Positions 1 to 64,000 of a DNA stretch of 64,000 nt are shown piece by piece. A program made the position numbers and the translations under genes. The first letter of the stretch is position 1, and each line of letters starts with the position of its first letter. The stretch covers positions 634-64,633 of the forward strand of contig JAWWCA010000001.1 of NCBI GenBank assembly GCA_033720695.1. Reading direction: 5' to 3'. The notes beneath the pieces are model-generated. The model had not been told where the DNA came from and searched no databases. It worked only from the letters and a program-made list of their open reading frames with translations. This stretch comes from Rubricoccaceae bacterium (GTDB taxonomy: Bacteria; Bacteroidota; Rhodothermia; Rhodothermales; Rubricoccaceae).

Positions 1-362
1 CGCGCGAGCTGAACCACGAGCCGCTCCCGCGCCGCCGCCGCGCTCGTCTCCGATCGCTCATCGCTCCCCTCCTCCGGCTCGCGCCACCCCGCGCGGCACC
101 TCAGCCACAGCCGCAACGTCGGCTGGTACCGCGGGTCGTCCGCCGCCTGACGCGCGCACGCGAACGCCACCGCCTCGATCTCCCCCACCGCCCGACGACG
201 ACCCCGCGACAGCGCCGCCGACACCGACGGCGTGTCCTGCTTCCGCGCCGCAAACGTGTCCGCCGACACCCCCAGCTCGGCCGCGATCTGGTACTCCGAC
301 AGACCCCGCGCCGCCGCGGCCTCCACCGCCGACGCCTCAACCCTCTTCCGCGGACGTCCCAT
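1..362 (-). CDS. phage small-terminase-like HTH protein (C-terminus lies beyond the window edge)
   Basis: Own minus-strand translation from ATG (362-360): MGRPRKRVEASAVEAAAARGLSEYQIAAELGVSADTFAARKQDTPSVSAALSRGRRRAVGEIEAVAFACARQAADDPRYQPTLRLWLRCRAGWREPEEG... There is no in-frame stop before position 1, so it is missing from the ORF track. An HTH followed by an RGR...WL..R.GW segment matches my memory of phage small-terminase-type proteins. The family call is not verifiable here. Confidence 0.5.
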   Translation of the reverse strand, partial: MGRPRKRVEASAVEAAAARGLSEYQIAAELGVSADTFAARKQDTPSVSAALSRGRRRAVGEIEAVAFACARQAADDPRYQPTLRLWLRCRAGWREPEEGSDERSETSAAAARERLVVQLA

Positions 363-645
363 CCCCCCGCCGCCGCCACGCGGTGATGATGCTCTTCACA
401 CGGCTCAGGCTCAGGTAGTACGCCCGCCCGTCCGCGTCCAGCCACGGGCCCCGCAGCGCCGACACCGCCCGCGCGTGCGACACCCCCGCCGACCGAAGCC
501 GCGCGTACCCCCGGCCCACCCGCTCGTCACGCAGCGCCAGCTGCACCGCCGCCACCACACGCGCGTCCTCCAGCGCCTCCCGCACCTCCTCCGGCGTCAC
601 CGGCAGCGGGGACACCCCCTCGATCACCGTCTCATAACCGTCCAT
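337..645 (-). CDS. hypothetical protein (102 aa) immediately upstream of the terminase-like gene
   Basis: C-terminal part of track ORF 337..1305 from ATG at 645: MDGYETVIEGVSPLPVTPEEVREALEDARVVAAVQLALRDERVGRGYARLRSAGVSHARAVSALRGPWLDADGRAYYLSLSRVK... Composition is normal, unlike the Gly/Arg-rich upstream part of the ORF. It overlaps the next gene start by 26 nt. No family recognised. Confidence 0.4.
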   Translation of the reverse strand: MDGYETVIEGVSPLPVTPEEVREALEDARVVAAVQLALRDERVGRGYARLRSAGVSHARAVSALRGPWLDADGRAYYLSLSRVKSIITAWRRRGDGTSAEEG

Positions 646-695
646 GCTCGGAGTATACGTCGTATACGTATGTATGGGCAAGGCCCTCTCTCGCC

Positions 696-1409
696 CTACA
701 CCTCCACCACCACCGGCGCACGCACCACCCGGTACGCCACGTCCACCACCGCCGCGTTCACGGTCAGCCGCCCCCGCGCCCCCGCCGGGGGCCCCTGCAC
801 CCCGCCGCTCTCGTGGATGTCGCCGTGGACGTGCACCCGAGGCCCCGTGCTCGAGGCGTCCAGCGCCGCCAGACGCTCCGCCAGACGCTCGCACCCCACA
901 CGCCGACCGTCCTCCGTGCGGTCCAGCCGCCCGAACGACGGCGTGTGCGTGACCAGCACGTCGAGCCCCGGAGGCATCGCCCCCCACACCGACGCCAGCG
1001 CCGCCCCGCCCCGCGGCAGGTTGAACGCCCACCCGTTGAACGACGGGACCCAGGGCGAGCCCCACACCCGAAGCCCGGCCACCACCACCTCCGCGTCTTC
1101 CACGAGCACCGCACCGGCCGCGAGAACGCGCTCGCGGGCGGCCGCGACCGACGCCGGGCCGTACCGCGCCTGCACGCCCCACGCCGGCCGCGACGGCTGG
1201 ACGGGCCAGTCGTGGTTGCCCGCCACCACCACCTTGTGGGCGTGCGGCAGCAGCGCCAGCCACCCGCAGAACTGCGCCCACTCCTCGGCCGTCCCCCGCG
1301 TGCACGCGTCGCCCGCGAACACCAGCACGTCGCCGTCCGGGACGGCCAGCGGCCCACGGAGCGAGCCGTGACGCCCGTGCGTGTCAGCGAGGCAGACGAG
1401 GCGCGGCAT
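696..1409 (-). CDS. calcineurin-like metallophosphoesterase
   Basis: Track ORF 696..1424. ATG at 1409 gives MPRLVCLADTHGRH ... VLVFAGDAC ... VVAGNHDWP ... VLVTHTP ... HVHGDIH, the DxH / GD / GNHD / H / GH motif series of this family. Confidence 0.85.
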   Translation of the reverse strand: MPRLVCLADTHGRHGSLRGPLAVPDGDVLVFAGDACTRGTAEEWAQFCGWLALLPHAHKVVVAGNHDWPVQPSRPAWGVQARYGPASVAAARERVLAAGAVLVEDAEVVVAGLRVWGSPWVPSFNGWAFNLPRGGAALASVWGAMPPGLDVLVTHTPSFGRLDRTEDGRRVGCERLAERLAALDASSTGPRVHVHGDIHESGGVQGPPAGARGRLTVNAAVVDVAYRVVRAPVVVEV

Positions 1410-1503
1410 CCGATGAGGCGGCAATACGGCGCCAGTCTACCACCCCGCCGCCGACCCGGCCCGCCAACGTACCTTCCCCAGCAGCCAATCCGCCCGACCC
1501 GCC

Positions 1504-1956
1504 ATGACCGCCCTCGACGAACGCGACGCGTACCTCGAAGCCCTCCCGCCCGAGCGCCAGGACGCCGTCCGACGCCTCCTCGACACCCTCCGCCACCACC
1601 TCCCCGAGGGCTTCGAGGAAACCATGGCCTACGGCATGCCCGCCTTCGTCGTCCCCCACAGCCGATACCCCGACGGCTACCACTGCGACCCCGAACAGCC
1701 CCTCCCCTTCGTCAGCGTAGCCAACCAGAAGGGCCACGTCGGCCTCTACCACATGGGCATCTACGCCGACCCCGACCTCCTCGACTGGTTCCAGACCGAG
1801 TGGCCCAACCACGTCCCCACCAAGCTCGACATGGGCAAGGCCTGCATCCGCTTCAAGCGCATGGACCGCATCCCCTACGACCTCGTCGCCCAGCTCGCCG
1901 AGCGCGTCACCCCCGACGACTGGATCGAGCGCTACGAGGCCGCCGTCAAGCGCTGA
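1504..1956 (+). CDS. DUF1801 (YdhG-like) domain protein
   Basis: Track ORF, 150 aa. MAYGMPAFVV ... KGHVGLYHMG ... KACIRFKR layout is typical of YdhG/DUF1801 proteins. Confidence 0.8.
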   Translation: MTALDERDAYLEALPPERQDAVRRLLDTLRHHLPEGFEETMAYGMPAFVVPHSRYPDGYHCDPEQPLPFVSVANQKGHVGLYHMGIYADPDLLDWFQTEWPNHVPTKLDMGKACIRFKRMDRIPYDLVAQLAERVTPDDWIERYEAAVKR

Positions 1957-1970
1957 CCGCCATCCCCGCC

Positions 1971-2522
1971 ATGCGACCCCTCACGCTCGCCCTCGCCCTC
2001 CTCCTCGCCCCCGCGGCCCTCGCCCAGCCCGCCGTCCCCGAGCTCGAACGCCTCGCCTGGCTCGTCGGCACCTGGGTCGGCAGCGTCGACCTGGGCGAGG
2101 ACCGACAGGCCCACGACGTCAGCACCTTCTCCTGGGCCGTCGGCGGACACGCCCTCCGAAACGTCCACGCCGTCGGCGACGGCATCTACGGCGGCGAAAC
2201 CCTCATCTGGTACGACCGCGACGCCGACGCCTACCCCTTCGTCTACGTCACCACCGGCGGCTTCACCACGCAGGGCCTCCTCGAGATCGACGACGACGGA
2301 CGCCTCGTCGGCATCGAGCAGGTCGACGGCGACGAGGGCGGTATGGCCGATGGCATCGACGCCGTCCGCTCCTCCTCCGCCCTCGACGACGACGGCCACC
2401 TCGTCGTTAGCGTCGCCTACCAGCGCGACGGCCAGTGGGGACCCGAGGCCGCCCGCGTCTACGAACGGGATCCCGACGCCTCGCTCCCCTGCACCCTCGA
2501 CCCCGCCTGCCCCGACGAGTAA
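1971..2522 (+). CDS. secreted hypothetical protein (beta-rich, DUF1579/DUF6265-like feel)
   Basis: ATG 1971 inside artefactual track ORF 813..2522. MRPLTLALALLLAPAALAQ signal peptide, then LAWLVGTWVGSVDL... Starts 14 nt after the preceding stop. Confidence 0.6.
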   Translation: MRPLTLALALLLAPAALAQPAVPELERLAWLVGTWVGSVDLGEDRQAHDVSTFSWAVGGHALRNVHAVGDGIYGGETLIWYDRDADAYPFVYVTTGGFTTQGLLEIDDDGRLVGIEQVDGDEGGMADGIDAVRSSSALDDDGHLVVSVAYQRDGQWGPEAARVYERDPDASLPCTLDPACPDE

Positions 2523-2525
2523 CCC

Positions 2526-2903
2526 CTACCCCGAGGCGCCATCCCCCGGCTGGGAGTAGAACCGGGCGTGCACCACCTTCCCGCCCTCCCAGCGGTACCG
2601 CCCCACCTCCTCCATCAGCACCCGCTGGCCGTCCTGGAACGTGACGTCCATCCACGTCTCCACCAGCGACACGCCCGCCTCCTCGTCGGCCGCCACCGCA
2701 CGCACGCCGCTGCCGTGCGTCGCCTCGATCGAGCCCAGCCACCCGCGCATCCGCTCGATCTGCGTCTCGCGCCCCCGAAACGTCTCGCCTGTCGCCTCCA
2801 CGATCTCGACGTCCTCGGCGTAGTAGCGCTCGATCGCCGTGACCATCTGGCCCGTGTTCGCCAGCGTCACGAGGTCGTAGGTGTTCTCGAGGATCGGGGC
2901 CAT
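2526..2903 (-). CDS. SnoaL/NTF2-like protein
   Basis: ATG at 2903 within track ORF 2526..3182: MAPILENTYDLVTLANTGQMVTAIERYYAEDVEIVEATGETFRGRETQ... By eye about two-thirds identical to the next gene. Confidence 0.8.
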   Translation of the reverse strand: MAPILENTYDLVTLANTGQMVTAIERYYAEDVEIVEATGETFRGRETQIERMRGWLGSIEATHGSGVRAVAADEEAGVSLVETWMDVTFQDGQRVLMEEVGRYRWEGGKVVHARFYSQPGDGASG

Positions 2904-2962
2904 CGGCGTACCCACGAAGGGCCGGCACGCGCTCAGGGCCGCTCCAGTCTTGCGGACCCGCG

Positions 2963-3343
2963 CTAGCCCATGTCGCCGCCGCCCGGCATGTTGTAGTAGA
3001 ACCGCGCGTGCACCACCTTCCCGTCCTCCCAGCGGTACCGCTCCACCTCCTCCAGCAGCATCCGGTTGCCGTCCTGGAACGTGACGTCCGCCCACGACTC
3101 CACCAGCGACACGCCCGCGTCCTCGTCGGCCGCCACCGCGTGCACGCCGCCGTCGTGCATCTCCTCGATCGAGCCCATCCACCCTGTCATCCGCTCCACC
3201 TGGGTGTCGCGGCCCTGGAACGTCTCGCCCGTCGCCTCCACGATCTCGACGTCCTCGGCGTAGTACTTCTTGATCGCCTCGATCATCTGGCCGGTGCCGG
3301 ACATCTGGACGAGGTCCTGGGTCTTCTCAAGGATCGTGGACAT
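2963..3343 (-). CDS. SnoaL/NTF2-like protein (tandem paralogue)
   Basis: ATG at 3343 within track ORF 2963..3376: MSTILEKTQDLVQMSGTGQMIEAIKKYYAEDVEIVEATGETFQGRDTQ... DNA-level similarity to 2526..2903 is visible (for example 2561-2650 versus 3001-3090). Confidence 0.8.
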   Translation of the reverse strand: MSTILEKTQDLVQMSGTGQMIEAIKKYYAEDVEIVEATGETFQGRDTQVERMTGWMGSIEEMHDGGVHAVAADEDAGVSLVESWADVTFQDGNRMLLEEVERYRWEDGKVVHARFYYNMPGGGDMG

Positions 3344-3393
3344 GGCGACGAGAGAGCTGGTGGTACGCACCGCCAAGGTACACCGAAGCGCTT

Positions 3394-3410
3394 GAACGCC
3401 AAGGGCGTTC
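3394..3410 (-). terminator. short hairpin GAACGCC-AAG-GGCGTTC downstream of the 3430..3729 gene
   Basis: Perfect 7-bp stem with a 3-nt loop, 20 nt past the stop of the minus-strand gene. No clear U-tract follows. Confidence 0.3.
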
Positions 3411-3429
3411 CCCTGAGACCCCTAACCCC

Positions 3430-3729
3430 CTACTGCCGCGACCGGATCGCCGCCACCAGCTCGGCCTTCGTCATCGACGACCGGCCCCGGATGCCCAGCT
3501 CCTTCGCCCGGTTGTACACCTCGTCCTTCGTCCGCTCGTCCAGCGGCGTCCGGGGGTTCCCCGTCCCCTGCGTCGTCCGGTTCGGCGTCCGCCCCTCCTC
3601 CCGACGCGTCTTGTTCACCGTCCGGGCCGCGATCTCCTCGGCCTTCGACGCGTCCATCCCCTCCTCCAGGTACCCCTCCTTGATGTGGCGGTACTGCCGC
3701 TCGTCTTTGTCACTCCAGGCATCAGGCAT
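3430..3729 (-). CDS. Rho_N/SAP-like C-terminal domain protein (small basic protein)
   Basis: ATG at 3729 within track ORF 3430..3795: MPDAWSDKDERQYRHIKEGYLEEGMDASKAEEIAARTVNKTRREEG ... TKDEVYNRAKELGIRGRSSMTKAELVAAI. This matches a widespread small protein family ending in a Rho-termination-factor N-terminal-like motif. Confidence 0.7.
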   Translation of the reverse strand: MPDAWSDKDERQYRHIKEGYLEEGMDASKAEEIAARTVNKTRREEGRTPNRTTQGTGNPRTPLDERTKDEVYNRAKELGIRGRSSMTKAELVAAIRSRQ

Positions 3730-3796
3730 CGCAGGGGGGGTCGGGTGAAACTCCCGTCGAACGCCCCGGAGGCCCCGCCGGGTCCGGCCCCGCACC

Positions 3797-4732
3797 CTAC
3801 CGGCAGTACACCCCGGGGCGCCACCGCGCCCACCCCTCCGTCCCCGCCGCGTCCGTCAGACGACGGACCTCGCCCCCCTCCGACGGCATCAGGTACAGGT
3901 CGAACGTCCCCCGCCCATCGTGCTCCGTTCCCGCCGTGAACAGCAACCACGCACCGTCCGGGGAATACCGCGGCTCGTACTCGTCCACGAACGTGTCCGT
4001 CAGCGGACGCGCATCGCGCCCGTCCGCATCCATCCGCCACAGCTCCGACCCGCCCTCCGCCGTCCGGTGGAACACGACCGCGCCGCCGTCGCCGCGCACG
4101 TCCAGCCCGCCGCTGTACCCCCCGAGGTCCGTCAACACCGTCTCCTCTCCCGTCGCGAGGTCGAGCCGCACCACGTCCCCGCTCCCCGACGCGCCCTCCA
4201 CTCCGGGCGTGTACCGCGTGAACAACACACCCGACCCGTCCGGCAACCACGCCACGCCGGAGTCGTGACGCGCGTCGTGCGTCAGCCGCGTCACGACCCC
4301 CGTCGCCACCTCCAGCACGTAGATCTCCGGCTTCTCCGCGTCGCGCGTCGACGCGAACGCCACCCGGCGACCCGCCGGGCCGATCGCAGGACCGGTGTCG
4401 TCGGCGGGGTGCGGCGCCAGCGTCGAGTCCGTCCCCGCCGGCAGCGCCCGCCGCACCAGCGCCCGCCCCTCCGTCGTGTCGGTCACCGTCGTGTACACCA
4501 TCCACGTCCCGTCCGGCGACACCGACGCCTGGAACTGGTGCTCCGGCGCCACCACCAGCGCCGCCAGCTGGCTCCCGTCCGCGCACACCCGGTACAGGTC
4601 GTAGTCCGTCCGCTCCGCCGTGCTGTGCCCCGAAAACACCACCCCGTAGCGCGGAAGCTCCTGTCCGGACACCGGCGCGCCCGCCACCAGCAGACTCAAC
4701 ACGAACGGCAGGACGGGCAATCGGGCTCGCAT
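3797..4732 (-). CDS. secreted TolB-like PD40 beta-propeller repeat protein
   Basis: ATG at 4732 within track ORF 3797..5641. MRARLPVLPFVLSLLVAGAPVSGQ signal peptide, then repeated ...SPDG..v.f.s.r.g..ely.. units (SVSPDGTWMVY, AWLPDGSGVLF, RYSPDGAWLLF). Confidence 0.8.
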   Translation of the reverse strand: MRARLPVLPFVLSLLVAGAPVSGQELPRYGVVFSGHSTAERTDYDLYRVCADGSQLAALVVAPEHQFQASVSPDGTWMVYTTVTDTTEGRALVRRALPAGTDSTLAPHPADDTGPAIGPAGRRVAFASTRDAEKPEIYVLEVATGVVTRLTHDARHDSGVAWLPDGSGVLFTRYTPGVEGASGSGDVVRLDLATGEETVLTDLGGYSGGLDVRGDGGAVVFHRTAEGGSELWRMDADGRDARPLTDTFVDEYEPRYSPDGAWLLFTAGTEHDGRGTFDLYLMPSEGGEVRRLTDAAGTEGWARWRPGVYCR

Positions 4733-4828
4733 ACGGTCAGGCGCGGACGGGTCGCCCACGATACGGCTCCCCCGTCGATTCCTCCACCGCCCGGCACTAT
4801 AATCTCCCCTCTCCCTCCCGCCCACGCC

Positions 4829-5626
4829 ATGCGCATCGACCGCTACGCCGAAGGCCACTTCTGCTGGGCCGACCTCTCCTCCACCGACATCGAGGCCACC
4901 CTCCCCTTCTACCACGACGTCCTCGGGTGGGACGGCCAGCCCCGAGACATGGACGACGGCTTCGCCTACTACATGTTCTCGCGCGACGGGGACCTCGTCG
5001 CCGGCGGCGGGACCCTCACCGACGACGCCCGCGATGCCGGCGTCACCCCCGCGTGGACCCCCTACGCCAACGTCGCCGACCTCGACGGCGCCGTCCAACG
5101 CGCCGCCGACGCGGGCGCCGCCGTCATCGCTCCGCCCGCCGACGTCGGCGACCACGGCCGCATGGCCTACCTCGCCGACCCCGAAGGGGCCGTGTTCGGA
5201 CTCTGGCAACCCGGCGCCCACCGGGGGTTCGAACGCGTCAACGCCCCCGGCGCCTGCATCTGGAACGAGCTCAACACGCGCGATCCCGAGGCCGCCCAGC
5301 GCTTCTACGCCGCCCTCTTCGGATGGGCCTTCCGCCCCGCCACCAACGACGCCCCCTCCCCCTACTGGACCATCCACATCGACAAAGGCCACAACGAGGA
5401 CGGCTACAACGGAGGCATCCTCCAGATGACCGAGGAGTGGGGAGACATCCCCTCCCATTGGATGACCTACTTCGCCGTCGACGACGTCCACGACGCCGTC
5501 CAACGCGTCCGCGACGCCGACGGCGCCGTCCACCACGGGCCCTTCGACTCCCGCGTCGGACCCCTCGCCGTCGTCGCCGACCCCCAGGGCGCCGTCTTCA
5601 TGATGATGAACGCCCCGCGGCGCTGA
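4829..5626 (+). CDS. two-domain VOC (glyoxalase/bleomycin-resistance fold) protein
   Basis: ATG 4829 inside artefactual ORF 3920..5626: MRIDRYAEGHFCWADLSSTD...FYHDVLGW ... AYLADPEGAVFGLWQ ... CIWNELNTRDPEAAQRFYAALFGW ... AVVADPQGAVFMMM. Confidence 0.85.
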   Translation: MRIDRYAEGHFCWADLSSTDIEATLPFYHDVLGWDGQPRDMDDGFAYYMFSRDGDLVAGGGTLTDDARDAGVTPAWTPYANVADLDGAVQRAADAGAAVIAPPADVGDHGRMAYLADPEGAVFGLWQPGAHRGFERVNAPGACIWNELNTRDPEAAQRFYAALFGWAFRPATNDAPSPYWTIHIDKGHNEDGYNGGILQMTEEWGDIPSHWMTYFAVDDVHDAVQRVRDADGAVHHGPFDSRVGPLAVVADPQGAVFMMMNAPRR

Positions 5627-5639
5627 AGCCCCGCCGCCC

Positions 5640-6413
5640 ATGCAGATCGAGCGCTACGCCGAAGGACACTTCTGCTGGGCCGACCTCGCCACCCCCGACC
5701 CCGAGGCCGCACACGCCTTCTACGGCGACCTCTTCGGGTGGTCCACCCAGCCGCTCGACGACGACCACCCCCCTTACCTCGCCCTCGCCCTCGACGGCCG
5801 GCGCGTCGCCGGACTCCGGACCCGGCCACCCCACACCCCCGCCGCCTGGACCGCCTACGCCAACGTCCGGGACCTCGACCGGACCCTCGCCCGCGCCACC
5901 CGGCGCGGCGCCCACGTCCTCGACCCCCCCGCCACCATCGGGTCCGCCGCCCGACGCGCCATCCTCGCCGACCCCGAAGGTGCCGCCGTCGGCCTCTGGC
6001 AGGCCGACCGCCTCCCCGGCTTCGAGCACGTCAACGCCCCCGGCGCCTGCATCTGGAACGAGCTCAACGCCCGAGACCCCCTCGGCGCCCAGCGCTTCTA
6101 CGCCGCCCTCTTCGACTGGCGCTTCCACAAGGTCCCCGACAACCCCGCCGAGTACTGGGCCATCCGCATCCCCGACGGCTACAACGCCGACGGCTACAAC
6201 GGCGGCATCCTCCAGATGACCGACGAGTGGGGCGACATGCCCGCCCACTGGATCACCGCCTTCGCCGTCGACGACATCCTCGCCGCCGCACACCGCATCC
6301 GCCTCGCCGGCGGCGCCGTCCTCGCCGGACCCGCCAACGCCGCCGACGGACCCTTCGCGGTCGCCGCCGACCCCCACGGCGCCGTCTTCATGGTCATCCA
6401 GCCGCCCGCTTGA
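5640..6413 (+). CDS. two-domain VOC family protein (tandem paralogue)
   Basis: Track ORF, 257 aa. Same layout as 4829..5626 (MQIERYAEGHFCWADLATPD ... AILADPEGAAVGLWQ ... AVAADPHGAVFMVI). Starts 13 nt after the previous stop. Confidence 0.85.
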   Translation: MQIERYAEGHFCWADLATPDPEAAHAFYGDLFGWSTQPLDDDHPPYLALALDGRRVAGLRTRPPHTPAAWTAYANVRDLDRTLARATRRGAHVLDPPATIGSAARRAILADPEGAAVGLWQADRLPGFEHVNAPGACIWNELNARDPLGAQRFYAALFDWRFHKVPDNPAEYWAIRIPDGYNADGYNGGILQMTDEWGDMPAHWITAFAVDDILAAAHRIRLAGGAVLAGPANAADGPFAVAADPHGAVFMVIQPPA

Positions 6414-6458
6414 CGACGCGCAACCCTAGGTTTGCGACGCCTCACACCCCCCCGTCCG

Positions 6459-7394
6459 ATGCCCGACGTCTCGCCCGCCATCCAGACCGCCCTCACCAAC
6501 GCCGGCTTCACCCGCGATACCGGCAACGGCAACGGCCACCAAACCCCCTTCGTCCGGCAGCGCCGCCTCGACGACGCGCCCACGGCGCCCGTCCTCACCA
6601 CCTGCGTCTGGGCCGACCCCGACAGCTACACCGTCATCGCCTTCAACAGCGACCTCCCCACGCCCGACCAACCCGTCCACTACGGCAGCGTCACCCTCCT
6701 CCCCGCCGACGACCACGACCCCGCCGTCGTCGAGGTCGTCGCGCGCGACGTCGCCGTGCCCGCCGCCATCCTCGGCGCCGTCCGCCGCACCAAGATCGTC
6801 GCCGCCGCCCTCCTCCGCGGCGAGCTGCCCGAGCCCGTGGTCGTCCCCGACTCCGAGCGCGCCGCCCGCATGGAGGCCGTCGCCGACGCCATCGCCCAAC
6901 GCGTCGAGAACGGCGACGTCCAGATCGTCAACGTCATGGGATCCGCCGACGGCCTCCCGTCCCTGAACTACACCGTCGGCCTCCCGCTCCTCCACCACCA
7001 TCCCGAGATCGCCATCCTCTCCCTCCCCCACGCGGCCGCCAACACCGTCCTCCGCGCCGTCGTCCAGCGCATCGCCGACGGCCTCCAGCTCGACGACGGC
7101 CACCACCTCGACGACCTCGCCACCGCCCCCCTCCGCGTCGTCGCGCTCCCGACCGACGTCGCCAACGCCGTCCTCGCCGCCGCCGCGGCCTTCCTCGAGC
7201 AACGGGGCCTCGAGACCCGCGCCCTCCAGCTCGTCTGGCCCGACGACCAGGGACGCTTCCCCGACCAGCCCGGCTACGACGTCCCCCCGCACGCCCAGGA
7301 CCTCACCACCCACACCGACGCCCTCCCCCAACACACCCTCGACCCCACGACCCGCGACGCCTACCGCGCGCGCGTCCGGCCCCAGGACCCCTGA
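6459..7394 (+). CDS. DUF4262 domain protein with ~140-aa N-terminal extension
   Basis: Track ORF 6432..7394. ATG at 6459 (MPDVSPAIQTALTNAGF) aligns with the start of the paralogue at 36556..37458. The C-terminal half (VQIVNVMGSADGLPSLNYTVGLPLLHHHPEIAILSLP) has the DUF4262 pattern. Confidence 0.75.
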   Translation: MPDVSPAIQTALTNAGFTRDTGNGNGHQTPFVRQRRLDDAPTAPVLTTCVWADPDSYTVIAFNSDLPTPDQPVHYGSVTLLPADDHDPAVVEVVARDVAVPAAILGAVRRTKIVAAALLRGELPEPVVVPDSERAARMEAVADAIAQRVENGDVQIVNVMGSADGLPSLNYTVGLPLLHHHPEIAILSLPHAAANTVLRAVVQRIADGLQLDDGHHLDDLATAPLRVVALPTDVANAVLAAAAAFLEQRGLETRALQLVWPDDQGRFPDQPGYDVPPHAQDLTTHTDALPQHTLDPTTRDAYRARVRPQDP

Positions 7395-7410
7395 CCCCGC
7401 GCCGCAGCCC

Positions 7411-7689
7411 TCACCCCTCGGGCTCCGCCGCCCACTCCGGCGCACCGGCCGTGATCTCCGCCCACGTGTCGGCCTCGATCACCGCCTCCCGGTACGGCAG
7501 GAACGCCGCCTCCGCCTCCGCCCGCGTCCGCCACGTCGTCCCCGACGCGTCCGCGCCCGCCTCCTCCACCCACTGCCCGCCAGCCGTGTACCGGAGCACC
7601 GCGCCCGCATCCGACCGGTACGCGCGGACCACCCAGCGCCCAGACGCCAGGCGCTCCGTCGAGAAGCGCCAGTCATACCCGTCTCGCAT
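7411..7689 (-). CDS. hypothetical protein (92 aa)
   Basis: ATG at 7689 within track ORF 7411..8088: MRDGYDWRFSTERLASGRWVVRAYRSDAGAVLRYTAGGQWVEEAG... Composition is normal, whereas the upstream ORF part is Arg/Gly junk. No family recognised. Confidence 0.45.
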   Translation of the reverse strand: MRDGYDWRFSTERLASGRWVVRAYRSDAGAVLRYTAGGQWVEEAGADASGTTWRTRAEAEAAFLPYREAVIEADTWAEITAGAPEWAAEPEG

Positions 7690-7817
7690 CGTCGCTCCGG
7701 CGGACGCCCACGTGAATCCTGTACACCCGAAAGGTACCGCCGCGCCGCACGCACCCCCCCGCTTGCCCCAAGCCCCGCTCCGTGACCACCTTACCCCGTC
7801 CACCTGCTCCCCCGCCG

Positions 7818-8033
7818 ATGACCGACCCGCGCTCCGACTTCCTGGACTTCGGAAGCCCCATCTACCCCTGCCCCACCGAACGGAGGGGCGTCCACGTGCT
7901 CGTCCGCCTCCGGCCCGGGCACTACGCCTGCGAGTCCTGCGGTGAGGTCTTCTCCTGGAAAGAGGACAACGACGGGACCTACCGCCTCGTCCCCGTCGCC
8001 GACAACGGTCGCCCGCCACAGCCCTCCCCCTGA
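7818..8033 (+). CDS. small Cys-containing hypothetical protein
   Basis: Track ORF 7782..8033, with a second ATG at 7818: MTDPRSDFLDFGSPIYPCPTERRGVHVLVRLRPGHYACESCGEVFSWKEDNDGTYRLV. Zinc-ribbon-like C...C-x2-C. Start is uncertain. Confidence 0.4.
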   Translation: MTDPRSDFLDFGSPIYPCPTERRGVHVLVRLRPGHYACESCGEVFSWKEDNDGTYRLVPVADNGRPPQPSP

Positions 8034-8086
8034 AACCGACACGCGCCCCGCTCGTCCCCTCCCCCCTCCCCTCACCCCCTCCCCCC

Positions 8087-8302
8087 ATGCCACGCTACAA
8101 CAAGGGCGACGACGTCCAATGGGAATGGGGCTCCGGCACCGCCACCGGCACCGTCCAGGAGTCCTTCACCGAGCACGTCACCCGAACCATCGACGGCAAC
8201 GAGGTCACCCGCGACGCCGACACCGACAACCCCGCCTACCTCATCGAGCAGGACGACGGACAGCGCGTCCTCAAGTCCGAGTCCGAGCTGAAGAAGGCCT
8301 GA
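8087..8302 (+). CDS. DUF2945 (hypervirulence-associated TUDOR-like) protein
   Basis: Track ORF, 71 aa: MPRYNKGDDVQWEWGSGTATGTVQESF...NPAYLIEQDDG. Characteristic of DUF2945. Confidence 0.8.
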   Translation: MPRYNKGDDVQWEWGSGTATGTVQESFTEHVTRTIDGNEVTRDADTDNPAYLIEQDDGQRVLKSESELKKA

Positions 8303-8305
8303 GCC

Positions 8306-9838
8306 GTGCGACTCGCCTACGTCCTCGGCGACCAGCTCCACCCGCGCAACCCCGCCCTCGGCCCGCCCTCCGACACCCACGTCCTCATGGCCGAGGTCGC
8401 GGCCGAGGCCGACCGGCACGCCAACCACAAGCAGCGGCTCGCCCTCTTCTTCGCCGCCATGAGGCACTGGGCCGACGACCGACGACGCGACGGATACACC
8501 GTCCGGTACCACGCCCTCGACGACCCGGACGCCCCGCACGACCTCGCCGACGCCCTCACGCGCGCTCTCCACGACCACGCCTACGACGAGGTCGCCGTCG
8601 TCGAACCCGGCCGCCTCGCCCTCCGAGACGCCCTCCAGCGCACCTGCGACGACGCCGGCGTCCCCCTCCGCGTCGTCTCCGACGACCACTTCTTCTGCTC
8701 CCTCGACGACTTCGAGGCGTGGGCCGACGGACGGCGCGCCTTCGTCATGGAGCACTTCTACCGGTGGCAGCGGCGCCGCCTCGGCATCCTCATGAACGGC
8801 GACGACCCCGTCGGCGGACGCTGGAATTTCGACGACCAGAACCGCGACGCCTTCGGCGCCGACGGGCCCCCGGACATCAAGCCGCCCATCCAGTTCCGAC
8901 CCGACGACACCACCCAGGCCGTCCTCGACCTCGTCGACCAACGCTTCCCCGACAACCCCGGCGCCCTCGCCCCCTTTGAGTGGCCCGTCACCCACGACGA
9001 GGCCCTCCGCGCCACCCGCGACTTCGTCGAGCACCGACTCCCCCACTTCGGCACCTTCCAGGACGCCATGTGGACCGGCCGACCCTTCCTCTATCACGCC
9101 CGCCTCTCCGCCGCCCTCAACCTCAAGCTCGTCGACCCCCTCTACGTCATCATGAAGGCCGTCGACGCCTACCACGACGGACACGCCCCCCTCAACGCCG
9201 TCGAGGGCTTCGTCCGCCAGATCATCGGGTGGCGCGAGTACATGCGCGGCCTCTACTACACCTTCCCCGACCGATTCCTCGACGCCAACGCCCTCGACGC
9301 CCACCACGACCTCCCCCCCCTCTACTGGGACGGCAAGACCGACATGGCCTGCCTCGAAGACGTCGTCGGCCAGCTCCTCGACACCGCCTACGCCCACCAC
9401 ATCCAGCGGCTCATGGTCGCGGGCCTCTTCGCCCTCCTCTACGGCGTCCGCCCCCACGCCGTCCACGACTGGTTCATGGCCCTCTACGCCGACTCCGTCG
9501 AGTGGGTCACCCTCCCCAACGTCGTCGGCATGAGCCAGCACGCCGACGGCGGCCTCACCGCCTCCAAACCCTACGTCGCCTCCGGCAACTACATCCGCCG
9601 ACAGTCCAACTACTGCGCCGCCTGCCGCTTCGACCCCCGACAGGCCACCGGCGACGACGCCTGCCCCTTCACCACGCTCTACTGGGACTTCCTCCACCGG
9701 CACGCCGACCGCTTCCGCGACCACCGGCGCATGGCCCTCCAGGTCAAGAACCTCGACCGCAAGTCCCCCGACGAGCTCCACGCCATCGCCACCCGCGCCG
9801 AGGACGTCCGCGCCGCCGCACGCGACGGCACCCTCTGA
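8306..9838 (+). CDS. cryptochrome/photolyase-family protein, FeS-BCP / (6-4) photolyase (PhrB-like)
   Basis: Track ORF, 510 aa, GTG start. COG3046-type N-terminus (MRLAYVLGDQLH...). C-terminal Cys cluster NYCAACRFDPRQATGDDACPFTTLYW is typical of iron-sulfur bacterial cryptochrome/photolyases. Confidence 0.88.
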   Translation: MRLAYVLGDQLHPRNPALGPPSDTHVLMAEVAAEADRHANHKQRLALFFAAMRHWADDRRRDGYTVRYHALDDPDAPHDLADALTRALHDHAYDEVAVVEPGRLALRDALQRTCDDAGVPLRVVSDDHFFCSLDDFEAWADGRRAFVMEHFYRWQRRRLGILMNGDDPVGGRWNFDDQNRDAFGADGPPDIKPPIQFRPDDTTQAVLDLVDQRFPDNPGALAPFEWPVTHDEALRATRDFVEHRLPHFGTFQDAMWTGRPFLYHARLSAALNLKLVDPLYVIMKAVDAYHDGHAPLNAVEGFVRQIIGWREYMRGLYYTFPDRFLDANALDAHHDLPPLYWDGKTDMACLEDVVGQLLDTAYAHHIQRLMVAGLFALLYGVRPHAVHDWFMALYADSVEWVTLPNVVGMSQHADGGLTASKPYVASGNYIRRQSNYCAACRFDPRQATGDDACPFTTLYWDFLHRHADRFRDHRRMALQVKNLDRKSPDELHAIATRAEDVRAAARDGTL

Positions 9839-9850
9839 TCCGACCGACGC

Positions 9851-10030
9851 CGCGGGCGACCGGTGTCCGCTCGGTCTGGGGATGGGTAAGCGGCACGCTC
9901 CGGTCGCCCGCGACACGCGCGCCGCAAGCGCGCGCGGGAGAGTCGGACCCCCGAAGTATAAGCCTCTTTCCCGAAGGCTGCCCGGCCGCCCCAACCCCAC
10001 AGAACACCGTTGTTTGGCAACGTGCTGTGG
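9851..10030 (+). other. string of four stem-loops in the photolyase/DUF1579 intergenic region
   Basis: 13-bp perfect arms CGCGGGCGACCGG (9851-9863) / CCGGTCGCCCGCG (9900-9912). CGCGCGC-CGCAA-GCGCGCG (9916-9934). AGCCT-N9-AGGCT (9961-9979). CCACAG..CAC.GTTG-TTTGG-CAAC.GTG..CTGTGG (9997-10030). Confidence 0.35.
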
Positions 10031-10065
10031 CGTACGTTCTAGGGACGGACCAATCCCTCGATGCC

Positions 10066-10626
10066 ATGCGCTGCGCCCTCCCTCTCCTCCTCCTCGCCCT
10101 CCTCGCCGCCCTCCCCATCGACGCCACCGCCCAGGACGACGAGATGGAAGCCTGGCTCGCCATGAGCGCGCCCGACGACAACCACGCCTACCTCGAGCAC
10201 TTCGCCGGCGACTTCGTCTACCAGTCCACCACCTGGATGGAGCCCGGCGCCGACCCCATGCAGAGCGAGGGCGCCAGCAACGCCTCCATGACCATGGGCG
10301 GCCGCTACCTCTCCACCGACCACTCGGGAAGCATGATGGGGATGGACTTCAACGGCCACGGCGTCACCGGCTACGATAAGATGGCCGGCCACTTCGTCGC
10401 CTCCTGGATCGACAACATGAGCACCGGCATCATGGTCTTCCGCGGCCACCGCGACGGCGACATGCTCGTCCTCGAAGCCCCCTGGGACAACCCCATGACC
10501 GGACAGACCGAGACCCACCGCATCAAGCAGTGGCCCACCGACGACGGGTACGTCATGGAGTACTACACGGTCGCCGAGGGCGCCGAGCCCTTCAAGACCA
10601 TGGAGATCGCCTACTCCCGACGCTAG
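10066..10626 (+). CDS. secreted DUF1579 domain protein
   Basis: ATG 10066 inside artefactual ORF 8980..10626. Signal peptide MRCALPLLLLALLAALPIDATAQ, then HAYLEHFAGDF ... MTMGGRYL ... GYDKMAGHFVASWIDNMSTGI ... layout of DUF1579. Confidence 0.8.
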   Translation: MRCALPLLLLALLAALPIDATAQDDEMEAWLAMSAPDDNHAYLEHFAGDFVYQSTTWMEPGADPMQSEGASNASMTMGGRYLSTDHSGSMMGMDFNGHGVTGYDKMAGHFVASWIDNMSTGIMVFRGHRDGDMLVLEAPWDNPMTGQTETHRIKQWPTDDGYVMEYYTVAEGAEPFKTMEIAYSRR

Positions 10627-10632
10627 CCGCCC

Positions 10633-11079
10633 ATGGATCCCACCGCCGTCCAGCCGACCGCCCGGCCCCGCCACCTCTGGATCGTCGGCGGCCTCTCCCT
10701 GCTCTGGAACGCCTTCGGAGCCGTCGACTACCTCATGACCCAGCTCCAGGTCGAGTCGTACCTGAGCGGCTTCACCCAGGAGCAGCTCGACTACTGGAAC
10801 GGCTTCCCCGCCTGGGTCGATGCCTGCTGGGCCATCGGCGTCTGGGGCAGCGTCCTCGGGTCCGTCGCGCTCCTCCTCCGACAGGCCTGGGCCCAGTGGG
10901 CCTTCGCGCTCTCCCTCGTCGGCCTCGCCGGGTCGTCACTCTACACCTACGGCCTCACCGACGGCCTCCGCATCATGGGCGGCGCGGGACCCGTCGTCTT
11001 CTCCGTCCTCATCTGGGTCGTCGCCATCGCCCTCTTCATCTACGCCCGCGTCATGGCACGCCGCCACGTCCTCCGGTAG
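10633..11079 (+). CDS. integral membrane protein (about 4 TM helices)
   Basis: Track ORF, 148 aa. Hydrophobic segments LWIVGGLSLLWNAFGAV, WAIGVWGSVLGSVALLL, AFALSLVGLAGSSLY, VVFSVLIWVVAIALFIY. Confidence 0.6.
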   Translation: MDPTAVQPTARPRHLWIVGGLSLLWNAFGAVDYLMTQLQVESYLSGFTQEQLDYWNGFPAWVDACWAIGVWGSVLGSVALLLRQAWAQWAFALSLVGLAGSSLYTYGLTDGLRIMGGAGPVVFSVLIWVVAIALFIYARVMARRHVLR

Positions 11080-11599
11080 ACGACCGCCCCCGGGACGACG
11101 ACCGGTACCCCTCGTAGAACGCGCCCACCACCACGGGCACCCCGACCCCGCGCGGCGACGAATCGGCCAGACGCCCCTCCCCACCCGGCGTGCGGGTGAT
11201 CGCCAACGCGTCCACCAGCGACCGACCGTTCGGGGACAGCGTCGCCACCACCAGGACCTCCGAACGCGCCGACGCCTCGCGCTCCGTCGGCGCACGCCCG
11301 CTCCCGTCGTCGAGCACCATCCACGACTCCGCGATCCACGTCAGCGCCAGGACCCGCACCGCCGACGCCCCCAACCGCGACCCGAGGTCCCGAAGCTCCT
11401 CCGCCCGCGTCGCGGGATCCACGGCCGCCCGCAGCTCGAAAACCCGCCCCTTCCGCGACCGGTACGTGACCACCGCCGTCGGCGCCAACGCCGGCCTGGT
11501 GACGTCGTCCGTCTGGAGACGCCCCCACGCCTGCCGCGCCTCGGACACGTGCCGGTCGTGGATCTCCGGGAGCGGGATGGAGCGGCGCGGGGCGCGCAA
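11051..11599 (-). CDS. hypothetical protein, paralogue A of a ruvC-linked pair
   Basis: Track ORF, 182 aa. Shares PEIHDRHVSEARQAW near the N-terminus and GAFYEGYR near the C-terminus with 11674..12111. No family recognised. Confidence 0.5.
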   Translation of the reverse strand: MRAPRRSIPLPEIHDRHVSEARQAWGRLQTDDVTRPALAPTAVVTYRSRKGRVFELRAAVDPATRAEELRDLGSRLGASAVRVLALTWIAESWMVLDDGSGRAPTEREASARSEVLVVATLSPNGRSLVDALAITRTPGGEGRLADSSPRGVGVPVVVGAFYEGYRSSSRGRSSTGGRGGVP

Positions 11600-11673
11600 G
11601 GTGCCGTCGGACTGAAATCGGGGCCGGAAAGCTACGCGTCAGGCCACCTCCCGCCCACGAGCGACGCGCCCGG

Positions 11674-12111
11674 CTATCGGACAACCCGATAGCCCTCGTA
11701 GAACGACTCCAGCACGAAGGGCACCGCGGTGTCCACACGCCGGGTCGCCGCCCCCAGCGCGGCCTCCCCGCCCGTCGACCGCAGCACCGGGACCGTGCCC
11801 ACCAGCGCGTGCCCCGCCGGCCCCGCCGTCACCACCGTCATCACGTCCCGCTCCCCACGCGCCGGTGCCACGCAGCTCACCGCGGCCACGCACGTCCCCT
11901 CCGCCGCCATCGCGCGGCCCAGCGCGCGAAGCTGCGGCCCCCGGCGCGACGGGTCCAGCACCGACACCACCTCCTGCATCCCCGGCGCATCCCGGTACGC
12001 CACGACCGCCAACACCGGACACCGGCCACCGCTGGCCGCCCACGCCTCGCGCGCCACCCCGACGTGCTGGTCGTGCAGCTCGCAGAGCAGCCAACGGTCC
12101 CACCTCCGCAT
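11674..12111 (-). CDS. hypothetical protein, paralogue B of a ruvC-linked pair
   Basis: ATG at 12111 within track ORF 11674..12660: MRRWDRWLLCELHDQHVGVAREAW ... ESFYEGYRVVR. The start lies 2 nt after the ruvC stop. Confidence 0.5.
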   Translation of the reverse strand: MRRWDRWLLCELHDQHVGVAREAWAASGGRCPVLAVVAYRDAPGMQEVVSVLDPSRRGPQLRALGRAMAAEGTCVAAVSCVAPARGERDVMTVVTAGPAGHALVGTVPVLRSTGGEAALGAATRRVDTAVPFVLESFYEGYRVVR

Positions 12112-12113
12112 CG

Positions 12114-12650
12114 CTACAACCGGCGGATGCGCCCGGGATGGCCGCGCACGAAGCTCTCCCAGTCCTTGAACCGGCCACCCGCCCCCACCTCCACCCGGTG
12201 GGCATGGCAGATCGCCACCGCCAGCGCGTCCGACGCGTCGTGGCCCGCGTCCAGCGCCACCCCCAGCTGGGCCGCCACCATGTACGCCACCTGCTCCTTC
12301 GCGGCCTGGCCGTTCCCCACCACCGCCTTCTTCACCTCCGCCGGCGTGTACTGCGTGACCGGGAGGTCGAGACGCGCCGCCGCCACCATCGCCGCCCCCT
12401 GCGCCCGGCCCAGCTTCAGCGCCGACTGCGGATTCCGACCCATCACCGGCATCTCGATCGCCAGCTCGGCCGGACGGTGCGCCTCGATCACCCGCACGAT
12501 CTCGCCGTGCAGCGCCCGCAGCCGCTCGGCGTGGTCGATCGGCCCGACCTCGAACGTCCCCCACGCCACACCCACCACGGCCGAGCCCGAGGCGTCGATC
12601 ACCCCGTAGCCCAGGGCCCGGGTCCCGGGGTCGATGCCGAGGATGCGCAT
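12114..12650 (-). CDS. ruvC: crossover junction endodeoxyribonuclease RuvC
   Basis: ATG at 12650 within track ORF 12114..12779: MRILGIDPGTRALGYGVI ... AELAIEMPV ... AKEQVAYMV ... HDASDALAVAICHA. The catalytic D7, E66 and D138/D141 equivalents are present. Confidence 0.9.
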   Translation of the reverse strand: MRILGIDPGTRALGYGVIDASGSAVVGVAWGTFEVGPIDHAERLRALHGEIVRVIEAHRPAELAIEMPVMGRNPQSALKLGRAQGAAMVAAARLDLPVTQYTPAEVKKAVVGNGQAAKEQVAYMVAAQLGVALDAGHDASDALAVAICHAHRVEVGAGGRFKDWESFVRGHPGRIRRL

Positions 12651-12796
12651 GGCGCCGCAAGACGGTGAGCGAACATGGTACGATCCGGCCAGCTCAACGG
12701 CAACGGACCGGCCACCACGACGCCGAAACGCCTCGGTCGTATCGACCCACACCGTACCTTGCCCAAACGCCCCTCCCACCCTCCTCCCCCAACGGC

Positions 12797-13165
12797 ATGG
12801 ACAACCCGGTCAACTGGTTCGAAATCGCCGTCGCCGACCTCGACCGCGCATCCGCCTTCTATGAGGCCATCCTCGGCCTCCCCCTCGACCACCACAGCAT
12901 GGGCGGCGCCGACATGGCCTGGTTCCCCATGAACCCGACCGGCGCCGGCTCGGCCGGCGCCCTCGTCAAGCACGACACGTACGAGCCGTCCGACAAGGGA
13001 ACCGTGATCTACTTCAGCGTCGACGACATCGAGGCCACCCTCGCGCGCGCCCAAGAGCACGGCGGACACGTCCTCATGCCCAAGGAGAGCATCGGCGAGT
13101 TCGGCTTCGTCGGCATGCTCACCGACTCCGAGGGCAACCGCATCGGCCTCCACAGCCGAGCCTGA
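12797..13165 (+). CDS. VOC family (glyoxalase-fold) protein
   Basis: ATG 12797 within track ORF 12665..13165: MDNPVNWFEIAVADLDRASAFYEAILG ... GMLTDSEGNRIGLHS. Confidence 0.85.
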   Translation: MDNPVNWFEIAVADLDRASAFYEAILGLPLDHHSMGGADMAWFPMNPTGAGSAGALVKHDTYEPSDKGTVIYFSVDDIEATLARAQEHGGHVLMPKESIGEFGFVGMLTDSEGNRIGLHSRA

Positions 13166-13166
13166 C

Positions 13167-14183
13167 GTGACCAACGACGCCTACGCCGACGTCGACCGCT
13201 TCCGGTTCCACACCCTCCACCCCAACCTCCGCTTCGGAACCGCCAGCGACCGCTACGCCGGATGGATCGGACAGATCTATCCCGAGGACCATTACGCCGA
13301 CCGCGTCAGCTCCCGCAAACGGAAGCTCGGCGGACGCTCCTTCGAGGAGCGGACCGTCCCCGTCGAGTCCACCGCCGACTTCTTCGAACACTTCGGCGTC
13401 GTCGAACTCGACTTCACCTTCTACCGGCCCCTCCTCGACCCCAACGGCGACCCCTCCTCCAACCTCTTCGTCCTCGAACGCTACGCCGAGCACGCCCCCC
13501 CACACGCCCGCTTCCTCCTCAAAGCCCCGCAGGCCTACTCCGCACGCGTCCTGCGGCGCGGCGGCCAGTTCGTCGACAACCCGGACTACCTCGACGCCGA
13601 CGCCTACCGCCGGCGCTTCCTCGAGCCCGCCTCCGACCTCCTCGACGACCGCCTCGTCGGCGTCCTCTTCGAGCAGGAGTACGCCCGCGTCAGCGAGAGC
13701 CCCTCGCCCGACGCCTTCGTCGCCGAGCTCGACGCCTTCTTCGCCGCCGACGGCGACGCCCAGCCCCACCTCGAAATCCGCTCCCCACACCTCCTCACCG
13801 ACCCCTACTTCGCCTGGCTCCACGACCGCGGGCTCGGCCACGTCTTCAGCCACTGGACCTGGCTCCCCTCCATCAAAGAGCAGTGGTTCCGCGCCGGCCA
13901 ACGCTTCTCCGCCGCCAACGGCGAAGCCGTCCTCCGCCTCCTCACCCCGCGAAAGATGCGCTACGCCGACGCCTACGCCGAAGCCTACCCCTTCGACCGG
14001 CCCGTCCCCTCGCTCAGCGAGACGCCGGGCGCCCGCACCATGATCGAGGAGTCCGTCGCCCTCGCCGTCAAAGCCATCGAGGCCGGCGCCACCCTCAACG
14101 TCATCGCCAACAACCGCGCCTACGGCAACGCCCCGGCCCTCAACCAGGCCATCGCCTTCCGCTACCTCGAGCACCAGCGCTAA
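13167..14183 (+). CDS. DUF72 (UPF0759) family protein
   Basis: Track ORF, 338 aa, GTG start 1 nt after the previous stop. FGTASDRYAGWIGQIYPEDHY ... FFEHFGVVELDFTFY is typical of DUF72. Confidence 0.85.
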   Translation: MTNDAYADVDRFRFHTLHPNLRFGTASDRYAGWIGQIYPEDHYADRVSSRKRKLGGRSFEERTVPVESTADFFEHFGVVELDFTFYRPLLDPNGDPSSNLFVLERYAEHAPPHARFLLKAPQAYSARVLRRGGQFVDNPDYLDADAYRRRFLEPASDLLDDRLVGVLFEQEYARVSESPSPDAFVAELDAFFAADGDAQPHLEIRSPHLLTDPYFAWLHDRGLGHVFSHWTWLPSIKEQWFRAGQRFSAANGEAVLRLLTPRKMRYADAYAEAYPFDRPVPSLSETPGARTMIEESVALAVKAIEAGATLNVIANNRAYGNAPALNQAIAFRYLEHQR

Positions 14184-15694
14184 GACGCCAGGTCCGAGCC
14201 CAGCGGCACCCACGCCACCACCGCCGACGCCGGCAGCCGCTCCCCGGACGCCGCCTCCCAGTGCGCCTCCGGCGTCGCAAAAAACGTCAGCACCGGACGC
14301 TCGAACCCGCCCTCCAGCACGGCCCGCACCACCGTCCCCGGCGCCGGGACCTCGTCCGACGTGTAGCGCCAGCCCCGCCACGGACCCACAGGCTCGGGCA
14401 CCTCCCCTCCACGGGGCGCCACCCCCGCGTCCTCGATCACCGGGAGATACCGGCACGCGCATCCACCCGCCTCACACGAGGCGTGCGGCAGAGGGCCCGA
14501 CGACAGCGCCTCCAGCACCGTCATCGTCGACCCCGCCGACGCGGTGCAGTCCGGACACACCCCGCCCCCCGGGCACACCACGCGCACGCGCGCAACGCGG
14601 GCCTTCTGAAGCTGCTGGAGGTGCTGCGCATGCGCCTCACGCGACACGAAGTCCCCCGGCGGCACCACCGGATCCTCCGACCCCGGAGCCGCCGACCCCG
14701 CAGCCGCCTCCGACTCCGAACCGTGAAGCGGACCGAACCGGTCCGACACGCTCATCACGCCGCGAGCCGTCAGCACCACGTGGTGGTTCACCAATGCGGT
14801 GTACAGCGCCTCCGCCGTCCCCGCCTCGGCGTCCCACTCCGACAGCGCGCGGTCGCCCGCCGAGAACGACGCCCCGGCGTACAGCGGATCCGACACCAGC
14901 GACGACGCGACCGCGCCGGCCTCGACGCCCTCACCGACCGGAACCACGCGCCACTCGGTCGCGCCCGTGTACAGCGCCGCCGCCCCAGGTCGCGGCACGG
15001 CCCCGTCTCCGAAATCGACCGCCAGATCGTGCTCCGCCGCACACAGCGCCATCGTGCGCCAGTGCGCACGGTCCAAACGGGGAATCTCCCGCCGCCCGTC
15101 CTCCGGCACCCGCACCGCTCGATACACCGCCACGACCGACGCAAACTGCTCGCCCGACGGGATCCGCACGAGGCGCCGACAGAACGTCGCCGCCGCCTCC
15201 CGCGTGATCGGGCCCGGCCCCACGTCCACCAGCAGGTGGAAGCGACCCGCCGAGCGACCGCCGTACGCCATCGCCGTCAGGATCTGGCGGTACACCCGCT
15301 CCCACCCGTCACGGACCGGGTCCACCCGCAACCCCAACGGCACCCGCAAGACGTCGCGCACCTCCTCGATCGTCGCGCCGTCCTCCTCCGCGTGCACCAC
15401 CGGGACGAGCGTCAGCGCCGGCGACGTCTGCTCCAGCGTCGACGCATACGCCTTCGCCAGCGACACGTGGTCGCCCGCCACCGCCGCCGTCGAGTCGAAG
15501 TAGACCGGCATCCCCGGCGGGACCCCCTCGCGCAGCAACGCCGCCGCCGCCAACAAACCCGTCGACCCCACCCCCGACTGCGGCTGGCGCACCAGCAGCG
15601 GCACGACCGACGCCGCCACTCCGGGAGGCACCTGTCGCAGCGCCGACAGGGAGGCGGCGTCCAACGGGAGCGTCGGGACGTACCGCCACCGCAT
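14180..15694 (-). CDS. T4 beta-protein-family domain fused to a C-terminal MuF/gp7-like Cys module
   Basis: ATG at 15694 within track ORF 14180..15796: MRWRYVPTLPLDAASLSALRQVPPGVAASVVPLLV ... VDFGDGAV ... YAGASFSAGDRAL (beta-protein layout from memory). Then ARVARVRVVCPGGGVCPDCTASAGSTMTVLEALSSGPLPHASCEAGGCACRYLPVI (about 14432-14644). Confidence 0.65.
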   Translation of the reverse strand: MRWRYVPTLPLDAASLSALRQVPPGVAASVVPLLVRQPQSGVGSTGLLAAAALLREGVPPGMPVYFDSTAAVAGDHVSLAKAYASTLEQTSPALTLVPVVHAEEDGATIEEVRDVLRVPLGLRVDPVRDGWERVYRQILTAMAYGGRSAGRFHLLVDVGPGPITREAAATFCRRLVRIPSGEQFASVVAVYRAVRVPEDGRREIPRLDRAHWRTMALCAAEHDLAVDFGDGAVPRPGAAALYTGATEWRVVPVGEGVEAGAVASSLVSDPLYAGASFSAGDRALSEWDAEAGTAEALYTALVNHHVVLTARGVMSVSDRFGPLHGSESEAAAGSAAPGSEDPVVPPGDFVSREAHAQHLQQLQKARVARVRVVCPGGGVCPDCTASAGSTMTVLEALSSGPLPHASCEAGGCACRYLPVIEDAGVAPRGGEVPEPVGPWRGWRYTSDEVPAPGTVVRAVLEGGFERPVLTFFATPEAHWEAASGERLPASAVVAWVPLGSDLAS

Positions 15695-15731
15695 CACCAC
15701 CCCGCACTCCCGCGACCACCCCGCGCTCCCC

Positions 15732-16136
15732 TCACGCGCGAAGCTGTCCCGCGCGCTCGGCGCCCAGCGAGCGCGACCGCCGCAGCCGACCCCCACCCGA
15801 CGACGCCCCGTCCGCGCGCTTCGGCGGCTGCATGAACGACGCCACGTCGATCCGCTCGTCCCCCCGCCCCCAGAACCGGGCGAAGTCGCGCCCGTCGTCG
15901 GGGCCCGTCGGGCGGATCCGCGGACCCGGGTCGCCCGAGATCACCGGCAGGTAGCAACACTCGCAACCCCGCCGCCGCGGAAGAAGACCGCGACGGGCCG
16001 CCTCCGTCAACCGCTCCTCGCGGGGCCCCCCACCCTCCGGCGGGCACACCGGGCACCGACGCGCCGCGATGCGAACCCGCTCCACACGCGCCTGGTGGTA
16101 CAATCGGAGCTGTTTCGCAGCAGCGCGCGCGTCCAT
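15732..16136 (-). CDS. small protein that is a free-standing copy of the MuF/gp7-like Cys module
   Basis: Track ORF 15732..16184, ATG at 16136: MDARAAAKQLRLYHQARVERVRIAARRCPVCPPEGGGPREERLTEAARRGLLPRRRGCECCYLPVISGD... Lies 37 nt upstream of the beta-protein fusion gene on the same strand. Confidence 0.5.
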   Translation of the reverse strand: MDARAAAKQLRLYHQARVERVRIAARRCPVCPPEGGGPREERLTEAARRGLLPRRRGCECCYLPVISGDPGPRIRPTGPDDGRDFARFWGRGDERIDVASFMQPPKRADGASSGGGRLRRSRSLGAERAGQLRA

Positions 16137-16250
16137 GCGGGTGGGGAAGAGGGCGGCCCGGAAGTCTACCACCGCCCCGCGCATCGCCGCCAGACCAGCG
16201 CCCGAATTCGCACCGCCGCATGTCAGCTCTCACACGGTCCACCCGCCACC

Positions 16251-16658
16251 TCACCAAGCCCCGAGGATCGCTCCGACCACCGTGAGCAACAGCGTCATGT
16301 ACCCCGCGTCGATCAACCACAGCTGCACCGACTGCTGCTGGTACAGGTAGTTCATCCCCAGCATCGTCGACACCAGGCCCGCCCCCAGCACCAACCCCAC
16401 CACCGCGCCCCCCACCGCGCCCGACGACGGACCGATCACAAGCGCCAGAACGACCGTGGCAATGAAGATCAGCACGAACGCCCCCGCGAAGATCAACGCC
16501 ATGTTCGCGCCCTCAACGTCCGCGTCCGACAGCCCGACCTCGCGCTGCCAGGCCTTCCCGAACAACGGCCCGTACCACACCGCACCGAGGCCAAACGCCC
16601 CCAGCGCAGCAATCAGGACGGCGAGGTAGTTGACATCCGCGGGCGAGCCCAAGTCCAT
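16251..16658 (-). CDS. DUF1761 membrane protein
   Basis: Track ORF, 135 aa: NYLAVLIAALGAFGLGAVWYGPLFGKAWQREVGL ... Typical DUF1761 start and four hydrophobic helices. Confidence 0.8.
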   Translation of the reverse strand: MDLGSPADVNYLAVLIAALGAFGLGAVWYGPLFGKAWQREVGLSDADVEGANMALIFAGAFVLIFIATVVLALVIGPSSGAVGGAVVGLVLGAGLVSTMLGMNYLYQQQSVQLWLIDAGYMTLLLTVVGAILGAW

Positions 16659-16694
16659 GGCGCACAGGGTGGGTGACGGCCATAAGGTAAGGAC

Positions 16695-16728
16695 CAGAAA
16701 TCAGAAAACTCCTGATGCGCCCATCAGG
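16695..16728 (-). terminator. rho-independent terminator after the yceH-like gene
   Basis: On the minus strand: CCTGATG-GGCG-CATCAGG followed by AGTTTTCTGATTTCT, which is one of the few T-rich tracts in the window. Lies 14 nt past the stop at 16742. Confidence 0.6.
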
Positions 16729-16741
16729 GCTCGCACGCCCT

Positions 16742-17211
16742 TCACTCGAACGCGCGCCGAAACGCCTCGAACGCCGCTCGCAACGACGCCACGTCACGCT
16801 CTAGGGCCTCGACCCGCGACCCCACACCGCCCCCACCGACTCGAACGCGTGGAGCCGCACCGATCGGGTCCGGATCTCCCCGGCCGTCTGCGGCCCCCGC
16901 AGCAGCAACGCCGCCACCGCGGCGACGCCCGGAGAGCCGAGCCCATACCGGGTCGGGAGCGTGTGGCGGTAGCGCTCCACCCGAGACCCCGACCCCGACG
17001 TCGTCCCCGCCAACGACCGCCGGCGCAGCGCCTCCAGCGCCTCCAGCACCTCTCCCTCCCCGACGGCCATCACGGGCTCGCGGCCCGTCCGCTGGCAGCA
17101 CGCCCCAACGAGGGCGTTCAGCGACAACGGATACTGACCGGGCGTCGCCAGCGACTTCTCCGCGAGCGCGCCCAGCACGCGAACCGCCACAGGGGAAAGG
17201 GGCTGCTCCAT
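16742..17211 (-). pseudogene. yceH: yceH (DUF480)-like gene, internally shortened and split over two frames
   Basis: Frame A (16801..17211): MEQPLSPVAVRVLGALAEKSLATPGQYPLSLNALVGACCQRTGREPVM... matches the YceH N-terminus and ends ...RLHAFESVGAVWGRGSRP*. Frame B continues to 16742 with SRVEALERDVASLRAAFEAFRRAFE, the typical YceH C-terminal coil, and keeps high third-position GC. About 55 aa of the second winged-helix region seem absent compared with E. coli YceH as I remember it. Confidence 0.45.
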
Positions 17212-17538
17212 GGCCCAAAATACCCGGGTGACACACCACGCGTCACGCCCACCCCGGCATCCTCCGGCCCGATGCCGCCTCGCGCCATGTCCCCATCCGT
17301 CCTCGGACTGCTCGTCCGGTGCCCTCTCGGCTCAGCCCGGCTGCTGTACCCCCGCTTCGTCTGTCGGTACCACCCCGACCTCCAGCGCGGATCGGCACGC
17401 CCGACGGCCACGGCCATCCTCGTGTTCAGCCTCAACTAACCCGGGCCGCCTCCGGGGGCGCGGACCCGAAAGTCGCGCGCTGTGTCGTAGCATAGGGCGC
17501 CCGATCGCTGACAGAGGCGAGGGCGCTCCGACCGCTTC

Positions 17539-17736
17539 ATGGCGCACGACCACGACTGGACCTCGCGGGCCGTCACGGCCCTCTTCGCGGGCCTCGTCTC
17601 CGCCCTCCTGGCCACCCTCCTCTGGCGCATCGCCGCCGTCCCCGCCGGCGCGCCGCCCCCTCCCGACTGGTCGATCTGGGCGGGCACCACCCTCGCCGCC
17701 GCGCTGTGGTTCGCCGCCCTGAGCCGCAAGCGGTGA
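17539..17736 (+). CDS. small two-helix membrane protein
   Basis: Track ORF, 65 aa: AVTALFAGLVSALLATLLWRIAAV ... WAGTTLAAALWFAALSRKR. No family recognised. Confidence 0.4.
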   Translation: MAHDHDWTSRAVTALFAGLVSALLATLLWRIAAVPAGAPPPPDWSIWAGTTLAAALWFAALSRKR

Positions 17737-17804
17737 CCGCCAAGGCGCCCCTCTCAAACGAAGGCGCAGACGCCGTATACTCCGTCACATAGACCCCGAC
17801 GCCC

Positions 17805-18359
17805 ATGCGCCTCGCCTTCCTGCTCCCCACCCTCCTCGCGCTCGCGCCGCCGCTCCACGCCCAGTCCGACGCGCCCCCCCTCGCCGATCTGATCGGCATC
17901 GTCACCATGGCTGAGGACAAGGTCGCCGCCCTCGCCGAAACCATGCCCGCCGACGCATGGGCGTGGCGCCCGGACGATGGGGTGCGCTCCGCGAGCGAGG
18001 TCGTCCGCCACATCGCCGCCTCCAACTACCTCATGCCGGCCATCCTCGGCGTCCCGGTCCCGGAGGGCATCCCCCTCAGCATCGGCCCCGATGGGCCCCA
18101 GGGCATGGCCGAGTACGAGGCCCTCACCGACCGCGCCGAGGCGCGCGACGCTCTCGCCGCGTCCTTCGTGCACCTCCGCGACGCCATGGCCGACATCCCG
18201 GCCGACCGCCTCGACGAGCCCCTCGTCGTCTTCGGTCGGCCCATGACCGTGCGCGGCTTCGCACTCATCATGGCGACCCACCTCCACGAGCACCTCGGCC
18301 AGCTCATCGCCTACGCGCGGACCAACGGCGTCGTCCCCCCCTGGTCCGACGGCAGCTGA
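17805..18359 (+). CDS. DinB-family (DinB_2/YfiT-like four-helix) protein with signal peptide
   Basis: Track ORF, 184 aa: ...EVVRHIAASNYLM ... FALIMATHLHEHLGQLIAYAR. Shows the His triad pattern of DinB-fold proteins. Confidence 0.85.
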   Translation: MRLAFLLPTLLALAPPLHAQSDAPPLADLIGIVTMAEDKVAALAETMPADAWAWRPDDGVRSASEVVRHIAASNYLMPAILGVPVPEGIPLSIGPDGPQGMAEYEALTDRAEARDALAASFVHLRDAMADIPADRLDEPLVVFGRPMTVRGFALIMATHLHEHLGQLIAYARTNGVVPPWSDGS

Positions 18360-18377
18360 GCGACCCCGACACCCCTC

Positions 18378-18749
18378 ATGGCCAAAGACCTCAAGATCCA
18401 GCCGGGCGAGTCCATCGACGACTGGATCACCCGCCACGGGCACCCCGTCGGCACCACGCTGCGCGCCCTCCGGGCCCTCGTCCACGACCGCGCACCCCAC
18501 CTCGACGAGGCCGTGCGGTGGTCGCAGCCCTGGTATCAGGGCACCGACGCCGTCTTCTACCTCGCGGCACAACGCGCCTACGCCACGCTCGGCTTCTGCA
18601 ACGGCGCGCACCTCGACGACCCGGACCGCCTCCTCGAAGGCTCCGGCAAGAACATGCGCCACGTCAAGATCGACGACCCCGGCGCGATCCAGGACCCCCC
18701 CCTCCTCCGCCTCGTCGACGCCGCCCTCGCCCACGACGCCTCTCTCTAG
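18378..18749 (+). CDS. DUF1801 domain protein
   Basis: Track ORF, 123 aa: LRALVHDRAPHLDEAVRWSQPWY ... ATLGFCNGAHLDDP ... MRHVKIDDP. Confidence 0.8.
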   Translation: MAKDLKIQPGESIDDWITRHGHPVGTTLRALRALVHDRAPHLDEAVRWSQPWYQGTDAVFYLAAQRAYATLGFCNGAHLDDPDRLLEGSGKNMRHVKIDDPGAIQDPPLLRLVDAALAHDASL

Positions 18750-18754
18750 CGCGC

Positions 18755-19273
18755 ATGCGGGCCCTCCTTCTCCTCCCCCTCGCCGCCCTCGTGGCCGCCG
18801 CCGCCGCGCAGACCCGGCCGTCGCCCAACACCCTCGGCCTCGACCCCGCCCTCCCGCGCCCCACCGCCGTCGCCGACGACCTCGCCTGGATCGCCGGCCA
18901 CTGGCAGGGCGAGGCGCTCGGCGGGTACGCCGAGGAAATCTGGGCCACACCCCGCGGAGGGGCCCTCATGGGCGTCTTCCGACTCGTCCGAAACGACGCC
19001 ATCGCCTTCTATGAGATCCTGACCATCGCCGAGGACGACGACGGCAGCCTCACCCTCCGGCTCAAACACTTCAACGCGGACCTCACCGGCTGGGAGGCCC
19101 AACACGACGTCGTTCGCTTCCCCCTCGTCCGGCTCGACCCGGACGCCGCCTACTTCGATGGCATGACCATCCGCCGCGACGGCCCCGATGCGCTCACCGT
19201 CGTCGTCGCCGTCGAGCGCGACCAGGGAGGCGACGCCGAGGCCGTCTTCCACTACCGCCGACGCGCCCCCTGA
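18755..19273 (+). CDS. secreted DUF6265-like protein
   Basis: ATG 18755 within artefactual ORF 17957..19273. Signal peptide MRALLLLPLAALVAAAAAQ, then LAWIAGHWQGEALGGYAEEIWATPRGGALMGVFRLV ... AFYEILTI ... LRLKHFNADLTGWE. Confidence 0.65.
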   Translation: MRALLLLPLAALVAAAAAQTRPSPNTLGLDPALPRPTAVADDLAWIAGHWQGEALGGYAEEIWATPRGGALMGVFRLVRNDAIAFYEILTIAEDDDGSLTLRLKHFNADLTGWEAQHDVVRFPLVRLDPDAAYFDGMTIRRDGPDALTVVVAVERDQGGDAEAVFHYRRRAP

Positions 19274-19283
19274 CCCCACACCG

Positions 19284-19673
19284 ATGGCACGCATCACGCA
19301 CTTCGAGATCCACGCCGACGACCCCGACGCCCTCGCACGGTTCTACACCGACGCCCTGGGCTGGAGCATCCACCGCTGGGACGGCCCCTGGGAATACTGG
19401 CTCATCACCACCGGGCCCGACGACGAGCCCGGCATCAACGGCGCCATCGTCCGGCGCCGCGGACCCGAACCAGCCGCGGGCCAACCCGTCAACGCCTTCG
19501 TCTGCACCGCCCAGGTCGACGACCTCGACGCCACCGTCGAGGCCGCGCTGGCGGCCGGCGCCACCATCGGCGTCGAGAAGATGGCCGTCCCCGGCGTCGG
19601 ATACCTCGCCTACCTCCACGACCCACAGGGCAACATCGTCGGCGTCATGCAGTCCGACCCCGCCGCGGCCTAG
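19284..19673 (+). CDS. VOC family protein
   Basis: ATG 19284 within track ORF 19188..19673: MARITHFEIHADDPDALARFYTDALGW ... AYLHDPQGNIVGVMQ. Confidence 0.85.
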   Translation: MARITHFEIHADDPDALARFYTDALGWSIHRWDGPWEYWLITTGPDDEPGINGAIVRRRGPEPAAGQPVNAFVCTAQVDDLDATVEAALAAGATIGVEKMAVPGVGYLAYLHDPQGNIVGVMQSDPAAA

Positions 19674-19705
19674 CATCGCGGACGCCGTGGAGGCCCCCCT
19701 CGCGC

Positions 19706-20341
19706 ATGACCACCGCCGCCGACTTCCTCCCCCTCGACACGGGCCTCCCCTCCCTCCGCGCGAGCGCGGACCACTGCCGCGGCTGCGCCCTGCACGAACA
19801 CGCCACCCAGACGGTCTTCGGACAGGGCCGCGCGGACGCCGAGCTCATGCTCGTCGGCGAGCAGCCCGGCAACGTCGAAGACCGCCGAGGGACCCCCTTC
19901 GTCGGCCCCGCCGGCCAACTCCTCGACCAGGCGCTCGACGACGCCGGCATCAGACGGGGCGACGTCTACCTCACAAACGTCGTCAAACACTTCAAGTGGC
20001 GACCGGGCCGGCAGGGCATGCGCCTCCACGCCACCCCGAACACCACGGAGGTCCTCTCATGCCTCCCGTGGCTCAAGGCCGAGATCGAGACCGTCCGGCC
20101 CCGCGTCCTCGTCTGCCTCGGCCGGACCGCCGCGAGAGCCCTGATCCATCCCAGTCTCTCCCTAGCCCAGTACCGGGGTACGCTCTTCACCTCGCAACTC
20201 GTGCCCCACCTCATGCCGACCCTCCACCCCGCCGCCGTCCTCCGCGCCCCACCAGCCCTCCGCGAGTCCGCCTTCGCCGACCTCGTCCACGACCTCGCCA
20301 CCGCGGCTGATACCCTCACCCAAGACCAGGACCTTCCGTAG
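19706..20341 (+). CDS. udgX: family-4-like uracil-DNA glycosylase of the UdgX type
   Basis: Track ORF, 211 aa: CRGCALHEHATQTVFGQG ... LMLVGEQPGNVEDRRGTPFVGPAGQLLD ... VYLTNVVKHFKWRPGRQGMRLHATPNTTEVLSCLPWL ... TLHPAAVLR. Collinear with M. smegmatis UdgX as I remember it, including the extra loop ending in His (KRRIH there, GMRLH here). Confidence 0.8.
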   Translation: MTTAADFLPLDTGLPSLRASADHCRGCALHEHATQTVFGQGRADAELMLVGEQPGNVEDRRGTPFVGPAGQLLDQALDDAGIRRGDVYLTNVVKHFKWRPGRQGMRLHATPNTTEVLSCLPWLKAEIETVRPRVLVCLGRTAARALIHPSLSLAQYRGTLFTSQLVPHLMPTLHPAAVLRAPPALRESAFADLVHDLATAADTLTQDQDLP

Positions 20342-20406
20342 GAACGGAGAGCGCCACCCTCACGTCGAATCCAACCCCTCTCTCCCAAGCCCATCGATCG
20401 ACTCCC

Positions 20407-20898
20407 ATGGCGCTCTCAAACCTCAACGACCTCTTCGTGCATACCCTGCACGACATCTACTACGCGGAGCAGCAGATAGAGAAGGCGCTCCCCGGCATGG
20501 CCTCAAAGGCGTACAGCAAGCCCCTCCGCCAGGCCTTCGAAGACCACCTCGCGGAAACCCGAAACCAGATCAAGCGACTCGAGCAGGTCTTCGAGCTCGT
20601 CGGTGAGGAGGCCTCCGGCGAGCGGTGCCCCGCCATCGAGGGCATCCTCAAAGAAGCCCGCGAGCTCCTCGATGAGATGGACGACCGCCACGCCCGCGAC
20701 GCCGGCATGATCGCCGCCGCGCAGGCCGTCGAGCACTACGAGATCACCCGCTACGGCACCCTCGCCACGTGGGCCACCGCCCTCGGCTACGACGACGCCG
20801 TCCCCCTCCTCCGCGAAACGCTCTCGGAGGAGACGGCCACCGACGACAAGCTCTCGCACCTCGCCGAGACCGCGCTCAACGAGCGAGCCATCGCCTGA
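20407..20898 (+). CDS. DUF892 (YciE/YciF ferritin-like) protein
   Basis: Track ORF, 163 aa: LNDLFVHTLHDIYYAEQQIEKAL ... FEDHLAETRNQIKRLEQVF ... AAQAVEHYEITRYGTL ... LSEETATDDKL. Confidence 0.85.
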   Translation: MALSNLNDLFVHTLHDIYYAEQQIEKALPGMASKAYSKPLRQAFEDHLAETRNQIKRLEQVFELVGEEASGERCPAIEGILKEARELLDEMDDRHARDAGMIAAAQAVEHYEITRYGTLATWATALGYDDAVPLLRETLSEETATDDKLSHLAETALNERAIA

Positions 20899-20927
20899 CC
20901 TTCACCCCGGTCACGCCCCGCACGATC

Positions 20928-20961
20928 GCGCCCCGGCCTGCTCCCGAGCAGGCCGGGGCGC
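20928..20961 (+). terminator. 15-bp perfect GC hairpin after the DUF892 gene
   Basis: GCGCCCCGGCCTGCT-CCCG-AGCAGGCCGGGGCGC, 30 nt past the stop at 20898. No U-tract follows. Confidence 0.5.
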
Positions 20962-21000
20962 ACCGCTTGGGGCCTCGCCCGACGCCGCGCCGCCACCCCC

Positions 21001-21050
21001 GTCAACGTTTCACAAAACAGTGAAACCACGCCGGCGAGACAGGGTTGACC
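21001..21050. promoter_or_regulatory. nested palindromes upstream of the radical-SAM repair gene
   Basis: GTTTCAC-AAAACA-GTGAAAC (21007-21026, perfect 7-bp arms, unusually AT-rich), flanked by GTCAAC (21001-21006) and GTTGAC (21045-21050). The start codon is at 21068. Confidence 0.3.
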
Positions 21051-21067
21051 GCTCCCCTGCACACCCG

Positions 21068-22336
21068 ATGCACATGCGGCCCCAGACCCTCCACAAGCTC
21101 GAAATCCTCGCCGACGCCGCCAAGTACGATGTCTCCTGTGCCTCCAGCGGGTCCGACCGCCCCAACACCCCCACGGGCCTCGGCAACAGCACCGGCATGG
21201 GCATCTGCCACTCCTACACCGAGGACGGCCGATGCGTCTCGCTGCTCAAGATCCTCCTCACCAACCACTGCATCTACGACTGCGCCTTCTGCGTGAGCCG
21301 ACGCTCCAGCGACGTCCAACGCGCAGCCTTCACCGTCGACGAGGTCGTCGAGCTCACCATCGAGTTCTACCGCCGCAACTACATCGAGGGCCTCTTCCTC
21401 TCCAGCGGCATCTTCAAGGACGCCGATACCACCTCGTCCCGCCTCGTCGCCGTGGCCCAGAGGCTCCGCGAAGACCACGACTTCAACGGCTACATCCACC
21501 TCAAGGTCATCCCGGGCACCAGCCACGACCTCCTCGAGACCGCTGGCCGATACGCCGACCGCCTCTCGGTCAACCTCGAGATCGCCACCGAGCGTGAGCT
21601 CAAGCGCGTCGCCCCGGAGAAGGACCACCAGGCGGCCCTCGTTCCGATGGGCTTCCTCGGCGCCCGCATCGCGGAAGCGCGACAGGAGCGCACCGACGCC
21701 GTCCGGCGGGCGACCCCACGCCCCGCCGCACCGCCGCGCTTCGCCCCAGGGGGCCAGAGCACACAGCTCGTCGTCGGCGCCACACAGGAGTCCGACGCCA
21801 CCATCCTCGATGTCGCCAGCCGCCTCTACCGCGCCAACGGGCTCCGCCGCGTCTACTACTCCGGCTACGTCCCCATCGACACCGACGACCGCGTCCCGAG
21901 CCTCGACGCCGCCCCCCTCCGCCGAGAGCACCGGCTCTACCAGGCCGACTGGCTCCTCCGCCGTTACGGCTTCGACCCCCACGAGCTCTTCGCCGACGAC
22001 CACGACGACCTCGACCTGTTCGTCGACCCCAAGACGGCCTACGCCCTCCGACACCCCCACCGCTACCCCGTCGACGTCAACCGCGCCTCCAGGCGGCAGC
22101 TCCTCCGCGTCCCCGGCATCGGCCACCGCTCGGCCGACCGGATCCTCCTCGCACGGCGACAGGGGACCGTCCGCTGGGAGCACCTCCAGCGCATGGGCGT
22201 CGTCCTCAAACGGGCCCGGTACTTCATCACCGTCGCCGGCCACCGACCCCGCCTGCTCGAGCGCGCCCCGGACGCCGTCTACGCGCGGCTCCGCCAAGCC
22301 GACCCCGCCGCCGCGCCCCAGCTCTCCCTCTTCTGA
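21068..22336 (+). CDS. putative DNA modification/repair radical SAM protein (TIGR03916-type)
   Basis: Track ORF 21020..22336, ATG at 21068: MHMRPQTLHKLEILADAAKYDVSCASSG ... LLTNHCIYDCAFCVSR (CxxxCxxC radical-SAM cluster). C-terminal HhH-like ...QLLRVPGIGHRSADRIL. Confidence 0.88.
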   Translation: MHMRPQTLHKLEILADAAKYDVSCASSGSDRPNTPTGLGNSTGMGICHSYTEDGRCVSLLKILLTNHCIYDCAFCVSRRSSDVQRAAFTVDEVVELTIEFYRRNYIEGLFLSSGIFKDADTTSSRLVAVAQRLREDHDFNGYIHLKVIPGTSHDLLETAGRYADRLSVNLEIATERELKRVAPEKDHQAALVPMGFLGARIAEARQERTDAVRRATPRPAAPPRFAPGGQSTQLVVGATQESDATILDVASRLYRANGLRRVYYSGYVPIDTDDRVPSLDAAPLRREHRLYQADWLLRRYGFDPHELFADDHDDLDLFVDPKTAYALRHPHRYPVDVNRASRRQLLRVPGIGHRSADRILLARRQGTVRWEHLQRMGVVLKRARYFITVAGHRPRLLERAPDAVYARLRQADPAAAPQLSLF

Positions 22337-22339
22337 GCC

Positions 22340-23143
22340 GTGACCCTCTACGTCTACGACGGCTCCTACGACGGCCTCCTCTCGGCCCTCTACCGCGCCC
22401 TCCAGGACGGCCGAGCCGCCCACGAGGCCGCCGTCCGGGCCCGCCACGTGCGTACAGCCACGCAGGCCGACCTCTTCGCCGACGAGGTGGCCGTCGCCAC
22501 CAACCCCGCCCGCGCGCGACGCCTCCGCGACGCGCTCCGCCGCCGAACGGGATCCGACGCCCTCGAAGCGCGCCTCTACTACGCCTTCCTCAGCGAAGCC
22601 GAGGGCTGGGATCGCCTCGTCGCCGACGCCGTCCTCGGCCTCGCCACCACCGCGCACCTCGACCCCCGGCTCGACCACGTCCACGCCCTCGAAGCGCTCG
22701 AACGACGCGTCCGCCGCGAGACCCACCGCATGCACGCCTTCGTCCGCTTCGAGGAACACTCCGACCACTCGCTCCGCGCCACCATCGCCCCCGACCACCA
22801 CGTCCTCCCCCTCATCGGCGACCACTTCGCCGCGAGGTACCCCGCCGAGCACTGGCGCATCCACGACGCCCGACGGCGCCTCACGCTCGTCCACGAGCCC
22901 GACGGAGACCCCCGCCTGCAGATCACCGCCGACGGCGACGGCCGGACGGCACCGTCGCCCGCCGAAAACGAGTTCCAGGCCCTCTGGCAGCAGTACTACC
23001 GCGCGACCAACATCCCCGCCCGGCGCAACCTCCGCCTCCACGTCCAGCACGTCCCCCGGCGCTACTGGCCATACCTCACGGAGAAGCAGCCGACCGACGA
23101 ACCACCCCCCGAGCCCGCATCCGGGGAGCCGCCCGAGGCGTAG
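22340..23143 (+). CDS. TIGR03915-family putative DNA metabolism protein (DUF4130), partner of the radical SAM protein
   Basis: Track ORF, 267 aa, GTG start 3 nt after the previous stop: LYVYDGSYDGLLSAL ... HRMHAFVRFEE ... HHVLPLIGDHFAARYP ... WRIHD ... LWQQYYRATNIPARRN. Confidence 0.85.
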   Translation: MTLYVYDGSYDGLLSALYRALQDGRAAHEAAVRARHVRTATQADLFADEVAVATNPARARRLRDALRRRTGSDALEARLYYAFLSEAEGWDRLVADAVLGLATTAHLDPRLDHVHALEALERRVRRETHRMHAFVRFEEHSDHSLRATIAPDHHVLPLIGDHFAARYPAEHWRIHDARRRLTLVHEPDGDPRLQITADGDGRTAPSPAENEFQALWQQYYRATNIPARRNLRLHVQHVPRRYWPYLTEKQPTDEPPPEPASGEPPEA

Positions 23144-23176
23144 CTTCCTCGGGATCCACGGTCCCCTCGCTTCCCC

Positions 23177-23737
23177 ATGAGCCACACGCGACGGATCGTC
23201 GTCTCTGAGTTCCTCTCACTCGATGGGGTGATGCAGGACCCGGCCTGGACGGCGCCCTACTGGAACGACCAAATCGCCGCCTTCAAGGGCGAGGAGACCG
23301 ACGCCGCCGACCTCCTCCTCCTCGGCCGCGTCACCTACGAGATGTTCGCCGCCCACTGGCCCTCCTCAACCGACGAGGCCGCCGACCAGATCAACGCGCT
23401 CGGCAAGGTCGTCGTCACCGACACCCTCACGCAGGCGGACCTCGATCGGGACGGCTGGAACGCCGCCGTCTTGGACGGCGGCGTCCCCGACGGCATCCGG
23501 CACCTCAAGCAGCGGCCCGGCGGCGACCTCCTCGTCTGGGGCAGCGGCCACCTCGCGCGTGCGCTCCTCCACCACCGCCTCGTCGACGAGCTCCGCCTCA
23601 TCGTCTACCCGCTCCTCCTCGGCACCGGACAACGCCTCTTCAGCGGCCAGCAGCACGCCGCCTTCACGCGCGCCGAGTCGCACGCCTTCCGCTCCGGCGC
23701 AACCGCCCTCGTCCTCCACCCCGCCGAGAACGCGTGA
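23177..23737 (+). CDS. dihydrofolate-reductase-like (RibD C-terminal domain) protein
   Basis: Track ORF, 186 aa: RRIVVSEFLSLDGVMQDP ... LLLGRVTYEMFAAHWP ... DLLVWGSGHLARALL ... LVDELRLIVYPLLLGTG. Confidence 0.85.
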   Translation: MSHTRRIVVSEFLSLDGVMQDPAWTAPYWNDQIAAFKGEETDAADLLLLGRVTYEMFAAHWPSSTDEAADQINALGKVVVTDTLTQADLDRDGWNAAVLDGGVPDGIRHLKQRPGGDLLVWGSGHLARALLHHRLVDELRLIVYPLLLGTGQRLFSGQQHAAFTRAESHAFRSGATALVLHPAENA

Positions 23738-23741
23738 GCCC

Positions 23742-24068
23742 ATGCCCGACATCGACCCCGATCACCCCTTCTGGAGAGCCGCCCAGCCACTCCTCGACGA
23801 CGGCAGCGCCCAACGCGGCACCATGATGGGCTTCACCTGCCTCCGCACCGCCGGACGCTTCTTCGCCACCGCCGACCACCGCACCGGAGACCTCGTCGTC
23901 AAGCTCCCCAGACCGCGCGTGGCCGCCCTCATCGCCGAGGGCCTCGGCCAACCCTTTGCGCCCGCCGGCCGCACCTTCCGCGAGTGGGTCGCCGTCCCGC
24001 AGGACCACCGCACGGCCTGGCCGGCCCTCCTCGGCGAAGCCCACGCGTTCGTCGCCGACGCAGACTAA
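23742..24068 (+). CDS. TfoX N-terminal-domain-like protein
   Basis: ATG 23742 within track ORF 23559..24068: ...GTMMGFTCLRTAGRFFATADHRTGDLVVKLPRPRVAALIAEGLGQPFAPAGRTFREWVAVP. Confidence 0.55.
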   Translation: MPDIDPDHPFWRAAQPLLDDGSAQRGTMMGFTCLRTAGRFFATADHRTGDLVVKLPRPRVAALIAEGLGQPFAPAGRTFREWVAVPQDHRTAWPALLGEAHAFVADAD

Positions 24069-24078
24069 CGGGCCCCCC

Positions 24079-24339
24079 TTACACCATCGCCATTCGTGTC
24101 TCGGCCGGTCGGGCCGCCCGCGACGGCCGCGCCACGTCCGCGTTCGCGTGCCGCGTCACCCGGCCACACGACCGACACAGCACCTCGATCGAACGCCCGA
24201 ACGCGCGGCGCACGCCGCCGACAGTCTCCCGGTTCAGCGCCAGCTGTCGCCGCCCGACGCGCATCGTCGCACTCCCGTGCGACACGGTGCAGCAGCTGCA
24301 GAACAGGGGCGTCGTTCGAAGGGCGGTCGCGACGGGCAT
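24079..24339 (-). CDS. small Cys-rich (zinc-ribbon-like) hypothetical protein
   Basis: ATG at 24339 within track ORF 24079..24366: MPVATALRTTPLFCSCCTVSHGS...IEVLCRSCGRVTRHAN. By my hand count about 85% of third codon positions are G/C, which supports coding. No family recognised. Confidence 0.35.
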   Translation of the reverse strand: MPVATALRTTPLFCSCCTVSHGSATMRVGRRQLALNRETVGGVRRAFGRSIEVLCRSCGRVTRHANADVARPSRAARPAETRMAMV

Positions 24340-24491
24340 GGCGGCGGTGGTTTCGTGCTCCCCCACACTACCGCCGCCACGGACACGGGCGCAATCCCGA
24401 CCTCACTCTGACGGGGACACGTGTCGGAGTTGAGCCCAGACCCACCCCGGGCCGGCGGCGGCCCGCCGCTTGTGGCCGCCCCGGACAGGCC

Positions 24492-24800
24492 TCACCCCTC
24501 AGGCCGCGCCTCCACGTGACGCTCGACCGTCACCTCGCGCACGCGGACCTCGCGCCGCGGCGAGCCATCGCCATACCGGGCCAGCGACTCCGCCGCCGCC
24601 TCCGGCGAGTGGTACAGCTCGCCGTACGGCACCGGCGCACCCCGCGCAAACGACAGCAGCCACCACAGCACCCCCCGATCGGCCACGCCACCCCGAGACG
24701 CTTCCGTAGGCGCCTTCAGCCCACACACCGGGCACGCCGGCGCAACGTGGGACACCGACGACGAGCAGCGCCGGCAGCGAGGCCGCGGAGACGAAATCAT
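24492..24800 (-). CDS. small zinc-ribbon hypothetical protein
   Basis: Track ORF, 102 aa: MISSPRPRCRRCSSSVSHVAPACPVCGLKAP... Third-position GC is high by hand count. No family recognised. Confidence 0.4.
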   Translation of the reverse strand: MISSPRPRCRRCSSSVSHVAPACPVCGLKAPTEASRGGVADRGVLWWLLSFARGAPVPYGELYHSPEAAAESLARYGDGSPRREVRVREVTVERHVEARPEG

Positions 24801-24906
24801 AGGACCAGGGGAAGGGACACCCGGGCACCCGCCCGGGACGACCTATATACGGACGAAACGGTTATGTTGCGTGACGTAACCCCGGCCGATTCCACCACGC
24901 CCGACC

Positions 24907-25590
24907 GTGTCCGCCGTCGACCTCCCCCCGCCCTTCCCGGGCTTCTCGCAAGCCGGCCTCGACGTCCTGCGCGACCTCGCGGACAACAACGACCGTGACT
25001 GGTTCAACGCCCGCAAGAGCGTCTACCTCGACCACCTCAAGGGGCCCCTCGACCTCCTCGTCGCCGACGTCGCCCGACGCCTCGCCGAGCGCGGCATCCC
25101 GTACACCGCCGGCCGGCCGTTCCGGATCTACCGCGACGTCCGCTTCTCCAAAGACAAGCGACCCTACCAGACGCACGTCAGCGCCCAGTTCACACGCCCC
25201 GACAGCGACGACCCCGCGCTCATCTACGTCCACGTCGCCCCGGGCGCCTCCTTCGTCGCCATGGGGGTCTACCGCCCCAGCGTCGCCTACCTCCGGCCCG
25301 TCCGCCGCCGCATCGTGGACCGCTGGAACGACGTCGTGGCCATGCGCGACGCGCTCGGCGACGCAGGCCTGACCCTCGGCCCCGCCGGCGACCCCCTCAC
25401 GGGGATGCCGCAGGGCTTCGCGGCCGAGCGCGACCACGAGGGCGCCGAGCTCGTGCGCTGGCAGAGCCTCGTCGCGCAACGCGCGCTCGACGACGCCGAC
25501 ATCCGCGAACCCCAGCTCTCCGACCGCGTCGTCCAGGCCGCCGCCCACGCCAAGCCCCTCTTCGACTTCCTCGACGCCGCCCACGCCTGA
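24907..25590 (+). CDS. DUF2461 (TIGR02453) family protein
   Basis: Track ORF, 227 aa: FPGFSQAGLDVLRDLADNNDRDWFNARKSVY ... FRIYRDVRFSKDKRPYQTHV. Confidence 0.85.
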   Translation: MSAVDLPPPFPGFSQAGLDVLRDLADNNDRDWFNARKSVYLDHLKGPLDLLVADVARRLAERGIPYTAGRPFRIYRDVRFSKDKRPYQTHVSAQFTRPDSDDPALIYVHVAPGASFVAMGVYRPSVAYLRPVRRRIVDRWNDVVAMRDALGDAGLTLGPAGDPLTGMPQGFAAERDHEGAELVRWQSLVAQRALDDADIREPQLSDRVVQAAAHAKPLFDFLDAAHA

Positions 25591-25601
25591 CCCCTCAGCC
25601 C

Positions 25602-25886
25602 ATGCCGCACCTCCTCGTCTGGAACCAGGTCCGCGACTTCGCGCGCTGGCTCGCCGTCTTCGAAGCCGACGCCGAGGCCCATCGCGAGGCCGGCCTCGAG
25701 CTCGAGCGCGTCTGGCGAACGCGCGACGACCCGAACCAGGTCTTCTTCGTGTTCTTCGTCGGCGATCTCGAGCGCGCCAACGCGTTCATGGACGACCCGG
25801 TCGCGAAGGAGCACGCCGAGGCCGCAGGCGTCGTGCGCGGCTTCGCGCACTTCCTCGACGCCGTGCCCCTCGCGCCCGAGACGTGA
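25602..25886 (+). CDS. small alpha/beta-barrel (ABM/Dabb-like) hypothetical protein
   Basis: Track ORF, 94 aa: MPHLLVWNQVRDFARWLAVFEADAEAHREAGLELERVWRTRDDPNQVFFVFFVGDLERANAFMDDP. The family call is tentative. Confidence 0.55.
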   Translation: MPHLLVWNQVRDFARWLAVFEADAEAHREAGLELERVWRTRDDPNQVFFVFFVGDLERANAFMDDPVAKEHAEAAGVVRGFAHFLDAVPLAPET

Positions 25887-25899
25887 GCCGTCCCTGGAC

Positions 25900-26286
25900 C
25901 TACCCCCTCGGCGGCCGATACGTCGCCGTCAAGCAGCCGCCCACCCCCTCCAACGGCGTCACCTCCAGCTCCACCCCCTCCGCGGCCGAGGCGTCGACCG
26001 CCTCCAGACCCAACCCGGACAGCGTCGCCGCCACCGCCGAGCCCCGCGCGCCGTCCGTGATGCACACCGTCACGACGCCGTCCACGTGCGAGACGCTCAC
26101 CGTCAACGGGCCGCCGCCCGCCACCACGACCCGCTCCAGAACCCGGCCCACCACCGACAGGAGCGGCGGCGGATACGTCTCGGCATATCCACGCAGCCCC
26201 GGCACCACGTCGATCCGGACCCCATGCGACTGCGCGATCGCCTCGATCGCCGCCGCCAGCGTGTCAGTGGACTCTGCGCTCGTCAT
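25900..26286 (-). CDS. stand-alone, apparently degenerate histidine-kinase-like ATPase (HATPase_c-like) domain protein
   Basis: ATG at 26286 within track ORF 25900..26553: ...LLSVVGRVLERVVVAGGGPLTVSVSHVDGVVTVCITDGARG...LSGLGLEAVDASAAEGVELEVTPLEGVGGCLTATY. This is the order of the N / G1 / G2-like blocks, but the N-box Asn is not evident. Confidence 0.45.
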   Translation of the reverse strand: MTSAESTDTLAAAIEAIAQSHGVRIDVVPGLRGYAETYPPPLLSVVGRVLERVVVAGGGPLTVSVSHVDGVVTVCITDGARGSAVAATLSGLGLEAVDASAAEGVELEVTPLEGVGGCLTATYRPPRG

Positions 26287-26353
26287 CGACCGGCTCGTTC
26301 GGCCGACCTCTACGCGCAGCGCCCCTGAAGGTGCCCACGCCCGTGCCGACCGC

Positions 26354-26998
26354 CTAGGCAGAGCCCGCGGGCGGTTCCGCCGCTCCGCCCGCCGCCGCCT
26401 GCTGCGCCAGTAGACGCGACACCAGCGACCGCGCCGCCTCGGCCTCCGACGACGACGCCGCCTCCGCATAGCGCACGAGCGCGGCGTCGGCGCCCTCGCC
26501 GTCGCCACACACCGCGCACGCCAGCGCGAGGTTGTACACCGCGTCCGCCGCACCGTCGTCGTCGCTCAACCCCACCGCGACGTGCAGGTGGAGCCGCGCC
26601 GAGACGAACTGCCCGAGGTGCAGGTGCAGGCACCCCACGTTGTAGTGGGTCGCGACGTGCGCGGGGTCCTGGACGAGCGCCTCCGCAAACGCACGAAATG
26701 CGCCGTCGTAGTCCTCCGCATGGACGGACAGCAGGCCGAGGTTGCACAGCGCGTCCGCCGCGTACCCCTCGTCCGCAGCCGCCGCCTGACGGTACGCTTC
26801 CGCCGCTTCCGGACGGCCCGTCATGTCCAGCGCGAGCGCCCGACGAAACGGGTCGTCGTCGCCCCGGTCGAGCGGCACCACCCGCCCCGCAGCCCCCCAC
26901 AGGTTGAGCTGCCCCGGCGGCGAGGTGCGCCGCGGCCGTACCCGACGGAATCGGGGCGTCCCCTCCTCGATCGTGACCAGCTGCATCGAGTGCGCCAT
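26354..26998 (-). CDS. TPR-repeat protein, translationally coupled to ku
   Basis: Track ORF, 214 aa. Repeated A..Y..A......A.a..nLG.l motifs (AAEAYRQAAAAD..ADALCNLGLL, GAFRAFAEALVQDP..ATHYNVGCL). Its ATG (26998-26996) shares one base with the ku stop (27000-26998). Confidence 0.7.
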   Translation of the reverse strand: MAHSMQLVTIEEGTPRFRRVRPRRTSPPGQLNLWGAAGRVVPLDRGDDDPFRRALALDMTGRPEAAEAYRQAAAADEGYAADALCNLGLLSVHAEDYDGAFRAFAEALVQDPAHVATHYNVGCLHLHLGQFVSARLHLHVAVGLSDDDGAADAVYNLALACAVCGDGEGADAALVRYAEAASSSEAEAARSLVSRLLAQQAAAGGAAEPPAGSA

Positions 26999-27894
26999 CA
27001 GCTTCCGGTCTTCTTCCGCTTGGTGGAGGTCTTCTTCGCGGCCGTCTTCTTCGCGGCCGTCTTCTTCGCGGCCGTCTTCTTCGCGCCCGTCGCTCGCTTC
27101 GCCGGCTTCGCCTGCGCCTTGGCCTCCTCGATGCTCGCCTGCAGCGCTGCCATCACGTCTGTCACAGGGGCCGCGGCCGGCGTCTCCGACACGATCACTT
27201 CACGCCCCTCGATCTTCGCATGCACCATCTCGACGACCGCCTCAGTGTACCGGTCGACGAGCCCCGGCGACAGGTCATCGAACGACTTCGTCAAGAGCTC
27301 GATCAGCTGGCCCGCCACCGCCACCTCATCCGCCTTCGGCTCCGCCACGTCATCGAGCTCCGGGACGGCCTCCATGGACCGCAGCTCGGACGGGTACCGA
27401 AGCTCGTGGAACACCATCCCGTCGTCGTGTACGCGAACCGCCATGATCGTCTCCCGCCCGCGGAGCACCACCCGGCCAATCCCCACCTTCCCACTCTCCC
27501 GGATCGCCTCCCGAAGCAGACCATACGTCTTCGCCGCCACCGGGCCGTTCGGCCCCACATAGTACGGCTTCTCGTACAGCGCCACCGGCACGTCGCCGTC
27601 CTCGACGAACCCCTCGATCTCCAGGACCTTCGTGCTCTCCAGCGCGAGCTCCTTCAACTCGTCGTCGTCGATCACCACGTACTGGTCCTCGTCCACCTGG
27701 TACCCCTTCACGATGTCGCCGCTGGAGACCTCCTTCCCGCACACCTTGCACACCTTCTGGTACGAGATGCGGCCCATGTCCTCCTTGTGGAGCTGGTTGA
27801 ACCGGACCGTCTTCGCCGTCTCGGTCGCGGTGTAGACTTTCACCGGGACGGTGAAGATGTTCATCTTGATGTGGCCGTTCCAGATCGATCGCAT
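26998..27894 (-). CDS. ku: non-homologous end joining protein Ku
   Basis: ATG at 27894 within track ORF 26998..28212: MRSIWNGHIKMNIFTVPVKVYTATE...VRFNQLHKEDMGRISYQKVC ... KGYQVDEDQYVVIDDDEL ... YEKPYYVGPNG. Lys-rich C-terminal tail with (AKKTA) repeats. Confidence 0.92.
   Translation of the reverse strand: MRSIWNGHIKMNIFTVPVKVYTATETAKTVRFNQLHKEDMGRISYQKVCKVCGKEVSSGDIVKGYQVDEDQYVVIDDDELKELALESTKVLEIEGFVEDGDVPVALYEKPYYVGPNGPVAAKTYGLLREAIRESGKVGIGRVVLRGRETIMAVRVHDDGMVFHELRYPSELRSMEAVPELDDVAEPKADEVAVAGQLIELLTKSFDDLSPGLVDRYTEAVVEMVHAKIEGREVIVSETPAAAPVTDVMAALQASIEEAKAQAKPAKRATGAKKTAAKKTAAKKTAAKKTSTKRKKTGS
27031..27090. repeat. 4 x 15-bp tandem repeat CTTCTTCGCGGCCGT inside the ku 3' end
   Basis: Three perfect copies at 27031, 27046 and 27061, and one copy with a single mismatch at 27076. 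Encodes the AKKTAAKKTAAKKTAAKKT tail. Confidence 0.9.
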
Positions 27895-27898
27895 GGGG

Positions 27899-30247
27899 CT
27901 AGTCGGTTGGTGGCGGCGTCTCGTCCAAGGCCTCGCCAAGCAGGTCCTCTGCTGCGAGGTCGGCACGGAGCCGGAGGAAGGTCGGCGCGCGGAAGCGGCC
28001 GTCCGATGTGATCTCGTGATAGCGAACCGTGCACACCAGCGACGGCTCGACCCACGTGGTGCCCGGCGCACGAACCCCCTTCGCGACCGCCGGCCGAGGC
28101 GTCGTGTCGAGGGCGTCCAGCTGCGCGCGCACCTCGGTGAGCGCACGGTCGTCGAAGCCGCCCCCCACCCGGCCCCGATACAACAACCCGTCCGGAGACG
28201 GCTCCGCGACATGCACCGCCCCGAACGTCGCGGAGCGGTACCCCTCGCCGGGGGTGTACCCTATCACCACGACCTCCGCCGTCCCCTCCACCTTCACCTT
28301 CACCCAGCAGTCGGACCGGCGCCCCTCGTGATACGCGCCGTCAACGCGCTTGCCCATGACGCCCTCCAGGCCGTGCTCCCCCACCGCCGCCAGGAGCGCC
28401 GGCCCGTCACTCAGCGCCTCCGACAGCCGGTACGGACCCTCGCCCTGCCCCACCACCGTCTCCAACCACGCGCGGCGACGGTGCCACGGCTCCTTGACCA
28501 CGGGCCGCCCATCGAGGTACAGCACATCGAACACGTACGCGTGAGCCGGCCACCGACGCCGCGCCCACTCCGCCGACTGCGAGCCGCCCGTTCGCTGCAG
28601 CCGCCGCAACACGTTCCCGAACACCGGGTGGCCTGCGTCGTCCAGGCACACGATCTCGCAGTCGAGCACCGCCGAAATCGTCCGAAGACCCCCAACGTCC
28701 TGAAGCTCCGGGAACATCGCCGTGTAGTCCCGGCCGCGCCGCCCCCAGATCCGCACCGCCCCCTCATCGATTGCGACGAGACCGCGCAGCCCATCCCACT
28801 TCACCTCGAACCGCCAGTCGCGCCCCGCAGGCACCGCAGACCGCCGCTCCGCGAGCATCGGCGCTGGCGGCGCACCCAACCACGCGCGCGGAGGCTCGTC
28901 CAGCCGCTCGAGCAACCACTCCTGGCCCCGCGTCTGCACCAGCCGATACCGGCCGGCCAAGCCATCGCTCTCCAGCGACACGTACACCTTGTCGTCAGCG
29001 AACGTCTCGGCCCGATACCGGCCGGCCGCGAACACCCACATCTCTCCGCCCCCGTACTGCCCCTTCGGGATCGTCCCCTCGAACGTCAAGTACTCCACCG
29101 GGTGGTCCTCCGTCTGGATCGCCAGCCGCTTCACGCCCGGCCGCGGGGGCAGGCCCTTCGGAACCGCCCACGAACGGAGCACGCCACGATGCTCAAGGCG
29201 GAGGTCGTAGTGGAGCCGGCTCGCCGCGTGACGGTGGACCACGAAGGCGCTTCCCGCCCCCACGCGCACACCCGGCGGGGGCTCGGGCGTGCCCCCACCG
29301 CCGAACACCCGCTTCTCCGCATACGTCGACAGCGCGCCGTCGCCGCCCACCTCCACCTCGTCTCGACGCGTGTGCAAGGGCACGGCGAACGCGGCCATCC
29401 CGGCCCACGCATCGCCGCCCTCCGCCAACCGATCCGGAACCGTCTCGATCGTGAACGCCATCGGGTCGGACGTCGCTTCCAGCGTCTCCCAGGACACCGG
29501 ATACGACACCGGGGCGCCGGGGCGGCCACGCAGACTGTACGGGCTCACGATCGTCTGACGGCCCCGGTGACGGTACACGTCCACGAGCGTCTTGTCCACC
29601 CGGCGCTGCTTCGACAGCGTCAGGGTCACGTCGCCCGGGCGCCGCCGTGCGAACGACTGCGCCAGACCCTTCACCGCCGCAAACACCACGTCCTCCGGCC
29701 ACCGCGGGAGGACCGGCGCCACCACGTGGAGCCCCCGCCCCCCCGTCGTCTTGACGTACGGATGGTACCCGTGGTCTGCCAGGTGCTCGCGGAGCGCCAG
29801 CGCGAGGCCCACCGTCTCCGCGAACGGCGCCTCCTCGGGCGGGTCCAGATCGAACACCACGTAGTCGGGGTGATCCGGCACGGGAACGCGGCCGTGCCCC
29901 TGGTGCAGCTCCAGCGCCGCCGAGTTCGCGAGCCACACCAGCGAGGCCTCGTCCTGCACCGTCGGGTGCTCCTTCACGTCCTCCCCCTCCAGGCGCACCA
30001 CCTCCAGCCACGCCGGCGCACCCCGCGGCCGGTTCTTCTGAAAGAAGCGCTCCGCCTCGATCCCGTCCGGGAAACGAACCAGCGTCAGCGGCCGCCCGGC
30101 GACGTGCGGCACCAGCACCGGCGCGACCCGCAGGTAATACTGGATCACCTCGGCCTTCAGGATCGGGCCGGGGTACAGGGGCTTTTGAAGGTTCGACAGC
30201 GTCAGCCGCCGACCGCCGACCTTGACGTGGGTGTCCCGCGTGGGCAT
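27899..30247 (-). CDS. ligD: ATP-dependent DNA ligase D (Pol-PE-Lig domain order)
   Basis: Track ORF, 782 aa. N-terminal primase-polymerase domain (VKVGGRRLTLSNLQKPLYP...), phosphoesterase domain (FVVHRHAASRLHYDLRLE) and ligase adenylation motif FEVKWDGLRG. The stop is 4 nt before the ku start. Confidence 0.92.
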   Translation of the reverse strand: MPTRDTHVKVGGRRLTLSNLQKPLYPGPILKAEVIQYYLRVAPVLVPHVAGRPLTLVRFPDGIEAERFFQKNRPRGAPAWLEVVRLEGEDVKEHPTVQDEASLVWLANSAALELHQGHGRVPVPDHPDYVVFDLDPPEEAPFAETVGLALALREHLADHGYHPYVKTTGGRGLHVVAPVLPRWPEDVVFAAVKGLAQSFARRRPGDVTLTLSKQRRVDKTLVDVYRHRGRQTIVSPYSLRGRPGAPVSYPVSWETLEATSDPMAFTIETVPDRLAEGGDAWAGMAAFAVPLHTRRDEVEVGGDGALSTYAEKRVFGGGGTPEPPPGVRVGAGSAFVVHRHAASRLHYDLRLEHRGVLRSWAVPKGLPPRPGVKRLAIQTEDHPVEYLTFEGTIPKGQYGGGEMWVFAAGRYRAETFADDKVYVSLESDGLAGRYRLVQTRGQEWLLERLDEPPRAWLGAPPAPMLAERRSAVPAGRDWRFEVKWDGLRGLVAIDEGAVRIWGRRGRDYTAMFPELQDVGGLRTISAVLDCEIVCLDDAGHPVFGNVLRRLQRTGGSQSAEWARRRWPAHAYVFDVLYLDGRPVVKEPWHRRRAWLETVVGQGEGPYRLSEALSDGPALLAAVGEHGLEGVMGKRVDGAYHEGRRSDCWVKVKVEGTAEVVVIGYTPGEGYRSATFGAVHVAEPSPDGLLYRGRVGGGFDDRALTEVRAQLDALDTTPRPAVAKGVRAPGTTWVEPSLVCTVRYHEITSDGRFRAPTFLRLRADLAAEDLLGEALDETPPPTD

Positions 30248-30449
30248 GCCGGACCCCAGTATCGCCCGCCCGCCCCGTACGATTCAATGCCCAGGCGCGT
30301 CAGCCATCCACCCTCGCAACCTCGCGCCATCGGCGCGGGCCCAGGACGCCCGAGGCGCACCCGTCTTAACGTCGCCTTCACCGTCGCTCGGCCACCGCCA
30401 ACCCACCGCACCTCTGTCCCCACAATGGGACCTCGACGAGGCCTTCGCC

Positions 30450-31508
30450 CTACAGCGGCAGCCGAAGCTGGACACCCACCACCAAGGCGTCCCCAGACAC
30501 GAGGTTCGAGGCCGATACCCCGAGGAGTCGGTACGCCCCGAAAATCTCTGGCTCGTGGAGCAGACGCCCCGCCACCCCCGCGAGCGCGTCGGCCGTCCAC
30601 ACCGCCCCGTCGACCGTCTCCCGCCGCGTCACGGTCTCGAACGACGGAGACCGCGCCTTCAGCGTGACCGTCCGCGCCGCCAGCCGATGCCGGGCCATCC
30701 GCTCCGCCACCCGCGAGGCCAACGCCTCCAACGCCTCGTCGGTCTCGCCGCGCGTCCGCAACGGCTCGAAATACGTCCGCTCCGCACCGACCGACTTGCG
30801 CGCACGCCGCTCGCCCACGCGGCGGTCGTCGTCGCCCGCCGCGAGTCGGGCCAGCCACCGGCCCGTCCGACCCAGCATCGCCTCGAGCGCATCGGGGCTG
30901 AACCGCTGAAGGTCCGCGCCGGTCTGGATCCCACGACGCGCCAGCCGCGCGGCTGTGGCCGGGCCCACGCCGTGGAACCGCTCCACCGGCAACCCGGCCA
31001 GGAACGTGCGGACCGCAGGCGGAGGGACCACCGTCAAGCCGTCCGGCTTGTCGTGCGCCGACGCCACCTTCGCCACGAACTTCGACGGCGCCACGCCCAC
31101 GGAGGCCGTCAACCCCGTAGCCTCCAGAACGTCCGCGCGGATAGACGCCCCGAGCTGGGCCGCCGGCCCCGCCGCATCCGAGAGGTCGAGGTAGGCCTCG
31201 TCCAACCCCACCACGTCACGCCGCTCCGCATACGCCGCCAGAACCCCGTGGAAGGCCTCCGACGCGGCCTTGTAGGCCTCGAAGCGCGGCTTGACGCACA
31301 CGAGATCCGGGCACCGGCGGAGCGCCTGGCCCACCGGCATCGCGCTCCGGACGCCGAACGCCCGCGCCTCGTACGACGCCGCCATCACCACGCCCCGCGT
31401 CCGACCACCGACCGCCACCGGCCGGCCCCGGAGCGCGGGGTCGTCGCGCTGCTCGACGGAGGCGTAGAACGCGTCGAGGTCGACGTGGGCGATGCGGCGA
31501 AAGGCCAC
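30450..31508 (-). CDS. dinB: DNA polymerase IV (Y-family)
   Basis: Track ORF 30450..31583. The probable start is GTG at 31508 (VAFRRIAHVDLDAFYASVEQRDDPALRGRPVAVGG). The upstream 25 codons are Gly/Arg/Thr-rich and the start is uncertain. Confidence 0.85.
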   Translation of the reverse strand: MAFRRIAHVDLDAFYASVEQRDDPALRGRPVAVGGRTRGVVMAASYEARAFGVRSAMPVGQALRRCPDLVCVKPRFEAYKAASEAFHGVLAAYAERRDVVGLDEAYLDLSDAAGPAAQLGASIRADVLEATGLTASVGVAPSKFVAKVASAHDKPDGLTVVPPPAVRTFLAGLPVERFHGVGPATAARLARRGIQTGADLQRFSPDALEAMLGRTGRWLARLAAGDDDRRVGERRARKSVGAERTYFEPLRTRGETDEALEALASRVAERMARHRLAARTVTLKARSPSFETVTRRETVDGAVWTADALAGVAGRLLHEPEIFGAYRLLGVSASNLVSGDALVVGVQLRLPL

Positions 31509-31636
31509 GGGGGAGGGCGTGGGCGTCCCGGTGGTTCGCCCCACACCACGCCCAGGTTTCGCCCAACGACCGACCAGACGCACGGCCTCGAACGACGATC
31601 AAGACCGTGCGTACGTACAGCCCGATCCCCAGCGCC

Positions 31637-33337
31637 ATGACGAACAACGACGTGGCCGCCGCCCTCGCCGAGGTGGCCGATCTCCTCGCGATCGAAGACG
31701 CCAACGCGTTCCGCGTGCGAGCCTACCGCCGCGCCGCCGACGTCGTGCGACAGCACCCCGACCCCGTCGCCGGCATGGACCAGGCCGCACTTACCGCCCT
31801 CCCCGGACTGGGCAAGGACCTCGCCGGCAAGATCCGGGACCTCACAGACACCGGCCACCTCGCCGTCCTCGACGAGCTCCGCCACCGCCTCGGACCCGAC
31901 GTCCGGTCGCTGCTCAACGTCCGGGGCCTCGGCCCCAAACGCGTCGGCCAGCTCCGGCGCGAGCTCGGCGTGACGACGCTCGCCGACCTCCACGACGCGC
32001 TCGAGTCCGGTCGCGTCCAGGCCCTCGATGGGTTCGGCGACGCCCTCGTCGCCCGCCTCCGCGACGCGGCCGAGGCCGCCGAACGACACGCCGGCCGCGT
32101 GCTCTGGAGCCACGCCGACCAGGCCCTCCAGCCCCTCCTCGACCACCTCCGCACGCGGCATGTCGACCGCATCGCCGCCGCCGGCTCGTACCGGCGGGGC
32201 CGCGAAACCGTCGGCGACCTCGACCTCCTCGCCATGTCGGACGACGCCGACGCCGTCATGGCGGCCTTCCGCGCCTACCCAGGGGTCGAGGTCGTGGAGG
32301 CCTCCGGCCCGACCAAAACGACCGCCCACCTCCGCGGCGGGCTTCAGGTCGACCTCCGCGTCGTCGAACCGGCGGCGTGGGGCGCTGCACTCGTCTACTT
32401 CACCGGCAGCAAAGAGCACGGGATCGCGCTCCGAAACCGGGCCCTCCGCCGAAGCCTCAAGGTGAACGAGTACGGCGTGTGGGACGGCGAGCAGCGCGTC
32501 GCCGGCGCCGCCGAAGAGGACGTCTACGCCGCGCTCGGGCTCGCCTGGATCCCCCCAGAGCTCCGCGAGGCCGACGGCGAAATCGACCTCGCGGAGCGGG
32601 GCGCGCTCCCCCAACTCCTCCACCGAGACCACCTCCGCGGCGACCTCCACGTCCACACCACGTGGTCCGACGGACGCGACGACCTCGAAACGATGGTCCG
32701 GGCGGCCACCGAGCAGGGGCACCACTACCTCGCCATCACCGACCACTCCCCGCTGCTGCCCATGGTCAACGGCCTCGACGCCGGACGCCTCGCACGCCAG
32801 GCCGCCGCCATCGCCGAGCTCCACACCCCGGGCCTGCGCGTGCTGCGGGGTTGCGAGGTCGACATCCTCCCGGATGGCTCCCTCGACCTCCCAGACGCTG
32901 CGCTCCAGGACCTCCACGTCCGCGTGTGCTCTGTGCACACCGCGCTCGACCTCGACGCCGACGCCCAAACGGCTCGGCTCCTCCGCGCCTTCGAGAACCC
33001 CTACATGCAGATCTGGGGCCACCCCACCAGCCGGCTCCTCCTCAAACGCGACGGCATCGCCTTCGACCAAGAGGCCGTCCTCGACGCCGCCGCCCACCAC
33101 GGCATCGCCATCGAGCTCAACGCACAACCCGACCGACTCGACGCCAGCGTCGCCTTCGCTCGCGCGGCCCACGCCCGCGGCATCCCCCTCGTCGTCAACA
33201 CCGACGCCCACGCCGTGGCCGAGCTCGACCACCTCTCCCACGGCATCCGCCAGGCCCGGCGCGCCGGGCTCTCCAAGAAGGACGTCCTGAACACACGCGG
33301 CACGACGGCCATGCTCGCGCGTCTCCGACAGGCGTGA
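31637..33337 (+). CDS. polX: family X DNA polymerase with C-terminal PHP domain (PolX)
   Basis: ATG 31637 within track ORF 31607..33337: NDVAAALAEVADLLAIEDANAFRVRAYRRAA (8-kDa/HhH), GSYRRGRETVGDLDLL (nucleotidyltransferase), PHP motifs DLHVHTTWSDG and HYLAITDHS. Confidence 0.9.
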   Translation: MTNNDVAAALAEVADLLAIEDANAFRVRAYRRAADVVRQHPDPVAGMDQAALTALPGLGKDLAGKIRDLTDTGHLAVLDELRHRLGPDVRSLLNVRGLGPKRVGQLRRELGVTTLADLHDALESGRVQALDGFGDALVARLRDAAEAAERHAGRVLWSHADQALQPLLDHLRTRHVDRIAAAGSYRRGRETVGDLDLLAMSDDADAVMAAFRAYPGVEVVEASGPTKTTAHLRGGLQVDLRVVEPAAWGAALVYFTGSKEHGIALRNRALRRSLKVNEYGVWDGEQRVAGAAEEDVYAALGLAWIPPELREADGEIDLAERGALPQLLHRDHLRGDLHVHTTWSDGRDDLETMVRAATEQGHHYLAITDHSPLLPMVNGLDAGRLARQAAAIAELHTPGLRVLRGCEVDILPDGSLDLPDAALQDLHVRVCSVHTALDLDADAQTARLLRAFENPYMQIWGHPTSRLLLKRDGIAFDQEAVLDAAAHHGIAIELNAQPDRLDASVAFARAAHARGIPLVVNTDAHAVAELDHLSHGIRQARRAGLSKKDVLNTRGTTAMLARLRQA

Positions 33338-33411
33338 ATGCGTCGCCGTATACTCCTCGTCCCATCACGGCGCCCCCTCCCTCCGACCCTGCACCTCGAC
33401 CCGCTCGCCTC

Positions 33412-34047
33412 ATGCGAGAGCCCCTCACCGCCCGACAGAATGAGGCCTACGAGTTCATCCGCGATCGGCTCGAGCGCGATGGCCGAGCCCCGTCCGTCCA
33501 CGAAATCCAAGCGGCCCTCAACGTTCGGTCGACCAACTCCGTCGCGAAGCACGTCAACGCCCTCATCAGGAAGGGGTACCTCACCCGTGAGCCGCACCTC
33601 GCTCGCTCGCTCGCCCTCGCCGACGACCCGTCGGGGGGGGGCTCCCCGACCCTGCCGCTCATCCGCGGGCCCCGGAGCGAGGCCCCCCACCTCCTCCGGA
33701 AGCGGCCCGTACGCGATCTCGTCGTCGACCCCGCACTCCTCGGCGGCGCGCCCGCAGGAGAATGCCTCGTGATGCGACTCGACGACGACGCCATGGCCCC
33801 GGACAGCGTGTTCACCGGGGACCTCGTCGTCGTCCACGAGGCCGAGCCCGAATCCCTCCAGCGCGGACGCCTCGTCGCCGCCGTCGTCGGCCGGCACACC
33901 CTCGCCCGGCGCCTCTTCCACACCGACGGCGGGGTCCTGCTCCGGGCCGCCGAGCCGCGATACCACGACATCCTCGTGCGTCCGAACAGTGCGGACGCCT
34001 TCATCGTCGGTCGCATCACCGCCGTCCTCCGATCCCTCGAAGCATGA
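33412..34047 (+). CDS. LexA-like repressor with substituted self-cleavage residues
   Basis: ATG 33412 within artefactual ORF 31492..34047. LexA wHTH (SVHEIQAALNVRSTNSVAKHVNALIRKGYL) and an S24-like C-terminal domain. It reads RLDDDAMAPD where LexA has GDSM, and HTLARRLF where LexA has T-V-K-R-L. The linker reads LIRGPRS instead of an Ala-Gly site. Confidence 0.75.
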   Translation: MREPLTARQNEAYEFIRDRLERDGRAPSVHEIQAALNVRSTNSVAKHVNALIRKGYLTREPHLARSLALADDPSGGGSPTLPLIRGPRSEAPHLLRKRPVRDLVVDPALLGGAPAGECLVMRLDDDAMAPDSVFTGDLVVVHEAEPESLQRGRLVAAVVGRHTLARRLFHTDGGVLLRAAEPRYHDILVRPNSADAFIVGRITAVLRSLEA

Positions 34048-34179
34048 CGGCGCAGGACCTCGCGCTCGACCTCCTCGCACGCCAGGACGCAGCGAATCGC
34101 CCGAGCTGATCACGGGCTCTCCGCCGAGCAGGGACCTCAGCGCTCCCGCACGCCCCCCTCCTCTCTCGTCTCCCCGCTT

Positions 34180-36555
34180 ATGGACGCCGCCACCATCGAA
34201 CAGACCGGCATGTTCTACCTCGGCCGTCGACACGACCTCGACGCCGACCAAACGCTCCCCGCCCCCGTCCTCTACGACGCCGCCGACCTCACCACCCACG
34301 CCGCCATCATCGGCATGACCGGCAGCGGCAAGACCGGCCTCGGCATCTCGCTCATCGAGGAGGCGGCCCTCGACCGCGTCCCCGTCCTCGCCATTGACCC
34401 CAAGGGCGATCTCGCCAACCTCCTCCTCACCTTCCCGAACCTCGCCCCCACGGACTTCGAGCCGTGGGTCAATCCCGCTGAGGCCGAGCAGAAGGGCCGG
34501 TCCGTCGACGAGCACGCCGCCGCCGTCGCCGAGATGTGGCGCTCCGGCCTCGACGCCTGGGACCAGCAGCCCGACCGCATCCAGCGGCTCCGCGACGCCG
34601 CCGACGTCGCCCTCTACACCCCCGGATCCGACGCCGCCACCCCCGTCGCACTCCTCCGCGACTTCGCCGCACCGCCGGCCGACGCCGGCGCCGACGCCCG
34701 CAGGGAGCACGTCGAAGCGCTCATCAGCGGCCTCCTCTCCCTCGTCGGCGTCGAGGCCGACCCCCTCCAGAGCCCCGAGCACGTCTTCCTCGCCCACGTC
34801 CTCGAGAGCGCCTGGAACGACGGACGGACACCCTCCCTCGCCGACCTCATCCTCGCCCTCCAGACGCCGCCGATGTCGCACATCGGCGTCCTCGAAGTCG
34901 ACACCTTCTTCCCCGTGAGGCAGCGCCAAAGCCTCGCCATGCGCCTCAACGGGCTCCTCGCCTCCCCCTCCTTCGCCGCCTGGGCACAGGGCGAGCCCCT
35001 CGACGTCGGCTCCATGCTCTACGCCGACGGCGGCCGACCCCGCGTCAGCGTCTTCTCCATCGCCCACCTCGACGACGACGCGCGGATGTTCTTCGTCACG
35101 CGCCTCCTCGGCGACCTCATCGCATGGATGCGACGGCAGTCCGGCACCTCCAGCCTCCGCGCCCTCCTCTACATGGACGAGGTCATGGGCTTCCTCCCGC
35201 CCGTCAGCGCCCCACCCAGCAAAACCCTCTTCCTCACCCTCCTCAAGCAGGCCCGCGCCTTCGGGCTCGGCGTCGTCGTCTCTACCCAGAACCCCGTCGA
35301 CCTCGACTACAAGGCGCTCTCCAACTGCGGCACCTGGCTCGTCGGTCGCCTCCAGACCGAGCAGGACAAGGCCCGCCTCCTCGACGGCCTCGAAGGCGCC
35401 GCCGGGGGCGCCCTCGACCGCGACGCCACCGATGCCACCCTCTCCCGCCTCGGGAAACGCGTCTTCCTCCTCCACAACGTCCACGAGCCAGAGCCCACCG
35501 TCTTCCACACCCGGTGGGCGATGTCGTACCTCGCCGGACCGCTCACCCGCCAGCAACTCCGCCGGCTCGCGCCCGCGCCCGCCGGCTCCCACGCCGACCC
35601 GGCTCCGCAGGCGCCAGCCCCCCCTCCCACGCCCTCCAACGGCTTCGTCGACACCCGCCCGCCCGCACCCGCCGGCCTCGACGAGCTCACGCTCGCCCCC
35701 TCCCCGGACGCCGACGCCGATCACGTCGTCTACGTCCCCATGCTCCTCGGACAGGCCGACGTCCACTACCGCCGCTCCCGCCCCCCCGTCGACCACACCA
35801 CCACCGTCCACCTCCTCGCCCCCGCCGACGCGCCCGACTGGTCCGGGGCCATCGAGCGCCCTGCCGCACACGCCGCCGCGACGCCCGACGGCGCCCACTA
35901 TGCCCTCGTCCCGGCCTCCCTCCACGACGACGCCGACGGGCTCGACCACGCCCTCGAACGGTGGATCAAGCGCGAACGGACCGTCACCGTCCTCACGAGC
36001 AAGACCCATCGGTTGACCAGCCAGCCGGGAGAGTCCGAGGACACCTTCCGCGGGCGTCTGACCCACGCCGCCCGCGAGGCACGCGACGCGGAAAAAGCCA
36101 AGGTCCGCGAGCGCTATGCCTCGCGCATGAAGCGCCTCGAAGATCGCATGGCCCGCGCCGAGGCCGCCGTCGAGCGCGAGCGAGGGCAGGCCGGCCAGCG
36201 CAAGCTCGAGACCGCGATCGAGGTCGGGAGCGCGCTCCTCGGCGCCTTCCTCGGCGGGCGCTCCACCAGCCGCACCATCAGCAGCGCCCGGCAGGCCGCC
36301 CGCGGGGCCGGGCGCGCCCGCAAAGAGAGCGGCGACGTCGACCGCGCGCAGAGGCGCCTCGACGACCTCCGGCAGGAGTACGCCGACCTCGACGCCGAGC
36401 TCACCAACGAGCTCGACGCGCTCGACCTCCGCGCGGCCGAGCCTGAACCCCTCGAACCCACCGAGATCAAACCCTCCGACGTCTCCGTCAAGAGCGTCCA
36501 TCTCGCCTGGGTCCCCCATACCCGCGACGGCGACGCGCTCACGCCCGCACTCTAG
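34180..36555 (+). CDS. YjgR/DUF853-like (HerA-FtsK superfamily) P-loop NTPase with long charged C-terminal tail
   Basis: Track ORF, 791 aa. Walker A IIGMTGSGKTGLG, Walker B LLYMDEV, VVVSTQNPVDLD. The C-terminal ~200 aa are coiled-coil-like (KVRERYASRMKRLEDRMARAEAAVERERGQ...) with LLGAFLGGRS, as in the E. coli YjgR tail. Confidence 0.8.
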   Translation: MDAATIEQTGMFYLGRRHDLDADQTLPAPVLYDAADLTTHAAIIGMTGSGKTGLGISLIEEAALDRVPVLAIDPKGDLANLLLTFPNLAPTDFEPWVNPAEAEQKGRSVDEHAAAVAEMWRSGLDAWDQQPDRIQRLRDAADVALYTPGSDAATPVALLRDFAAPPADAGADARREHVEALISGLLSLVGVEADPLQSPEHVFLAHVLESAWNDGRTPSLADLILALQTPPMSHIGVLEVDTFFPVRQRQSLAMRLNGLLASPSFAAWAQGEPLDVGSMLYADGGRPRVSVFSIAHLDDDARMFFVTRLLGDLIAWMRRQSGTSSLRALLYMDEVMGFLPPVSAPPSKTLFLTLLKQARAFGLGVVVSTQNPVDLDYKALSNCGTWLVGRLQTEQDKARLLDGLEGAAGGALDRDATDATLSRLGKRVFLLHNVHEPEPTVFHTRWAMSYLAGPLTRQQLRRLAPAPAGSHADPAPQAPAPPPTPSNGFVDTRPPAPAGLDELTLAPSPDADADHVVYVPMLLGQADVHYRRSRPPVDHTTTVHLLAPADAPDWSGAIERPAAHAAATPDGAHYALVPASLHDDADGLDHALERWIKRERTVTVLTSKTHRLTSQPGESEDTFRGRLTHAAREARDAEKAKVRERYASRMKRLEDRMARAEAAVERERGQAGQRKLETAIEVGSALLGAFLGGRSTSRTISSARQAARGAGRARKESGDVDRAQRRLDDLRQEYADLDAELTNELDALDLRAAEPEPLEPTEIKPSDVSVKSVHLAWVPHTRDGDALTPAL

Positions 36556-37458
36556 TCACGTCGGCCGGACGCGCACCCGGTAGCGAAGCACCTCCGGCGC
36601 GTGACGATCCACCACCCCGTCGTCGAGCGTCGTCGTGAGGTCCTGCACGTCGCCGTTGAGCGCGTAGCCGCGCTCGGGCGGGAACCGCCCGGCAGAGTCC
36701 GGCCACACCACCTGGTGGGCCTCGGGAACCCGCCCCCGCATCTCGTAGAACCGCGTCGCCGAGGCGAGCACGTGCGCCGCTACCTCGCCCGGGACGCCCA
36801 CCACGGCCACCGGCAGATTCATCACGTCGTCGAGGATGTCGCCGTCCAGGAACGCCTCTCCCGCCGCAACGCGCTGGCCGAGCGCTTCGATCAAACGGGC
36901 CCCCGTCGTCGCCGGCAGCCCCATCACCACCAGCTCGGGCTGGTCGTACAGGTGCTGGAGTCCCACGGTGTAGGTCAGCCCCACGCCGGCGCGCGCGAAC
37001 ACGTGGTTGATCTGCACCACACCCTCCTGGATCCGCGCAGCCGTATGCCCGATCAGCGCGTTCGCCCGCGCCTCCAGCTCGTCCGCGGGCACGCCCGGTT
37101 CCACCCGCTCGCCCCTCACCAGCGCACGCGCCACCGCCTCCGCACGGCGCAAGGATCCCACCACCGACTTCGGAACGGCGACGGCCCGGTGCACCGTCTC
37201 CACGACCAGGGCGGACCCGTCCTCCGCCTTCACCAGCGTCGTCGTCCCGTACATCATCGGCTCGTCCCCAACGGCGGGCAGGGCGTCGGACCAGACGGAC
37301 ACGACGTAACGATCACGCTCCAACCAGATCCGCGTCTCCATCGCCGCCCCGCGGCGAAGCGAGCGCGTCCGCCAGAGCCGCACGTACTCGCCGAGCTCAT
37401 CCTGCTCGAAGCCGGCGCGCGCCAGCGCCACGGCAATGGGTGAGGGTACATGCATCAT
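36556..37458 (-). CDS. DUF4262 domain protein with ~140-aa N-terminal extension (paralogue of 6459..7394)
   Basis: Track ORF 36556..37494, ATG at 37458/37455: MMHVPSPIAVALARAGF ... VQINHVFARAGVGLTYTVGLQHLYDQPELVVMGLP ... QVVWPDSAGRFPPERGY. Collinear with 6459..7394 over the full length. Its stop abuts the stop of the NTPase gene. Confidence 0.75.
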   Translation of the reverse strand: MMHVPSPIAVALARAGFEQDELGEYVRLWRTRSLRRGAAMETRIWLERDRYVVSVWSDALPAVGDEPMMYGTTTLVKAEDGSALVVETVHRAVAVPKSVVGSLRRAEAVARALVRGERVEPGVPADELEARANALIGHTAARIQEGVVQINHVFARAGVGLTYTVGLQHLYDQPELVVMGLPATTGARLIEALGQRVAAGEAFLDGDILDDVMNLPVAVVGVPGEVAAHVLASATRFYEMRGRVPEAHQVVWPDSAGRFPPERGYALNGDVQDLTTTLDDGVVDRHAPEVLRYRVRVRPT

Positions 37459-37468
37459 CGCCGCCCGC

Positions 37469-38017
37469 TCAGAGCACCTCGCCGGGGCGCGCACTCACAA
37501 GAACCCCCTCCCCCGCTCCGGGGTCGCCGAGCTGCTGACGGACCCACTCCCTCACGCGTGGAGCCACCGGGAGCGCCTCCACGTCCTCCCACGCCGTCGC
37601 CGACGTGAACCCCCCATCCCACCGCAAGAACACCCGCGTGCCGGGCGCGGCCCGCCACCCGCCGATCACAACCCCACCCCCCTCCAGCGGAGTCACGACC
37701 AGCGTGTCCCGTATCACCCCGCGATCGACGAGGCCCTCCGCACTCAGAAGGAACACGTGACGCCACGCACGTCCCACGCGCTCCTCCGCGATGCCGAGGA
37801 GACGGAGCGAATCCACAGAGGCGACGACGTGCACGGGCGCCTCCTCGCCCACCCCCGCCAGCGTCAGCAGCGCGGTGTTGCCGGTGAACCGCGCGGGTAC
37901 CATTACCGGCTCCGACGGTGATGACGTGCACGACGCCAGCCGCCCCCCGATCAGGAGCGCTCCCACGCTGACCAGGGCCAGGCCCGCATAGCCGAGGAGC
38001 GGTCGCACCCGGGTCAT
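37469..38017 (-). CDS. putative lipoprotein
   Basis: Track ORF 37469..38056, ATG at 38017: MTRVRPLLGYAGLALVSVGALLIGGRLASC (lipobox-like L-A-S-C). No family recognised. Confidence 0.5.
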   Translation of the reverse strand: MTRVRPLLGYAGLALVSVGALLIGGRLASCTSSPSEPVMVPARFTGNTALLTLAGVGEEAPVHVVASVDSLRLLGIAEERVGRAWRHVFLLSAEGLVDRGVIRDTLVVTPLEGGGVVIGGWRAAPGTRVFLRWDGGFTSATAWEDVEALPVAPRVREWVRQQLGDPGAGEGVLVSARPGEVL

Positions 38018-38018
38018 T

Positions 38019-38393
38019 CTACGCGGCCTCAGGCGTCGCCGGCATCGGCGCCGCAATCACGAACTGGTACCCGTCCGGGTCCGACACCAGGACGCCCACA
38101 CCCTCGTTCACGGGCGCCTTCGCAACCGGCACGCCCCCCGAGGTGAGGTCTTTCACCACGCTCTGCAGGCCTGCGAGATCGGCGAGGAGGATCCACGGCC
38201 TCGACTGGGCCGCCACCGCGCCCAAGACTTCCTCGGGGGGACGCCGCACCAGCCGGAGCGCCGCGTCCCCCGACGACAACGTGACGGCGTCCTGCTCGCC
38301 GCCGCCGTCCTCCACGACGTGGAAGTTGAGATACCAGAGGAAGAACCTGCGCGATGCGGCCACGTCGCGTACCGCCAGTTGGATCGGTCCCAT
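38019..38393 (-). CDS. VOC family protein
   Basis: Track ORF, 124 aa: MGPIQLAVRDVAASRRFFLWYLNFHVVED ... LVSDPDGYQFVI. Confidence 0.75.
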   Translation of the reverse strand: MGPIQLAVRDVAASRRFFLWYLNFHVVEDGGGEQDAVTLSSGDAALRLVRRPPEEVLGAVAAQSRPWILLADLAGLQSVVKDLTSGGVPVAKAPVNEGVGVLVSDPDGYQFVIAAPMPATPEAA

Positions 38394-38472
38394 AGGGCGC
38401 CTTCAGGTCGGTGGGGGCCGGCGAAGGTACGAAGGGCCCTCGCAGTCCCCGAACGGGGACAAATTCGAGGGG

Positions 38473-38508
38473 GCCGAAACTTTTCGGCTCCCCGCCGAAA
38501 CCTTTCGG
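38473..38508. promoter_or_regulatory. twin palindromes, candidate operator of lexA-imuB-dnaE2
   Basis: GCCGAAA-CT-TTTCGGC (38473-38488) and CCGAAA-CC-TTTCGG (38495-38508). Their centres are 21 bp apart. They end 42 nt upstream of the lexA ATG, in a divergent intergenic region. Confidence 0.45.
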
Positions 38509-38549
38509 GGGACCGTGCCCATCTTATACGCTCCTCCTCCTCTCGCGCC

Positions 38550-39182
38550 ATGAGCGACGCCCAGCCCCTCAACGCGCCCCAGAAGCGTGTCCTGGAGTAC
38601 GTGGCCGACTCCGTCTCCCGCCGCGGCACCTTCCCCAGCGGGCCGCGCATCGCCCGGCAGCTCGGCCTCCACCACTCCACCGTGTACAAGCACCTCGGCG
38701 CCCTCGCCGACCGCGGGTTCGTCGGCGTCGAGGTCGAAGGCCGGCGCCGGCGATTCCACCTCACCGAGCGCGGACGCGCCTTCGGCTCCACCGCCCTCCC
38801 CCGCCTCGGCCGCATCCCGGCCGGCCCCCTCCTCCCACTCGAGGCCGAGCTCGACGACGTCGTCGCCTCCGTCCATGACCTCGTCCCGGGTCTCCTGCCC
38901 GGCGACTTCCTCCTCGACGTCGAGGGCGACTCCATGATCGACCGAGGCCTCCGGCCCGGCATGACCGTCGTCGTCCGACCCAACGTCGTCCCACCCCCCG
39001 GCGCCGTCTGCGCCGTCTGGGTCGAGGGCGAAGGCGGCACGCTCAAGCAGGTCTACGCCGAGGGCGACCACGTCCGCCTCGTCCCCGCAAACCCCGACCA
39101 CCCCGAACGCCGCGTGCCCGCCCACCAGGTGCGCGTCCAGGGCGTCGTCCGCGCCGCCATCGACGTCCAGCTCTTCCGCTAG
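38550..39182 (+). CDS. lexA: LexA repressor (canonical S24 peptidase residues present)
   Basis: ATG 38550 within track ORF 38319..39182. wHTH (PRIARQLGLHHSTVYKHLGALADRGFV), cleavage-site-like RIPAGPLL, Ser motif VEGDSMIDRG and Lys motif GTLKQVY. Confidence 0.88.
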   Translation: MSDAQPLNAPQKRVLEYVADSVSRRGTFPSGPRIARQLGLHHSTVYKHLGALADRGFVGVEVEGRRRRFHLTERGRAFGSTALPRLGRIPAGPLLPLEAELDDVVASVHDLVPGLLPGDFLLDVEGDSMIDRGLRPGMTVVVRPNVVPPPGAVCAVWVEGEGGTLKQVYAEGDHVRLVPANPDHPERRVPAHQVRVQGVVRAAIDVQLFR

Positions 39183-39190
39183 CGACGGCC

Positions 39191-40342
39191 ATGCACGCCC
39201 CCCCAGCACCCCCCCGGTTCGCCACCGTCCGCATCCCAGACTTCCCCGCCTGGGCCTTCTTCCGAACGGCCCGCGCCGCAGCGCCCGTCGTCGTCTCGCG
39301 GGGCGCCCACGTCGCTGCATGCACCGCCCGCGCCCGCCGACAGGGCGTCGCCGTCGGCATGCGCATCGACCGCGCCCGGGAGGTCTGCCCCACCGCCATC
39401 ATCCGCCCCCGCGACCCCGCCCTCGAAAGCGTCGCCTGGGAACAGGCCCTCGACCGCCTCCACGGCCTCTCCCCCTTCCTCGAACCCGAGAAGCCCGGCT
39501 GGGCCACCCTCGCCAAGGTCGACCCCGACGACCTCGCCGCCGCCGCCAACGACCTCGGCGCCACCGCCGCCCTCGCCAACGCCCGCGCCTGGGCCCGCCT
39601 CGGCGCCCTCCGCGCCGCTCCCGGACACGTCCTCCTCCTCTCCGACAAAGACGTCCGACCCTTCCTCCGGCGCGCCCCCGTCGCGCTCATCGACGGCCTC
39701 GGCTTCGACCCCTCCCTCGCGGAGCGGCTCGCCCTCCTCGGCTTCCCGCACCTCGCCGACCTCCTCGGCCTCACCAAGCGCCACCTCGCCGCTCAGTTCG
39801 GGGCCGAGGGCCGCCGCCTCTACACCCTCCTCCACCCCGGACGCGACCCCGCCATCCCCCTCTTCCGCCCCCCGGCTCTGCGCGCCGCCGACGCCGAGTT
39901 CGACCACCCCGTCACGCAACCGGCCCTCCTCTTCCCCGCCCTCGCATCCCTGGTCCAACAAGCCGCCGAAGGGCTCGGCGCCCTCCACTGCCGCCGCCTC
40001 GTCGTCCACGTCACCTACGGCGACGGCGCACCGGGCGTGGCCGGCCGCATCCTCCCCACCAGCACCGCCGACCCCGCCTACCTCACGCGCCAGGCGCACG
40101 TCCTCGCCACCGACCTCCTCGGACCGGACCGCGACGTCGTGGCCGCCCGCATCGAGCTGGGCGGCCTCCGGCCCGCCGCCGTCGCGCAGGGCTCCCTCTT
40201 CCAGCGGCGACGCGCCGTCGCCCTCGCCGTCCGGGGCGTCCACCGCCACTTCCCCGGTGCCCTCCGACGCGCCGTCCTCACCCCCCACGCCCTCTTCCCG
40301 GAAGACCGCGTCCGGTACGAGGCCGCCACGCCCGACGACTAG
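39191..40342 (+). CDS. imuB: ImuB-like Y-family polymerase homologue
   Basis: Track ORF, 383 aa. FATVRIPDFPAWAF replaces the DinB VDxDAFY start, so the catalytic acidic residues are not evident. It sits 8 nt after lexA and upstream of dnaE2, the standard cassette position. Confidence 0.82.
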   Translation: MHAPPAPPRFATVRIPDFPAWAFFRTARAAAPVVVSRGAHVAACTARARRQGVAVGMRIDRAREVCPTAIIRPRDPALESVAWEQALDRLHGLSPFLEPEKPGWATLAKVDPDDLAAAANDLGATAALANARAWARLGALRAAPGHVLLLSDKDVRPFLRRAPVALIDGLGFDPSLAERLALLGFPHLADLLGLTKRHLAAQFGAEGRRLYTLLHPGRDPAIPLFRPPALRAADAEFDHPVTQPALLFPALASLVQQAAEGLGALHCRRLVVHVTYGDGAPGVAGRILPTSTADPAYLTRQAHVLATDLLGPDRDVVAARIELGGLRPAAVAQGSLFQRRRAVALAVRGVHRHFPGALRRAVLTPHALFPEDRVRYEAATPDD

Positions 40343-40347
40343 ATCCC

Positions 40348-40584
40348 ATGGCGACCCTCCCTCCCGCCATCCTCTCCGTCTTCGAAGCGGACGGACACCT
40401 CCAGCGCCTCTTCGTCCGAGGCCGCTGGCGCACCGTCCGCCGCGTCCTCGCCGCCTGGGTCGTCGAAGGACGCTGGTGGGGAACGCCGGAACGGCGCGAG
40501 TACGTCCGCCTCGAGGTCGACGGCCTCCTCCTCGAAGCCTACCGCACCGACGACGGGTGGCACCTCGCCGCCATCCTCGACTAG
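40348..40584 (+). CDS. small conserved-looking protein between imuB and dnaE2 (78 aa)
   Basis: ATG 40348 within artefactual ORF 39319..40584: MATLPPAILSVFEADGHLQRLFVRGRWRTVRRVLAAWVVEGRWWGTPERREYVRLEVDGLLLEAYRTDDGWHLAAILD. Separated by 5-nt and 4-nt gaps from its neighbours. It may correspond to a DUF seen next to imuB in other phyla, but I cannot verify that. Confidence 0.55.
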   Translation: MATLPPAILSVFEADGHLQRLFVRGRWRTVRRVLAAWVVEGRWWGTPERREYVRLEVDGLLLEAYRTDDGWHLAAILD

Positions 40585-40588
40585 CGTC

Positions 40589-43500
40589 ATGTTCGTCCAC
40601 CTCCACGCCCGGAGCTGGTTCTCCTTCCGAGCCGGTGGCTCCTCCCCTGAGGCGATCGCTCGCGCCGCCGCCGCCGCCGGGCAACCCGCCGTCGCGCTCA
40701 CCGACCGCCACGGCGTCTACGGGGCCGTCCGCTTCGCCAAGGCCTGCCTCGACGCCGGCGTCCGACCCCTGTACGGCGCCGAGGTCGTCGTCGACGGGCA
40801 CGCCCTCATCCTCCTCGCCGGCTCGAACGACGGCTACGAGCACCTCTGCCACCTCCTCACGCGCGGACAACTCCGCAGCCGCGAGGCCCCCGCCGTCACC
40901 CTCGACGAGCTCGCGCACGACGCCCACGACCTCTGGTGCCTCACCGGCACCGATGACAGCCGGCTCTGGGACCTCCTCGACCACGACCGACCCCGCGATG
41001 CCCTCCACTGGGCCGGAACCCTCCACGACATCTTCGGGCCGCGCCTCAGCGTCGAGCTCGCCCATCGCCTCGTCCCAGGCGACGACCGCCGGATCACCCG
41101 CCTCCTCCGCCTCGCGCAGCAGGCCAACCTCCCCACCGTCGCCACCAACGACGTCCGCCATGCCTCCCGCGAGGACTACTGGCGGTACGACCTCCTCTCG
41201 TGCATCCGAGAGGGCCTCTCCGTCTTCGAACCCCACCCGGCCCGACCCACCAACGCCGAGCGATTCCTCGCCGACGAGACCACCCTCCGCCGACGCCTCC
41301 CGCTCCCCGCAGCCCTCGCACGCGCCTGCGAGATCGCCGACGCCTGCCACGTCCAGCTGATTACCGGGGAGGTCACCCCACCCGCCGCGCGCCTGCCCCC
41401 CGAGACCGACGCCGCGACCCACCTCCGAACCCTGTGCGAACGCGGCCTCGCACAACGGTACGGGGAACCGCCGCCCGGCCGCGCTCGCGAACAGCTCGAG
41501 CACGAGCTCGCCGTCATCACCGGGCACGACCTCGACGAATACTTCCTCGTCGTCCACGAGGTCACCGCCGAGGCCCGCCGACGAGGCATCCGGTGCGCCG
41601 GGCGCGGCAGCGCCGCCAACTCCATCGTCGCCTACCTCCTCGGCATCACCAACGTCGACCCCCTCGCCCACCGCCTCCTCTTCGAACGCTTCCTCCACCG
41701 CGGGCGCGCCTCCACCCCGGACATCGACGTCGACTTCGACGCCGAACGACGGGAGGAGATCATCGACTGGATCGAGCAACGCTTCGGCATCTCGCAGACC
41801 GCCATGACCGCCACCGTCATCACCTACCGCCTCCGCAGCGCCCTCCGCGACGCGGCCAAGGCGCTCGGATGGCCCATGGACATCGTCAACCGCCTCGGAA
41901 AAGCGGTCCCCCACGCCCACGCCGCTGCCGCCCCCGAGCACCGCGTCGCCGTCGAGCAGGTGGTCGGACCCTCGCCGCTCGCCGAGCGCCTGCTACAAGC
42001 CGCCGCCGGCCTGGAAGGGTGCCCCCGACACCTCGGCCAGCACTCCGGTGGCATGGTCCTCTCCCGCACCCCCCTCCGCGCCTTCACCCCCGTCCAGGTC
42101 AGCGCCAATGGCGTCAAGGTCGTCCAGTTCGACAAGGACGACGTCGAGGCCCTCGGACTCGTCAAGCTCGACGTCCTCGCCCTCCGCATGCTCGCCACCG
42201 TCAGCGAGGCGGCCGAGCTCGTCGAACGACACGAAGGCGTCCGCCTCGACCTCGACGCCCTCCCCCTCGACGACACCCGGACCTTCAACCTCATCCGCGC
42301 CGGCCGAACCCTCGGCTGCTTCCAGATCGAGAGCCAGGGCCAGCTCCACCTCCTCGCCCAGGCACAGCCCGAATCCTTCGATGACCTGATCACGGAGATC
42401 GCGCTGTTCCGGCCCGGCCCCCTCCAGGGCAACATGGTCCACCCCTTCGTCCAGCGCCGACGAGGCAACGAGCCCGTCGCCTACGACGACCCCTCCCTCG
42501 AACCCGTCCTCCGCGACACCTACGGCGTCATCCTCTTCCAGGAGCAGGTGCTCGAGGTCGCCCACGCCTTCGCCGGAATGCCCCTCGAAGAGGCCGACGC
42601 CTTCCGGCGCCTCATGAGCAAGTTCCGAAGCTCCGACGAGATGGAGAGCATGCGCGGCCGGTTCGTCGCCGGCGCCGTCGGGCGGGGCGTCCCGGAGCCC
42701 GTCGCGCAGTCGGTCTTCGACCGCGTGTCGAAGTTCGTCGGCTACGGCTTCTGCCGCTCGCACGCCGCCGCCTTCGCGCAAACCGTCTACCAGTCCTGCT
42801 ACCTCAAGGCCCACCACCCCGCCGCGTTCATGGCCGCCGTCATGCAGCACCGGCCTGGGATGTACAGCCTGATGACGCTCCAGGAGGAGGCCCGCCGGTG
42901 CGGCGTCCAAACCCATCCCCCGGACCTCGCCCGCAGCGGGCCGCGCTACGACCTCGAGCCCCATCCCCGTGGCTGGGCCATCCGCATGCCCCTCGCCGCC
43001 GTCCGCGGACTCGACGCCGAGGACGCCCTCGCCCTCGTGTGGGAGCGCCTCCGCCGCCCCTTCGCCGACCTCGAGGACCTCTGGCGACGCGCGCCGCTCG
43101 GCGCCGCGAAGCTCGAATCTCTCGCCCAGAGCGGCGCCCTCGACTCGCTCGCAGCATCCAGCCGTGACGCGCTCTGGACCCTCGGCGTCCTCGCTCGACG
43201 CCTCGGGCCTCCTGGACAAGCCACCGCCCCCACCCTCTTCTCGGCCCCCGTCGTCGATGCGCTCGACGTACCCGACCTCCCACCCCTCACGGAGGCCGAG
43301 AGGCTGAGCTGGGACCTCGAAACGCACGGGGCTGCCCGGTACCACCCAGTCCGCCTCGTCCGGCGCCAGCTCACCGAGCTCGAAATCCGACCCATCGCCA
43401 CCACCCTCCCCCTCGGCCGCCTCGGCCACCCCAACGCCCACCCCCGCCTCCGCGTCGCCGGCATCGTCATGCTTCGCCAGCGACCACCGACCGCCAAGGG

Positions 43501-43786
43501 GGTCATGTTCCTCACGCTCGAAGACGAGACCGGCTTCGTCCAGTGCGTCGTCCGGCCCGAGGTCCTCGAACGCCTCGACTGGGTGCTCCGCCAGGGGGCC
43601 CTCATCGTCGAGGGCCGCCTACACAGCACCGGGAATTGGCGCGGCCTCGTGCTCACCGATGCGTGGCCCCTCCACGGCATCTTCGGCGGCTACAGTGGCC
43701 ACCCCGACTGGGCCGGCGGCCGCGACACGCTCATCACGGCGCCGGACGCGGACCCTACGCCACCGCCGGAGGCCGTGCCGGCGTGA
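40589..43786 (+). CDS. dnaE2: error-prone DNA polymerase DnaE2 (ImuC)
   Basis: Track ORF, 1065 aa. PHP start MFVHLHARSWFSFRAGGSSPEAI...ALTDRHGVYG. Pol III alpha core (FLVVHEV..., GRGSAANSIVAYLLGIT, PDIDVDF). Length and context are typical of DnaE2. Confidence 0.93.
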   Translation: MFVHLHARSWFSFRAGGSSPEAIARAAAAAGQPAVALTDRHGVYGAVRFAKACLDAGVRPLYGAEVVVDGHALILLAGSNDGYEHLCHLLTRGQLRSREAPAVTLDELAHDAHDLWCLTGTDDSRLWDLLDHDRPRDALHWAGTLHDIFGPRLSVELAHRLVPGDDRRITRLLRLAQQANLPTVATNDVRHASREDYWRYDLLSCIREGLSVFEPHPARPTNAERFLADETTLRRRLPLPAALARACEIADACHVQLITGEVTPPAARLPPETDAATHLRTLCERGLAQRYGEPPPGRAREQLEHELAVITGHDLDEYFLVVHEVTAEARRRGIRCAGRGSAANSIVAYLLGITNVDPLAHRLLFERFLHRGRASTPDIDVDFDAERREEIIDWIEQRFGISQTAMTATVITYRLRSALRDAAKALGWPMDIVNRLGKAVPHAHAAAAPEHRVAVEQVVGPSPLAERLLQAAAGLEGCPRHLGQHSGGMVLSRTPLRAFTPVQVSANGVKVVQFDKDDVEALGLVKLDVLALRMLATVSEAAELVERHEGVRLDLDALPLDDTRTFNLIRAGRTLGCFQIESQGQLHLLAQAQPESFDDLITEIALFRPGPLQGNMVHPFVQRRRGNEPVAYDDPSLEPVLRDTYGVILFQEQVLEVAHAFAGMPLEEADAFRRLMSKFRSSDEMESMRGRFVAGAVGRGVPEPVAQSVFDRVSKFVGYGFCRSHAAAFAQTVYQSCYLKAHHPAAFMAAVMQHRPGMYSLMTLQEEARRCGVQTHPPDLARSGPRYDLEPHPRGWAIRMPLAAVRGLDAEDALALVWERLRRPFADLEDLWRRAPLGAAKLESLAQSGALDSLAASSRDALWTLGVLARRLGPPGQATAPTLFSAPVVDALDVPDLPPLTEAERLSWDLETHGAARYHPVRLVRRQLTELEIRPIATTLPLGRLGHPNAHPRLRVAGIVMLRQRPPTAKGVMFLTLEDETGFVQCVVRPEVLERLDWVLRQGALIVEGRLHSTGNWRGLVLTDAWPLHGIFGGYSGHPDWAGGRDTLITAPDADPTPPPEAVPA

Positions 43787-45176
43787 TCGAGGTCAACACC
43801 GACTCCGAGTCCGACGCGCCGTCGCCGCGACCGTCGAACAGCGGGCCCAGCACGCGCTCCGCGTCCTTCACGCCGTATACCGCCCCGCTCCGACTCGACT
43901 GCCACTCCGCGACGACGTCCGCGCATGCGTCGCGGTGGCGACTCAGCGCCTGGACGCGTCGGCAACGCCGGTCCCCGTCGAACGCCGTGATCCCGAGCAC
44001 GGTGTCCGCCGCAGCACCCAGGCGCCCCAGCCCGGCCACCGCCCCCGCGAGCCCGCCCGCGCCCACGTCCGCCGCCACGCTGACCACCACCGCCAGATCG
44101 CGCTCCGCCAGCGCCACGAGCGCTTCGACCACGTCGTCCGCGTCCTCTTCTCCTCGATGCCGAAAGTCGTCGAGACTGTCGATGATCACGAGCTTGATCC
44201 CGTCGCACACGCAGCGGCGGGCGAGGTCGTCCGTGAAGAGGCCCCACCGCATCCGGCCGACGTCCCGCGCCGACAGGAAACTCACGCTGTCCATGCGGTC
44301 ATCGTCGAGCCCCGCGTCGTCGATCGACCGACGAATCGACCGGTGTGACTGGCCCGTCAGATAGGCGACGCCGCTTCGACGGGTGTGCTCGTCCATAAAC
44401 GGGTTGCCCGATGCCACCGCAGCGGCCAGGTGCAGCAGCCACTGCGTCTTCCCCGACGTCTTTGGGGCGCCCAGCACCCCCGTCACGCTGCCCTGCATGG
44501 CCCATGGATAGGCCAGATACGGCAACGCCAGCTCCTCGTACGCGCGGAGCGCCCCACCGCTGCGGAACGGGGGGAGCCCGCCGGGCGGGACCGGCCCCTC
44601 GTGCGTCGACGGCGCGGCGATGCCCACGCGCTGTAGCAGGCTCGGCGGCACCTCGCGGGGACGCGCCTCGCTCGGGCGCACCTCCCAATACCGACCCCCT
44701 CGCACGCTCTCGTGCGAAGCGGGCAGCAGATGGGCCTCGCCACCGAGCACGAGCTCGACCCCGGGCGCGATCGCATAACGCTGCCCCACCACCTCGGGGT
44801 GGCGAAAGAGGTACCGCGTCGTACCCTCGGCCGCATCCACGAAGGCCGGCACCCGCGGCACCCGGAACACCCGCGCCAGGTCTCGCCAGTCCATCCGCCC
44901 ACCCTGGCCCACCTCCACCGCCGCCAGCCCCGCGCGCGCGCCGAGCGCCACGCCGGTCCTCGCCTCCTCCCAGAGGTCACCCCACGGGGCGACATTCAGC
45001 GGATCGGTCGCAACCTCCCCCACCCAGTCCTCGAACCGCGGATGTCGCCCAGGGTGCGGGCACCGGCGAGCCCCGCAGCTGCACCGGCCCACGTCGTCGA
45101 TGACGTGAAACGGGAGGACGGGGAGGCCCAGCGAGGCGTACGTCGAAGCGTCTCGAATCCAGACCGAGGTGGACAC
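43755..45176 (-). CDS. bifunctional primase-polymerase (PrimPol) N-terminal domain fused to RecA-like AAA ATPase (plasmid/ICE-type replicase)
   Basis: Track ORF 43755..45293. The likely start is GTG at 45176 (VSTSVWIRDASTYASLGLPVLPFH...), because 45177-45293 is AT-richer and looks non-coding. Zinc knuckle CSCGARRCPHPGRHP. P-loop GVLGAPKTSGKTQWLL and Walker B LVIIDSLDD. The 3' end overlaps the dnaE2 3' end by 32 nt. Confidence 0.78.
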   Translation of the reverse strand: MSTSVWIRDASTYASLGLPVLPFHVIDDVGRCSCGARRCPHPGRHPRFEDWVGEVATDPLNVAPWGDLWEEARTGVALGARAGLAAVEVGQGGRMDWRDLARVFRVPRVPAFVDAAEGTTRYLFRHPEVVGQRYAIAPGVELVLGGEAHLLPASHESVRGGRYWEVRPSEARPREVPPSLLQRVGIAAPSTHEGPVPPGGLPPFRSGGALRAYEELALPYLAYPWAMQGSVTGVLGAPKTSGKTQWLLHLAAAVASGNPFMDEHTRRSGVAYLTGQSHRSIRRSIDDAGLDDDRMDSVSFLSARDVGRMRWGLFTDDLARRCVCDGIKLVIIDSLDDFRHRGEEDADDVVEALVALAERDLAVVVSVAADVGAGGLAGAVAGLGRLGAAADTVLGITAFDGDRRCRRVQALSRHRDACADVVAEWQSSRSGAVYGVKDAERVLGPLFDGRGDGASDSESVLTSITPARPPAVA

Positions 45177-45310
45177 GCGGGAACGGGAGTCAGGGAAGGG
45201 GTGGGGGACTATCCCTAAGGCATTTCCTGATGCCCCGGGAGAATGACGATACGACTCCGGCAGCACTATGCGCAACCAAGTCAAACACAGCATGTGACGC
45301 GCTGTGTGCA

Positions 45311-45437
45311 GCTAGCTGCTATGGGCTATGGGCTAGCTGCTAGCGAGCTATGCGATAGCAGACTTGCGCTCGCAACCGCCTCCCTCGTACCTTGCCCCAA
45401 GGCTATCATCTAGCTAGCTGCTATCACGTATCGGCTA
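45311..45437. repeat. heptad-phased GCTA boxes, candidate partition site / par operator
   Basis: 45311-45345 reads GCTAGCT GCTATGG GCTATGG GCTAGCT GCTAGCG (five consecutive 7-mers starting with GCTA), then A GCTATGC GATAGCA. A second cluster has GCTA at 45402, 45413, 45420 and 45434. GCTAGCTGCTA occurs three times (45311, 45332, 45413). Lies in the AT-richer divergent region before parA. Confidence 0.5.
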
Positions 45438-45452
45438 GGACAAACCTCTCTC

Positions 45453-46238
45453 ATGCGGATCGTCACCCTCGCCAACCTCAAGGGCGGAAGCGCCAAGACC
45501 ACCTCGGCGCTCTCCCTCGCAGCCGCCCTCGCCGCCTACGACCACGCCGTCCTCGCCATCGACCTCGACCCCCAGGCGTCGCTGACGACCTACGCGGGGG
45601 AGGACCCGGGGCCCGAAGCGGCCCGCCTCCTCGAAGGGCACCTCGATCACGCCATCAAGCCCACGCGCTGGTTCGCGCCCGCCAATCAGCGCTGCCCGCC
45701 TGCCGGGGAGCGGTCGGCCCTCCACATCGTCCGCGCCGACCGCTCCCTCGTCCGCCTCGAGCGAAATGCGCCCGCGCGCCTGGCCAACCACCTCGTCTCT
45801 CTCTTCCAGCACGTCGAGGACCAATACGACTATGCCTTCATCGACCCGCCGCCGCAGATGTCGGCGCTCGTCATGGCGGCACTCGCCGCATCCGATGACG
45901 TCTACGTGCCCATCGCGTGCGGGCGGGGGGCGCTCGATGGACTCAGCGATGTCGTCGAGATCACCCAGTCCTACGGCACGGCTCCCGTGACCGGCGCCTT
46001 CGTCACCCGCGTGAACGTGTCGAGCCACCACGACACCGCGCTCGCCACGCACGTCTCCGAAACATTCGGCGACAACGCGTTCGACACCTTCGTTCGTGAG
46101 ACCGTTCGCGCACGTGAAGCGGAGATGGCCCGCATTCCGCTGCCGGTCTTCGCCCCGGCCTCCACAGCAGCGCAGGACTACGGCCACCTCTCCTTTGAAG
46201 TCCGCCGCCGAACGGCGGCGGCCAACCCGACCGCGTAG
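45453..46238 (+). CDS. parA: ParA-family partition ATPase
   Basis: Track ORF, 261 aa: MRIVTLANLKGGSAKTTSALSLAAALA...AIDLDPQASL (deviant Walker A). Confidence 0.92.
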   Translation: MRIVTLANLKGGSAKTTSALSLAAALAAYDHAVLAIDLDPQASLTTYAGEDPGPEAARLLEGHLDHAIKPTRWFAPANQRCPPAGERSALHIVRADRSLVRLERNAPARLANHLVSLFQHVEDQYDYAFIDPPPQMSALVMAALAASDDVYVPIACGRGALDGLSDVVEITQSYGTAPVTGAFVTRVNVSSHHDTALATHVSETFGDNAFDTFVRETVRAREAEMARIPLPVFAPASTAAQDYGHLSFEVRRRTAAANPTA

Positions 46239-46241
46239 CCC

Positions 46242-46679
46242 ATGGCCAAGAAACGAACCGTCCGGCTCGCCGCCACGCCACCGGAGCTCCAGGAGAACAC
46301 CCACCCGGAGCCGCGACCCGGCAAGGTCCCGATCCGATCCGCACCCTCGGCCTTCCCGCGCGCACCGGAGACGCCCCCAGAAGCCGACGCCGTCCACGTC
46401 GCGCCGGCCGTCCCGCAGCTCGACGCCAGCGCGCGCGAACGCGACGCCTACTGGCGCGACGGCCGCGATACGATCCCACAGCAGGCCAACTACCGGATCC
46501 CACGGTGGCTCCACGACAAGCTGCGCTCGATCGCGCTGCACCTCGACGTAGACCAGACCGAGCTCGTCACCAAGGCGCTCGAACGGCTCGTCCGCGAGAT
46601 CGAGGCCGACCACGGCAGGTCGTTCCCGTACCTCCCGCGGAAAGGGGACTCCGAACGCGGCCCTAGCTACACCACCTAG
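46242..46679 (+). CDS. ParG/CopG-like ribbon-helix-helix partner of ParA (putative centromere-binding protein)
   Basis: Track ORF, 145 aa, 3 nt after the parA stop. Disordered N-terminus, then YRIPRWLHDKLRSIALHLDVDQTELVTKALERLVREIE (RHH pattern). Confidence 0.6.
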   Translation: MAKKRTVRLAATPPELQENTHPEPRPGKVPIRSAPSAFPRAPETPPEADAVHVAPAVPQLDASARERDAYWRDGRDTIPQQANYRIPRWLHDKLRSIALHLDVDQTELVTKALERLVREIEADHGRSFPYLPRKGDSERGPSYTT

Positions 46680-46689
46680 CGCGCCGGCC

Positions 46690-47406
46690 CCCGTAAACGG
46701 TCACCTCCTGCACGCAGAGAGGCTACGCCTGCGCCTGGAGCACGCCTTCCAGCCCCCGTAAACGGTCACCCCTCGTCCATCGCGAGCACTGCGAGAGCAC
46801 CCCCCGTAAACGATCACCTCCCTCATAAATCGACCAGATTCGCCGCTTTCACGCCACACCGGCCTGGGTCCGATGAGCGTCCCGGATCCGGTCACCTCGT
46901 CCCGTAAACGATCACCTCGTCCCGTAGACCTGCACTCCGCGTCCTGTAAGCGCGCACCTCGCGTCCCGTAGACTGTCACTCCGGCCCCCGTAGACCATCA
47001 CCCTGCACGCGGCTACATCACTGAATTTTAGGACGTTGCAGCTTGGCAAACAGTCTAAACCTCTCTCAAATCCATTCAAACGACGACGGCCCCCGTAAAC
47101 GGTCACCTCGCTCGCGCCGCGCCTTCGAGATGGCTAGGGACTGCCCGTTGGGCAGTATATGTACACCTATCAGTACCGAGGACGCGGTTGCACATAGACC
47201 AGTGCCACGTTGGCTGCCCACTGCCGGGCCTCGGCAGGCGTCGGCAACGGCACCAGGTGACCGTTTACGGGAAACAAACGGGGGGTGACCGTTTACGGGA
47301 CGGGCCGACCCAATATCCGTTATGCGTATAGGGGCTTTCCTGATCCCGGCGGCGATGACCGTTATGCACCCCGCAACCGCGCGCCCGGCAGGTGACCGTT
47401 TACGGG
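46690..47406. repeat. iteron array / candidate oriV
   Basis: CCCGTAAACGGTCACC-type repeats at 46690, 46755, 46803, 46901 and 47092. A tandem ~20-22-bp run lies at 46881, 46901, 46921, 46943, 46965 and 46987, with degenerate members (CCCGTAGAC...). The inverse orientation GGTGACCGTTTACGGG occurs at 47256, 47284 and 47391, with a degenerate copy near 47354. An AT-rich patch lies at about 47018-47090 and a DnaA-box-like TTATGCACC at 47362-47370. Confidence 0.8.
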
Positions 47407-47512
47407 ACGGCGACCGACCGATTTCAGGCCCGCGCTTGGACCTTCGCCAGCGCGCCCGTAACCTCCACGTGACACTCGCCGACACCCGTTCGCTCCCGTC
47501 CCCCCACCACGG

Positions 47513-48781
47513 ATGAATGGCCTCGCTCTCCGGAAGCACACCGGCGCCATCCACATCAAGGCGCCGCTGACGATGCTCCAGCGCAAGATCGCCAACGTCT
47601 TGCTGCTCAACGCCTACGACGAGCTCCCCGACCCCGCCGTCTCCGAGCACCAGATCTCGATCGGCCAGCTCGCCTCCGTCGCCGGCTTCGACTCCAACGA
47701 CTACGCCTACCTCCGCGACGCGCTCACGAGCCTCGTCGATCACAAGATCGAATGGAACATCCTCAACGATGGCAAGGCCGAGTGGGGCATCATGGCGTTC
47801 CTCTCACAGGCCTCCATCCGAGATGCCGTCTGCACCTACGCCTACCCACCGGTCCTGCGGCGAGAGCTCCACCACCCCCGCGTCTTCGCGGTCATCAATC
47901 TCAAGATCCAGGCGCGCTTGCGCAGCAGCTATGCCCTCGCGCTCTACGAAAACTGCGTCCGATACCGGCGCGTCCAGTCCACCGGGTTCCGCACCGTCGA
48001 GCTGTGGCGCGACCTCCTTGGCGTCGATGAGGGCGAATACCCCGAGTACAAGTACCTCAATCGCAGCGTGCTGAAGCCGGCCGTCCGAGAGGTCAACAAG
48101 AACACGGACATCCGCGTCCAGATGCACACGCTGAAGACGAAGGGCCGCATCACGCACCTCCGCTTCAGCGTTCACGACAACGAGGCGGCGCAAGGCGCCC
48201 TCGACGAGCCCGGCGACGACGTCCTCAACGGCAAACGCCTCCCCGACCCGCGCACGCTCGCGCCGAGCGTCGACGACCTCCTCAACGACCAGCAGATGGA
48301 GCTCCTCAGCTACGGGCTCACGCCGGCGCAGGTCATCGACCTCGGAACCGAGTACAACGCCGACCGCATCAAGCGAAACCTCGCCTACGTCGAACGCGAG
48401 ATCGGACTGGGCCGCATCCGCCGCGTCCCCGCCTTCGTCATCGCGGCCGTCCGAGACGACTACGCCGCCGCCGACGCGTCCGATGCGCGACGCCAACCGG
48501 TCGCCGCTGCCACCGACCGGCGGCGGGTCCAGCGGCAGGCCGAGGCCGATGCGGCCCAAGAGCGCGCCGAGCGACTCGAGGCAGCGTGGTCCCGCCTCTC
48601 GCCCGCGGAGCGCGCCCGCATCGACGACGCAGCCCTCGACCGCCTCCGCCGCGAGACGCCCTTCGTCTTCCGTAAGTACGAGGCCGAGTCGCGCGATGGC
48701 TCGCTCGGACCGGGCACGCAGGCGACCCTCCGCGCCCTCCGGTACGAGGAAATCGAACGCGCCGAAACGCAACAAACCTAG
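47513..48781 (+). CDS. Rep_3-type (RepA-like, iteron-binding) replication initiator
   Basis: Track ORF, 422 aa: ...LQRKIANVLLLNAYDEL ... LRSSYALALYENCVRYRR ... WRDLLGVDEGEYPEYKYLNRSVLKPAVREVNKNTDIRVQMHTLKTKGRITHLRFSV. This is the two-winged-helix initiator layout. It lies next to the iterons. Confidence 0.82.
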   Translation: MNGLALRKHTGAIHIKAPLTMLQRKIANVLLLNAYDELPDPAVSEHQISIGQLASVAGFDSNDYAYLRDALTSLVDHKIEWNILNDGKAEWGIMAFLSQASIRDAVCTYAYPPVLRRELHHPRVFAVINLKIQARLRSSYALALYENCVRYRRVQSTGFRTVELWRDLLGVDEGEYPEYKYLNRSVLKPAVREVNKNTDIRVQMHTLKTKGRITHLRFSVHDNEAAQGALDEPGDDVLNGKRLPDPRTLAPSVDDLLNDQQMELLSYGLTPAQVIDLGTEYNADRIKRNLAYVEREIGLGRIRRVPAFVIAAVRDDYAAADASDARRQPVAAATDRRRVQRQAEADAAQERAERLEAAWSRLSPAERARIDDAALDRLRRETPFVFRKYEAESRDGSLGPGTQATLRALRYEEIERAETQQT

Positions 48782-48934
48782 GGCCTCTCCTGAGCCCTCA
48801 GGTTTCACTTCAACGTTCTGGGGCACCCAGCGCCCTGTGGACGACCGCGTGGATGAATCGTGGAGACTGGGGCGTTGCCAGCGCAGCGCCCACTCGCTAG
48901 GATGGGGGCCCTTCCATGACCCCCCGGCTTCCGT

Positions 48935-49387
48935 ATGTCACGCCGATTTTCCGTGGACCGGTCCGCGCTCGACGACCACCCCCCACGCCTTGGCCCCTCT
49001 GTCGTTCTCGTCCACGATTGTGACGCTGCGGCCCAGTTCTATCAACGGGCCCTCGACGCCCGACCATGCGGACCCGAGGAGGGGCCGTCGAGGCAGCTCG
49101 CCCTCGCAGGCGCCGCGCCCACCGGTGGCGATGCCCACCTCTGGCTCGTCCAACCGCGATCGCCCGCCGAGACGTCGATCGTCGGCCGGCAGACCGGCGA
49201 CTGGCCCCTCCTCGTCCTCTACACCGCCGACTGCGAATCCGTCCGCCGACGCATCGTCGAGGCCGGCGGCAGCCCCGCCACCAGCGTGCCGATGGGAGAC
49301 CGCTCAGGCCCGGCGGCCTCGGCACGCGATCTCTACGGGAACGTCATCCTCCTCCTCGAGCGTCAACCGCACCACGTGGCCGCATGA
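48935..49387 (+). CDS. VOC-like protein (divergent)
   Basis: Track ORF, 150 aa: VVLVHDCDAAAQFYQRALD ... LVLYTADCESVRRRIVEAGG ... SARDLYGNVILLLE. Confidence 0.5.
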   Translation: MSRRFSVDRSALDDHPPRLGPSVVLVHDCDAAAQFYQRALDARPCGPEEGPSRQLALAGAAPTGGDAHLWLVQPRSPAETSIVGRQTGDWPLLVLYTADCESVRRRIVEAGGSPATSVPMGDRSGPAASARDLYGNVILLLERQPHHVAA

Positions 49388-49858
49388 CTACGCCGGGCCC
49401 GTAGCGTCGGCCAGCCATCGCGCAAACGTGCTGGCAAGGTCCCGCGCCTCCGCCGCCGAGTCCAGCAACCCATCGGCGTGATCGGCAAACCCGAGCGCCC
49501 CCGCCCAGGCGCCCAGCACGGCGAAGCGACCACCGAGCACCGACGCGTACACCACGCCGGCCGCGGCCACCGCCTGCGTTCGCGCATCGATGTTCGCGTG
49601 AACCGGAGGCGACAGCGCGGCCGCGGACGCACCGACCACCGCGTCCGGCACCGCGCCCTCCGCCCAGGCCCCTCCCGCGGCGACATAAGCCGCCTCCAGG
49701 CGCGCGGCCTGCACCCGCGCAGCCGCTTGCGCGTCCGCGAGCACGTCGCGCATCCCGTCGTCCACCACCTCGCCGTCCGGGATGGGTGGCACGACGCGGA
49801 CCGCTTCGAGCGTGCGGCGCAGCGAGACGAGGTAGAGGTCGTGGACGTCGTGGATCAT
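49388..49858 (-). CDS. divergent DUF892-like four-helix protein
   Basis: Track ORF, 156 aa. VHDLYLVSLRRTLEAV and AAAGVVYASVLGGRFAVLGAWAGALGFADHADGLLDSAAEARD align by eye with the canonical DUF892 gene at 20407. Its stop abuts the stop of the previous gene. Confidence 0.45.
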   Translation of the reverse strand: MIHDVHDLYLVSLRRTLEAVRVVPPIPDGEVVDDGMRDVLADAQAAARVQAARLEAAYVAAGGAWAEGAVPDAVVGASAAALSPPVHANIDARTQAVAAAGVVYASVLGGRFAVLGAWAGALGFADHADGLLDSAAEARDLASTFARWLADATGPA

Positions 49859-50011
49859 CGTGGATCAGAGGCGAGGACACCGCCTGAGAATACGGCTTAA
49901 CGCCGCTCGCGCACCGCGCGCGCCCGGGGAAGGGGAGGGAGGGGAGGGGAGCGTCACCGCCTCCGCCGCGCGTAGGTTGCCGCTCGCGCACCGCCGCCCG
50001 CCAACCCCTCC

Positions 50012-50926
50012 ATGCTCGCCGACGTCCTGACTGGCCTCCACGCCACCCCGCGCCGCATCCCCAGCAAGTACCTCTACGACGCCGAGGGCTCCCGGCTGTT
50101 CGAGCGCATCACGCAACTCGACGCCTACTACCCCACCCGGACGGAGAGGCGCATCCTCGCGACCCACCTCTCGACCATCGCGGCGCGCATCGGCCCCGAC
50201 GCCGTGCTCATCGAATACGGCAGCGGGTCGAGCGCCAAGACCCGCCTCCTCCTCGACGCCCTCGGATCCTCCCTCGCGGCCTACGTCCCCATCGACATCG
50301 CGGAAGACATCCTCCTCCACTCGGCCGACACCCTGCGCCAGGCCTACCCGGGCCTCCGGATCCGACCCGTCGCCGCCGACTACACGCAGCCGCACGTCGT
50401 GCCCGACGACCCCGACCACCGACGCAAGCGCGTCGTGTTCTTCCCGGGCTCCACCATCGGAAACTTCGAACCCCACGAGGCCCAGCGCTTCCTCGCGCAC
50501 ATCGCCGAACTCGTCGGGCCAGGCGGCGGGCTCCTCCTCGGCGCCGACCTCAAGAAAGACCCCGACCTCCTGCAACGGGCCTATGCCGATGACCTCGGCG
50601 TCACCGCGGCGTTCAACCGAAACCTCCTCGTCCGCCTCAACCGCGAACTCGACGCCGACTTCGACCTCGACCGATGGGCACATCGCGCCGTCTACGATGC
50701 GGACCACGGACGGGTCGAGATGCACCTCGTCAGCACGACGCGCCAAACCGTGCACATCGCCGGGCGCGCCATCACCTTCGATCAGGGCGAGACCATCCTC
50801 ACCGAGAACTCCTACAAATACGACGTGGAGGACCTCATCAATCTCGCGGCGCTCGCTGGGATGACCCACGTCCAGACGTGGACCGACGCACGTGGATGGT
50901 TCGCCGTGCTCTACCTCGAGGCGTAG
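50012..50926 (+). CDS. egtD: L-histidine N-alpha-methyltransferase (EgtD-like)
   Basis: Track ORF, 304 aa: IPSKYLYDAEGSRLFERITQLDAYYPTRTERRIL ... LIEYGSGSSAKTRLLL ... NSYKY. Confidence 0.85.
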   Translation: MLADVLTGLHATPRRIPSKYLYDAEGSRLFERITQLDAYYPTRTERRILATHLSTIAARIGPDAVLIEYGSGSSAKTRLLLDALGSSLAAYVPIDIAEDILLHSADTLRQAYPGLRIRPVAADYTQPHVVPDDPDHRRKRVVFFPGSTIGNFEPHEAQRFLAHIAELVGPGGGLLLGADLKKDPDLLQRAYADDLGVTAAFNRNLLVRLNRELDADFDLDRWAHRAVYDADHGRVEMHLVSTTRQTVHIAGRAITFDQGETILTENSYKYDVEDLINLAALAGMTHVQTWTDARGWFAVLYLEA

Positions 50927-50995
50927 GCGACGCTTGCTCGGCGCGCCGGCGCTGCGTTTCTTCTCGTCAACCGGCCCCACACACGCGAACGCGGT

Positions 50996-51364
50996 ATGAC
51001 CACGACCCCGCATCCCTCGGTCACGCTCGACCTCCGCCTTCGCGTCTCGCTCGGTCGCGCGCGTGGACCCGTCGGGCCTCTCGTCGAGGCCCTCCACGCA
51101 CGCCCCGACCTCGCCGCGGCCTGGCTGCCCCACCTCCTCGCCGTCGGCGCAGGCTGCGTCGCGCTGCCACCACTCGCCCACGCCCTCGGCGCCGGCGACG
51201 CCGCGCTGACCCTGCTCGCGCCCCTCGCCCACGACCTGCCCGCGGCCGCCCTCCAGGCGCTCACCGCCGAAGGCGTCGGCGGCACCCTCGTACGACTCGC
51301 CGAGGCCCTCCACGTCGAGGTCGAGCACGCCACGCTCGTCGACGACCCCGTCGCTCAACCCTAA
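50996..51364 (+). CDS. Ala/Leu-rich hypothetical protein
   Basis: Track ORF, 122 aa. Very high third-position GC with about 50% second-position GC by hand count supports coding. Lies 25 nt upstream of the HhH gene. No family recognised. Confidence 0.35.
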   Translation: MTTTPHPSVTLDLRLRVSLGRARGPVGPLVEALHARPDLAAAWLPHLLAVGAGCVALPPLAHALGAGDAALTLLAPLAHDLPAAALQALTAEGVGGTLVRLAEALHVEVEHATLVDDPVAQP

Positions 51365-51389
51365 CGGCCAACGCGACGATCCAACCCCC

Positions 51390-52202
51390 GTGCCCACCAA
51401 CGCCGACGTCGCCTCCCACCTCCGCGCCATCGCCGCGGCCCTCGAGCGCGAGGGCGCCAACCCCTACCGCATCGAGGCCTACCGGCGCGCGGCCGATGCG
51501 GTGGCGTCGCACCCCGACGCGATCGCCGCCATCGTCGCGCGCAACAAGGACGACCTCGTCGACCTGCCCGGCATCGGCAACGCGCTCGCCGCGGTGATCA
51601 TCGAGGTCGTCGAAACGGGAACGTCCACCACCCTCGATGGGCTCCAGGACCCCGACCGCGCCGTCCGCGCCCTCGCGTCCATCCCCGCCCTCGGACCCGT
51701 CCGCGCGAACCGCATTCACAAGACGCTTGGGGTCGACTCCCTCGACGACCTCGCCGCCGCTGCCGAGGATGGACGACTCCAGACCGTCCCCGGCATCGGG
51801 CCCGTCCTCGCCGCCCGCGTCGCCGACGCCGTCGGCGCCCGCACGGACCGCGCCGACCGTCCAACGGTGGCTGAGCTTCTTGACGTCGACGCCGAATACC
51901 GAACCCGGGCAGAAGCGGGGGACCTCCGACGCATCGCCCCGAAAGCCCACAACCCGACGGGGGAGGCGTGGCTCCCCATCCTCCACACCGCGCGGGGACC
52001 AAGGCGCTACACCGCCCTCTTCTCTAACACCGCGCGCGCGCACGAGCTGGACAAGACGCGCGACTGGGTCGTGATCTACCTCGACGACCCCGACCGCGAC
52101 GCGCAATGGACCGTCGTGACGGGTGCGAGCGGCGCACTCGCCGGACGCCGCGTCGTACGGGGCCGAGAAGGGGAGACGCGCGCGCACCTCGCGGAGGCGT
52201 AG
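51390..52202 (+). CDS. PolX N-terminal-like helix-hairpin-helix protein lacking the polymerase palm
   Basis: Track ORF, 270 aa. NADVASHLRAIAAALEREGANPYRIEAYRRAA and two HhH motifs (LPGIGNALA, VPGIGPVLA) parallel the PolX N-terminus at 31637. The C-terminus is an unrelated ~90-aa domain (RIAPKAHNPTGEAWLPILHTARGPRRYTALFSNTARAHELDKTRDWVVIY). Confidence 0.72.
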   Translation: MPTNADVASHLRAIAAALEREGANPYRIEAYRRAADAVASHPDAIAAIVARNKDDLVDLPGIGNALAAVIIEVVETGTSTTLDGLQDPDRAVRALASIPALGPVRANRIHKTLGVDSLDDLAAAAEDGRLQTVPGIGPVLAARVADAVGARTDRADRPTVAELLDVDAEYRTRAEAGDLRRIAPKAHNPTGEAWLPILHTARGPRRYTALFSNTARAHELDKTRDWVVIYLDDPDRDAQWTVVTGASGALAGRRVVRGREGETRAHLAEA

Positions 52203-52236
52203 GCCAGGCCCACAAGCCTCAGCCGCATCGACCCCG

Positions 52237-52485
52237 TCACGAGTCGTCGCCGCCCATGACGATCGTCGTCCGGCGCTCTCCCCCTGCCACGTAGGTGCAA
52301 ACGCACCCGGGGCCGTGCGGCAAGGGAGACGCCGCGAGCGCCTCGTCCACACGAAGGCGCATCCCGATCGCCGCGGCGCACGCAGCCGGTGGGTCCGGCA
52401 CCTCCACCGCAGCGACCACCTCGACCGTCTTGACGCCCCGCCGACGGAGGCCGTCCAGGAGCAACCGATGGCTCGACCGCTTCAT
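52237..52485 (-). CDS. small protein, third and degenerate copy of the MuF/gp7-like module
   Basis: ATG at 52485 within track ORF 52237..52986: MKRSSHRLLLDGLRRRGVKTVEVVAAVEVPDPPAACAAAIGMRLRVDEALAASPLPHGPGCVCTYVAG... Aligns with the modules at 14432-14644 and 15732..16136, but the first CxxC is replaced by AAC. Confidence 0.4.
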   Translation of the reverse strand: MKRSSHRLLLDGLRRRGVKTVEVVAAVEVPDPPAACAAAIGMRLRVDEALAASPLPHGPGCVCTYVAGGERRTTIVMGGDDS

Positions 52486-52498
52486 AGGCGCAGCCCCC

Positions 52499-52873
52499 TC
52501 ATGACGACCCGGGCGCATACGTCCCGAAGCTCCACTCGTACCCCTCCACATCCCGGGCACGGTACCGCCGCGTCCCGAACGGGGTGTCTTCCGGTGGATA
52601 CACGATGTCGGCCCCCGCCGACCGGGCGCGTTCGTGGTGGGCGTCCACGTCCTCGACCACGAGGTAGACGCCGGGACCCGCCGGCTGCCCGGCCGGCCGA
52701 TGGTCCACCTGCCCAAGCATGATGTAGGCGCCGCGGTGCCGCATCTCAGCGTGGACCACCACGCCGTCCTCGTCTGGCACCACGACGGTCGGCTCCAGAC
52801 CAAACGCTGACTCCAGCCATGCCACGGCCGTGGCGGCGTCCACGTACGAGAAATAGGGAACGATCGAGGCCAT
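52499..52873 (-). CDS. VOC family protein
   Basis: ATG at 52873 within track ORF 52499..53104: MASIVPYFSYVDAATAVAWLESAFG ... YRARDVEGYEWSFGTY. Confidence 0.85.
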   Translation of the reverse strand: MASIVPYFSYVDAATAVAWLESAFGLEPTVVVPDEDGVVVHAEMRHRGAYIMLGQVDHRPAGQPAGPGVYLVVEDVDAHHERARSAGADIVYPPEDTPFGTRRYRARDVEGYEWSFGTYAPGSS

Positions 52874-52998
52874 CGCGGTTGGGCGGAGGAACAGCCCCAA
52901 TCTACCGATCTCGAGCCCACCGTACCGCAAGGGGAGGGGAGAGGCCGGCGAGGCCGTACCGCCCGCCACCCCATCGGCCGCCGCACGCGCGACCTCGT

Positions 52999-53823
52999 CT
53001 ACGCGCCCCCGGCCTCTGGTGCAGAGCGCGCGGCTGGAGCCAGGTGGTCCACGGCCACGACGAGACCACCGCCGCGCGCGAGGCCGGCCGACACGCTCCG
53101 CCACCGCGCGGCCTCACGCGCATGACGGGCGGACGCGCCTGGGGCGATCCCGGCCAGCCGATCCGCTTCCCACGCATGGTGTCGTTCGTAGGCCGCTGCG
53201 ACCAGGGCGTCGTCGAGCGGCTCGAAGCCACGCACATCGTGCCACGCCACAGACACGTGATTGGCGAGGACCGAGCCGCTGTAGACCGCCACCCGACCGG
53301 CCGACGAGAAGGCGGCCAGGGCGGCGCTCAGGAGCGCGCTGGCCACGCCGCGGCGGCGCCACGCCGGCACCACGCCGAGGGCATCAACCACGGGCCCCGA
53401 CGACGGCCCCTCGCGCACCAGAAGCACTCCCACGAGCGCGCCGCCCGGGGCCACCGCGACGCGGGTGGCCGGGAGGACCGCACCCCGGGCGCTGCGCAGG
53501 AACGCTGCCGCAAACGCCGCGAGCTCCCCCTGCCGCTCGGCGCGCGGCCAGCCATAGTAGTCGACGCTGTCTGCGAAGGCGCTCTGCAGGGTGGCCGTGA
53601 TCGACGCGCCCTCTCCAGCCTGCATCGGGCGCACCTCGCGGCCGGGGCAGGGGACCCCAACCTGGAAGGGGCCGGTCGACCGGCGAACCGTGCGGACGAT
53701 GGGGGCGGGCCGCACCCGAAACGCTCCGTCGACAAGCTCGTAACGCCACGGAAGCGCTCGGAATTCGTCCCGCTCCAGACACCGGCCCTGGCAGGGGCGG
53801 GGATCGAACACGGGCCGCACCAT
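52999..53823 (-). CDS. GNAT-family N-acetyltransferase (start uncertain)
   Basis: Track ORF, 274 aa: ...GALVGVLLVRE...VDALGVVPAWRRRGVASALLSAAL (acetyl-CoA binding motif). Confidence 0.7.
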   Translation of the reverse strand: MVRPVFDPRPCQGRCLERDEFRALPWRYELVDGAFRVRPAPIVRTVRRSTGPFQVGVPCPGREVRPMQAGEGASITATLQSAFADSVDYYGWPRAERQGELAAFAAAFLRSARGAVLPATRVAVAPGGALVGVLLVREGPSSGPVVDALGVVPAWRRRGVASALLSAALAAFSSAGRVAVYSGSVLANHVSVAWHDVRGFEPLDDALVAAAYERHHAWEADRLAGIAPGASARHAREAARWRSVSAGLARGGGLVVAVDHLAPAARSAPEAGGA

Positions 53824-53834
53824 CAGCAGGGGAA

Positions 53835-53885
53835 GGGGAGAGGTGGGGCAGGAGAGGGGAGAGGTGGGGCAGGAGAGGGGAGAGG
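53835..53885. repeat. 2.4 copies of a 21-bp purine-rich tandem repeat GGGGAGAGGTGGGGCAGGAGA
   Basis: Copies at 53835-53855 and 53856-53876, with a partial copy at 53877-53885. On the minus (coding) strand it is a C/T tract directly upstream of the GNAT start. Confidence 0.85.
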
Positions 53886-53890
53886 CGCCC

Positions 53891-54346
53891 TCACGTCGAC
53901 CGGAGTCGGCGATGCCCGAAGAGAGCGAGCGCGTGCACCAGCGTGTCCACCTTCGCCGGTCCGAACCCCGGCAGATCGCCGGCCCGTGCCCGGACCGCCT
54001 TCTCGTCGCCCTCCGACCAGACCTCCGAGGCGTCGCCCCGGTACTCCGTCGACACCGCGCCCGCGAGCGCGCGCGCCCGGCGCGCCATCATCTTCGGGTA
54101 CCGGTGAAGCGCCGGCTTCTCCGCGAACACCGCGTGCACCGCGTCGTCATCCATCGCCGCCAGCCGAGACGGGTCGAGGTGACCGAGCCGCGCCTTCAGG
54201 CGGTGCGGCGCCTCGAACGCCGTCTCCGCACGCACCTGCTGGTCCAACAGGACGCCCAGCAGCAGCGCGAACGGGTCGCGCTCCAGCAGCGCCACGGCGT
54301 CCGGGTCGAGAAGCGGTGCGCCCTCGCTCGCGGAGCGCTCCTCCAT
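53891..54346 (-). CDS. HhH-GPD-type base-excision-repair-like protein
   Basis: ATG at 54346 within artefactual ORF 53891..55525: ...DPFALLLGVLLDQQVRAETAFEAPHRLKARLG ... EKPALHRYPKMMARRARAL ... LPGFGPAKVDTLVHALALFG. Confidence 0.75.
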   Translation of the reverse strand: MEERSASEGAPLLDPDAVALLERDPFALLLGVLLDQQVRAETAFEAPHRLKARLGHLDPSRLAAMDDDAVHAVFAEKPALHRYPKMMARRARALAGAVSTEYRGDASEVWSEGDEKAVRARAGDLPGFGPAKVDTLVHALALFGHRRLRST

Positions 54347-54490
54347 GCGGTCGAGTCCTCCCACGGGAGTCTGGGTCGTGAGGCCCGCCCGAGGGCGCAC
54401 CTCCAGAACGGATCGCCCCCGCAACTGGCGAGGGAATAGCAGGATAATACTAACGGGACCCCATACGGCGCGCACCCGTACCCGCCGCCC

Positions 54491-55555
54491 ATGGATCCCC
54501 TCCTCTCCGTCGACCCCTGCGGCCTCTACTGCGCAGCGGGCGACTTCCACGTCGACCCCTGGCGACCCGTCCCGCGCGCCGTCGTCACCCATGCCCACGG
54601 CGACCACCTCACCCGTGGCTGCGGCCGATACCTCGTCGCCCACGACGGCCGAACCGTCACGGCCGTCCGCCTCGGCAGCGACGCCCGCATCCAGACGGCG
54701 CCGTACGGCGAGACGCTCTCGATCAACGGCGTCACCGTCTCCCTCCACCCGGCCGGTCACATCCTCGGATCGGCCCAGGTCCGCATCGAGCACGCGGGCC
54801 ACGTCGCCGTCGTCACCGGCGACTTCAAGGCCGCGCCCGGCGCCACCGCGGCCGCCTTCGAGCCCGTCCCCTGCCACACGCTCGTCCCCGAGAGCACCTT
54901 CGCGCTCCCCATCTACCGCTGGCCCGACGAAGCCCTCGTCGCCGCCGACATCGCGGCGTGGTGGGACGACGCACGCCAGCGCGGTCGCACCGCCGTCCTC
55001 TTCGCCTATGCCCTCGGCAAAGCCCAGCGCCTCCTCGCCCTCCTCCCCGACCCTCTCCCGGGGCCCGTCTTCACCCACGGCGCCGTCGAACGACTCACCG
55101 AGGCCTACCGCCACGCCGGCGTCCATCTCCCGCGCACGCACCATGCCTCGTCCTACCGCGCCGACAACCCCGACCACGCCGGCGCGCTCGTCGTCGCTCC
55201 GCCGTCGACCCGCGCCTCGCCCTGGCTCCGTCGGTTCGGGGACGTGACCACCGCCTTCGCCAGCGGATGGATGCGCGTCCGCGGAACCCGCCGACGACGC
55301 GCCGTCGACCGGGGCTTCGTGCTCTCCGACCACGCCGACTGGCCCGGACTCCTCCGCGCCATCGAGGCCACCGGCGCCGAACGCGTGCTCCCGACCCACG
55401 GTTACACCGAGGTCCTCGCACGGTGGTGCCGCGAGTGCGGCCTCGACGCCGAACCGCTCCCAACGGCCTATGCCGCCACCCTCGACGACGAGGAGGCCAC
55501 CCCCACCCTCGACGACGAGGCCCACGACACCGGCGACGACGAGGCCACACCGTGA
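54491..55555 (+). CDS. ligase-associated DNA damage response exonuclease (metallo-beta-lactamase fold)
   Basis: Track ORF, 354 aa: AVVTHAHGDHL (HxHxDH) ... LHPAGHILGSAQ ... VVTGDFK. First gene of the ligase-associated cluster. Confidence 0.88.
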   Translation: MDPLLSVDPCGLYCAAGDFHVDPWRPVPRAVVTHAHGDHLTRGCGRYLVAHDGRTVTAVRLGSDARIQTAPYGETLSINGVTVSLHPAGHILGSAQVRIEHAGHVAVVTGDFKAAPGATAAAFEPVPCHTLVPESTFALPIYRWPDEALVAADIAAWWDDARQRGRTAVLFAYALGKAQRLLALLPDPLPGPVFTHGAVERLTEAYRHAGVHLPRTHHASSYRADNPDHAGALVVAPPSTRASPWLRRFGDVTTAFASGWMRVRGTRRRRAVDRGFVLSDHADWPGLLRAIEATGAERVLPTHGYTEVLARWCRECGLDAEPLPTAYAATLDDEEATPTLDDEAHDTGDDEATP

Positions 55556-57156
55556 CCTCGTTCACCGACCTCTACCACGCGCTCGATGGGACCACGCGCA
55601 CCAGCGAGAAGCGCGCCCTCCTCACCGACTACTTCCGCGAGGCCCCCCCCGAGGACGCCGCCTGGGCCGTCTTCTACCTCTCCGGCCAGCGCCTGAAGGG
55701 CCTCGTCCGATCCGGCCTCCTCCGCCAGTGGGCCGCCGAGGTCGCCGACGTCCCCGATTGGCTCTTCGACGAGGCCTACAACGCCGTGGGCGACCTCGCC
55801 GAAACCATCGCGCTCCTCCTCCCCGACGCCGAGGCCCACGCCCAGCTCCCCCCCCTCCACCGCCTCATCGACGAGTGGGTCGCACCCCTCCGGACCGCCA
55901 CCGACGACGAACGGCGCCAGCGCGTCGCCGCGGCATGGGGCGCGCTCCCCGCCGACGCCCGCTTCGTCTACAACAAGCTGCTCCGCGGAGGCTTCCGCGT
56001 CGGCGTCTCGAAGCGAACCGTCACCGCCGCCGTCGCCGAGGCCGCCGGACTCGATACCGCCGTCGTCGCCCTCCGCCTCATGGGCGACTGGAAGCCCTCC
56101 GCCGAGGCGTTCCAGCGCCTCATCGCGCCCGACGAGGGAGAGGCCGACACCGCTAGACCCTACCCCTTCTTCCTCGCGCACCCCCTCGAGGGCCCACCCG
56201 ACGAGCTCGGTCCGGTCACCGACTGGCTCGCCGAAGAGAAGTGGGACGGCGTCCGCGCCCAGATCGTCCGCCGCGACGGGCAGACCTTCCTCTGGAGCCG
56301 CGGCGAGGACGAGGTCGCCTTCCGCTTCCCGGAGATCGCGGACGCGGCCCACGCTCTCCCGGACGGCACCGTCCTCGACGGCGAAATCGTCGGATGGCGG
56401 GACGGCCGCCTCCTCCCGTTCACCGAGCTCCAGCGACGCCTCAACCGCGTCTCCGTCTCCGCTCGCCTCCTCAGCGACGTCCCCGTCCGCCTCTTCGCCT
56501 TCGATGTCCTCGAACGCGACGGCAGCGACCTCCGACAACGCCCCCTCGCCGAGCGACGACGCGCCCTCCACGCCCTCCTGCCCGACGACGGCCTGGGGCC
56601 CATCGTCCCCGCCCCGACCGTGCCCGCCGGCTCCTGGGAGGCCCTCGCCGAGCACCGCGCCACCAGCCGCGATCGCGGCGTCGAGGGGCTCATGCTCAAG
56701 CGCCGGACCAGCCCCTACCGCGTCGGACGACCCCGCGGCGACTGGTGGAAGTGGAAGGTCGAGCCCCTCACCTTCGACGCCGTCCTCGTCTACGCACGCC
56801 CCGGAACCGGCCGACGCGCCTCGCTCTTCACCGACCTCTCGTTCGCGGTCTGGCGCGGCGACGAACTCGTCAAAATCGCCGACGCCTACTCCGGCCTCAC
56901 CGACGCCGAGTTCCGAGAGCTCTCCCGCTTCGTCCGCCGCAACACGACCGAGCGCTTCGGGCCCGTCCGCGCCGTCACCCCCACCCGCGTCTTCGAGCTC
57001 GCCTGCGAGGGCGTCAACCCCTCCAAACGCCACAAGGCCGGCGTCGCCGTCCGCTTCCCCCGCATCGTCCGCGCCCGCCCCGACAAGACGCCCCAACAGG
57101 CCGATTCCCTCGACACCGTGCGCGCCCTCGCAGGCCTCGATTCCGACACGACCTAG
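55552..57156 (+). CDS. ATP-dependent DNA ligase (ligase-associated cluster type)
   Basis: GTG 55552 within artefactual ORF 54958..57156, overlapping the previous stop (GTGA): VTSFTDLYHALDGTTRTSEKRALL ... EEKWDGVRAQI (KxDG) ... EGLMLKR ... WWKWKV. Confidence 0.9.
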   Translation: MTSFTDLYHALDGTTRTSEKRALLTDYFREAPPEDAAWAVFYLSGQRLKGLVRSGLLRQWAAEVADVPDWLFDEAYNAVGDLAETIALLLPDAEAHAQLPPLHRLIDEWVAPLRTATDDERRQRVAAAWGALPADARFVYNKLLRGGFRVGVSKRTVTAAVAEAAGLDTAVVALRLMGDWKPSAEAFQRLIAPDEGEADTARPYPFFLAHPLEGPPDELGPVTDWLAEEKWDGVRAQIVRRDGQTFLWSRGEDEVAFRFPEIADAAHALPDGTVLDGEIVGWRDGRLLPFTELQRRLNRVSVSARLLSDVPVRLFAFDVLERDGSDLRQRPLAERRRALHALLPDDGLGPIVPAPTVPAGSWEALAEHRATSRDRGVEGLMLKRRTSPYRVGRPRGDWWKWKVEPLTFDAVLVYARPGTGRRASLFTDLSFAVWRGDELVKIADAYSGLTDAEFRELSRFVRRNTTERFGPVRAVTPTRVFELACEGVNPSKRHKAGVAVRFPRIVRARPDKTPQQADSLDTVRALAGLDSDTT

Positions 57157-57221
57157 CGCGGGCTCTTTCACCAGCGTCGCGCGTAGCACCCGGCCCCTCC
57201 CGCGCCGCCGCGCCCGGCCCC

Positions 57222-57722
57222 ATGCACTACCTCGACGACTACCTGACGCACGCCCTCGGTGCCGCGCTCAACGCCGCACGCGAACTCGGCGAGGCCGTCG
57301 CCGCCCACGTCGACCTCGTCCACGACGACGACGTGCGCCACAACGTCGAGGAGGCCGGCGCGCTCATGGACGAACACGTCGACATCGTCGACGCGCTCCT
57401 CCGCGAGGGCGGCCACGCCGTCGAATGGGAGCCCTCCCGCCCCGTCAGCGCGCTCTTCGAAGAGCTCGACATCGCCCTCGAGGTGATCGCCGCTCCCGAG
57501 CTCTCCGATGCCGCCGTCCTCGCGGCCACCCACGCCGCCCTCCACGTCGTCCGCGCCACCTACGCCGGCATCCGTTGCCAGGCCGCCCACCTCGGGCGGT
57601 ACGACGTCGTCCGCGACCTCGACCTCGCCCTCTCCGACAGCGACACCGCCATCGCGGCGCTCCACGGCATTACCGAGACGTGCCTCGGACGCGCCCTCCG
57701 TCGCTCGAGCGCACCGGCGTGA
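57222..57722 (+). CDS. divergent DUF892-like protein inserted in the ligase-associated operon
   Basis: ATG 57222 within artefactual ORF 56241..57722. HYLDDYLTHALGAALNAAREL ... HAALHVVRATYAGIRCQAAHLGRYDVVRDLDLALSDSDTAIAAL aligns by eye with the DUF892 gene at 20407. Its stop overlaps the helicase GTG (GTGA). Confidence 0.5.
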   Translation: MHYLDDYLTHALGAALNAARELGEAVAAHVDLVHDDDVRHNVEEAGALMDEHVDIVDALLREGGHAVEWEPSRPVSALFEELDIALEVIAAPELSDAAVLAATHAALHVVRATYAGIRCQAAHLGRYDVVRDLDLALSDSDTAIAALHGITETCLGRALRRSSAPA

Positions 57723-60160
57723 GCACATCGCTCGCACCCCCGCTCGCGGCGTGGTTCGAGGCGCGGGGATGGACCCCGCTCCCGTTCCAGAACGAGGTGC
57801 GCGAACGCTACCGCGACGGGCAGTCCGGCCTCATCCACGCCGCCACGGGCTCCGGGAAAACGCTCGCGGCCTGGGGCGCCGTCCTGGACAACGCCCTCCG
57901 ATCCGGCCGTGACGCCACCGACGAGCCCCTCGCGCTCTGGATCACCCCGCTCCGCGCCCTCGCCGTCGACACCACCCGCGCCCTCCTCGAGCCGGTCCAG
58001 GACCTCGACCTCGCCTGGCGCGTCGAGCGGCGAACCGGAGACACCGCCGCCGCCGTCAAAACGCGGCAACGCCACGCGCTCCCCACCGCCCTCGTCACCA
58101 CGCCCGAGAGCCTCTCGCTCCTCCTCACCTACCCCCGCACGGCCGAGCAGCTGGCCTCGCTCGAAGCCGTCGTCATCGACGAGTGGCATGAGCTCCTCGG
58201 ATCCAAGCGCGGAACCCTCGTCCAGCTCGCCCTCGAACGGCTACGCGCCTACAGCCCCGCCCTCCGCGTCTGGGGCATCTCCGCCACCCTGGGAGACCTC
58301 GGCGAAGCCCGCGACGTCCTCCTCGGCCCGGGCCGCGACGGCGCCCTCGTCGAGGGGCCGCCCGCCCGCCCCCTCCACCTCGACACCGTCGTCCCCGACG
58401 ACGTCGGGCGCTTCCCGTGGGCCGGACACCTCGGCCTGCACCTCGCCGAGGCCGTGGCCGACGTCGTCGACGAAGCCGCTTCCGCCCTCGTCTTCGTCAA
58501 CACCCGCGCGCAGGCCGAGCGGTGGTACCAGGCCATGCGCTTCTTCCGCCCCGACTGGGGCGACGCCCTCGCCATCCACCACGGCGCGCTCTCGCGCGCC
58601 CAGCGCCGGGCCGTCGAGGCCGGCATCCGCGACGGCGCCGTCCGATGCGCCGTCTGCACCTCCTCGCTCGACCTCGGCGTCGATTTCCCGCCCGTGGACC
58701 ACGTCGTCCAGATCGGCTCCGCCAAGGGCGTCGCTCGCCTCCTCCAGCGCGCCGGGCGCTCCGGACACCAGCCAGGGCGGCCCGCGCGACTCACCCTCGT
58801 GCCCACCCACGCCTTCGAGCTCGTCGAAGCCGAAGCCGCACGCACCGCCGTCGCCCAAGGCGACCTCGAACAGCCACGACCCCCAGACCTCCCCCTCGAC
58901 GTCCTCATCCAGCACATGGTCACCGTCGCGTGTGGCGACGGCTTCACGGCCGACGGACTCTACGACGAGGTCCGCCGAACCTGGGCCTTCCGCGACCTCG
59001 AACGCGACGCCTTCGACGGCGCCCTCGACTTCGCCGTCCGAGGCGGAGACGCGCTCAACGCCTACGAGGAATATCACCGCATCGTCTACTTCCGCGACCT
59101 CTACCGCGCCGCCTCCTCCGAGGCCGTCCGCCGCCACCGGATGTCCATCGGCGTCATCGTCGGCGACGGCCACGTCGACGTCAAGTACGTCCGCGGCCGC
59201 AAGCTCGGCTCCGTCCCCGAGTCCTTCCTCGCCCGCCTCTCCCGCGGCGACACCTTCCTCCTCGGTGGCCGCGCCCTCACGCTCGTCCGCGTCCGCGACA
59301 TGACCGCCTACGTCCGACGCGCCGCCGCCGGCACCCCCGCCGTCCCCCGCTACGCCGGCGGCCTCCTCCCGCTCTCGCGCGAGCTCGCGACCGCCGTCCG
59401 AGACGTCCTCGGCGACGTCGCCCACGGCCACCCGCCCGACGCCCCGGAAATCGACGCGCTCGACCGCCTCTTCCGACTCCAACAGCGCTGGTCCACCGTC
59501 CCACGCGCCGACCAGACCCTCATCGAGCGCACCCGCACGCGCGAGGGCCACCACCTCTTCCTCTACCCCTTCGCCGGCCGCCTCGTCCATGAGGGCCTCG
59601 CCGCCCTCGTCGCCCTCCGCCTCGCCCGCCGCCAGCCCGTCACCTTCAGCCTCTCGGCTACCGACTACGGCCTCGAACTCCTCGCCGCCGACCCCGTCCC
59701 CCTCGAGCCCGACACCGCCGCCGAGCTGTTCTCCCCCGACCACCTCGAGCAGGACCTCCACGACGCGCTCAACGAGTCGGAGCTCGCCCGGCGCCAGTTC
59801 CGGGAGGTCGCGCGCATCGGCGGCCTCGTGTTCACCGGGTACCCGGGCTCCCGCACCGTCCGGCAACTCCAGGCCTCCGCCGGCCTCATCCACGACGTCC
59901 TCGCCCGCCATGAGCCCGACCACCTCCTCCTCGCCCAGGCCCGCCGCGAGGTCCTCGAACGCCAACTCGACCGGCCCCGGATCGCCGACACCCTCCGCGC
60001 CATCCAGGCCAGCAGCCTCCTCATCATCGACACCCCCCGCCTCACGCCCTTCGCCTTCCCCATTCTCACCAACCGCCTCCGCGAAAAGGTGTCGTCCGAG
60101 AAGGCCCGCGACCGCATCAAGCGGCTCGCGGCGCAGCTCGAGCGCGCGGCCGACAGGTGA
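57719..60160 (+). CDS. ligase-associated DNA damage response DEXH-box helicase (Lhr-like)
   Basis: GTG 57719 within artefactual ORF 56504..60160: PFQNEVRERYRDGQSGLIHAATGSGKTLAAW (motif I), VVIDEWHEL (DEWH), VFVNTRAQAE, TSSLDLGVD, QRAGRSGH (motif VI). Confidence 0.92.
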   Translation: MSTSLAPPLAAWFEARGWTPLPFQNEVRERYRDGQSGLIHAATGSGKTLAAWGAVLDNALRSGRDATDEPLALWITPLRALAVDTTRALLEPVQDLDLAWRVERRTGDTAAAVKTRQRHALPTALVTTPESLSLLLTYPRTAEQLASLEAVVIDEWHELLGSKRGTLVQLALERLRAYSPALRVWGISATLGDLGEARDVLLGPGRDGALVEGPPARPLHLDTVVPDDVGRFPWAGHLGLHLAEAVADVVDEAASALVFVNTRAQAERWYQAMRFFRPDWGDALAIHHGALSRAQRRAVEAGIRDGAVRCAVCTSSLDLGVDFPPVDHVVQIGSAKGVARLLQRAGRSGHQPGRPARLTLVPTHAFELVEAEAARTAVAQGDLEQPRPPDLPLDVLIQHMVTVACGDGFTADGLYDEVRRTWAFRDLERDAFDGALDFAVRGGDALNAYEEYHRIVYFRDLYRAASSEAVRRHRMSIGVIVGDGHVDVKYVRGRKLGSVPESFLARLSRGDTFLLGGRALTLVRVRDMTAYVRRAAAGTPAVPRYAGGLLPLSRELATAVRDVLGDVAHGHPPDAPEIDALDRLFRLQQRWSTVPRADQTLIERTRTREGHHLFLYPFAGRLVHEGLAALVALRLARRQPVTFSLSATDYGLELLAADPVPLEPDTAAELFSPDHLEQDLHDALNESELARRQFREVARIGGLVFTGYPGSRTVRQLQASAGLIHDVLARHEPDHLLLAQARREVLERQLDRPRIADTLRAIQASSLLIIDTPRLTPFAFPILTNRLREKVSSEKARDRIKRLAAQLERAADR

Positions 60161-60171
60161 CCGTTTACGGG
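60156..60171. repeat. orphan iteron copy GGTGACCGTTTACGGG on the helicase/pdeM junction
   Basis: A perfect 16-mer. With flanks, 60154-60174 (CAGGTGACCGTTTACGGGACG) is identical to 47389-47409, the rep-proximal iteron. It contains the helicase stop TGA (60158-60160) and a possible GTG start (60157). Confidence 0.85.
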
Positions 60172-60180
60172 ACGACCATC

Positions 60181-60831
60181 GTGAACGACTGCTCCATCTC
60201 GATCGCCGGCCAAGCCCTCCGCCTCCTCCCTGAGCGCGCCGTCTTCTGGCCCGCCGCCGGCGCCCTCCTCGTCGCCGACCTCCACGCCGACAAGCCCGAA
60301 ACCCTGCGCGCCGCCCACATCGCTGCGCCGGCCTCCGCCCTCGAAACGGACCTCCAGCGCCTCTCCAGCGCGCTCCACCGCACACGCGCCCACCGGCTCG
60401 TCATCCTCGGCGACCTGTACCACGCGCCACGCGGTGCCGACGCGCCCGTCACCGCCCGCGCCCTCCACCGCTGGCGCCGCGCCCACGCCGCTCTCGAGAT
60501 CGACCTCGTCGTAGGCAACCATGACCGCCGCGCAGGACCACCCCCGGAGACCCTCGCCATCCGCTCCCACGCCGACGCCCTCGACCTCCAGCCCTTCCGG
60601 CTCGTCCACGAACCCGCCCCCGACCCCGCCGGATACGTCCTCGCCGGACACGTCCACGCCGGCGTCCGCCTCGCCGCCGGCGCCGACGCCGTCACCGTGC
60701 CCGCGTTCCGCTTCGGACCCGCCGTCGGCGTCCTCCCCTCCTTCGGCGCCTTGACCGCCCCCGCGCCCACGCCGCCGCACCCCTCGGAGCGCATCTACGC
60801 CATCGCCGACGACGAGGTCATCCCGCTCTGA
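60181..60831 (+). CDS. pdeM: ligase-associated DNA damage response endonuclease PdeM (metallophosphoesterase)
   Basis: Track ORF 60157..60831. The start is either GTG 60157 or GTG 60181. ...LLVADLHADK ... LVILGDLYHA ... VVGNHD ... VLAGHVH, the calcineurin-like motifs in PdeM order. Confidence 0.85.
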   Translation: MNDCSISIAGQALRLLPERAVFWPAAGALLVADLHADKPETLRAAHIAAPASALETDLQRLSSALHRTRAHRLVILGDLYHAPRGADAPVTARALHRWRRAHAALEIDLVVGNHDRRAGPPPETLAIRSHADALDLQPFRLVHEPAPDPAGYVLAGHVHAGVRLAAGADAVTVPAFRFGPAVGVLPSFGALTAPAPTPPHPSERIYAIADDEVIPL

Positions 60832-60916
60832 ACAGCCTTGCGCCGTACCGCCCCACGCCCCTACACTGACCCCTCCCGCGCGCGCCCGCGCCCTGTCAAC
60901 TCCGACCCCTCGCCCT

Positions 60917-61300
60917 ATGGAGCGCGTCATCGGCCTCGGCGGCATCTTCTTCAAAGCCCAAGACCCGGCCGCCCTCGCGGCGTGGTACCGCGACACCCTG
61001 GGCGTCCCACTCGACGAGGGGCAGACCTACGGCGTGTTCGCTAGCGGCAGCGACGACGGACCCGAGCAGACCGTCTGGTCGCTCTTCCCCTCCGACTCCG
61101 CCTACTTCGGCTCGCCCCACGCGCGCTGCATGGTCAACTACCGCGTCGCCAACCTCGACCGGATGCTCGACCAGCTCCGCGCCGCCGGCGCCGACGTCGA
61201 CGACCGCGTCGAAACCTACAACTACGGCCGCTTCGGCTGGGCCACCGACCCCGAGGGCAACCGCTTCGAGCTCTGGGAGCCCATCGGGCCCGGATTCTGA
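60917..61300 (+). CDS. VOC family protein
   Basis: Track ORF, 127 aa: GLGGIFFKAQDPAALAAWYRDTLG ... WATDPEGNRFELWE. Confidence 0.85.
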   Translation: MERVIGLGGIFFKAQDPAALAAWYRDTLGVPLDEGQTYGVFASGSDDGPEQTVWSLFPSDSAYFGSPHARCMVNYRVANLDRMLDQLRAAGADVDDRVETYNYGRFGWATDPEGNRFELWEPIGPGF

Positions 61301-61321
61301 CGGCCCACGCCGCCTCCCGCC

Positions 61322-61723
61322 ATGGACCAATCCCTCGCCACCTTCCACGTGTCCAGCTGGGCCGCCGCGGCCTACGACGAACCCGACCGCGGGCCCACCC
61401 TCTCCCGTGTATCGTTCCAAAAACGCTACGTCGGGGGCCTCGACGGGACCGCCCGATGTGAGGGCCTCTTCTGCGCCCTCGACGACCCCGCCCGAGGGGC
61501 CGGCTACGTCGTCACCGAGCGGTTCGAAGGCCGCATCGAGGGCCATGAAGGGTCGTGCGTGTTCCAGCACGTCGGAATCGCCGCGCCCGGCGAGGAGCCG
61601 CACTCTGAGGGCTACATCGTCCCAGGATCTGGCACCCGCGCGCTCGCCGGGATCCGGGGCACCTTCTCCATCGGCGACGGCCACACCATCCGTCTCGAGG
61701 TCTCCTTCGCGGAGCGCCGCTGA
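61322..61723 (+). CDS. DUF3224 domain protein
   Basis: Track ORF, 133 aa: ...SRVSFQKRYVGGLDGTARCEGLF ... GYVVTERFEGRIEGHEGSCVFQH ... IVPGSGTRALAGIRG. Confidence 0.78.
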   Translation: MDQSLATFHVSSWAAAAYDEPDRGPTLSRVSFQKRYVGGLDGTARCEGLFCALDDPARGAGYVVTERFEGRIEGHEGSCVFQHVGIAAPGEEPHSEGYIVPGSGTRALAGIRGTFSIGDGHTIRLEVSFAERR

Positions 61724-61748
61724 CCGCCGACGCGCACGCGCGCCAGCG

Positions 61749-62066
61749 CTAGACCGGCCGGACGACCTGCCGCCACACGCCAGGGTCGCCCGTCACCAAC
61801 CGGAGCGTCGGCGTGTCCGGCGGGGGCGGCGACGGCCGACCGCCGAGGTACGCCACCGTCTCCTCCAGCGCGCGAGCAGCCCGGGGTGAGACGTACACCG
61901 CGAGGCCCTCCGATGTCCGGGCCGTGAACAGCGCCAGGCCCTCGATCGCGGACGGGCCCCCGTCCTGCAACCGCTGGAGCAGCACCGAGCACAACGGCTC
62001 GAGCCGCGTACGCTCCGTAACGACGGCGCGTACCCACGAGGCGGTCGGATGGCGAGGTGGCGTCAT
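61749..62066 (-). CDS. hypothetical protein (105 aa)
   Basis: ATG at 62066 within track ORF 61749..62267: MTPPRHPTASWVRAVVTERTRLEPLCSVLLQRLQDGGPSAIEGLALFTARTSEGLAVYVSPRAARALEETVAYLGG... Third-position GC rises downstream of this ATG. Confidence 0.4.
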   Translation of the reverse strand: MTPPRHPTASWVRAVVTERTRLEPLCSVLLQRLQDGGPSAIEGLALFTARTSEGLAVYVSPRAARALEETVAYLGGRPSPPPPDTPTLRLVTGDPGVWRQVVRPV

Positions 62067-62113
62067 GGCAAGGGGCAGTGCACCATGGAGTATCGCGGCC
62101 CTCGCAGCATCGG

Positions 62114-62359
62114 TTAAGCCGCCGAGCGGGCCGACGCCGAGCGGGGCGCCTTCCGGAGGCCAACAGCCGATTCCACCAGATGCCCCGCCCCAAGCAGCAT
62201 GCCGACCGACGCCGCCGTCTCCCGCGGCGCGAGCCCCGCCCGGTCTGCCGCGAGCGCGATGTCCCACACGGCCAGCTCCCCATCCGGCAGCTCGCGCAGG
62301 AGCCGGGCCGCAGCCTCAGCAACCCCGCCGTGGTCCGGTCGAATCGTCGAGGAGAGCAT
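62114..62359 (-). CDS. hypothetical small protein (81 aa, winged-helix-like feel)
   Basis: ATG at 62359 within track ORF 62114..62458: MLSSTIRPDHGGVAEAAARLLRELPDGELAVWDIALAADRAGLAPRETAASVGMLLGAGHLVE... High third-position GC is kept to its stop. Confidence 0.4.
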   Translation of the reverse strand: MLSSTIRPDHGGVAEAAARLLRELPDGELAVWDIALAADRAGLAPRETAASVGMLLGAGHLVESAVGLRKAPRSASARSAA

Positions 62360-62522
62360 GGCGCAGATGAGAGACGAGAAGGGTAGGCGCGCGCCCCGCA
62401 TGCCGTCAACATGTGCAGGACACGTCCACACGCGCATAGATAAACGATCCAAACACAAACCGATATCGCTTGATCCCGGTCCGGTCGTTCGCTATGCTCC
62501 TGTGAACCGACCGCCCAGCCCC

Positions 62523-63449
62523 ATGGAAACAGCCACGCACCCCCTCGTCTCCGTCGGCCGCACCATCCCGGCCACGCCGCCCGACGTCTTCCACGCCTGG
62601 ACCACCCCCGACCTCCTCGAGAAGTGGTTCGCACCCACCGTCGAGTACGACGCCCACGTCGTCGCGCTCGACCCCCGCGTCGGCGGCGCCTACCGCACCG
62701 AGATGCGGCACGAACTCGGCGCCAACCACACCATGTCCGGCGAGTACCGGGCCGTCGACCCGCCCCACGGGCTCACCTTCACGATGGACGGCCATGAGGG
62801 CGACCCCCCGTCCACAGTCGAAGTGAGAATCGCGACCCACCAGGACGGCGCCCACGTCACGCTCACCCAGACGGGCCTCGCCTCCGACGACGAGGCCGAC
62901 CGCCACGCGGAAGGGTGGGACGGCTTCCTCTGGCGACTCGCCAACACGTTCGAACCGACCACCGCGTACCACCGCGCGCTCGTCCTCGCCCTCCACCGTC
63001 GCCTCTTCGCCAACGCCCTCGAAGGGTTGGACGACGACCTCGACCGGCGCCTCGCCGCCGCCAATGACGCCCGGTGGATCGCCGCCCACCTCGCACAGTC
63101 GCGCGCAGGACTCGCCGCCATGCTCGGCGCCCCCATCGACCACCCCCTCCAGGCCTTCGCCGACGCCGTCCCCGACGACACCCCCACGCCCGACGCCGAG
63201 ACCATCCGCCGGGTCTTCGCCGAGGCCTCCCACGCCGTCTACCGCGGCCTCCAGCACGCCTCCGACCAAGACCTCGCCGGACCCCCGCCGTTCACCATCC
63301 CCATGCGGGCCCAAACCCTCCTCGCGGCCGTCGACTTCCTCGTCAGCCACGAGGCGTACCACATCGGGCAACTCGGTCTCCTCCGGCGGGCGCTCGGCTA
63401 TCCCGCCATGCGATACGACCACCACGGCGACGGACGCGACGACCGTTGA
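62523..63449 (+). CDS. SRPBCC (AHSA1-like) domain fused to a DinB_2-like domain
   Basis: ATG 62523 within track ORF 62199..63449. N-terminal half: VFHAWTTPDLLEKWFAP ... GGAYRTEMRH ... GEYRAVDPPHGLTFT ... GWDGFLWRL. C-terminal half: ...WIAAHLAQSR ... FLVSHEAYHIGQLGLLRRALG. Confidence 0.78.
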   Translation: METATHPLVSVGRTIPATPPDVFHAWTTPDLLEKWFAPTVEYDAHVVALDPRVGGAYRTEMRHELGANHTMSGEYRAVDPPHGLTFTMDGHEGDPPSTVEVRIATHQDGAHVTLTQTGLASDDEADRHAEGWDGFLWRLANTFEPTTAYHRALVLALHRRLFANALEGLDDDLDRRLAAANDARWIAAHLAQSRAGLAAMLGAPIDHPLQAFADAVPDDTPTPDAETIRRVFAEASHAVYRGLQHASDQDLAGPPPFTIPMRAQTLLAAVDFLVSHEAYHIGQLGLLRRALGYPAMRYDHHGDGRDDR

Positions 63450-63461
63450 GCCCTATACGCT

Positions 63462-63494
63462 CGGATGATCCGACGCACGAGCTCGGATCATCCG
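63462..63494. terminator. 12-bp perfect hairpin between convergent genes
   Basis: CGGATGATCCGA-CGCACGAGC-TCGGATCATCCG, 13 nt after the stop at 63449. Followed by a second small inverted repeat, ACACGC-GCGG-GCGTGT. Confidence 0.55.
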
Positions 63495-63565
63495 GCGCAC
63501 ACGCGCGGGCGTGTCCCGTCCCGGCTCCACCGCCCACGAGCCCCGATGCGGCCACGGAGCGCGCC

Positions 63566-63910
63566 TTACCGCTCCCACAGGCCGTGGTGGATGTCGCCTT
63601 CGATGTAGATCGCGAACCGCCCCCGCTCCGCGATCTCCATCGGCGGATGCGCCAGCAGCGCCCCGCGCGCCTCCGCCGCCTCCACCGCGGCCTCGAGGTC
63701 GTCCACCAGCAGGTACGGCCGCACCACCGGCGCCTCCGCCGCGTGCATCGGGGCGCGAACCCCGATCGTCCCGCCGTCGGACAGCGACGCCGTCCGCGCG
63801 CCTCCCAACGCCGCCTCCGGCTCGCCGAAGACGACGCCGTGGATCTGAGCGTAGGTCGCGCACACGTCGTCAACGTCCGGCGTCACGATTTCGAGGTAGG
63901 TCACGTGCAT
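63566..63910 (-). CDS. VOC family protein
   Basis: ATG at 63910 within track ORF 63566..63997: MHVTYLEIVTPDVDDVCATYAQIHG ... RGRFAIYIEGDIHHGLWE. Confidence 0.8.
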   Translation of the reverse strand: MHVTYLEIVTPDVDDVCATYAQIHGVVFGEPEAALGGARTASLSDGGTIGVRAPMHAAEAPVVRPYLLVDDLEAAVEAAEARGALLAHPPMEIAERGRFAIYIEGDIHHGLWER

Positions 63911-64000
63911 GGCATCGAAGGATTCGGGTGGTGGGATGGGCTCTCTCCTCAACGCCGACGGGCCGCGCGCGCCGTCGCCAGCGCCTCCGTCGCCCACGTC

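Follow-up and report, generated by a model that had tools for sequence, protein, structure and literature searches.

We examined a pair of genes in a stretch of DNA of 64,000 nucleotides (hereafter, the window) from a Rubricoccaceae (Rhodothermales) genome; the case for the pair rests on this single metagenome-assembled genome (MAG). An earlier note on this DNA had described two co-oriented minus-strand genes 37 nt apart. We confirmed both ORFs and their spacing, and all of the peptides quoted for them are present in the translations. The features of the gene pair and its surroundings, in window coordinates, are as follows.

13167 to 14183, plus strand: DUF72 gene (Pfam, E 9.9e-16), convergent, sharing 4 nt at its 3' end with the large gene
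14180 to 15694, minus strand: large gene, 504 aa plus stop, from ATG 15694 (Beta domain, linker, MuF-like Cys module, tail)
14183 to 14419, minus strand: C-terminal tail of the large protein (residues 426 to 504), AF2 pLDDT 37 to 65, two short strands
14420 to 14659, minus strand: MuF-C-like five-Cys module, copy 1, large protein (residues 346 to 425; CPDC ... PLPHASC ... CAC-RYLPV)
14660 to 14773, minus strand: flexible linker of the large protein, rich in Gly/Ser/Ala/Glu (residues 308 to 345), low pLDDT, without a family match
14774 to 15682, minus strand: Beta_protein (PF14350) domain of the large protein (residues 5 to 307)
15695 to 15731, minus strand: spacer between the large and small ORFs, 37 nt, stop to ATG
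15732 to 16184, minus strand: small gene, 150 aa plus stop from ATG 16184, or 134 aa from ATG 16136
15735 to 15920, minus strand: low-complexity tail of the small protein (residues 89 to 150, about 62 residues), GC3 0.92
15790 to 15794, minus strand: run of five G (G5), overlapping an alternative GTG start codon at 15794 to 15796 (first base 15796); the coding-like frame switches here
15921 to 16151, minus strand: MuF-C-like Cys module, copy 2, small protein (residues 12 to 88; CPVC ... LLPRRRG-CEC-CYLPV), third family Cys absent
16251 to 16658, minus strand: DUF1761 membrane protein gene (Pfam, E 1e-23), in the same orientation as the small gene and 66 nt upstream of it
16711 to 16728, minus strand: terminator-like hairpin plus T-run, ending the upstream DUF480 gene
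52237 to 52485, minus strand: third, free module copy, 82 aa, outside the originally noted span, placed by its frame, start and alignment

Both reading frames look coding, with GC1/2/3 values of 0.76/0.56/0.90 for the large ORF and a GC3 of 0.86 for the small ORF. The low-complexity tail of the small protein showed no similarity to anything searched; its GC3 is as high as 0.92, and we therefore consider it coding. Public collections hold the two products as distinct proteins of 504 and 150 aa, and the identical 504-aa protein found at NCBI originates from a Rubricoccaceae MAG. The two-part anatomy, in which a fusion of Beta and module is preceded by a separate module gene, is real. The C-terminal tail of the large protein had no match in Pfam or PHROG and no homologue that we could find, and the small protein had no match in Pfam, NCBIfam, PADLOC, or PHROG.

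The pair could also be drawn differently. An indel of 1 nt in the G5 run, from assembly error or real mutation, might have split a single ORF of ~665 aa (module, linker, Beta, module, tail), or the large gene might start at GTG 15796, which would give a protein of 538 aa and an overlap of 65 nt with the small gene; we judge these arrangements unlikely. Sliding GC3 fits them, given that the large frame reaches 0.90 to 1.0 from about 15,795, ~100 nt upstream of ATG 15694, where GC3 of the small frame drops from 1.0. Furthermore, the large frame has a GC3 of 0.95 within the 37-nt spacer and stays open up to 15940, and a G-run in the adjoining DUF480 gene likewise seems to mark a frameshift, with the expected C-terminal coiled coil of that gene in another frame. 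However, ATG 15694 yields a typical Beta start, with profile position 1 at residue 5, the GC2 of the extension is an atypical 0.76, and the NCBI annotation has two intact genes. The frame switch in GC3 may be a matter of chance, because the sliding segments were only 20 codons long and the stretch is 73% GC.

The large protein matched Pfam Beta_protein (PF14350) at 52.2 bits (E 8.7e-14; gathering threshold, 27 bits), with residues 5 to 307 covering positions 1 to 338 of the 342-position profile. For comparison, P4 beta scores 191 bits (4.3e-56) over the entire profile. The earlier note had recognized the layout of a phage T4 beta-protein family; the domain is the one it meant, and the prototype of the family is beta of satellite phage P4, not T4. 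In a six-sequence alignment with P4 and plasmid Beta proteins, the invariant residues Y5, P32, P63, D67, P98, R123, S148, D157, P197, D230, W248, and H305 are kept. The large protein has the family-conserved motifs PFILD, IPVVQ, AxRV, LIDxG, YGD, W, and RVNxH, along with a degenerate SFPS motif; P4 and plasmid Beta proteins open with a Y-x-P-x-L strand. The AF2 model of the Beta domain is of poor, low confidence (pLDDT 49) and alternates strand and helix elements. Its leading Foldseek matches in the PDB are all TIM barrels (E 4e-4 to 2e-2), which points to a (beta/alpha)8 or TIM barrel as the probable fold.

The Cys modules of the large and small proteins, compared by sequence, are divergent copies of one ~65-residue five-Cys module. 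Internal similarity is modest: BLASTP aligned residues 353 to 420 of the large protein with residues 20 to 82 of the small protein at 34% identity (E 3e-5), and the module core is 43% identical across 56 aligned columns. An echo is also present at the DNA level, where 14428 to 14464 and 15932 to 15968 (37 nt, 73% identity) span the CxCxYLPV codons. The earlier note had called the 134-aa gene essentially a free copy of the module in the large protein; the paralogy stands, and the small protein adds a tail of ~62 residues and is missing the third conserved Cys. With both window sequences left out of its construction, a family model still gave 77.7 and 41.6 bits for the two modules, which correspond to E-values of 5e-17 and 9e-6 when scaled to 1.84e9 proteins. 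The third copy scored 34 bits with the family HMM in the six-frame window and 33.5 bits with the window-free model, so that three module paralogues lie within 64 kb. In the large protein, the fold of the module is modeled with confidence (AF2 pLDDT 89 to 97).

Among 1.84e9 proteins, we found 42 relatives of the module, mostly small. The Cys columns of the family are conserved in 37, 39, 36, 39, and 39 of 39 sequences, in agreement with the expectation of a conserved Cys pattern. Free mini-MuF relatives have 74 to 230 aa and carry the module at the extreme C-terminus; in some of them, a zinc ribbon, SAP, or TerB_N domain stands at the N-terminus. Their Cys columns recur in the small protein and the third copy, which are ordinary members of this group. 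Free module genes elsewhere occur in heterogeneous contexts. Some adjoin HTH/XRE genes or sit on a plasmid-like or viral contig, and there are module relatives that are fused to a SAP domain or adjoin UvrD/PD-(D/E)xK genes. In none of the relatives examined was a Beta domain fused or adjacent to the free mini-MuF protein.

A resemblance of the Cys pattern to Mu F and SPP1 gp7 head-morphogenesis proteins had been proposed, and the direct Pfam scan did not bear it out: neither window module matched Phage_Mu_F (PF04233; gathering threshold, 29.6 bits), even at E 10. The family provides the connection. At E <= 1, 23 of the 40 members of the module alignment matched Phage_Mu_F (best E 6.3e-9), and six of eight relatives scanned singly matched it below the cutoff (16.9 to 24.1 bits). 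The matches of the relatives span only positions ~56 to 111 of the 112 in the profile, that is, the C-terminal half. When the 39-sequence module family was aligned by hhalign to Mu gp30, SPP1 gp7, and one viral MuF, the probability was 95.8% (E 7.6e-9) over 52 columns, in the C-terminal part only. Foldseek searches of BFVD with the module ranked head-morphogenesis, minor capsid, and GpF-like proteins best, with a probability of ~1.0 and an rmsd of 1.7 to 3 A over ~70 columns, and with E-values of 4e-3 to 0.3, none of which reaches 1e-3; a Foldseek search of the PDB found nothing. Overall, these alignments indicate with high confidence homology between the module and the C-terminal half of the phage MuF/gp7 domain, a link that for the window copies is transitive, via their relatives. 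The proposed pattern holds as that of a conserved family, except that the His of its P-H element is kept in only 16 of 39 sequences. The whole MuF domain of ~110 residues is absent from the window modules, in which the N-terminal half is missing.

We then considered the setting of the pair. DUF1761 is probably the first gene of a transcription unit shared with it, because DUF1761 is co-oriented and lies 66 nt away, and because the only AT-rich patch, along with a terminator-like hairpin, is upstream of it; the hairpin at 16711 to 16728 is likely the upstream boundary of the unit. The names DUF72 and DUF1761 had been assigned correctly to the flanking genes, and their description as unrelated housekeeping genes needs revision, given that the region is a dense DNA-repair cluster without a clear defence island. 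Repair genes in the window include RuvC, a photolyase-related DPRP, UDG plus DUF4130, Ku, LigD, PolX, a Y-family polymerase, DinB_2, and several glyoxalase/bleomycin-resistance proteins, and the window also holds a DnaE-type Pol III alpha. A PolX-N-like HhH protein is encoded convergently to the third module copy, which comes after GNAT-like (by inspection) and VOC-type genes. The GC content of the gene pair is in line with that of its surroundings. We saw no integrase or transposase gene around the pair, no tRNA, and no flanking repeats, and no phage structural genes were found near it.

The earlier expectation that beta homologues occur in small, sporadic, defence-linked cassettes agrees with P4, plasmid loci, and PD-lambda-2. 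The P4 locus gop-beta-cII is an abortive-infection system that confers protection from lambda and P1 (PMC9122126); its trigger is a phage gene (bioRxiv 2023.04.06.535777). Ahead of beta, P4 and the four plasmids have a variable co-oriented gene, with mobile or TA-like genes around. The window locus is similar in that the first ~310 residues of the large protein belong to the same Pfam family and a small co-oriented gene lies immediately upstream of beta. At the beta 3' end, the 4-nt overlap with a convergent gene has its counterpart in the beta-cII overlap of the four plasmid loci, whereas these genes are 27 nt apart in P4. Unlike gop-beta-cII, the window has a Beta domain only ~15 to 20% identical to P4 beta and a large protein with an extra C-terminal MuF-like module and tail, and it lies outside any P4-like satellite or mobile element. 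The convergent gene is DUF72, which is not homologous to cII and has no NCBIfam sce7726 match, and a five-sequence cII HMM found nothing in the six-frame window. No Gop-like gene was found either: P4 Gop is a small membrane toxin, a two-TM, coiled-coil protein without a Cys module, whereas the upstream protein of the window is soluble and Cys-rich. The DUF1761 membrane protein lies one gene upstream of the small gene.

In PD-lambda-2 (HigB-like A, Xre-peptidase B, beta-like C), the C component is described as 'related to a P4 phage antitoxin' and is required for defence (PMC9519451). The large protein shares the beta-like component and has a weak partial match to PADLOC PD-Lambda-2_C (E 0.0021, residues 262 to 324). 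However, the window neighbours include no HigB-like or Xre-peptidase partner, the small protein has no PADLOC match, and neither protein gave a significant PADLOC system match. With MuF, SPP1 gp7, and Mu gp30 (PF04233), the module aligns over the C-terminal ~55 positions, including the (C/R)xx(C/H)...G...CRC motif; it differs as a five-Cys variant, with CxxC where Mu and SPP1 have RxxH. MuF genes are near portal or terminase genes in 85 to 87% of cases, and MuF gp7 binds portal (PMC5576092); the reference list of the same paper presents SPP1 gp7 as DNA-binding. Neither a portal nor a terminase gene was seen near the gene pair. MuF polymorphic toxins and polyvalent proteins likewise combine a MuF-type domain and an enzyme-like domain in one polypeptide. 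In those proteins, a full-length MuF is N-terminal, the toxin cargo is C-terminal, and the gene belongs to a packaging module, whereas in the large protein a half-domain follows the Beta barrel and the setting is chromosomal and not that of a phage.

No second example of the Beta-module fusion or of the gene pairing was found in any collection searched; the earlier note had named a lack of co-location in other genomes as counting against its reading. The cassette is, with high confidence, lineage-specific. As a one-off, the fusion lends no comparative support to a functional tie between Beta and module.

Our tentative reading, which we consider possible, is that the gene pair is an accessory conflict-type cassette (anti-phage or abortive-infection-like) whose MuF-like modules mediate interaction or sensing. 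Its conserved core would be the Beta domain, as it is in P4 gop-beta-cII and PD-lambda-2, and the modules would be putative zinc-stabilised interaction domains that tie this core to a macromolecular ligand. The candidate ligand is DNA or a phage packaging protein, proposed because SPP1 gp7 binds portal and DNA. The free module protein may regulate the fused protein by binding it or by competing for its ligand. We attach low confidence to zinc binding, the ligand, the interplay of modules, and the role in defence. In favour of this reading are the defence functions of family members, the order of an upstream gene followed by beta, the HTH/XRE, plasmid-like, or viral surroundings of some free module genes, and, for the accessory character, the lack of relatives of either gene beside 49 orthologous DUF72 loci. 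Against it count the missing Gop and cII/sce7726 genes, the lack of a significant PADLOC system match, the GC content in line with the surroundings, the absence of mobile-element signs, the repair-rich neighbourhood, the singleton fusion, the mixed contexts of free module genes, and the low-confidence Beta model. A further proposal, to which we give little credence, is that the modules are domesticated phage head-protein fragments that sense portal or incoming or damaged DNA and switch the Beta TIM barrel on or off, with the free paralogue as a decoy or inhibitor.

The main rival is a role linked to DNA damage, in which the Beta barrel would serve as an enzyme or sensor directed at DNA and the modules as small zinc DNA-binding domains, perhaps acting with the DUF72 protein; we find this role doubtful. 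The window is a repair supercluster in which the third module copy, too, lies beside a repair-type gene (PolX-N-like HhH), and the SAP fusions and UvrD/PD-(D/E)xK neighbours of module relatives, the listing of SPP1 gp7 as DNA-binding, and the overlap of DUF72 with the large gene, as of cII with beta in four plasmid loci, all suit it. However, any gene inserted in such a repair-rich window gains repair neighbours, no Beta-family member is known in repair, no LexA-type box was found upstream of the cassette, and none of the loci of 49 Rhodothermales DUF72 orthologues has a beta or module neighbour.

It is improbable that the pair is a decaying or neutral remnant without current function, a fragment of a phage or mobile element trapped in the chromosome. 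Such an origin would be in keeping with a singleton that lacks conserved partners and with modules too divergent for Pfam, one of which (the small copy) is without one conserved Cys. Nevertheless, the two long ORFs are uninterrupted and have a codon bias like that of the host, none of the Beta invariant residues has been lost, the modules still have four to five of their Cys, and three module paralogues are kept in 64 kb with no phage structural or integrase genes nearby. That these are true head-morphogenesis (MuF) genes of a prophage is very improbable: the similarity of the module to MuF is the sole point in favour, only a half-domain is present, and with no portal, terminase, or capsid genes among 28 neighbouring genes, the genomic context effectively refutes this reading.

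Whether an accessory conflict-type cassette or not, the gene pair is so far a lead and not a discovery. The P4 beta family is needed in two anti-phage systems that have been validated by experiment, and the natural fusion, in which Beta is joined to an interaction module that can be recognised and a free paralogue lies adjacent, suggests what the Beta domain couples to; the fusion is also a compact construct for testing. If the modules were domesticated phage fragments, the system would detect phage with a piece of phage and would give a first mechanistic handle on P4-beta-family proteins. If half-MuF modules bind DNA or portal proteins, this would bear on the function of the widespread MuF domain. 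These small, non-virion 'half-MuF' Cys modules form a family that Pfam does not model separately, and all three copies in the 64 kb are embedded among DNA-repair genes.

The earlier note described two minus-strand genes with a shared cysteine module, and we located both as claimed, with all quoted peptides present. The two open reading frames (ORFs) are separated by 37 nt:

14180-15694, minus strand: large ORF, 504 aa from ATG 15694
15732-16184, minus strand: small ORF, 150 aa, or 134 aa from the internal ATG 16136

The window matches a metagenome-assembled genome (MAG) of Rubricoccaceae (Rhodothermales, Rhodothermota) and has a GC content of approximately 72%, and both frames carry the coding signature of the genome, with a GC3 of 0.90 in the large ORF and 0.86 in the small ORF. 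The two proteins are distinct entries in public collections.

Residues 5 to 307 of the large protein match the Pfam Beta_protein family (PF14350) with an E value of 8.7e-14 and 52.2 bits (cut-off 27), spanning profile positions 1 to 338 of 342. Membership in this family was therefore assigned correctly in the note; however, the family had been ascribed to phage T4, and its prototype is instead the beta protein of satellite phage P4 (NC_001609), which matches the whole profile at 4.3e-56. The large protein is a distant member, with 15 to 20% identity to P4 and plasmid betas, and it keeps the family-invariant residues Y5, D67, R123, D157, D230, W248, and H305. We detected no relatives besides itself in a word-index protein search, none in scans of genome contigs and metagenome contigs, no tblastn match in plasmids and phages, no record by exact-sequence look-up, and no sequence match in the PDB for either the large protein or the Beta profile. 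A structure model of the domain, built from a shallow, manually checked alignment of 13 rows, is poor (mean pLDDT 49), with alternating strand and helix elements. Its leading PDB fold matches are all (beta/alpha)8 barrels (E 4e-4 to 2e-2), and the modeled Beta domain is probably a barrel of this type.

Residues 353 to 420 of the large protein and 20 to 82 of the small protein share a cysteine module (34% identity, BLASTP E 3e-5). We searched a two-sequence profile of this module exhaustively against 1.84 billion representative proteins and found 42 at E<=1e-3, most of them 74 to 230 aa long and ending in the module. In an alignment of 39 sequences, the consensus is CxxC ... P(L/I)P-x3-C ... 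CxC-x-Y-x-P, and the five Cys columns are kept in 37, 39, 36, 39, and 39 sequences, so that the proposed Cys pattern is indeed conserved among homologues. Only 16 of the 39 have the His that had been suggested as a ligand, and the third family Cys is missing from the small window protein. A family model excluding both window sequences scores them 77.7 and 41.6 bits, which, scaled to the whole library, corresponds to E values of 5e-17 and 9e-6. Core identity between the two window copies is 43%, foreign members reach 46% and 44%, and over the CxCxYLPV codons the DNA of the window copies agrees at 73% along 37 nt. Because the window copies are as close to some foreign members as to each other, their sequences mark them as family-level paralogues with no recent duplication. 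Closest to the small window protein is P0030, a metagenomic protein on a 1380-bp contig (Logan SRR14699981), which has 43% core identity and shares the loss of the third Cys; approximately 300 nt downstream of it, a truncated gene encodes 158 aa or more.

Other searches with these proteins gave little. NCBIfam yielded no match, Pfam at E 10 none for the isolated module, the large-protein tail, or the small protein, and the PDB none by sequence for the module profile. A word-index search with the module alignment returned only six matches, and an alignment of the closest trio had no match in metagenome and viral contigs. The tails of the large protein (approximately 80 residues) and the small protein (approximately 62 residues) have no detectable relatives, and both fold at low confidence.

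The likeness of the module to the C-terminal zinc motif of MuF/gp7 proteins, also proposed in the note, was borne out in part: the window copies themselves miss Pfam Phage_Mu_F at E 10, but the relationship is recovered through the family, profile-profile comparison, and fold. Phage_Mu_F is matched at E<=1 by 23 of 40 alignment members (38 relatives and the two window sequences), at best with 6.3e-9. Six of eight individually inspected relatives match it, beginning at profile positions of approximately 56 to 65 in five and 21 in one, and ending at 110 to 111 of 112. Aligned by hhalign with Mu gp30, SPP1 gp7, and a viral-contig MuF, the family gives a probability of 95.8% and an E value of 7.6e-9 over 52 C-terminal columns. 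The AlphaFold2 model of the module with the family alignment has a pLDDT of 89 to 97, and its top Foldseek matches in BFVD are annotated as "phage head morphogenesis domain," "minor capsid protein," and "GpF-like" (probability ~1.0, rmsd 1.7 to 3 Å over ~70 columns, yet E only 4e-3 to 0.3); a PDB fold search with the same model gave no match. Canonical MuF proteins of Mu and SPP1 have R-x-x-H where the module family has C-x-x-C, and a genuine 328-aa viral MuF with a CxxC variant links the two forms. The C-terminal region of the large protein also weakly matches a PHROG "portal protein" family near its C-terminus (E 0.04). Five indirect lines of evidence, drawn from sequence comparison and modeling, thus indicate that the module resembles the C-terminal half of MuF in how it works and either derives from that half or shares its descent. 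It does not qualify as a MuF head protein, being sub-threshold in Pfam, a half-domain, and without portal or terminase context, which accompanies 85 to 87% of muf genes (PMC5576092); a true prophage MuF is extremely improbable here.

Where the two genes meet can be read in more than one way. Sliding GC3 is approximately 1.0 in the small frame down to about 15,800 and already 0.90 to 1.0 in the large frame from about 15,795, roughly 100 nt before ATG 15694 is reached. The frames switch at a G5 run (15790-15794) and GTG 15796, and no stop interrupts the large frame up to 15940. The signal fits a large gene that begins at GTG 15796, giving a 65-nt overlap with the small gene, and it also fits chance within a very GC-rich stretch. 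It is also conceivable, though we consider it unlikely, that a 1-nt indel divides a single ORF of approximately 665 aa, which would be compatible with either functional reading discussed below. The adjacent DUF480 gene likewise appears frameshifted at a G-run, which favors an indel, but Beta proteins begin at a Y-x-P-x-L strand and ATG 15694 gives exactly that start, which argues against a fused ORF. Whichever boundary holds, a Beta domain is associated with two MuF-like modules. As to the DUF480 (YceH-like) gene itself (16742-17239, minus strand), the apparent frameshift lies around 16,811-16,825; a 136-aa ORF ends at 16801 and the typical C-terminal coiled coil (SRVEALERDVASLRAAFEAFRRAFE) runs on in another frame, which suggests assembly indel errors or a pseudogene. 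The sole AT-rich patch and a terminator-like hairpin are upstream of DUF1761, and one transcription unit likely runs from DUF1761 through the small gene into the large gene.

A scan of 28 neighbouring genes showed a striking concentration of DNA-repair functions (RuvC, photolyase-related DPRP, UDG and DUF4130, Ku, LigD, PolX, Y-family polymerase, and DinB_2), along with several glyoxalase/bleomycin-resistance proteins. Repair and damage-tolerance genes, DUF72 listed among them, are unusually dense across approximately 8,000-57,000, a stretch that also holds a third module copy:

40589-43786: DnaE-type Pol III alpha, in the repair-rich stretch
51390-52202: PolX-N-like HhH protein, convergent with the third copy
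52237-52485, minus strand: third, free module copy, 82 aa
52499-53104: VOC/glyoxalase-like ORF, with the third copy downstream
52999-53823: GNAT-like ORF (by eye from the sequence), with the third copy downstream

The family model scores the third copy at 33.5 to 34.4 bits. The first and third family Cys are missing, a loss in which it resembles P0030. Its presence means that the module family is expanded in this genome.

The contexts of foreign module genes are heterogeneous, and those inspected contained no neighbouring Beta gene. Some have housekeeping neighbours and some HTH/XRE neighbours; one is on a plasmid-like contig with ParA, a resolvase, and an R-M system, and a relative fused to TerB_N adjoins UvrD/PD-(D/E)xK genes. 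A further relative is encoded on L070, a 45.8-kb IMG/VR viral contig:

4873-6213, plus strand: 446-aa protein with an N-terminal zinc ribbon, an SAP-like segment, and a C-terminal Cys module

This gene is just upstream of a lipoprotein gene and a 1222-aa tape-measure-like gene, with no adjoining portal gene. Two longer metagenome contigs from different samples (L013, 4847-7707, and L014) share a mini-cluster of an HTH_31 regulator, a 151-aa protein, a 104-aa module protein, and a convergent 386-aa protein; a 1.3-kb fragment carries the 151-aa and module genes only.

We compared the window with known beta loci. In four plasmid loci, a convergent cII/sce7726 gene overlaps the 3' end of beta, by 4 nt in three and 38 nt in the fourth (L008), whereas in P4 cII is convergent 27 nt beyond beta without overlap. 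In the window, DUF72 takes the cII position, convergent and overlapping the large gene by 4 nt. DUF72 is not sce7726, which excludes it as a disguised cII, and the six-frame window contains no cII homologue. None of the DUF72 orthologues at 49 other Rhodothermales loci has beta, the module, or any other window neighbour beside it; therefore, DUF72-Beta is not a conserved pair and the region is without synteny. The cII proteins carry a D...E-x-K-type motif (ADLA...FEIKSD) that hints at a PD-(D/E)xK nuclease fold. Upstream of beta, each locus has a different gene (Gop or proteins of 160, 341, or 352 aa). P4 Gop, a two-TM protein, is unrelated to the small gene of the window, which we therefore rejected as a Gop homologue. 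Around the cassette we found no insertion marks (tRNA, long repeats, or composition shift) and upstream of it no LexA or Cheo box.

The anatomy of the cassette is solid; its function is not. We tentatively favor, as one possibility, an accessory conflict-type cassette, because abortive-infection defence is the role of the only Beta proteins characterised experimentally, beta genes are typically carried on mobile DNA next to an upstream partner that varies, the cassette is confined strictly to one lineage, and the phage family of the module has one studied member, which binds portal and DNA. P4 gop-beta-cII, which shields E. coli from lambda and P1, is regarded as an abortive-infection system resembling a toxin-antitoxin pair (PMC9122126), and an accessory gene carried by a phage sets off its toxicity (bioRxiv 10.1101/2023.04.06.535777). 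PD-lambda-2 needs its third component, described as "related to a P4 phage antitoxin," to defend the cell (PMC9519451). Work on 2TM-beta effectors proved irrelevant here. In a conflict-type cassette, the modules would serve as interaction or sensor domains stabilised by zinc, with the free copy modulating the fused one.

The main rival, a role linked to DNA damage, is somewhat doubtful. It draws on the extraordinary repair-gene context at both module loci and on the DNA-associated fusions of module relatives; however, any gene in the window would have repair neighbours, and the linkage is not conserved. That the pair is instead a neutral remnant seems to us quite improbable. The Beta and MuF domain families are both already known, and in the libraries and literature that we searched we found no description of the Beta-MuF-half architecture, of the paired free module, or of a free "half-MuF" Cys family; the Beta-MuF-half variant comes from one MAG and has no comparative support.

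Elsewhere in the window, one of 28 ORFs (699-33,334) matches the PADLOC candidate family PDC-S10 (1.6e-59), and an MBL-fold ORF at 54491-55555 appears, by eye only, ligase-associated exonuclease-like. Two minus-strand ORFs at 11051-11599 and approximately 11,674-12,100 are adjacent paralogues with similar C-terminal halves ending in ...FYEGYR.

Follow-up and report, generated by a model that had tools for sequence, protein, structure and literature searches.

The stretch of Rubricoccaceae DNA analysed here (64,000 nucleotides, hereafter the window) carries, 12.7 kb from its replication origin and between two DNA-repair genes, a real, non-chance copy of the iteron recognised at the origin of a Rep3-type plasmid. 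We tentatively read this orphan iteron as an extra-origin site of the monomer-bound type for the Rep3 initiator, which would have been placed there by a templated event and would most likely serve the control of replication from a distance. The origin against which the orphan has to be compared consists of the following elements.

45453..46679, + strand: ParA ATPase (45453-46238) plus a small ORF of 145 aa; partition genes, unlinked to the iteron motif in related plasmids
46690..46818, - strand: three further single iterons at 46690, 46755 and 46803, downstream of the par genes
46878..47004, - strand: tandem array of about six partly degenerate iterons with 20-22-bp spacing (repeat families D1-D3)
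47011..47107, - strand: A+T-rich stretch, putative unwinding element, beside the iteron at 47092-47107 with its CGTCGTCGT tail
47254-47274, 47282-47302 and 47389-47409, + strand: three rep-proximal iterons, oriented like rep and the orphan
47513..48781, + strand: Rep3-family initiator with WH1 and WH2 domains (Pfam Rep3_N 58.7, cutoff 22.4; Rep3_C 51.5, cutoff 21.1)

With a WH1/WH2 initiator, tandem repeats and an A+T-rich region, this locus has the make-up of an iteron-type theta replicon (Rep3/RepB), in which about 13 iteron copies are spread over positions 46690-47409, the copy at 47389-47409 lying about 105 nt upstream of rep. The initiator, which also produced a weak match to the WH2 domain of RepE (1REP), is presumed to be the iteron-binding protein. 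The A+T-rich stretch contains the lowest-GC 60-mer of the window (47021-47080, 40 % GC) and, together with the iteron bearing the CGTCGTCGT tail, forms a module that recurs in relatives. Many, though not all, members of the Rep3 family have a DnaA box and an operator of inverted half iterons. Both are present in the related plasmids L061 and L063, and the dimer operator that precedes rep in the relatives is an inverted repeat of half iterons; in the window, only DnaA boxes with 2 mismatches were detected, and the inverted repeat AGGTGAT...ATCACCT was not seen ahead of rep.

60154..60174, + strand: orphan full iteron, CAGGTGACCGTTTACGGGACG, matching the rep-proximal copy at 47389-47409 (+) at 21/21 nt

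The 21-nt identity between these two sites had been noted in the original prediction and is exact in both sequence and coordinates, as is the presence within the orphan, at 60156 on the + strand, of the perfect 16-bp core of the origin repeats (GGTGACCGTTTACGGG), which otherwise occurs at 46690, 46755 and 47092 on the - strand and at 47256, 47284 and 47391 on the + strand. Together with its flanks (60152-60175, GACAGGTGACCGTTTACGGGACGA), the orphan agrees with the 24-nt family consensus at 23/24 positions, and a matrix derived from 92 iterons of 12 related origins assigns it the top score of the window, 37.1 bits, compared with 32.6 for the best origin copy and a maximum of 19 in simulated sequences. 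By sequence, it is a first-rate predicted Rep site that matches the iteron of the replicon over the full Rep footprint. Being a single copy 12.7 kb away and outside any phased origin array, it represents an extra-origin site rather than an origin iteron.

Searching the whole replicon for further copies, a check proposed along with the original prediction, yielded exactly one extra-origin iteron in the 67,699-bp source scaffold (the window plus both scaffold ends; L039, L059), and motif and matrix scans around 60154-60174 detected no adjoining copies, degenerate iterons included. The expectation that such a recurrence would be very unlikely by chance is borne out: in 100 shuffles tolerating up to 3 mismatches, zero orphan matches are expected, and the 17-mer core is found in just 38 stretches across 596 Gb of genomes, 6 of which are related plasmid loci. 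The other 32 translate into an empirical genome-wide frequency of about 5e-11 per bp, that is, ~4e-6 expected copies per 67.7-kb scaffold. Other non-paralogous dispersed exact repeats in the GC-rich window reach 18-19 nt at most and are GC-rich codon strings. Furthermore, the junction that carries the orphan is identical in an ENA scaffold (L039) and a Logan contig (L040), both of which match the window at 99.88 % identity, and this agreement between independent assemblies rules out an assembly artefact. Hence, although isolated 17-/18-mers do arise by chance in coding DNA, as exemplified by the T9SS protein gene of L028, and 21 nt is a common assembler k-mer, next to no credence can be given to an artefact or to a coincidence of coding through the peptide VTVYG, which the homologues lack and which is encoded here by rare codons, with natural gene neighbours on both sides of the junction. 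Megablast searches of the junction and of the ori/rep region against PLSDB produced no match, nor did a scan of viral contigs for the exact iteron or an Rfam search over the whole window, and no overlap was found between the scaffold ends in a test for circularity.

The orphan lies within an operon of the ligase-associated DNA damage response, the four signature proteins of which score above the NCBIfam cutoffs and are encoded by adjacent, co-directional genes.

54491-55555, + strand: exonuclease (TIGR04122, 457 bits vs cutoff 325)
55552-57156, + strand: ATP-dependent ligase (TIGR04120, 593 bits vs cutoff 400)
57222-57722, + strand: DUF892 protein, upstream operon gene directly before the helicase
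57719..60160, + strand: ligase-associated DEXH-box helicase (TIGR04121, about 1046-1047 bits vs cutoff 850)
60157..60180, + strand: 24-nt in-frame extra segment, GTGACCGTTTACGGGACGACCATC, flanked by GTGA stop/start overlaps at 60157-60160 and 60181-60184
60181..60831, + strand: pdeM, ligase-associated phosphoesterase (TIGR04123, 184 bits vs cutoff 150)

Close relatives of the plasmid are absent from the databases, where identity to the nearest other sequences does not exceed 57 % for PdeM and 56 % for Rep. The DUF892 gene inserted before the helicase is found also in the closest PdeM relative (P0002), and the order DUF892-helicase-PdeM is conserved, with its 4-nt stop/start overlap, on both sides of the orphan; judging from these relatives, helicase and PdeM genes that adjoin with a 4-nt overlap are the ancestral state. 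The 24-nt segment is absent from the closest relatives of the operon, which have the 4-nt overlap instead, and deletion of 60157-60180 restores the canonical helicase/PdeM overlap; by this comparison, the segment is shown to be derived. The junctions of the relatives read GTGACCGG and GTGACGGG and have 5-7 nt in common with the iteron. In addition, 11/15 nt of the left flank of the orphan match the left flank of the copy at 47389, and GTGA is present on both sides.

The original prediction held that the orphan spans both the helicase stop and a candidate start of pdeM. The first part stands because the TGA at 60158-60160 lies inside the iteron, as does the last Arg codon of the helicase, AGG (60155-60157), which accounts for 2.2 % of the Arg codons here and corresponds to CGC or CGG in the helicases of relatives; the segment also uses GTT, which makes up 2.5 % of Val codons. 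Such rare codons indicate that the segment is iteron-shaped rather than coding-shaped. As for the second part, GTG 60157 does open a 224-aa PdeM ORF, but a start there would add an 8-aa N-terminal extension, MTVYGTTI, that is present in 0/16 homologues (N-termini alignment A1), and GTG 60181 is better supported, both by the 216-aa NCBI call (P0001) and by all homologues, which align from there. pdeM may therefore begin only after the iteron, which would then sit in a 20-nt spacer and not in the opening codons of the gene; on the coding strand, the iteron ends 6 nt before the favoured start. The surrounding DNA is coding, with a local GC content of 60-85 %, and neither an A+T-rich stretch nor a DnaA box (at most 1 mismatch) was detected near the orphan. 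Scans for terminators and for sigma-70-type promoters found nothing at the junction or in the origin.

Comparison with related replicons ties the motif to the initiator. In 12 origins whose Rep is a homologue (34-56 % identity), 22-bp arrays of the same core immediately precede rep; no ParA/ParB homologues were found near these origins and no motif near the par operon of L063. Because the core adjoins rep homologues without par genes, we link the motif to Rep3 and not to Par, and a small ParB-like protein was rejected as the motif binder for the same reason. Full iterons away from the origin are not confined to the window either. In the related Rhodothermales plasmids L061, L062 and L063-L065, single full iterons occur at syntenic positions in the type IV secretion (T4SS) operon, 7-11 kb from the origin, and shuffles give 0 expected copies at up to 1 mismatch. 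One such site, upstream of trbL, is invariant in 6 lineages (alignment A6) and shares a 250-nt spacer of regulatory appearance with other conserved repeats; another stands out as conserved within the 5' part of trbI, which is otherwise hypervariable and rich in indels (alignment A4), and a third follows the trbL stop. The site in the 5' part of the coupling-protein gene is common only to L062 and L063, which, these being close relatives, is weak evidence. Homologous T4SS operons without a Rep3 gene in the 21 kb read contain one weak copy (L066) or none (L067), on contigs of 100-118 kb that may encode Rep3 elsewhere; the RPA-type L066 shows a 4-nt overlap where the Rep3 plasmids carry the iteron-bearing spacer.

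Outside this group, the complete plasmid pND6-2 of Pseudomonas putida ND6 (NC_018746.1), with a Rep 39 % identical and the iteron AAAGGTGAACGTTTATGGGG, contains a cluster of three iteron copies (59,552-59,672) 31 kb from the origin, in a spacer of a gene string that leads on to dnaB and a DEAD/DEAH helicase; further sites are located at 92,803 and 92,927. A scan for exact 17-/18-mers, which passes over variant iterons, detected no second one away from the origin in any of four larger related contigs (553, 231, 96 and 34 kb). The whole Sagittula plasmid p2 (Rep 40 % identical) was uninformative, its iterons being so few and so degenerate that they cannot be scanned for reliably. L028, which belongs to the same Rubricoccaceae MAG as the contig with the origin L029, has a single core copy that looked intergenic at first; the copy falls within a gene for a T9SS repeat protein, a chance coding match, and was discarded as a second orphan. 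On the sequences compared, stray full iterons are a habit of the Rep3 lineage, and the new point is that they recur across this lineage and not just in the window. Their syntenic retention across diverged relatives and the islands of conservation in variable DNA argue that such sites have been kept by selection. The T4SS iterons and the remote cluster of pND6-2 lend indirect support to the idea of extra-origin Rep binding, and from the perfect stray iteron described here together with the similar copies in operons of related plasmids, it appears that the initiator probably acts beyond the origin.

Several characterized systems resemble this arrangement in part. KorB of the IncP-1 plasmid RK2 acts at about a dozen OB operators over the replication, transfer and stability operons and thereby coordinates the whole plasmid. 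The likeness is that one plasmid-maintenance protein has sites dispersed over operons, but KorB is a ParB partition protein that recognizes a palindrome, whereas the sites considered here are asymmetric iterons of a replication initiator. In R6K, the alpha and beta origins carry a single iteron or half iteron kilobases away from the seven-iteron gamma array, with which they are connected by pi-mediated looping; the looping to the distant origins was reportedly described by Miron, Mukherjee and Bastia in 1992. These are, however, origins with an initiation region of their own, and no such region accompanies the orphan, which lacks an A+T-rich element and a DnaA box. The control iterons of F (incC) and P1 (incA) are likewise not part of the minimal origin; bound by Rep, they pair with iterons in the origin and reduce the copy number. 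They differ in that they form clusters of several iterons directly flanking rep, whereas the orphan is a lone, distant site in a cargo operon. Bridging has been described for incC of F (PMC11711613). The two iteron copies located just past rep in pND6-2 are more similar to incC and incA than the orphan is.

A further parallel comes from RctB of Vibrio cholerae, a Rep3-like WH initiator with iteron-like sites far from the origin of chromosome 2 (chrII-10 and other ChIP peaks, and crtS on Chr1). Some of these external sites are inside genes or promoters, and the chrII locus titrates the initiator and inhibits replication (PMC3937223, PMC11711613). Unlike the initiator of a plain Rep3 plasmid, RctB is a four-domain chromosomal protein that depends on Dam for binding to 12-mers and uses separate 29/39-mers, and most of its extra sites have minimal effect; the orphan is a perfect full iteron at an operon junction. 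DnaA boxes outside oriC (datA, DARS, promoter boxes) also combine titration with gene regulation (PMC3937223), and they are similarly dispersed over the replicon, but DnaA is a chromosomal AAA+ initiator of another protein family.

According to the reading that we tentatively prefer, the iteron would have arrived in a templated event that inserted or patch-converted a short tract (about 20-24 nt) at the only place in the helicase-pdeM junction able to accommodate it. Both proteins would survive because the GGTGACC of the iteron brings a new in-frame TGA stop together with a GTG. Rep monomers would be expected on the orphan whenever they occupy the origin, and the site would sequester initiator (titration) and pair with origin iterons (handcuffing), in cis by looping over 12.7 kb or in trans with another copy of the plasmid. 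The orphan would thus behave as a small auxiliary control iteron and might incidentally affect the transcription of pdeM or its translational coupling. That Rep binds there, and which way it acts, is what we infer. Full iterons are the form bound by monomers in the RepE, pi and RepA systems (PMC4980987), which favours sequestration and pairing over the classical repression by dimers, and external sites for an initiator are known to titrate it and inhibit replication in the case of V. cholerae RctB (PMC3937223, PMC11711613). Against this reading, one site on top of roughly 13 origin copies would shift the titration capacity little, and the external RctB sites mostly have minimal effect when mutated (PMC11711613). 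Dispersed sites at gene starts and junctions would fit a transcriptional role equally well, or may just mark the places where 20 nt are tolerated.

Two of the other explanations deserve consideration. With Rep bound, the junction could act as an operator or roadblock, either reducing transcriptional read-through from the helicase to the pdeM gene or masking an internal promoter, so that the last gene of the repair operon would be tied to the level of initiator; extended to the sites of relatives, this would turn Rep into a regulator of transfer and replication genes across the plasmid. This possibility, which we consider doubtful, would account for the position of the orphan immediately before the favoured pdeM start and its orientation, the same as that of the rep-proximal iteron, for the sites that relatives carry upstream of trbL and within the 5' portions of trbI and of the gene for the coupling protein, for the pND6-2 copies in the spacer upstream of the genes leading to dnaB, and for the 4-nt overlap that replaces the iteron spacer in L066. 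It is at odds with the lack of promoter- or terminator-like signals near the junction in a sigma-70-type scan and with classical Rep3 autorepression, which involves dimers on inverted half-iterons and not a single full iteron. Single DNA-bound proteins are, moreover, usually weak roadblocks, and RctB sites in promoters have little or no transcriptional effect (PMC11711613). Alternatively, although we regard this as rather unlikely, the orphan might be a neutral passenger, recently copied into a tolerant linker by templated insertion or by a short tract of gene conversion, that Rep may bind with no consequence. A single, lineage-specific copy that is missing from the nearest relatives of the operon and sits exactly where 24 nt cost nothing is compatible with such an origin, as are its perfection, if the copy is young, and the microhomology of the flanks. 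The retention of comparable syntenic sites across diverged relatives, as conservation islands in variable DNA, speaks against it, and so does the fact that the orphan is the best consensus match of the window.

The remaining two explanations rest on the location of the site. A distant secondary origin activated through looping by the main iteron array, as at R6K alpha/beta, would formally fit a lone iteron far from a multi-iteron array, but it is very improbable in coding DNA of this GC content that has neither an unwinding element nor a DnaA box, and GC skew changes nowhere across the window. The original prediction had also offered the scar of a recombination event by which replicon and repair operon became joined, to which the remnant of a decayed second origin may be added. 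Apart from the position in cargo DNA, nothing favours either, and we consider them more improbable still: the site is internal to an operon in which, on either side of it, relatives keep the gene order and the overlap, degenerate iterons are absent from its vicinity together with the other origin elements, and the scar is refuted by the ancestral adjacency of the helicase and PdeM.

To our knowledge, textbook accounts of iteron plasmids describe initiator sites only in and beside the origin, and a review states that plasmid initiators, unlike RctB, "bind solely to iterons" at the origin (PMC11711613). The iteron in a cargo operon, the conserved iterons of transfer operons and the pND6-2 cluster, as read from their sequences, suggest that ordinary Rep3 initiators may work at a distance, through titration, looping or handcuffing, or gene regulation. 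More speculatively, and with a probability that we set low, the Rep3 initiator could double as a plasmid-wide coordinator in plasmids from Rhodothermota to the pND6-2 type of Pseudomonas, forming a Rep regulon or a distributed network of copy control. The nodes of such a network would be single full iterons at operon junctions and gene 5' ends, so far in operons of repair, conjugative transfer and replication genes; they would couple the level of initiator to operon expression, replication timing or both, and new nodes could arise by short templated insertions at stop/start overlaps of the GTGA type. The orphan itself illustrates how a putative protein-binding site of 20 nt can be threaded through a stop/start overlap while both genes stay undamaged. 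The question is directly testable in pND6-2-type plasmids, given a cultivable Pseudomonas plasmid. If the initiator does act in this way, copy-number control, incompatibility and the expression of cargo and transfer genes would be linked, a connection not yet considered for the very large family of Rep3 plasmids.

A perfect full iteron lies at 60154-60174, 12.7 kb from the origin, where the helicase gene of the repair operon meets pdeM. Its 21-mer, CAGGTGACCGTTTACGGGACG, is identical to the rep-proximal iteron at 47389-47409, exactly as the original prediction had it, and all 16 bp of the core GGTGACCGTTTACGGG are intact in this orphan and in seven origin copies. A copy search across the window and both scaffold ends found it to be the sole copy outside the origin. 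The operon runs exonuclease, ligase, DUF892, DEXH helicase and PdeM, and is complete by NCBIfam equivalogs. The relevant features are:

45453-46679, ParA and a small ORF, part of the replication region
46690-47409, about 13 iterons, including an array with 20-22-bp spacing
47021-47080, most A+T-rich 60-mer of the window, in the replication region
47513-48781 (+), Rep3 initiator with WH1 and WH2 domains
60154-60174 (+), orphan iteron

That such a recurrence is very unlikely by chance was borne out: shuffled sequence is expected to yield no match to the 21-mer even with up to three mismatches. In an empirical control scan of 596 Gb of genomes, the 17-mer core occurred in 38 stretches, namely 6 related plasmid loci and 32 unrelated single matches, the latter giving a background of ~5e-11 per bp, or ~4e-6 per 67.7-kb scaffold. 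The GC content of the window is 72%, and its other dispersed exact repeats (paralogous genes excluded) are strings of GC-rich codons no longer than 18-19 nt. Scored with a position matrix derived from 92 iterons of the related origins, the orphan comes first in the whole window (37.1 bits; best origin copy, 32.6), the mean maximum on simulated sequence being 8 bits and the highest 19. Because the same junction is present in an ENA scaffold of 67,699 bp and a Logan contig, each 99.88% identical to the window, and PdeM of a third sample is identical to the window's, an assembler artefact is ruled out. Rep and PdeM proteins identical to those of the window are assigned at NCBI to a Rubricoccaceae MAG (Rhodothermales). 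The observation of a perfect extra-origin iteron is solid. The list of exact repeats also includes two short tandem repeats (27029-27085 and 53834-53885 are listed), GTCTTCTTCGCGGCC, in about four copies with a 15-nt period, and AGGGGAGAGGTGGGGCAGGAG-like units with 21-nt spacing.

Exact-pattern scans of genomes and metagenomes, together with protein look-ups, recovered twelve origins (loci L002, L029, L035, L038, L046, L049, L052, L054 and L061-L063, and the window) whose Rep homologues share 34-56% identity. In all 12, the core consensus GAAAGGTGACCGTTTACGGGACGA is located directly 5' of rep in 22-bp arrays that adjoin an A+T-rich stretch. The related origins have no ParA or ParB homologues next to the motif, and in L063 the par operon, which lies 15 kb away from the origin, is free of motif copies. 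By this comparison of sequences, the motif goes with Rep. In three relatives (L063:17639-18019, L061:8110-8622, L035:676-1216), the module consists of an iteron, TCGTCGTCG, an A+T-rich stretch and a 22-bp array, followed by a perfect DnaA box, a half-iteron inverted repeat and rep on the same strand. Unlike in these, the iteron, A+T-rich stretch and array at 46690-47409 of the window are inverted relative to rep, and three full iterons in rep orientation stand in place of the perfect DnaA box and half-iteron operator. The iteron core GTTTACGGG includes TTACGG, which the inhibitory 29/39-mer sites of Vibrio cholerae RctB have in common (PMC11711613); the central domains of RctB are Rep3-like, and the likeness may reflect coincidence or deep conservation of WH-domain specificity.

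At the junction itself, the TGA stop of the ligase-associated DEXH helicase (60158-60160) falls within the iteron as predicted, but the candidate pdeM start at GTG 60157 is the less well supported of two. The reading frame from this codon is 224 aa long, whereas the PdeM homologues (214-231 aa in the aligned set) all align from GTG 60181, the start also of the 216-aa NCBI call, and the extension MTVYGTTI has no counterpart among them. In the closest relatives, which keep the order DUF892-helicase-PdeM and have PdeM proteins 54-57% identical to that of the window, helicase stop and PdeM start overlap by 4 nt, GTGA. The window has 24 nt bracketed by two in-frame GTGA (60157-60160 and 60181-60184), and deleting 60157-60180 restores this canonical overlap. 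The helicase ends in ...ERAADR*, the relatives running 2 or 6 residues further; its conserved Arg has the codon AGG (2.2% of Arg codons here) instead of the CGC or CGG of the relatives, and GTT accounts for 2.5% of Val codons. The rare AGG and GTT codons, the extension without counterpart and the 4-nt overlap of the relatives argue that the junction sequence is imposed by the iteron rather than by the proteins, and both genes survive because GGTGACC of the iteron provides a stop codon and a potential start codon.

The junctions of the relatives, GTGACCGG and GTGACGGG, indicate that 5-7 nt of the left half of the iteron were already in place, and of the 15 nt that precede the 21-mer, 11 match the 47389 copy. 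These microhomologies would be compatible with templated insertion or short patch conversion, although the exact path is not reconstructable. A scar of the joining of operon and replicon, the origin that had also been considered, is contradicted by the location of the orphan inside the operon and by synteny that is ancestral on both sides. Outside the core, the flanks of the orphan, CGACAGG...GGGACGACCATCG (60145-60185), resemble those of the trbL-upstream site of the T4SS plasmids described below, CGAAAGG...GGGACGAC-ATCG (L063:9889-9925); chance (rough p 1e-3 to 1e-2), a shared origin or an extended class of site could account for this.

Three short Rhodothermales contigs (L008, L027 and L045) have a perfectly conserved iteron upstream of a TrbL gene, and TrbL relatives on longer contigs were therefore fetched. 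These include three Rep3 plasmids with a T4SS (L061, L062, and L063 with near-copies L064 and L065) which, besides the origin iteron cluster before rep, contain single full iterons 7-11 kb from the origin in syntenic places. The sites of this group and of the short contigs are:

(a) at or upstream of trbL, 0-1 mismatch, longest invariant block in the six-lineage alignment of the trbL upstream region (A6)
(b) upstream of (a), an inverted, weaker copy
(c) ~110-190 nt into the called trbI gene, an identity island amid hypervariable, indel-rich DNA (alignment A4 of the 5' part)
(d) coupling-protein gene, L062 and L063 only, weak evidence as these are close relatives
(e) directly after the trbL stop, L062 and L045
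Positions: L061:914, 4267; L062:2690, 3706, 6041, 7788; L063:9901, 13073, 14752; L008:733; L027:2340; L045:99, 1059

Shuffled sequence is expected to yield, per locus, 0 matches at one mismatch or fewer, ~0.01 at up to two and 0.14-0.3 at up to three. Of two homologous T4SS operons in which the 21 kb read showed no Rep3 gene, that of L066 has a single weak copy and that of L067 none. The operon of L066 adjoins an RPA-type initiator and has a 4-nt overlap between trbL and the preceding gene, at the place of the 250-nt spacer that contains the iteron in the Rep3 plasmids. In four larger related contigs, a scan for exact 17-/18-mers, which is blind to variant iterons, detected no second copy away from the origin. 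No T4SS was found in the window; as far as this small sample of lineages goes, its orphan represents the same phenomenon in another operon. The trbL-upstream spacer (L063:9753-9900) also holds 5-6 direct repeats of approximately GCAGGATCACGRCAG, spaced by roughly 19-22 nt, kept across lineages (also L008, L027, L045, L062 and L061; A6) and ending at the Rep iteron; they may be a site for a transfer regulator or oriT-related.

In the relatives, rep is immediately preceded by half iterons in inverted repeat, AAAGGTGAT...ATCACCTTT, the arrangement that serves Rep3 systems as their classical dimer operator. Both the orphan and the relatives' dispersed sites are full iterons, the form that initiator monomers of the RepE, pi and RepA systems occupy via WH1 and WH2 (PMC4980987), which favours an auxiliary monomer site. 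We tentatively propose that the orphan sequesters Rep and could pair with the origin iterons through looping or handcuffing, as a small, dispersed counterpart of F incC, P1 incA or the V. cholerae chrII-10 locus (PMC3937223, PMC11711613). The initial idea of a Rep site is plausible, with comparative support from the dispersed iterons of the relatives. A Rep-dependent effect on transcription into pdeM, the main rival, would agree with where the sites lie, at the starts of genes and in a spacer of regulatory appearance; a scan of the junction for sigma-70-type promoter or terminator signals found none, and we regard this explanation as rather unlikely.

Since no relative of Rep or PdeM exceeds 57% identity to the window's, too little to show whether the orphan itself is conserved, this particular site may also be a neutral, recent passenger, an unlikely reading in our assessment. 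A decayed or secondary origin is ruled out by the lack of degenerate copies nearby, the local GC content of 60-85%, the lack of a DnaA box and the unchanged GC skew; Rfam gave no family in the whole window. As for the auxiliary monomer site, mutation of external RctB sites mostly had small effects (PMC11711613), a warning against expecting a large phenotype.

The + strand GC skew is uniformly and strongly negative across 1-64000 (~-0.2 overall, -0.05 to -0.34 per gene), independent of gene orientation and with no switch at the iteron origin; that of related plasmid loci is near 0. Unidirectional replication or another strand-asymmetric process could be responsible. A terminase large-subunit gene (Terminase_6N/6C) at the left scaffold end (L059:52-1401) extends to window position ~62, and the element may be a phage-plasmid or the carrier of a prophage remnant; the source scaffold ends without overlap, so the replicon is not closed. 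The cargo mostly has DNA-damage and stress functions (window 40343-45293, 51390-52202 and 62199-63449, and the gene list of L059), further including a photolyase-related DPRP, DinB/AHSA1 proteins, many glyoxalase/bleomycin-resistance-fold genes and EgtD:

40343-43786, DnaE2-type polymerase
43755-45293 (-), PrimPol and AAA_25
51390-52202, stand-alone PolX N-terminal (HHH_8/HHH_5) protein, 270 aa

DnaA and RctB are known to have initiator sites beyond the origin, F and P1 to have control iterons adjoining rep, and R6K to have a lone distant iteron at its alpha and beta origins. An incomplete literature search found no description of lineage-conserved, single perfect full iterons within cargo or transfer operons of ordinary Rep3 plasmids. 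The complete Pseudomonas putida plasmid pND6-2 (NC_018746.1; loci L070 and L068) encodes a Rep 39% identical to that of the window and has a recognisably homologous iteron, AAAGGTGAACGTTTATGGGG, for which no chance matches are expected at up to two mismatches. Seventeen copies lie in its origin, two just past rep (92,803 and 92,927) and three in a remote cluster 31 kb from the origin (59,552-59,672), within a 187-nt spacer upstream of a run of genes that leads up to a DEAD/DEAH helicase and dnaB. This plasmid offers a cultivable model for extra-origin iterons.
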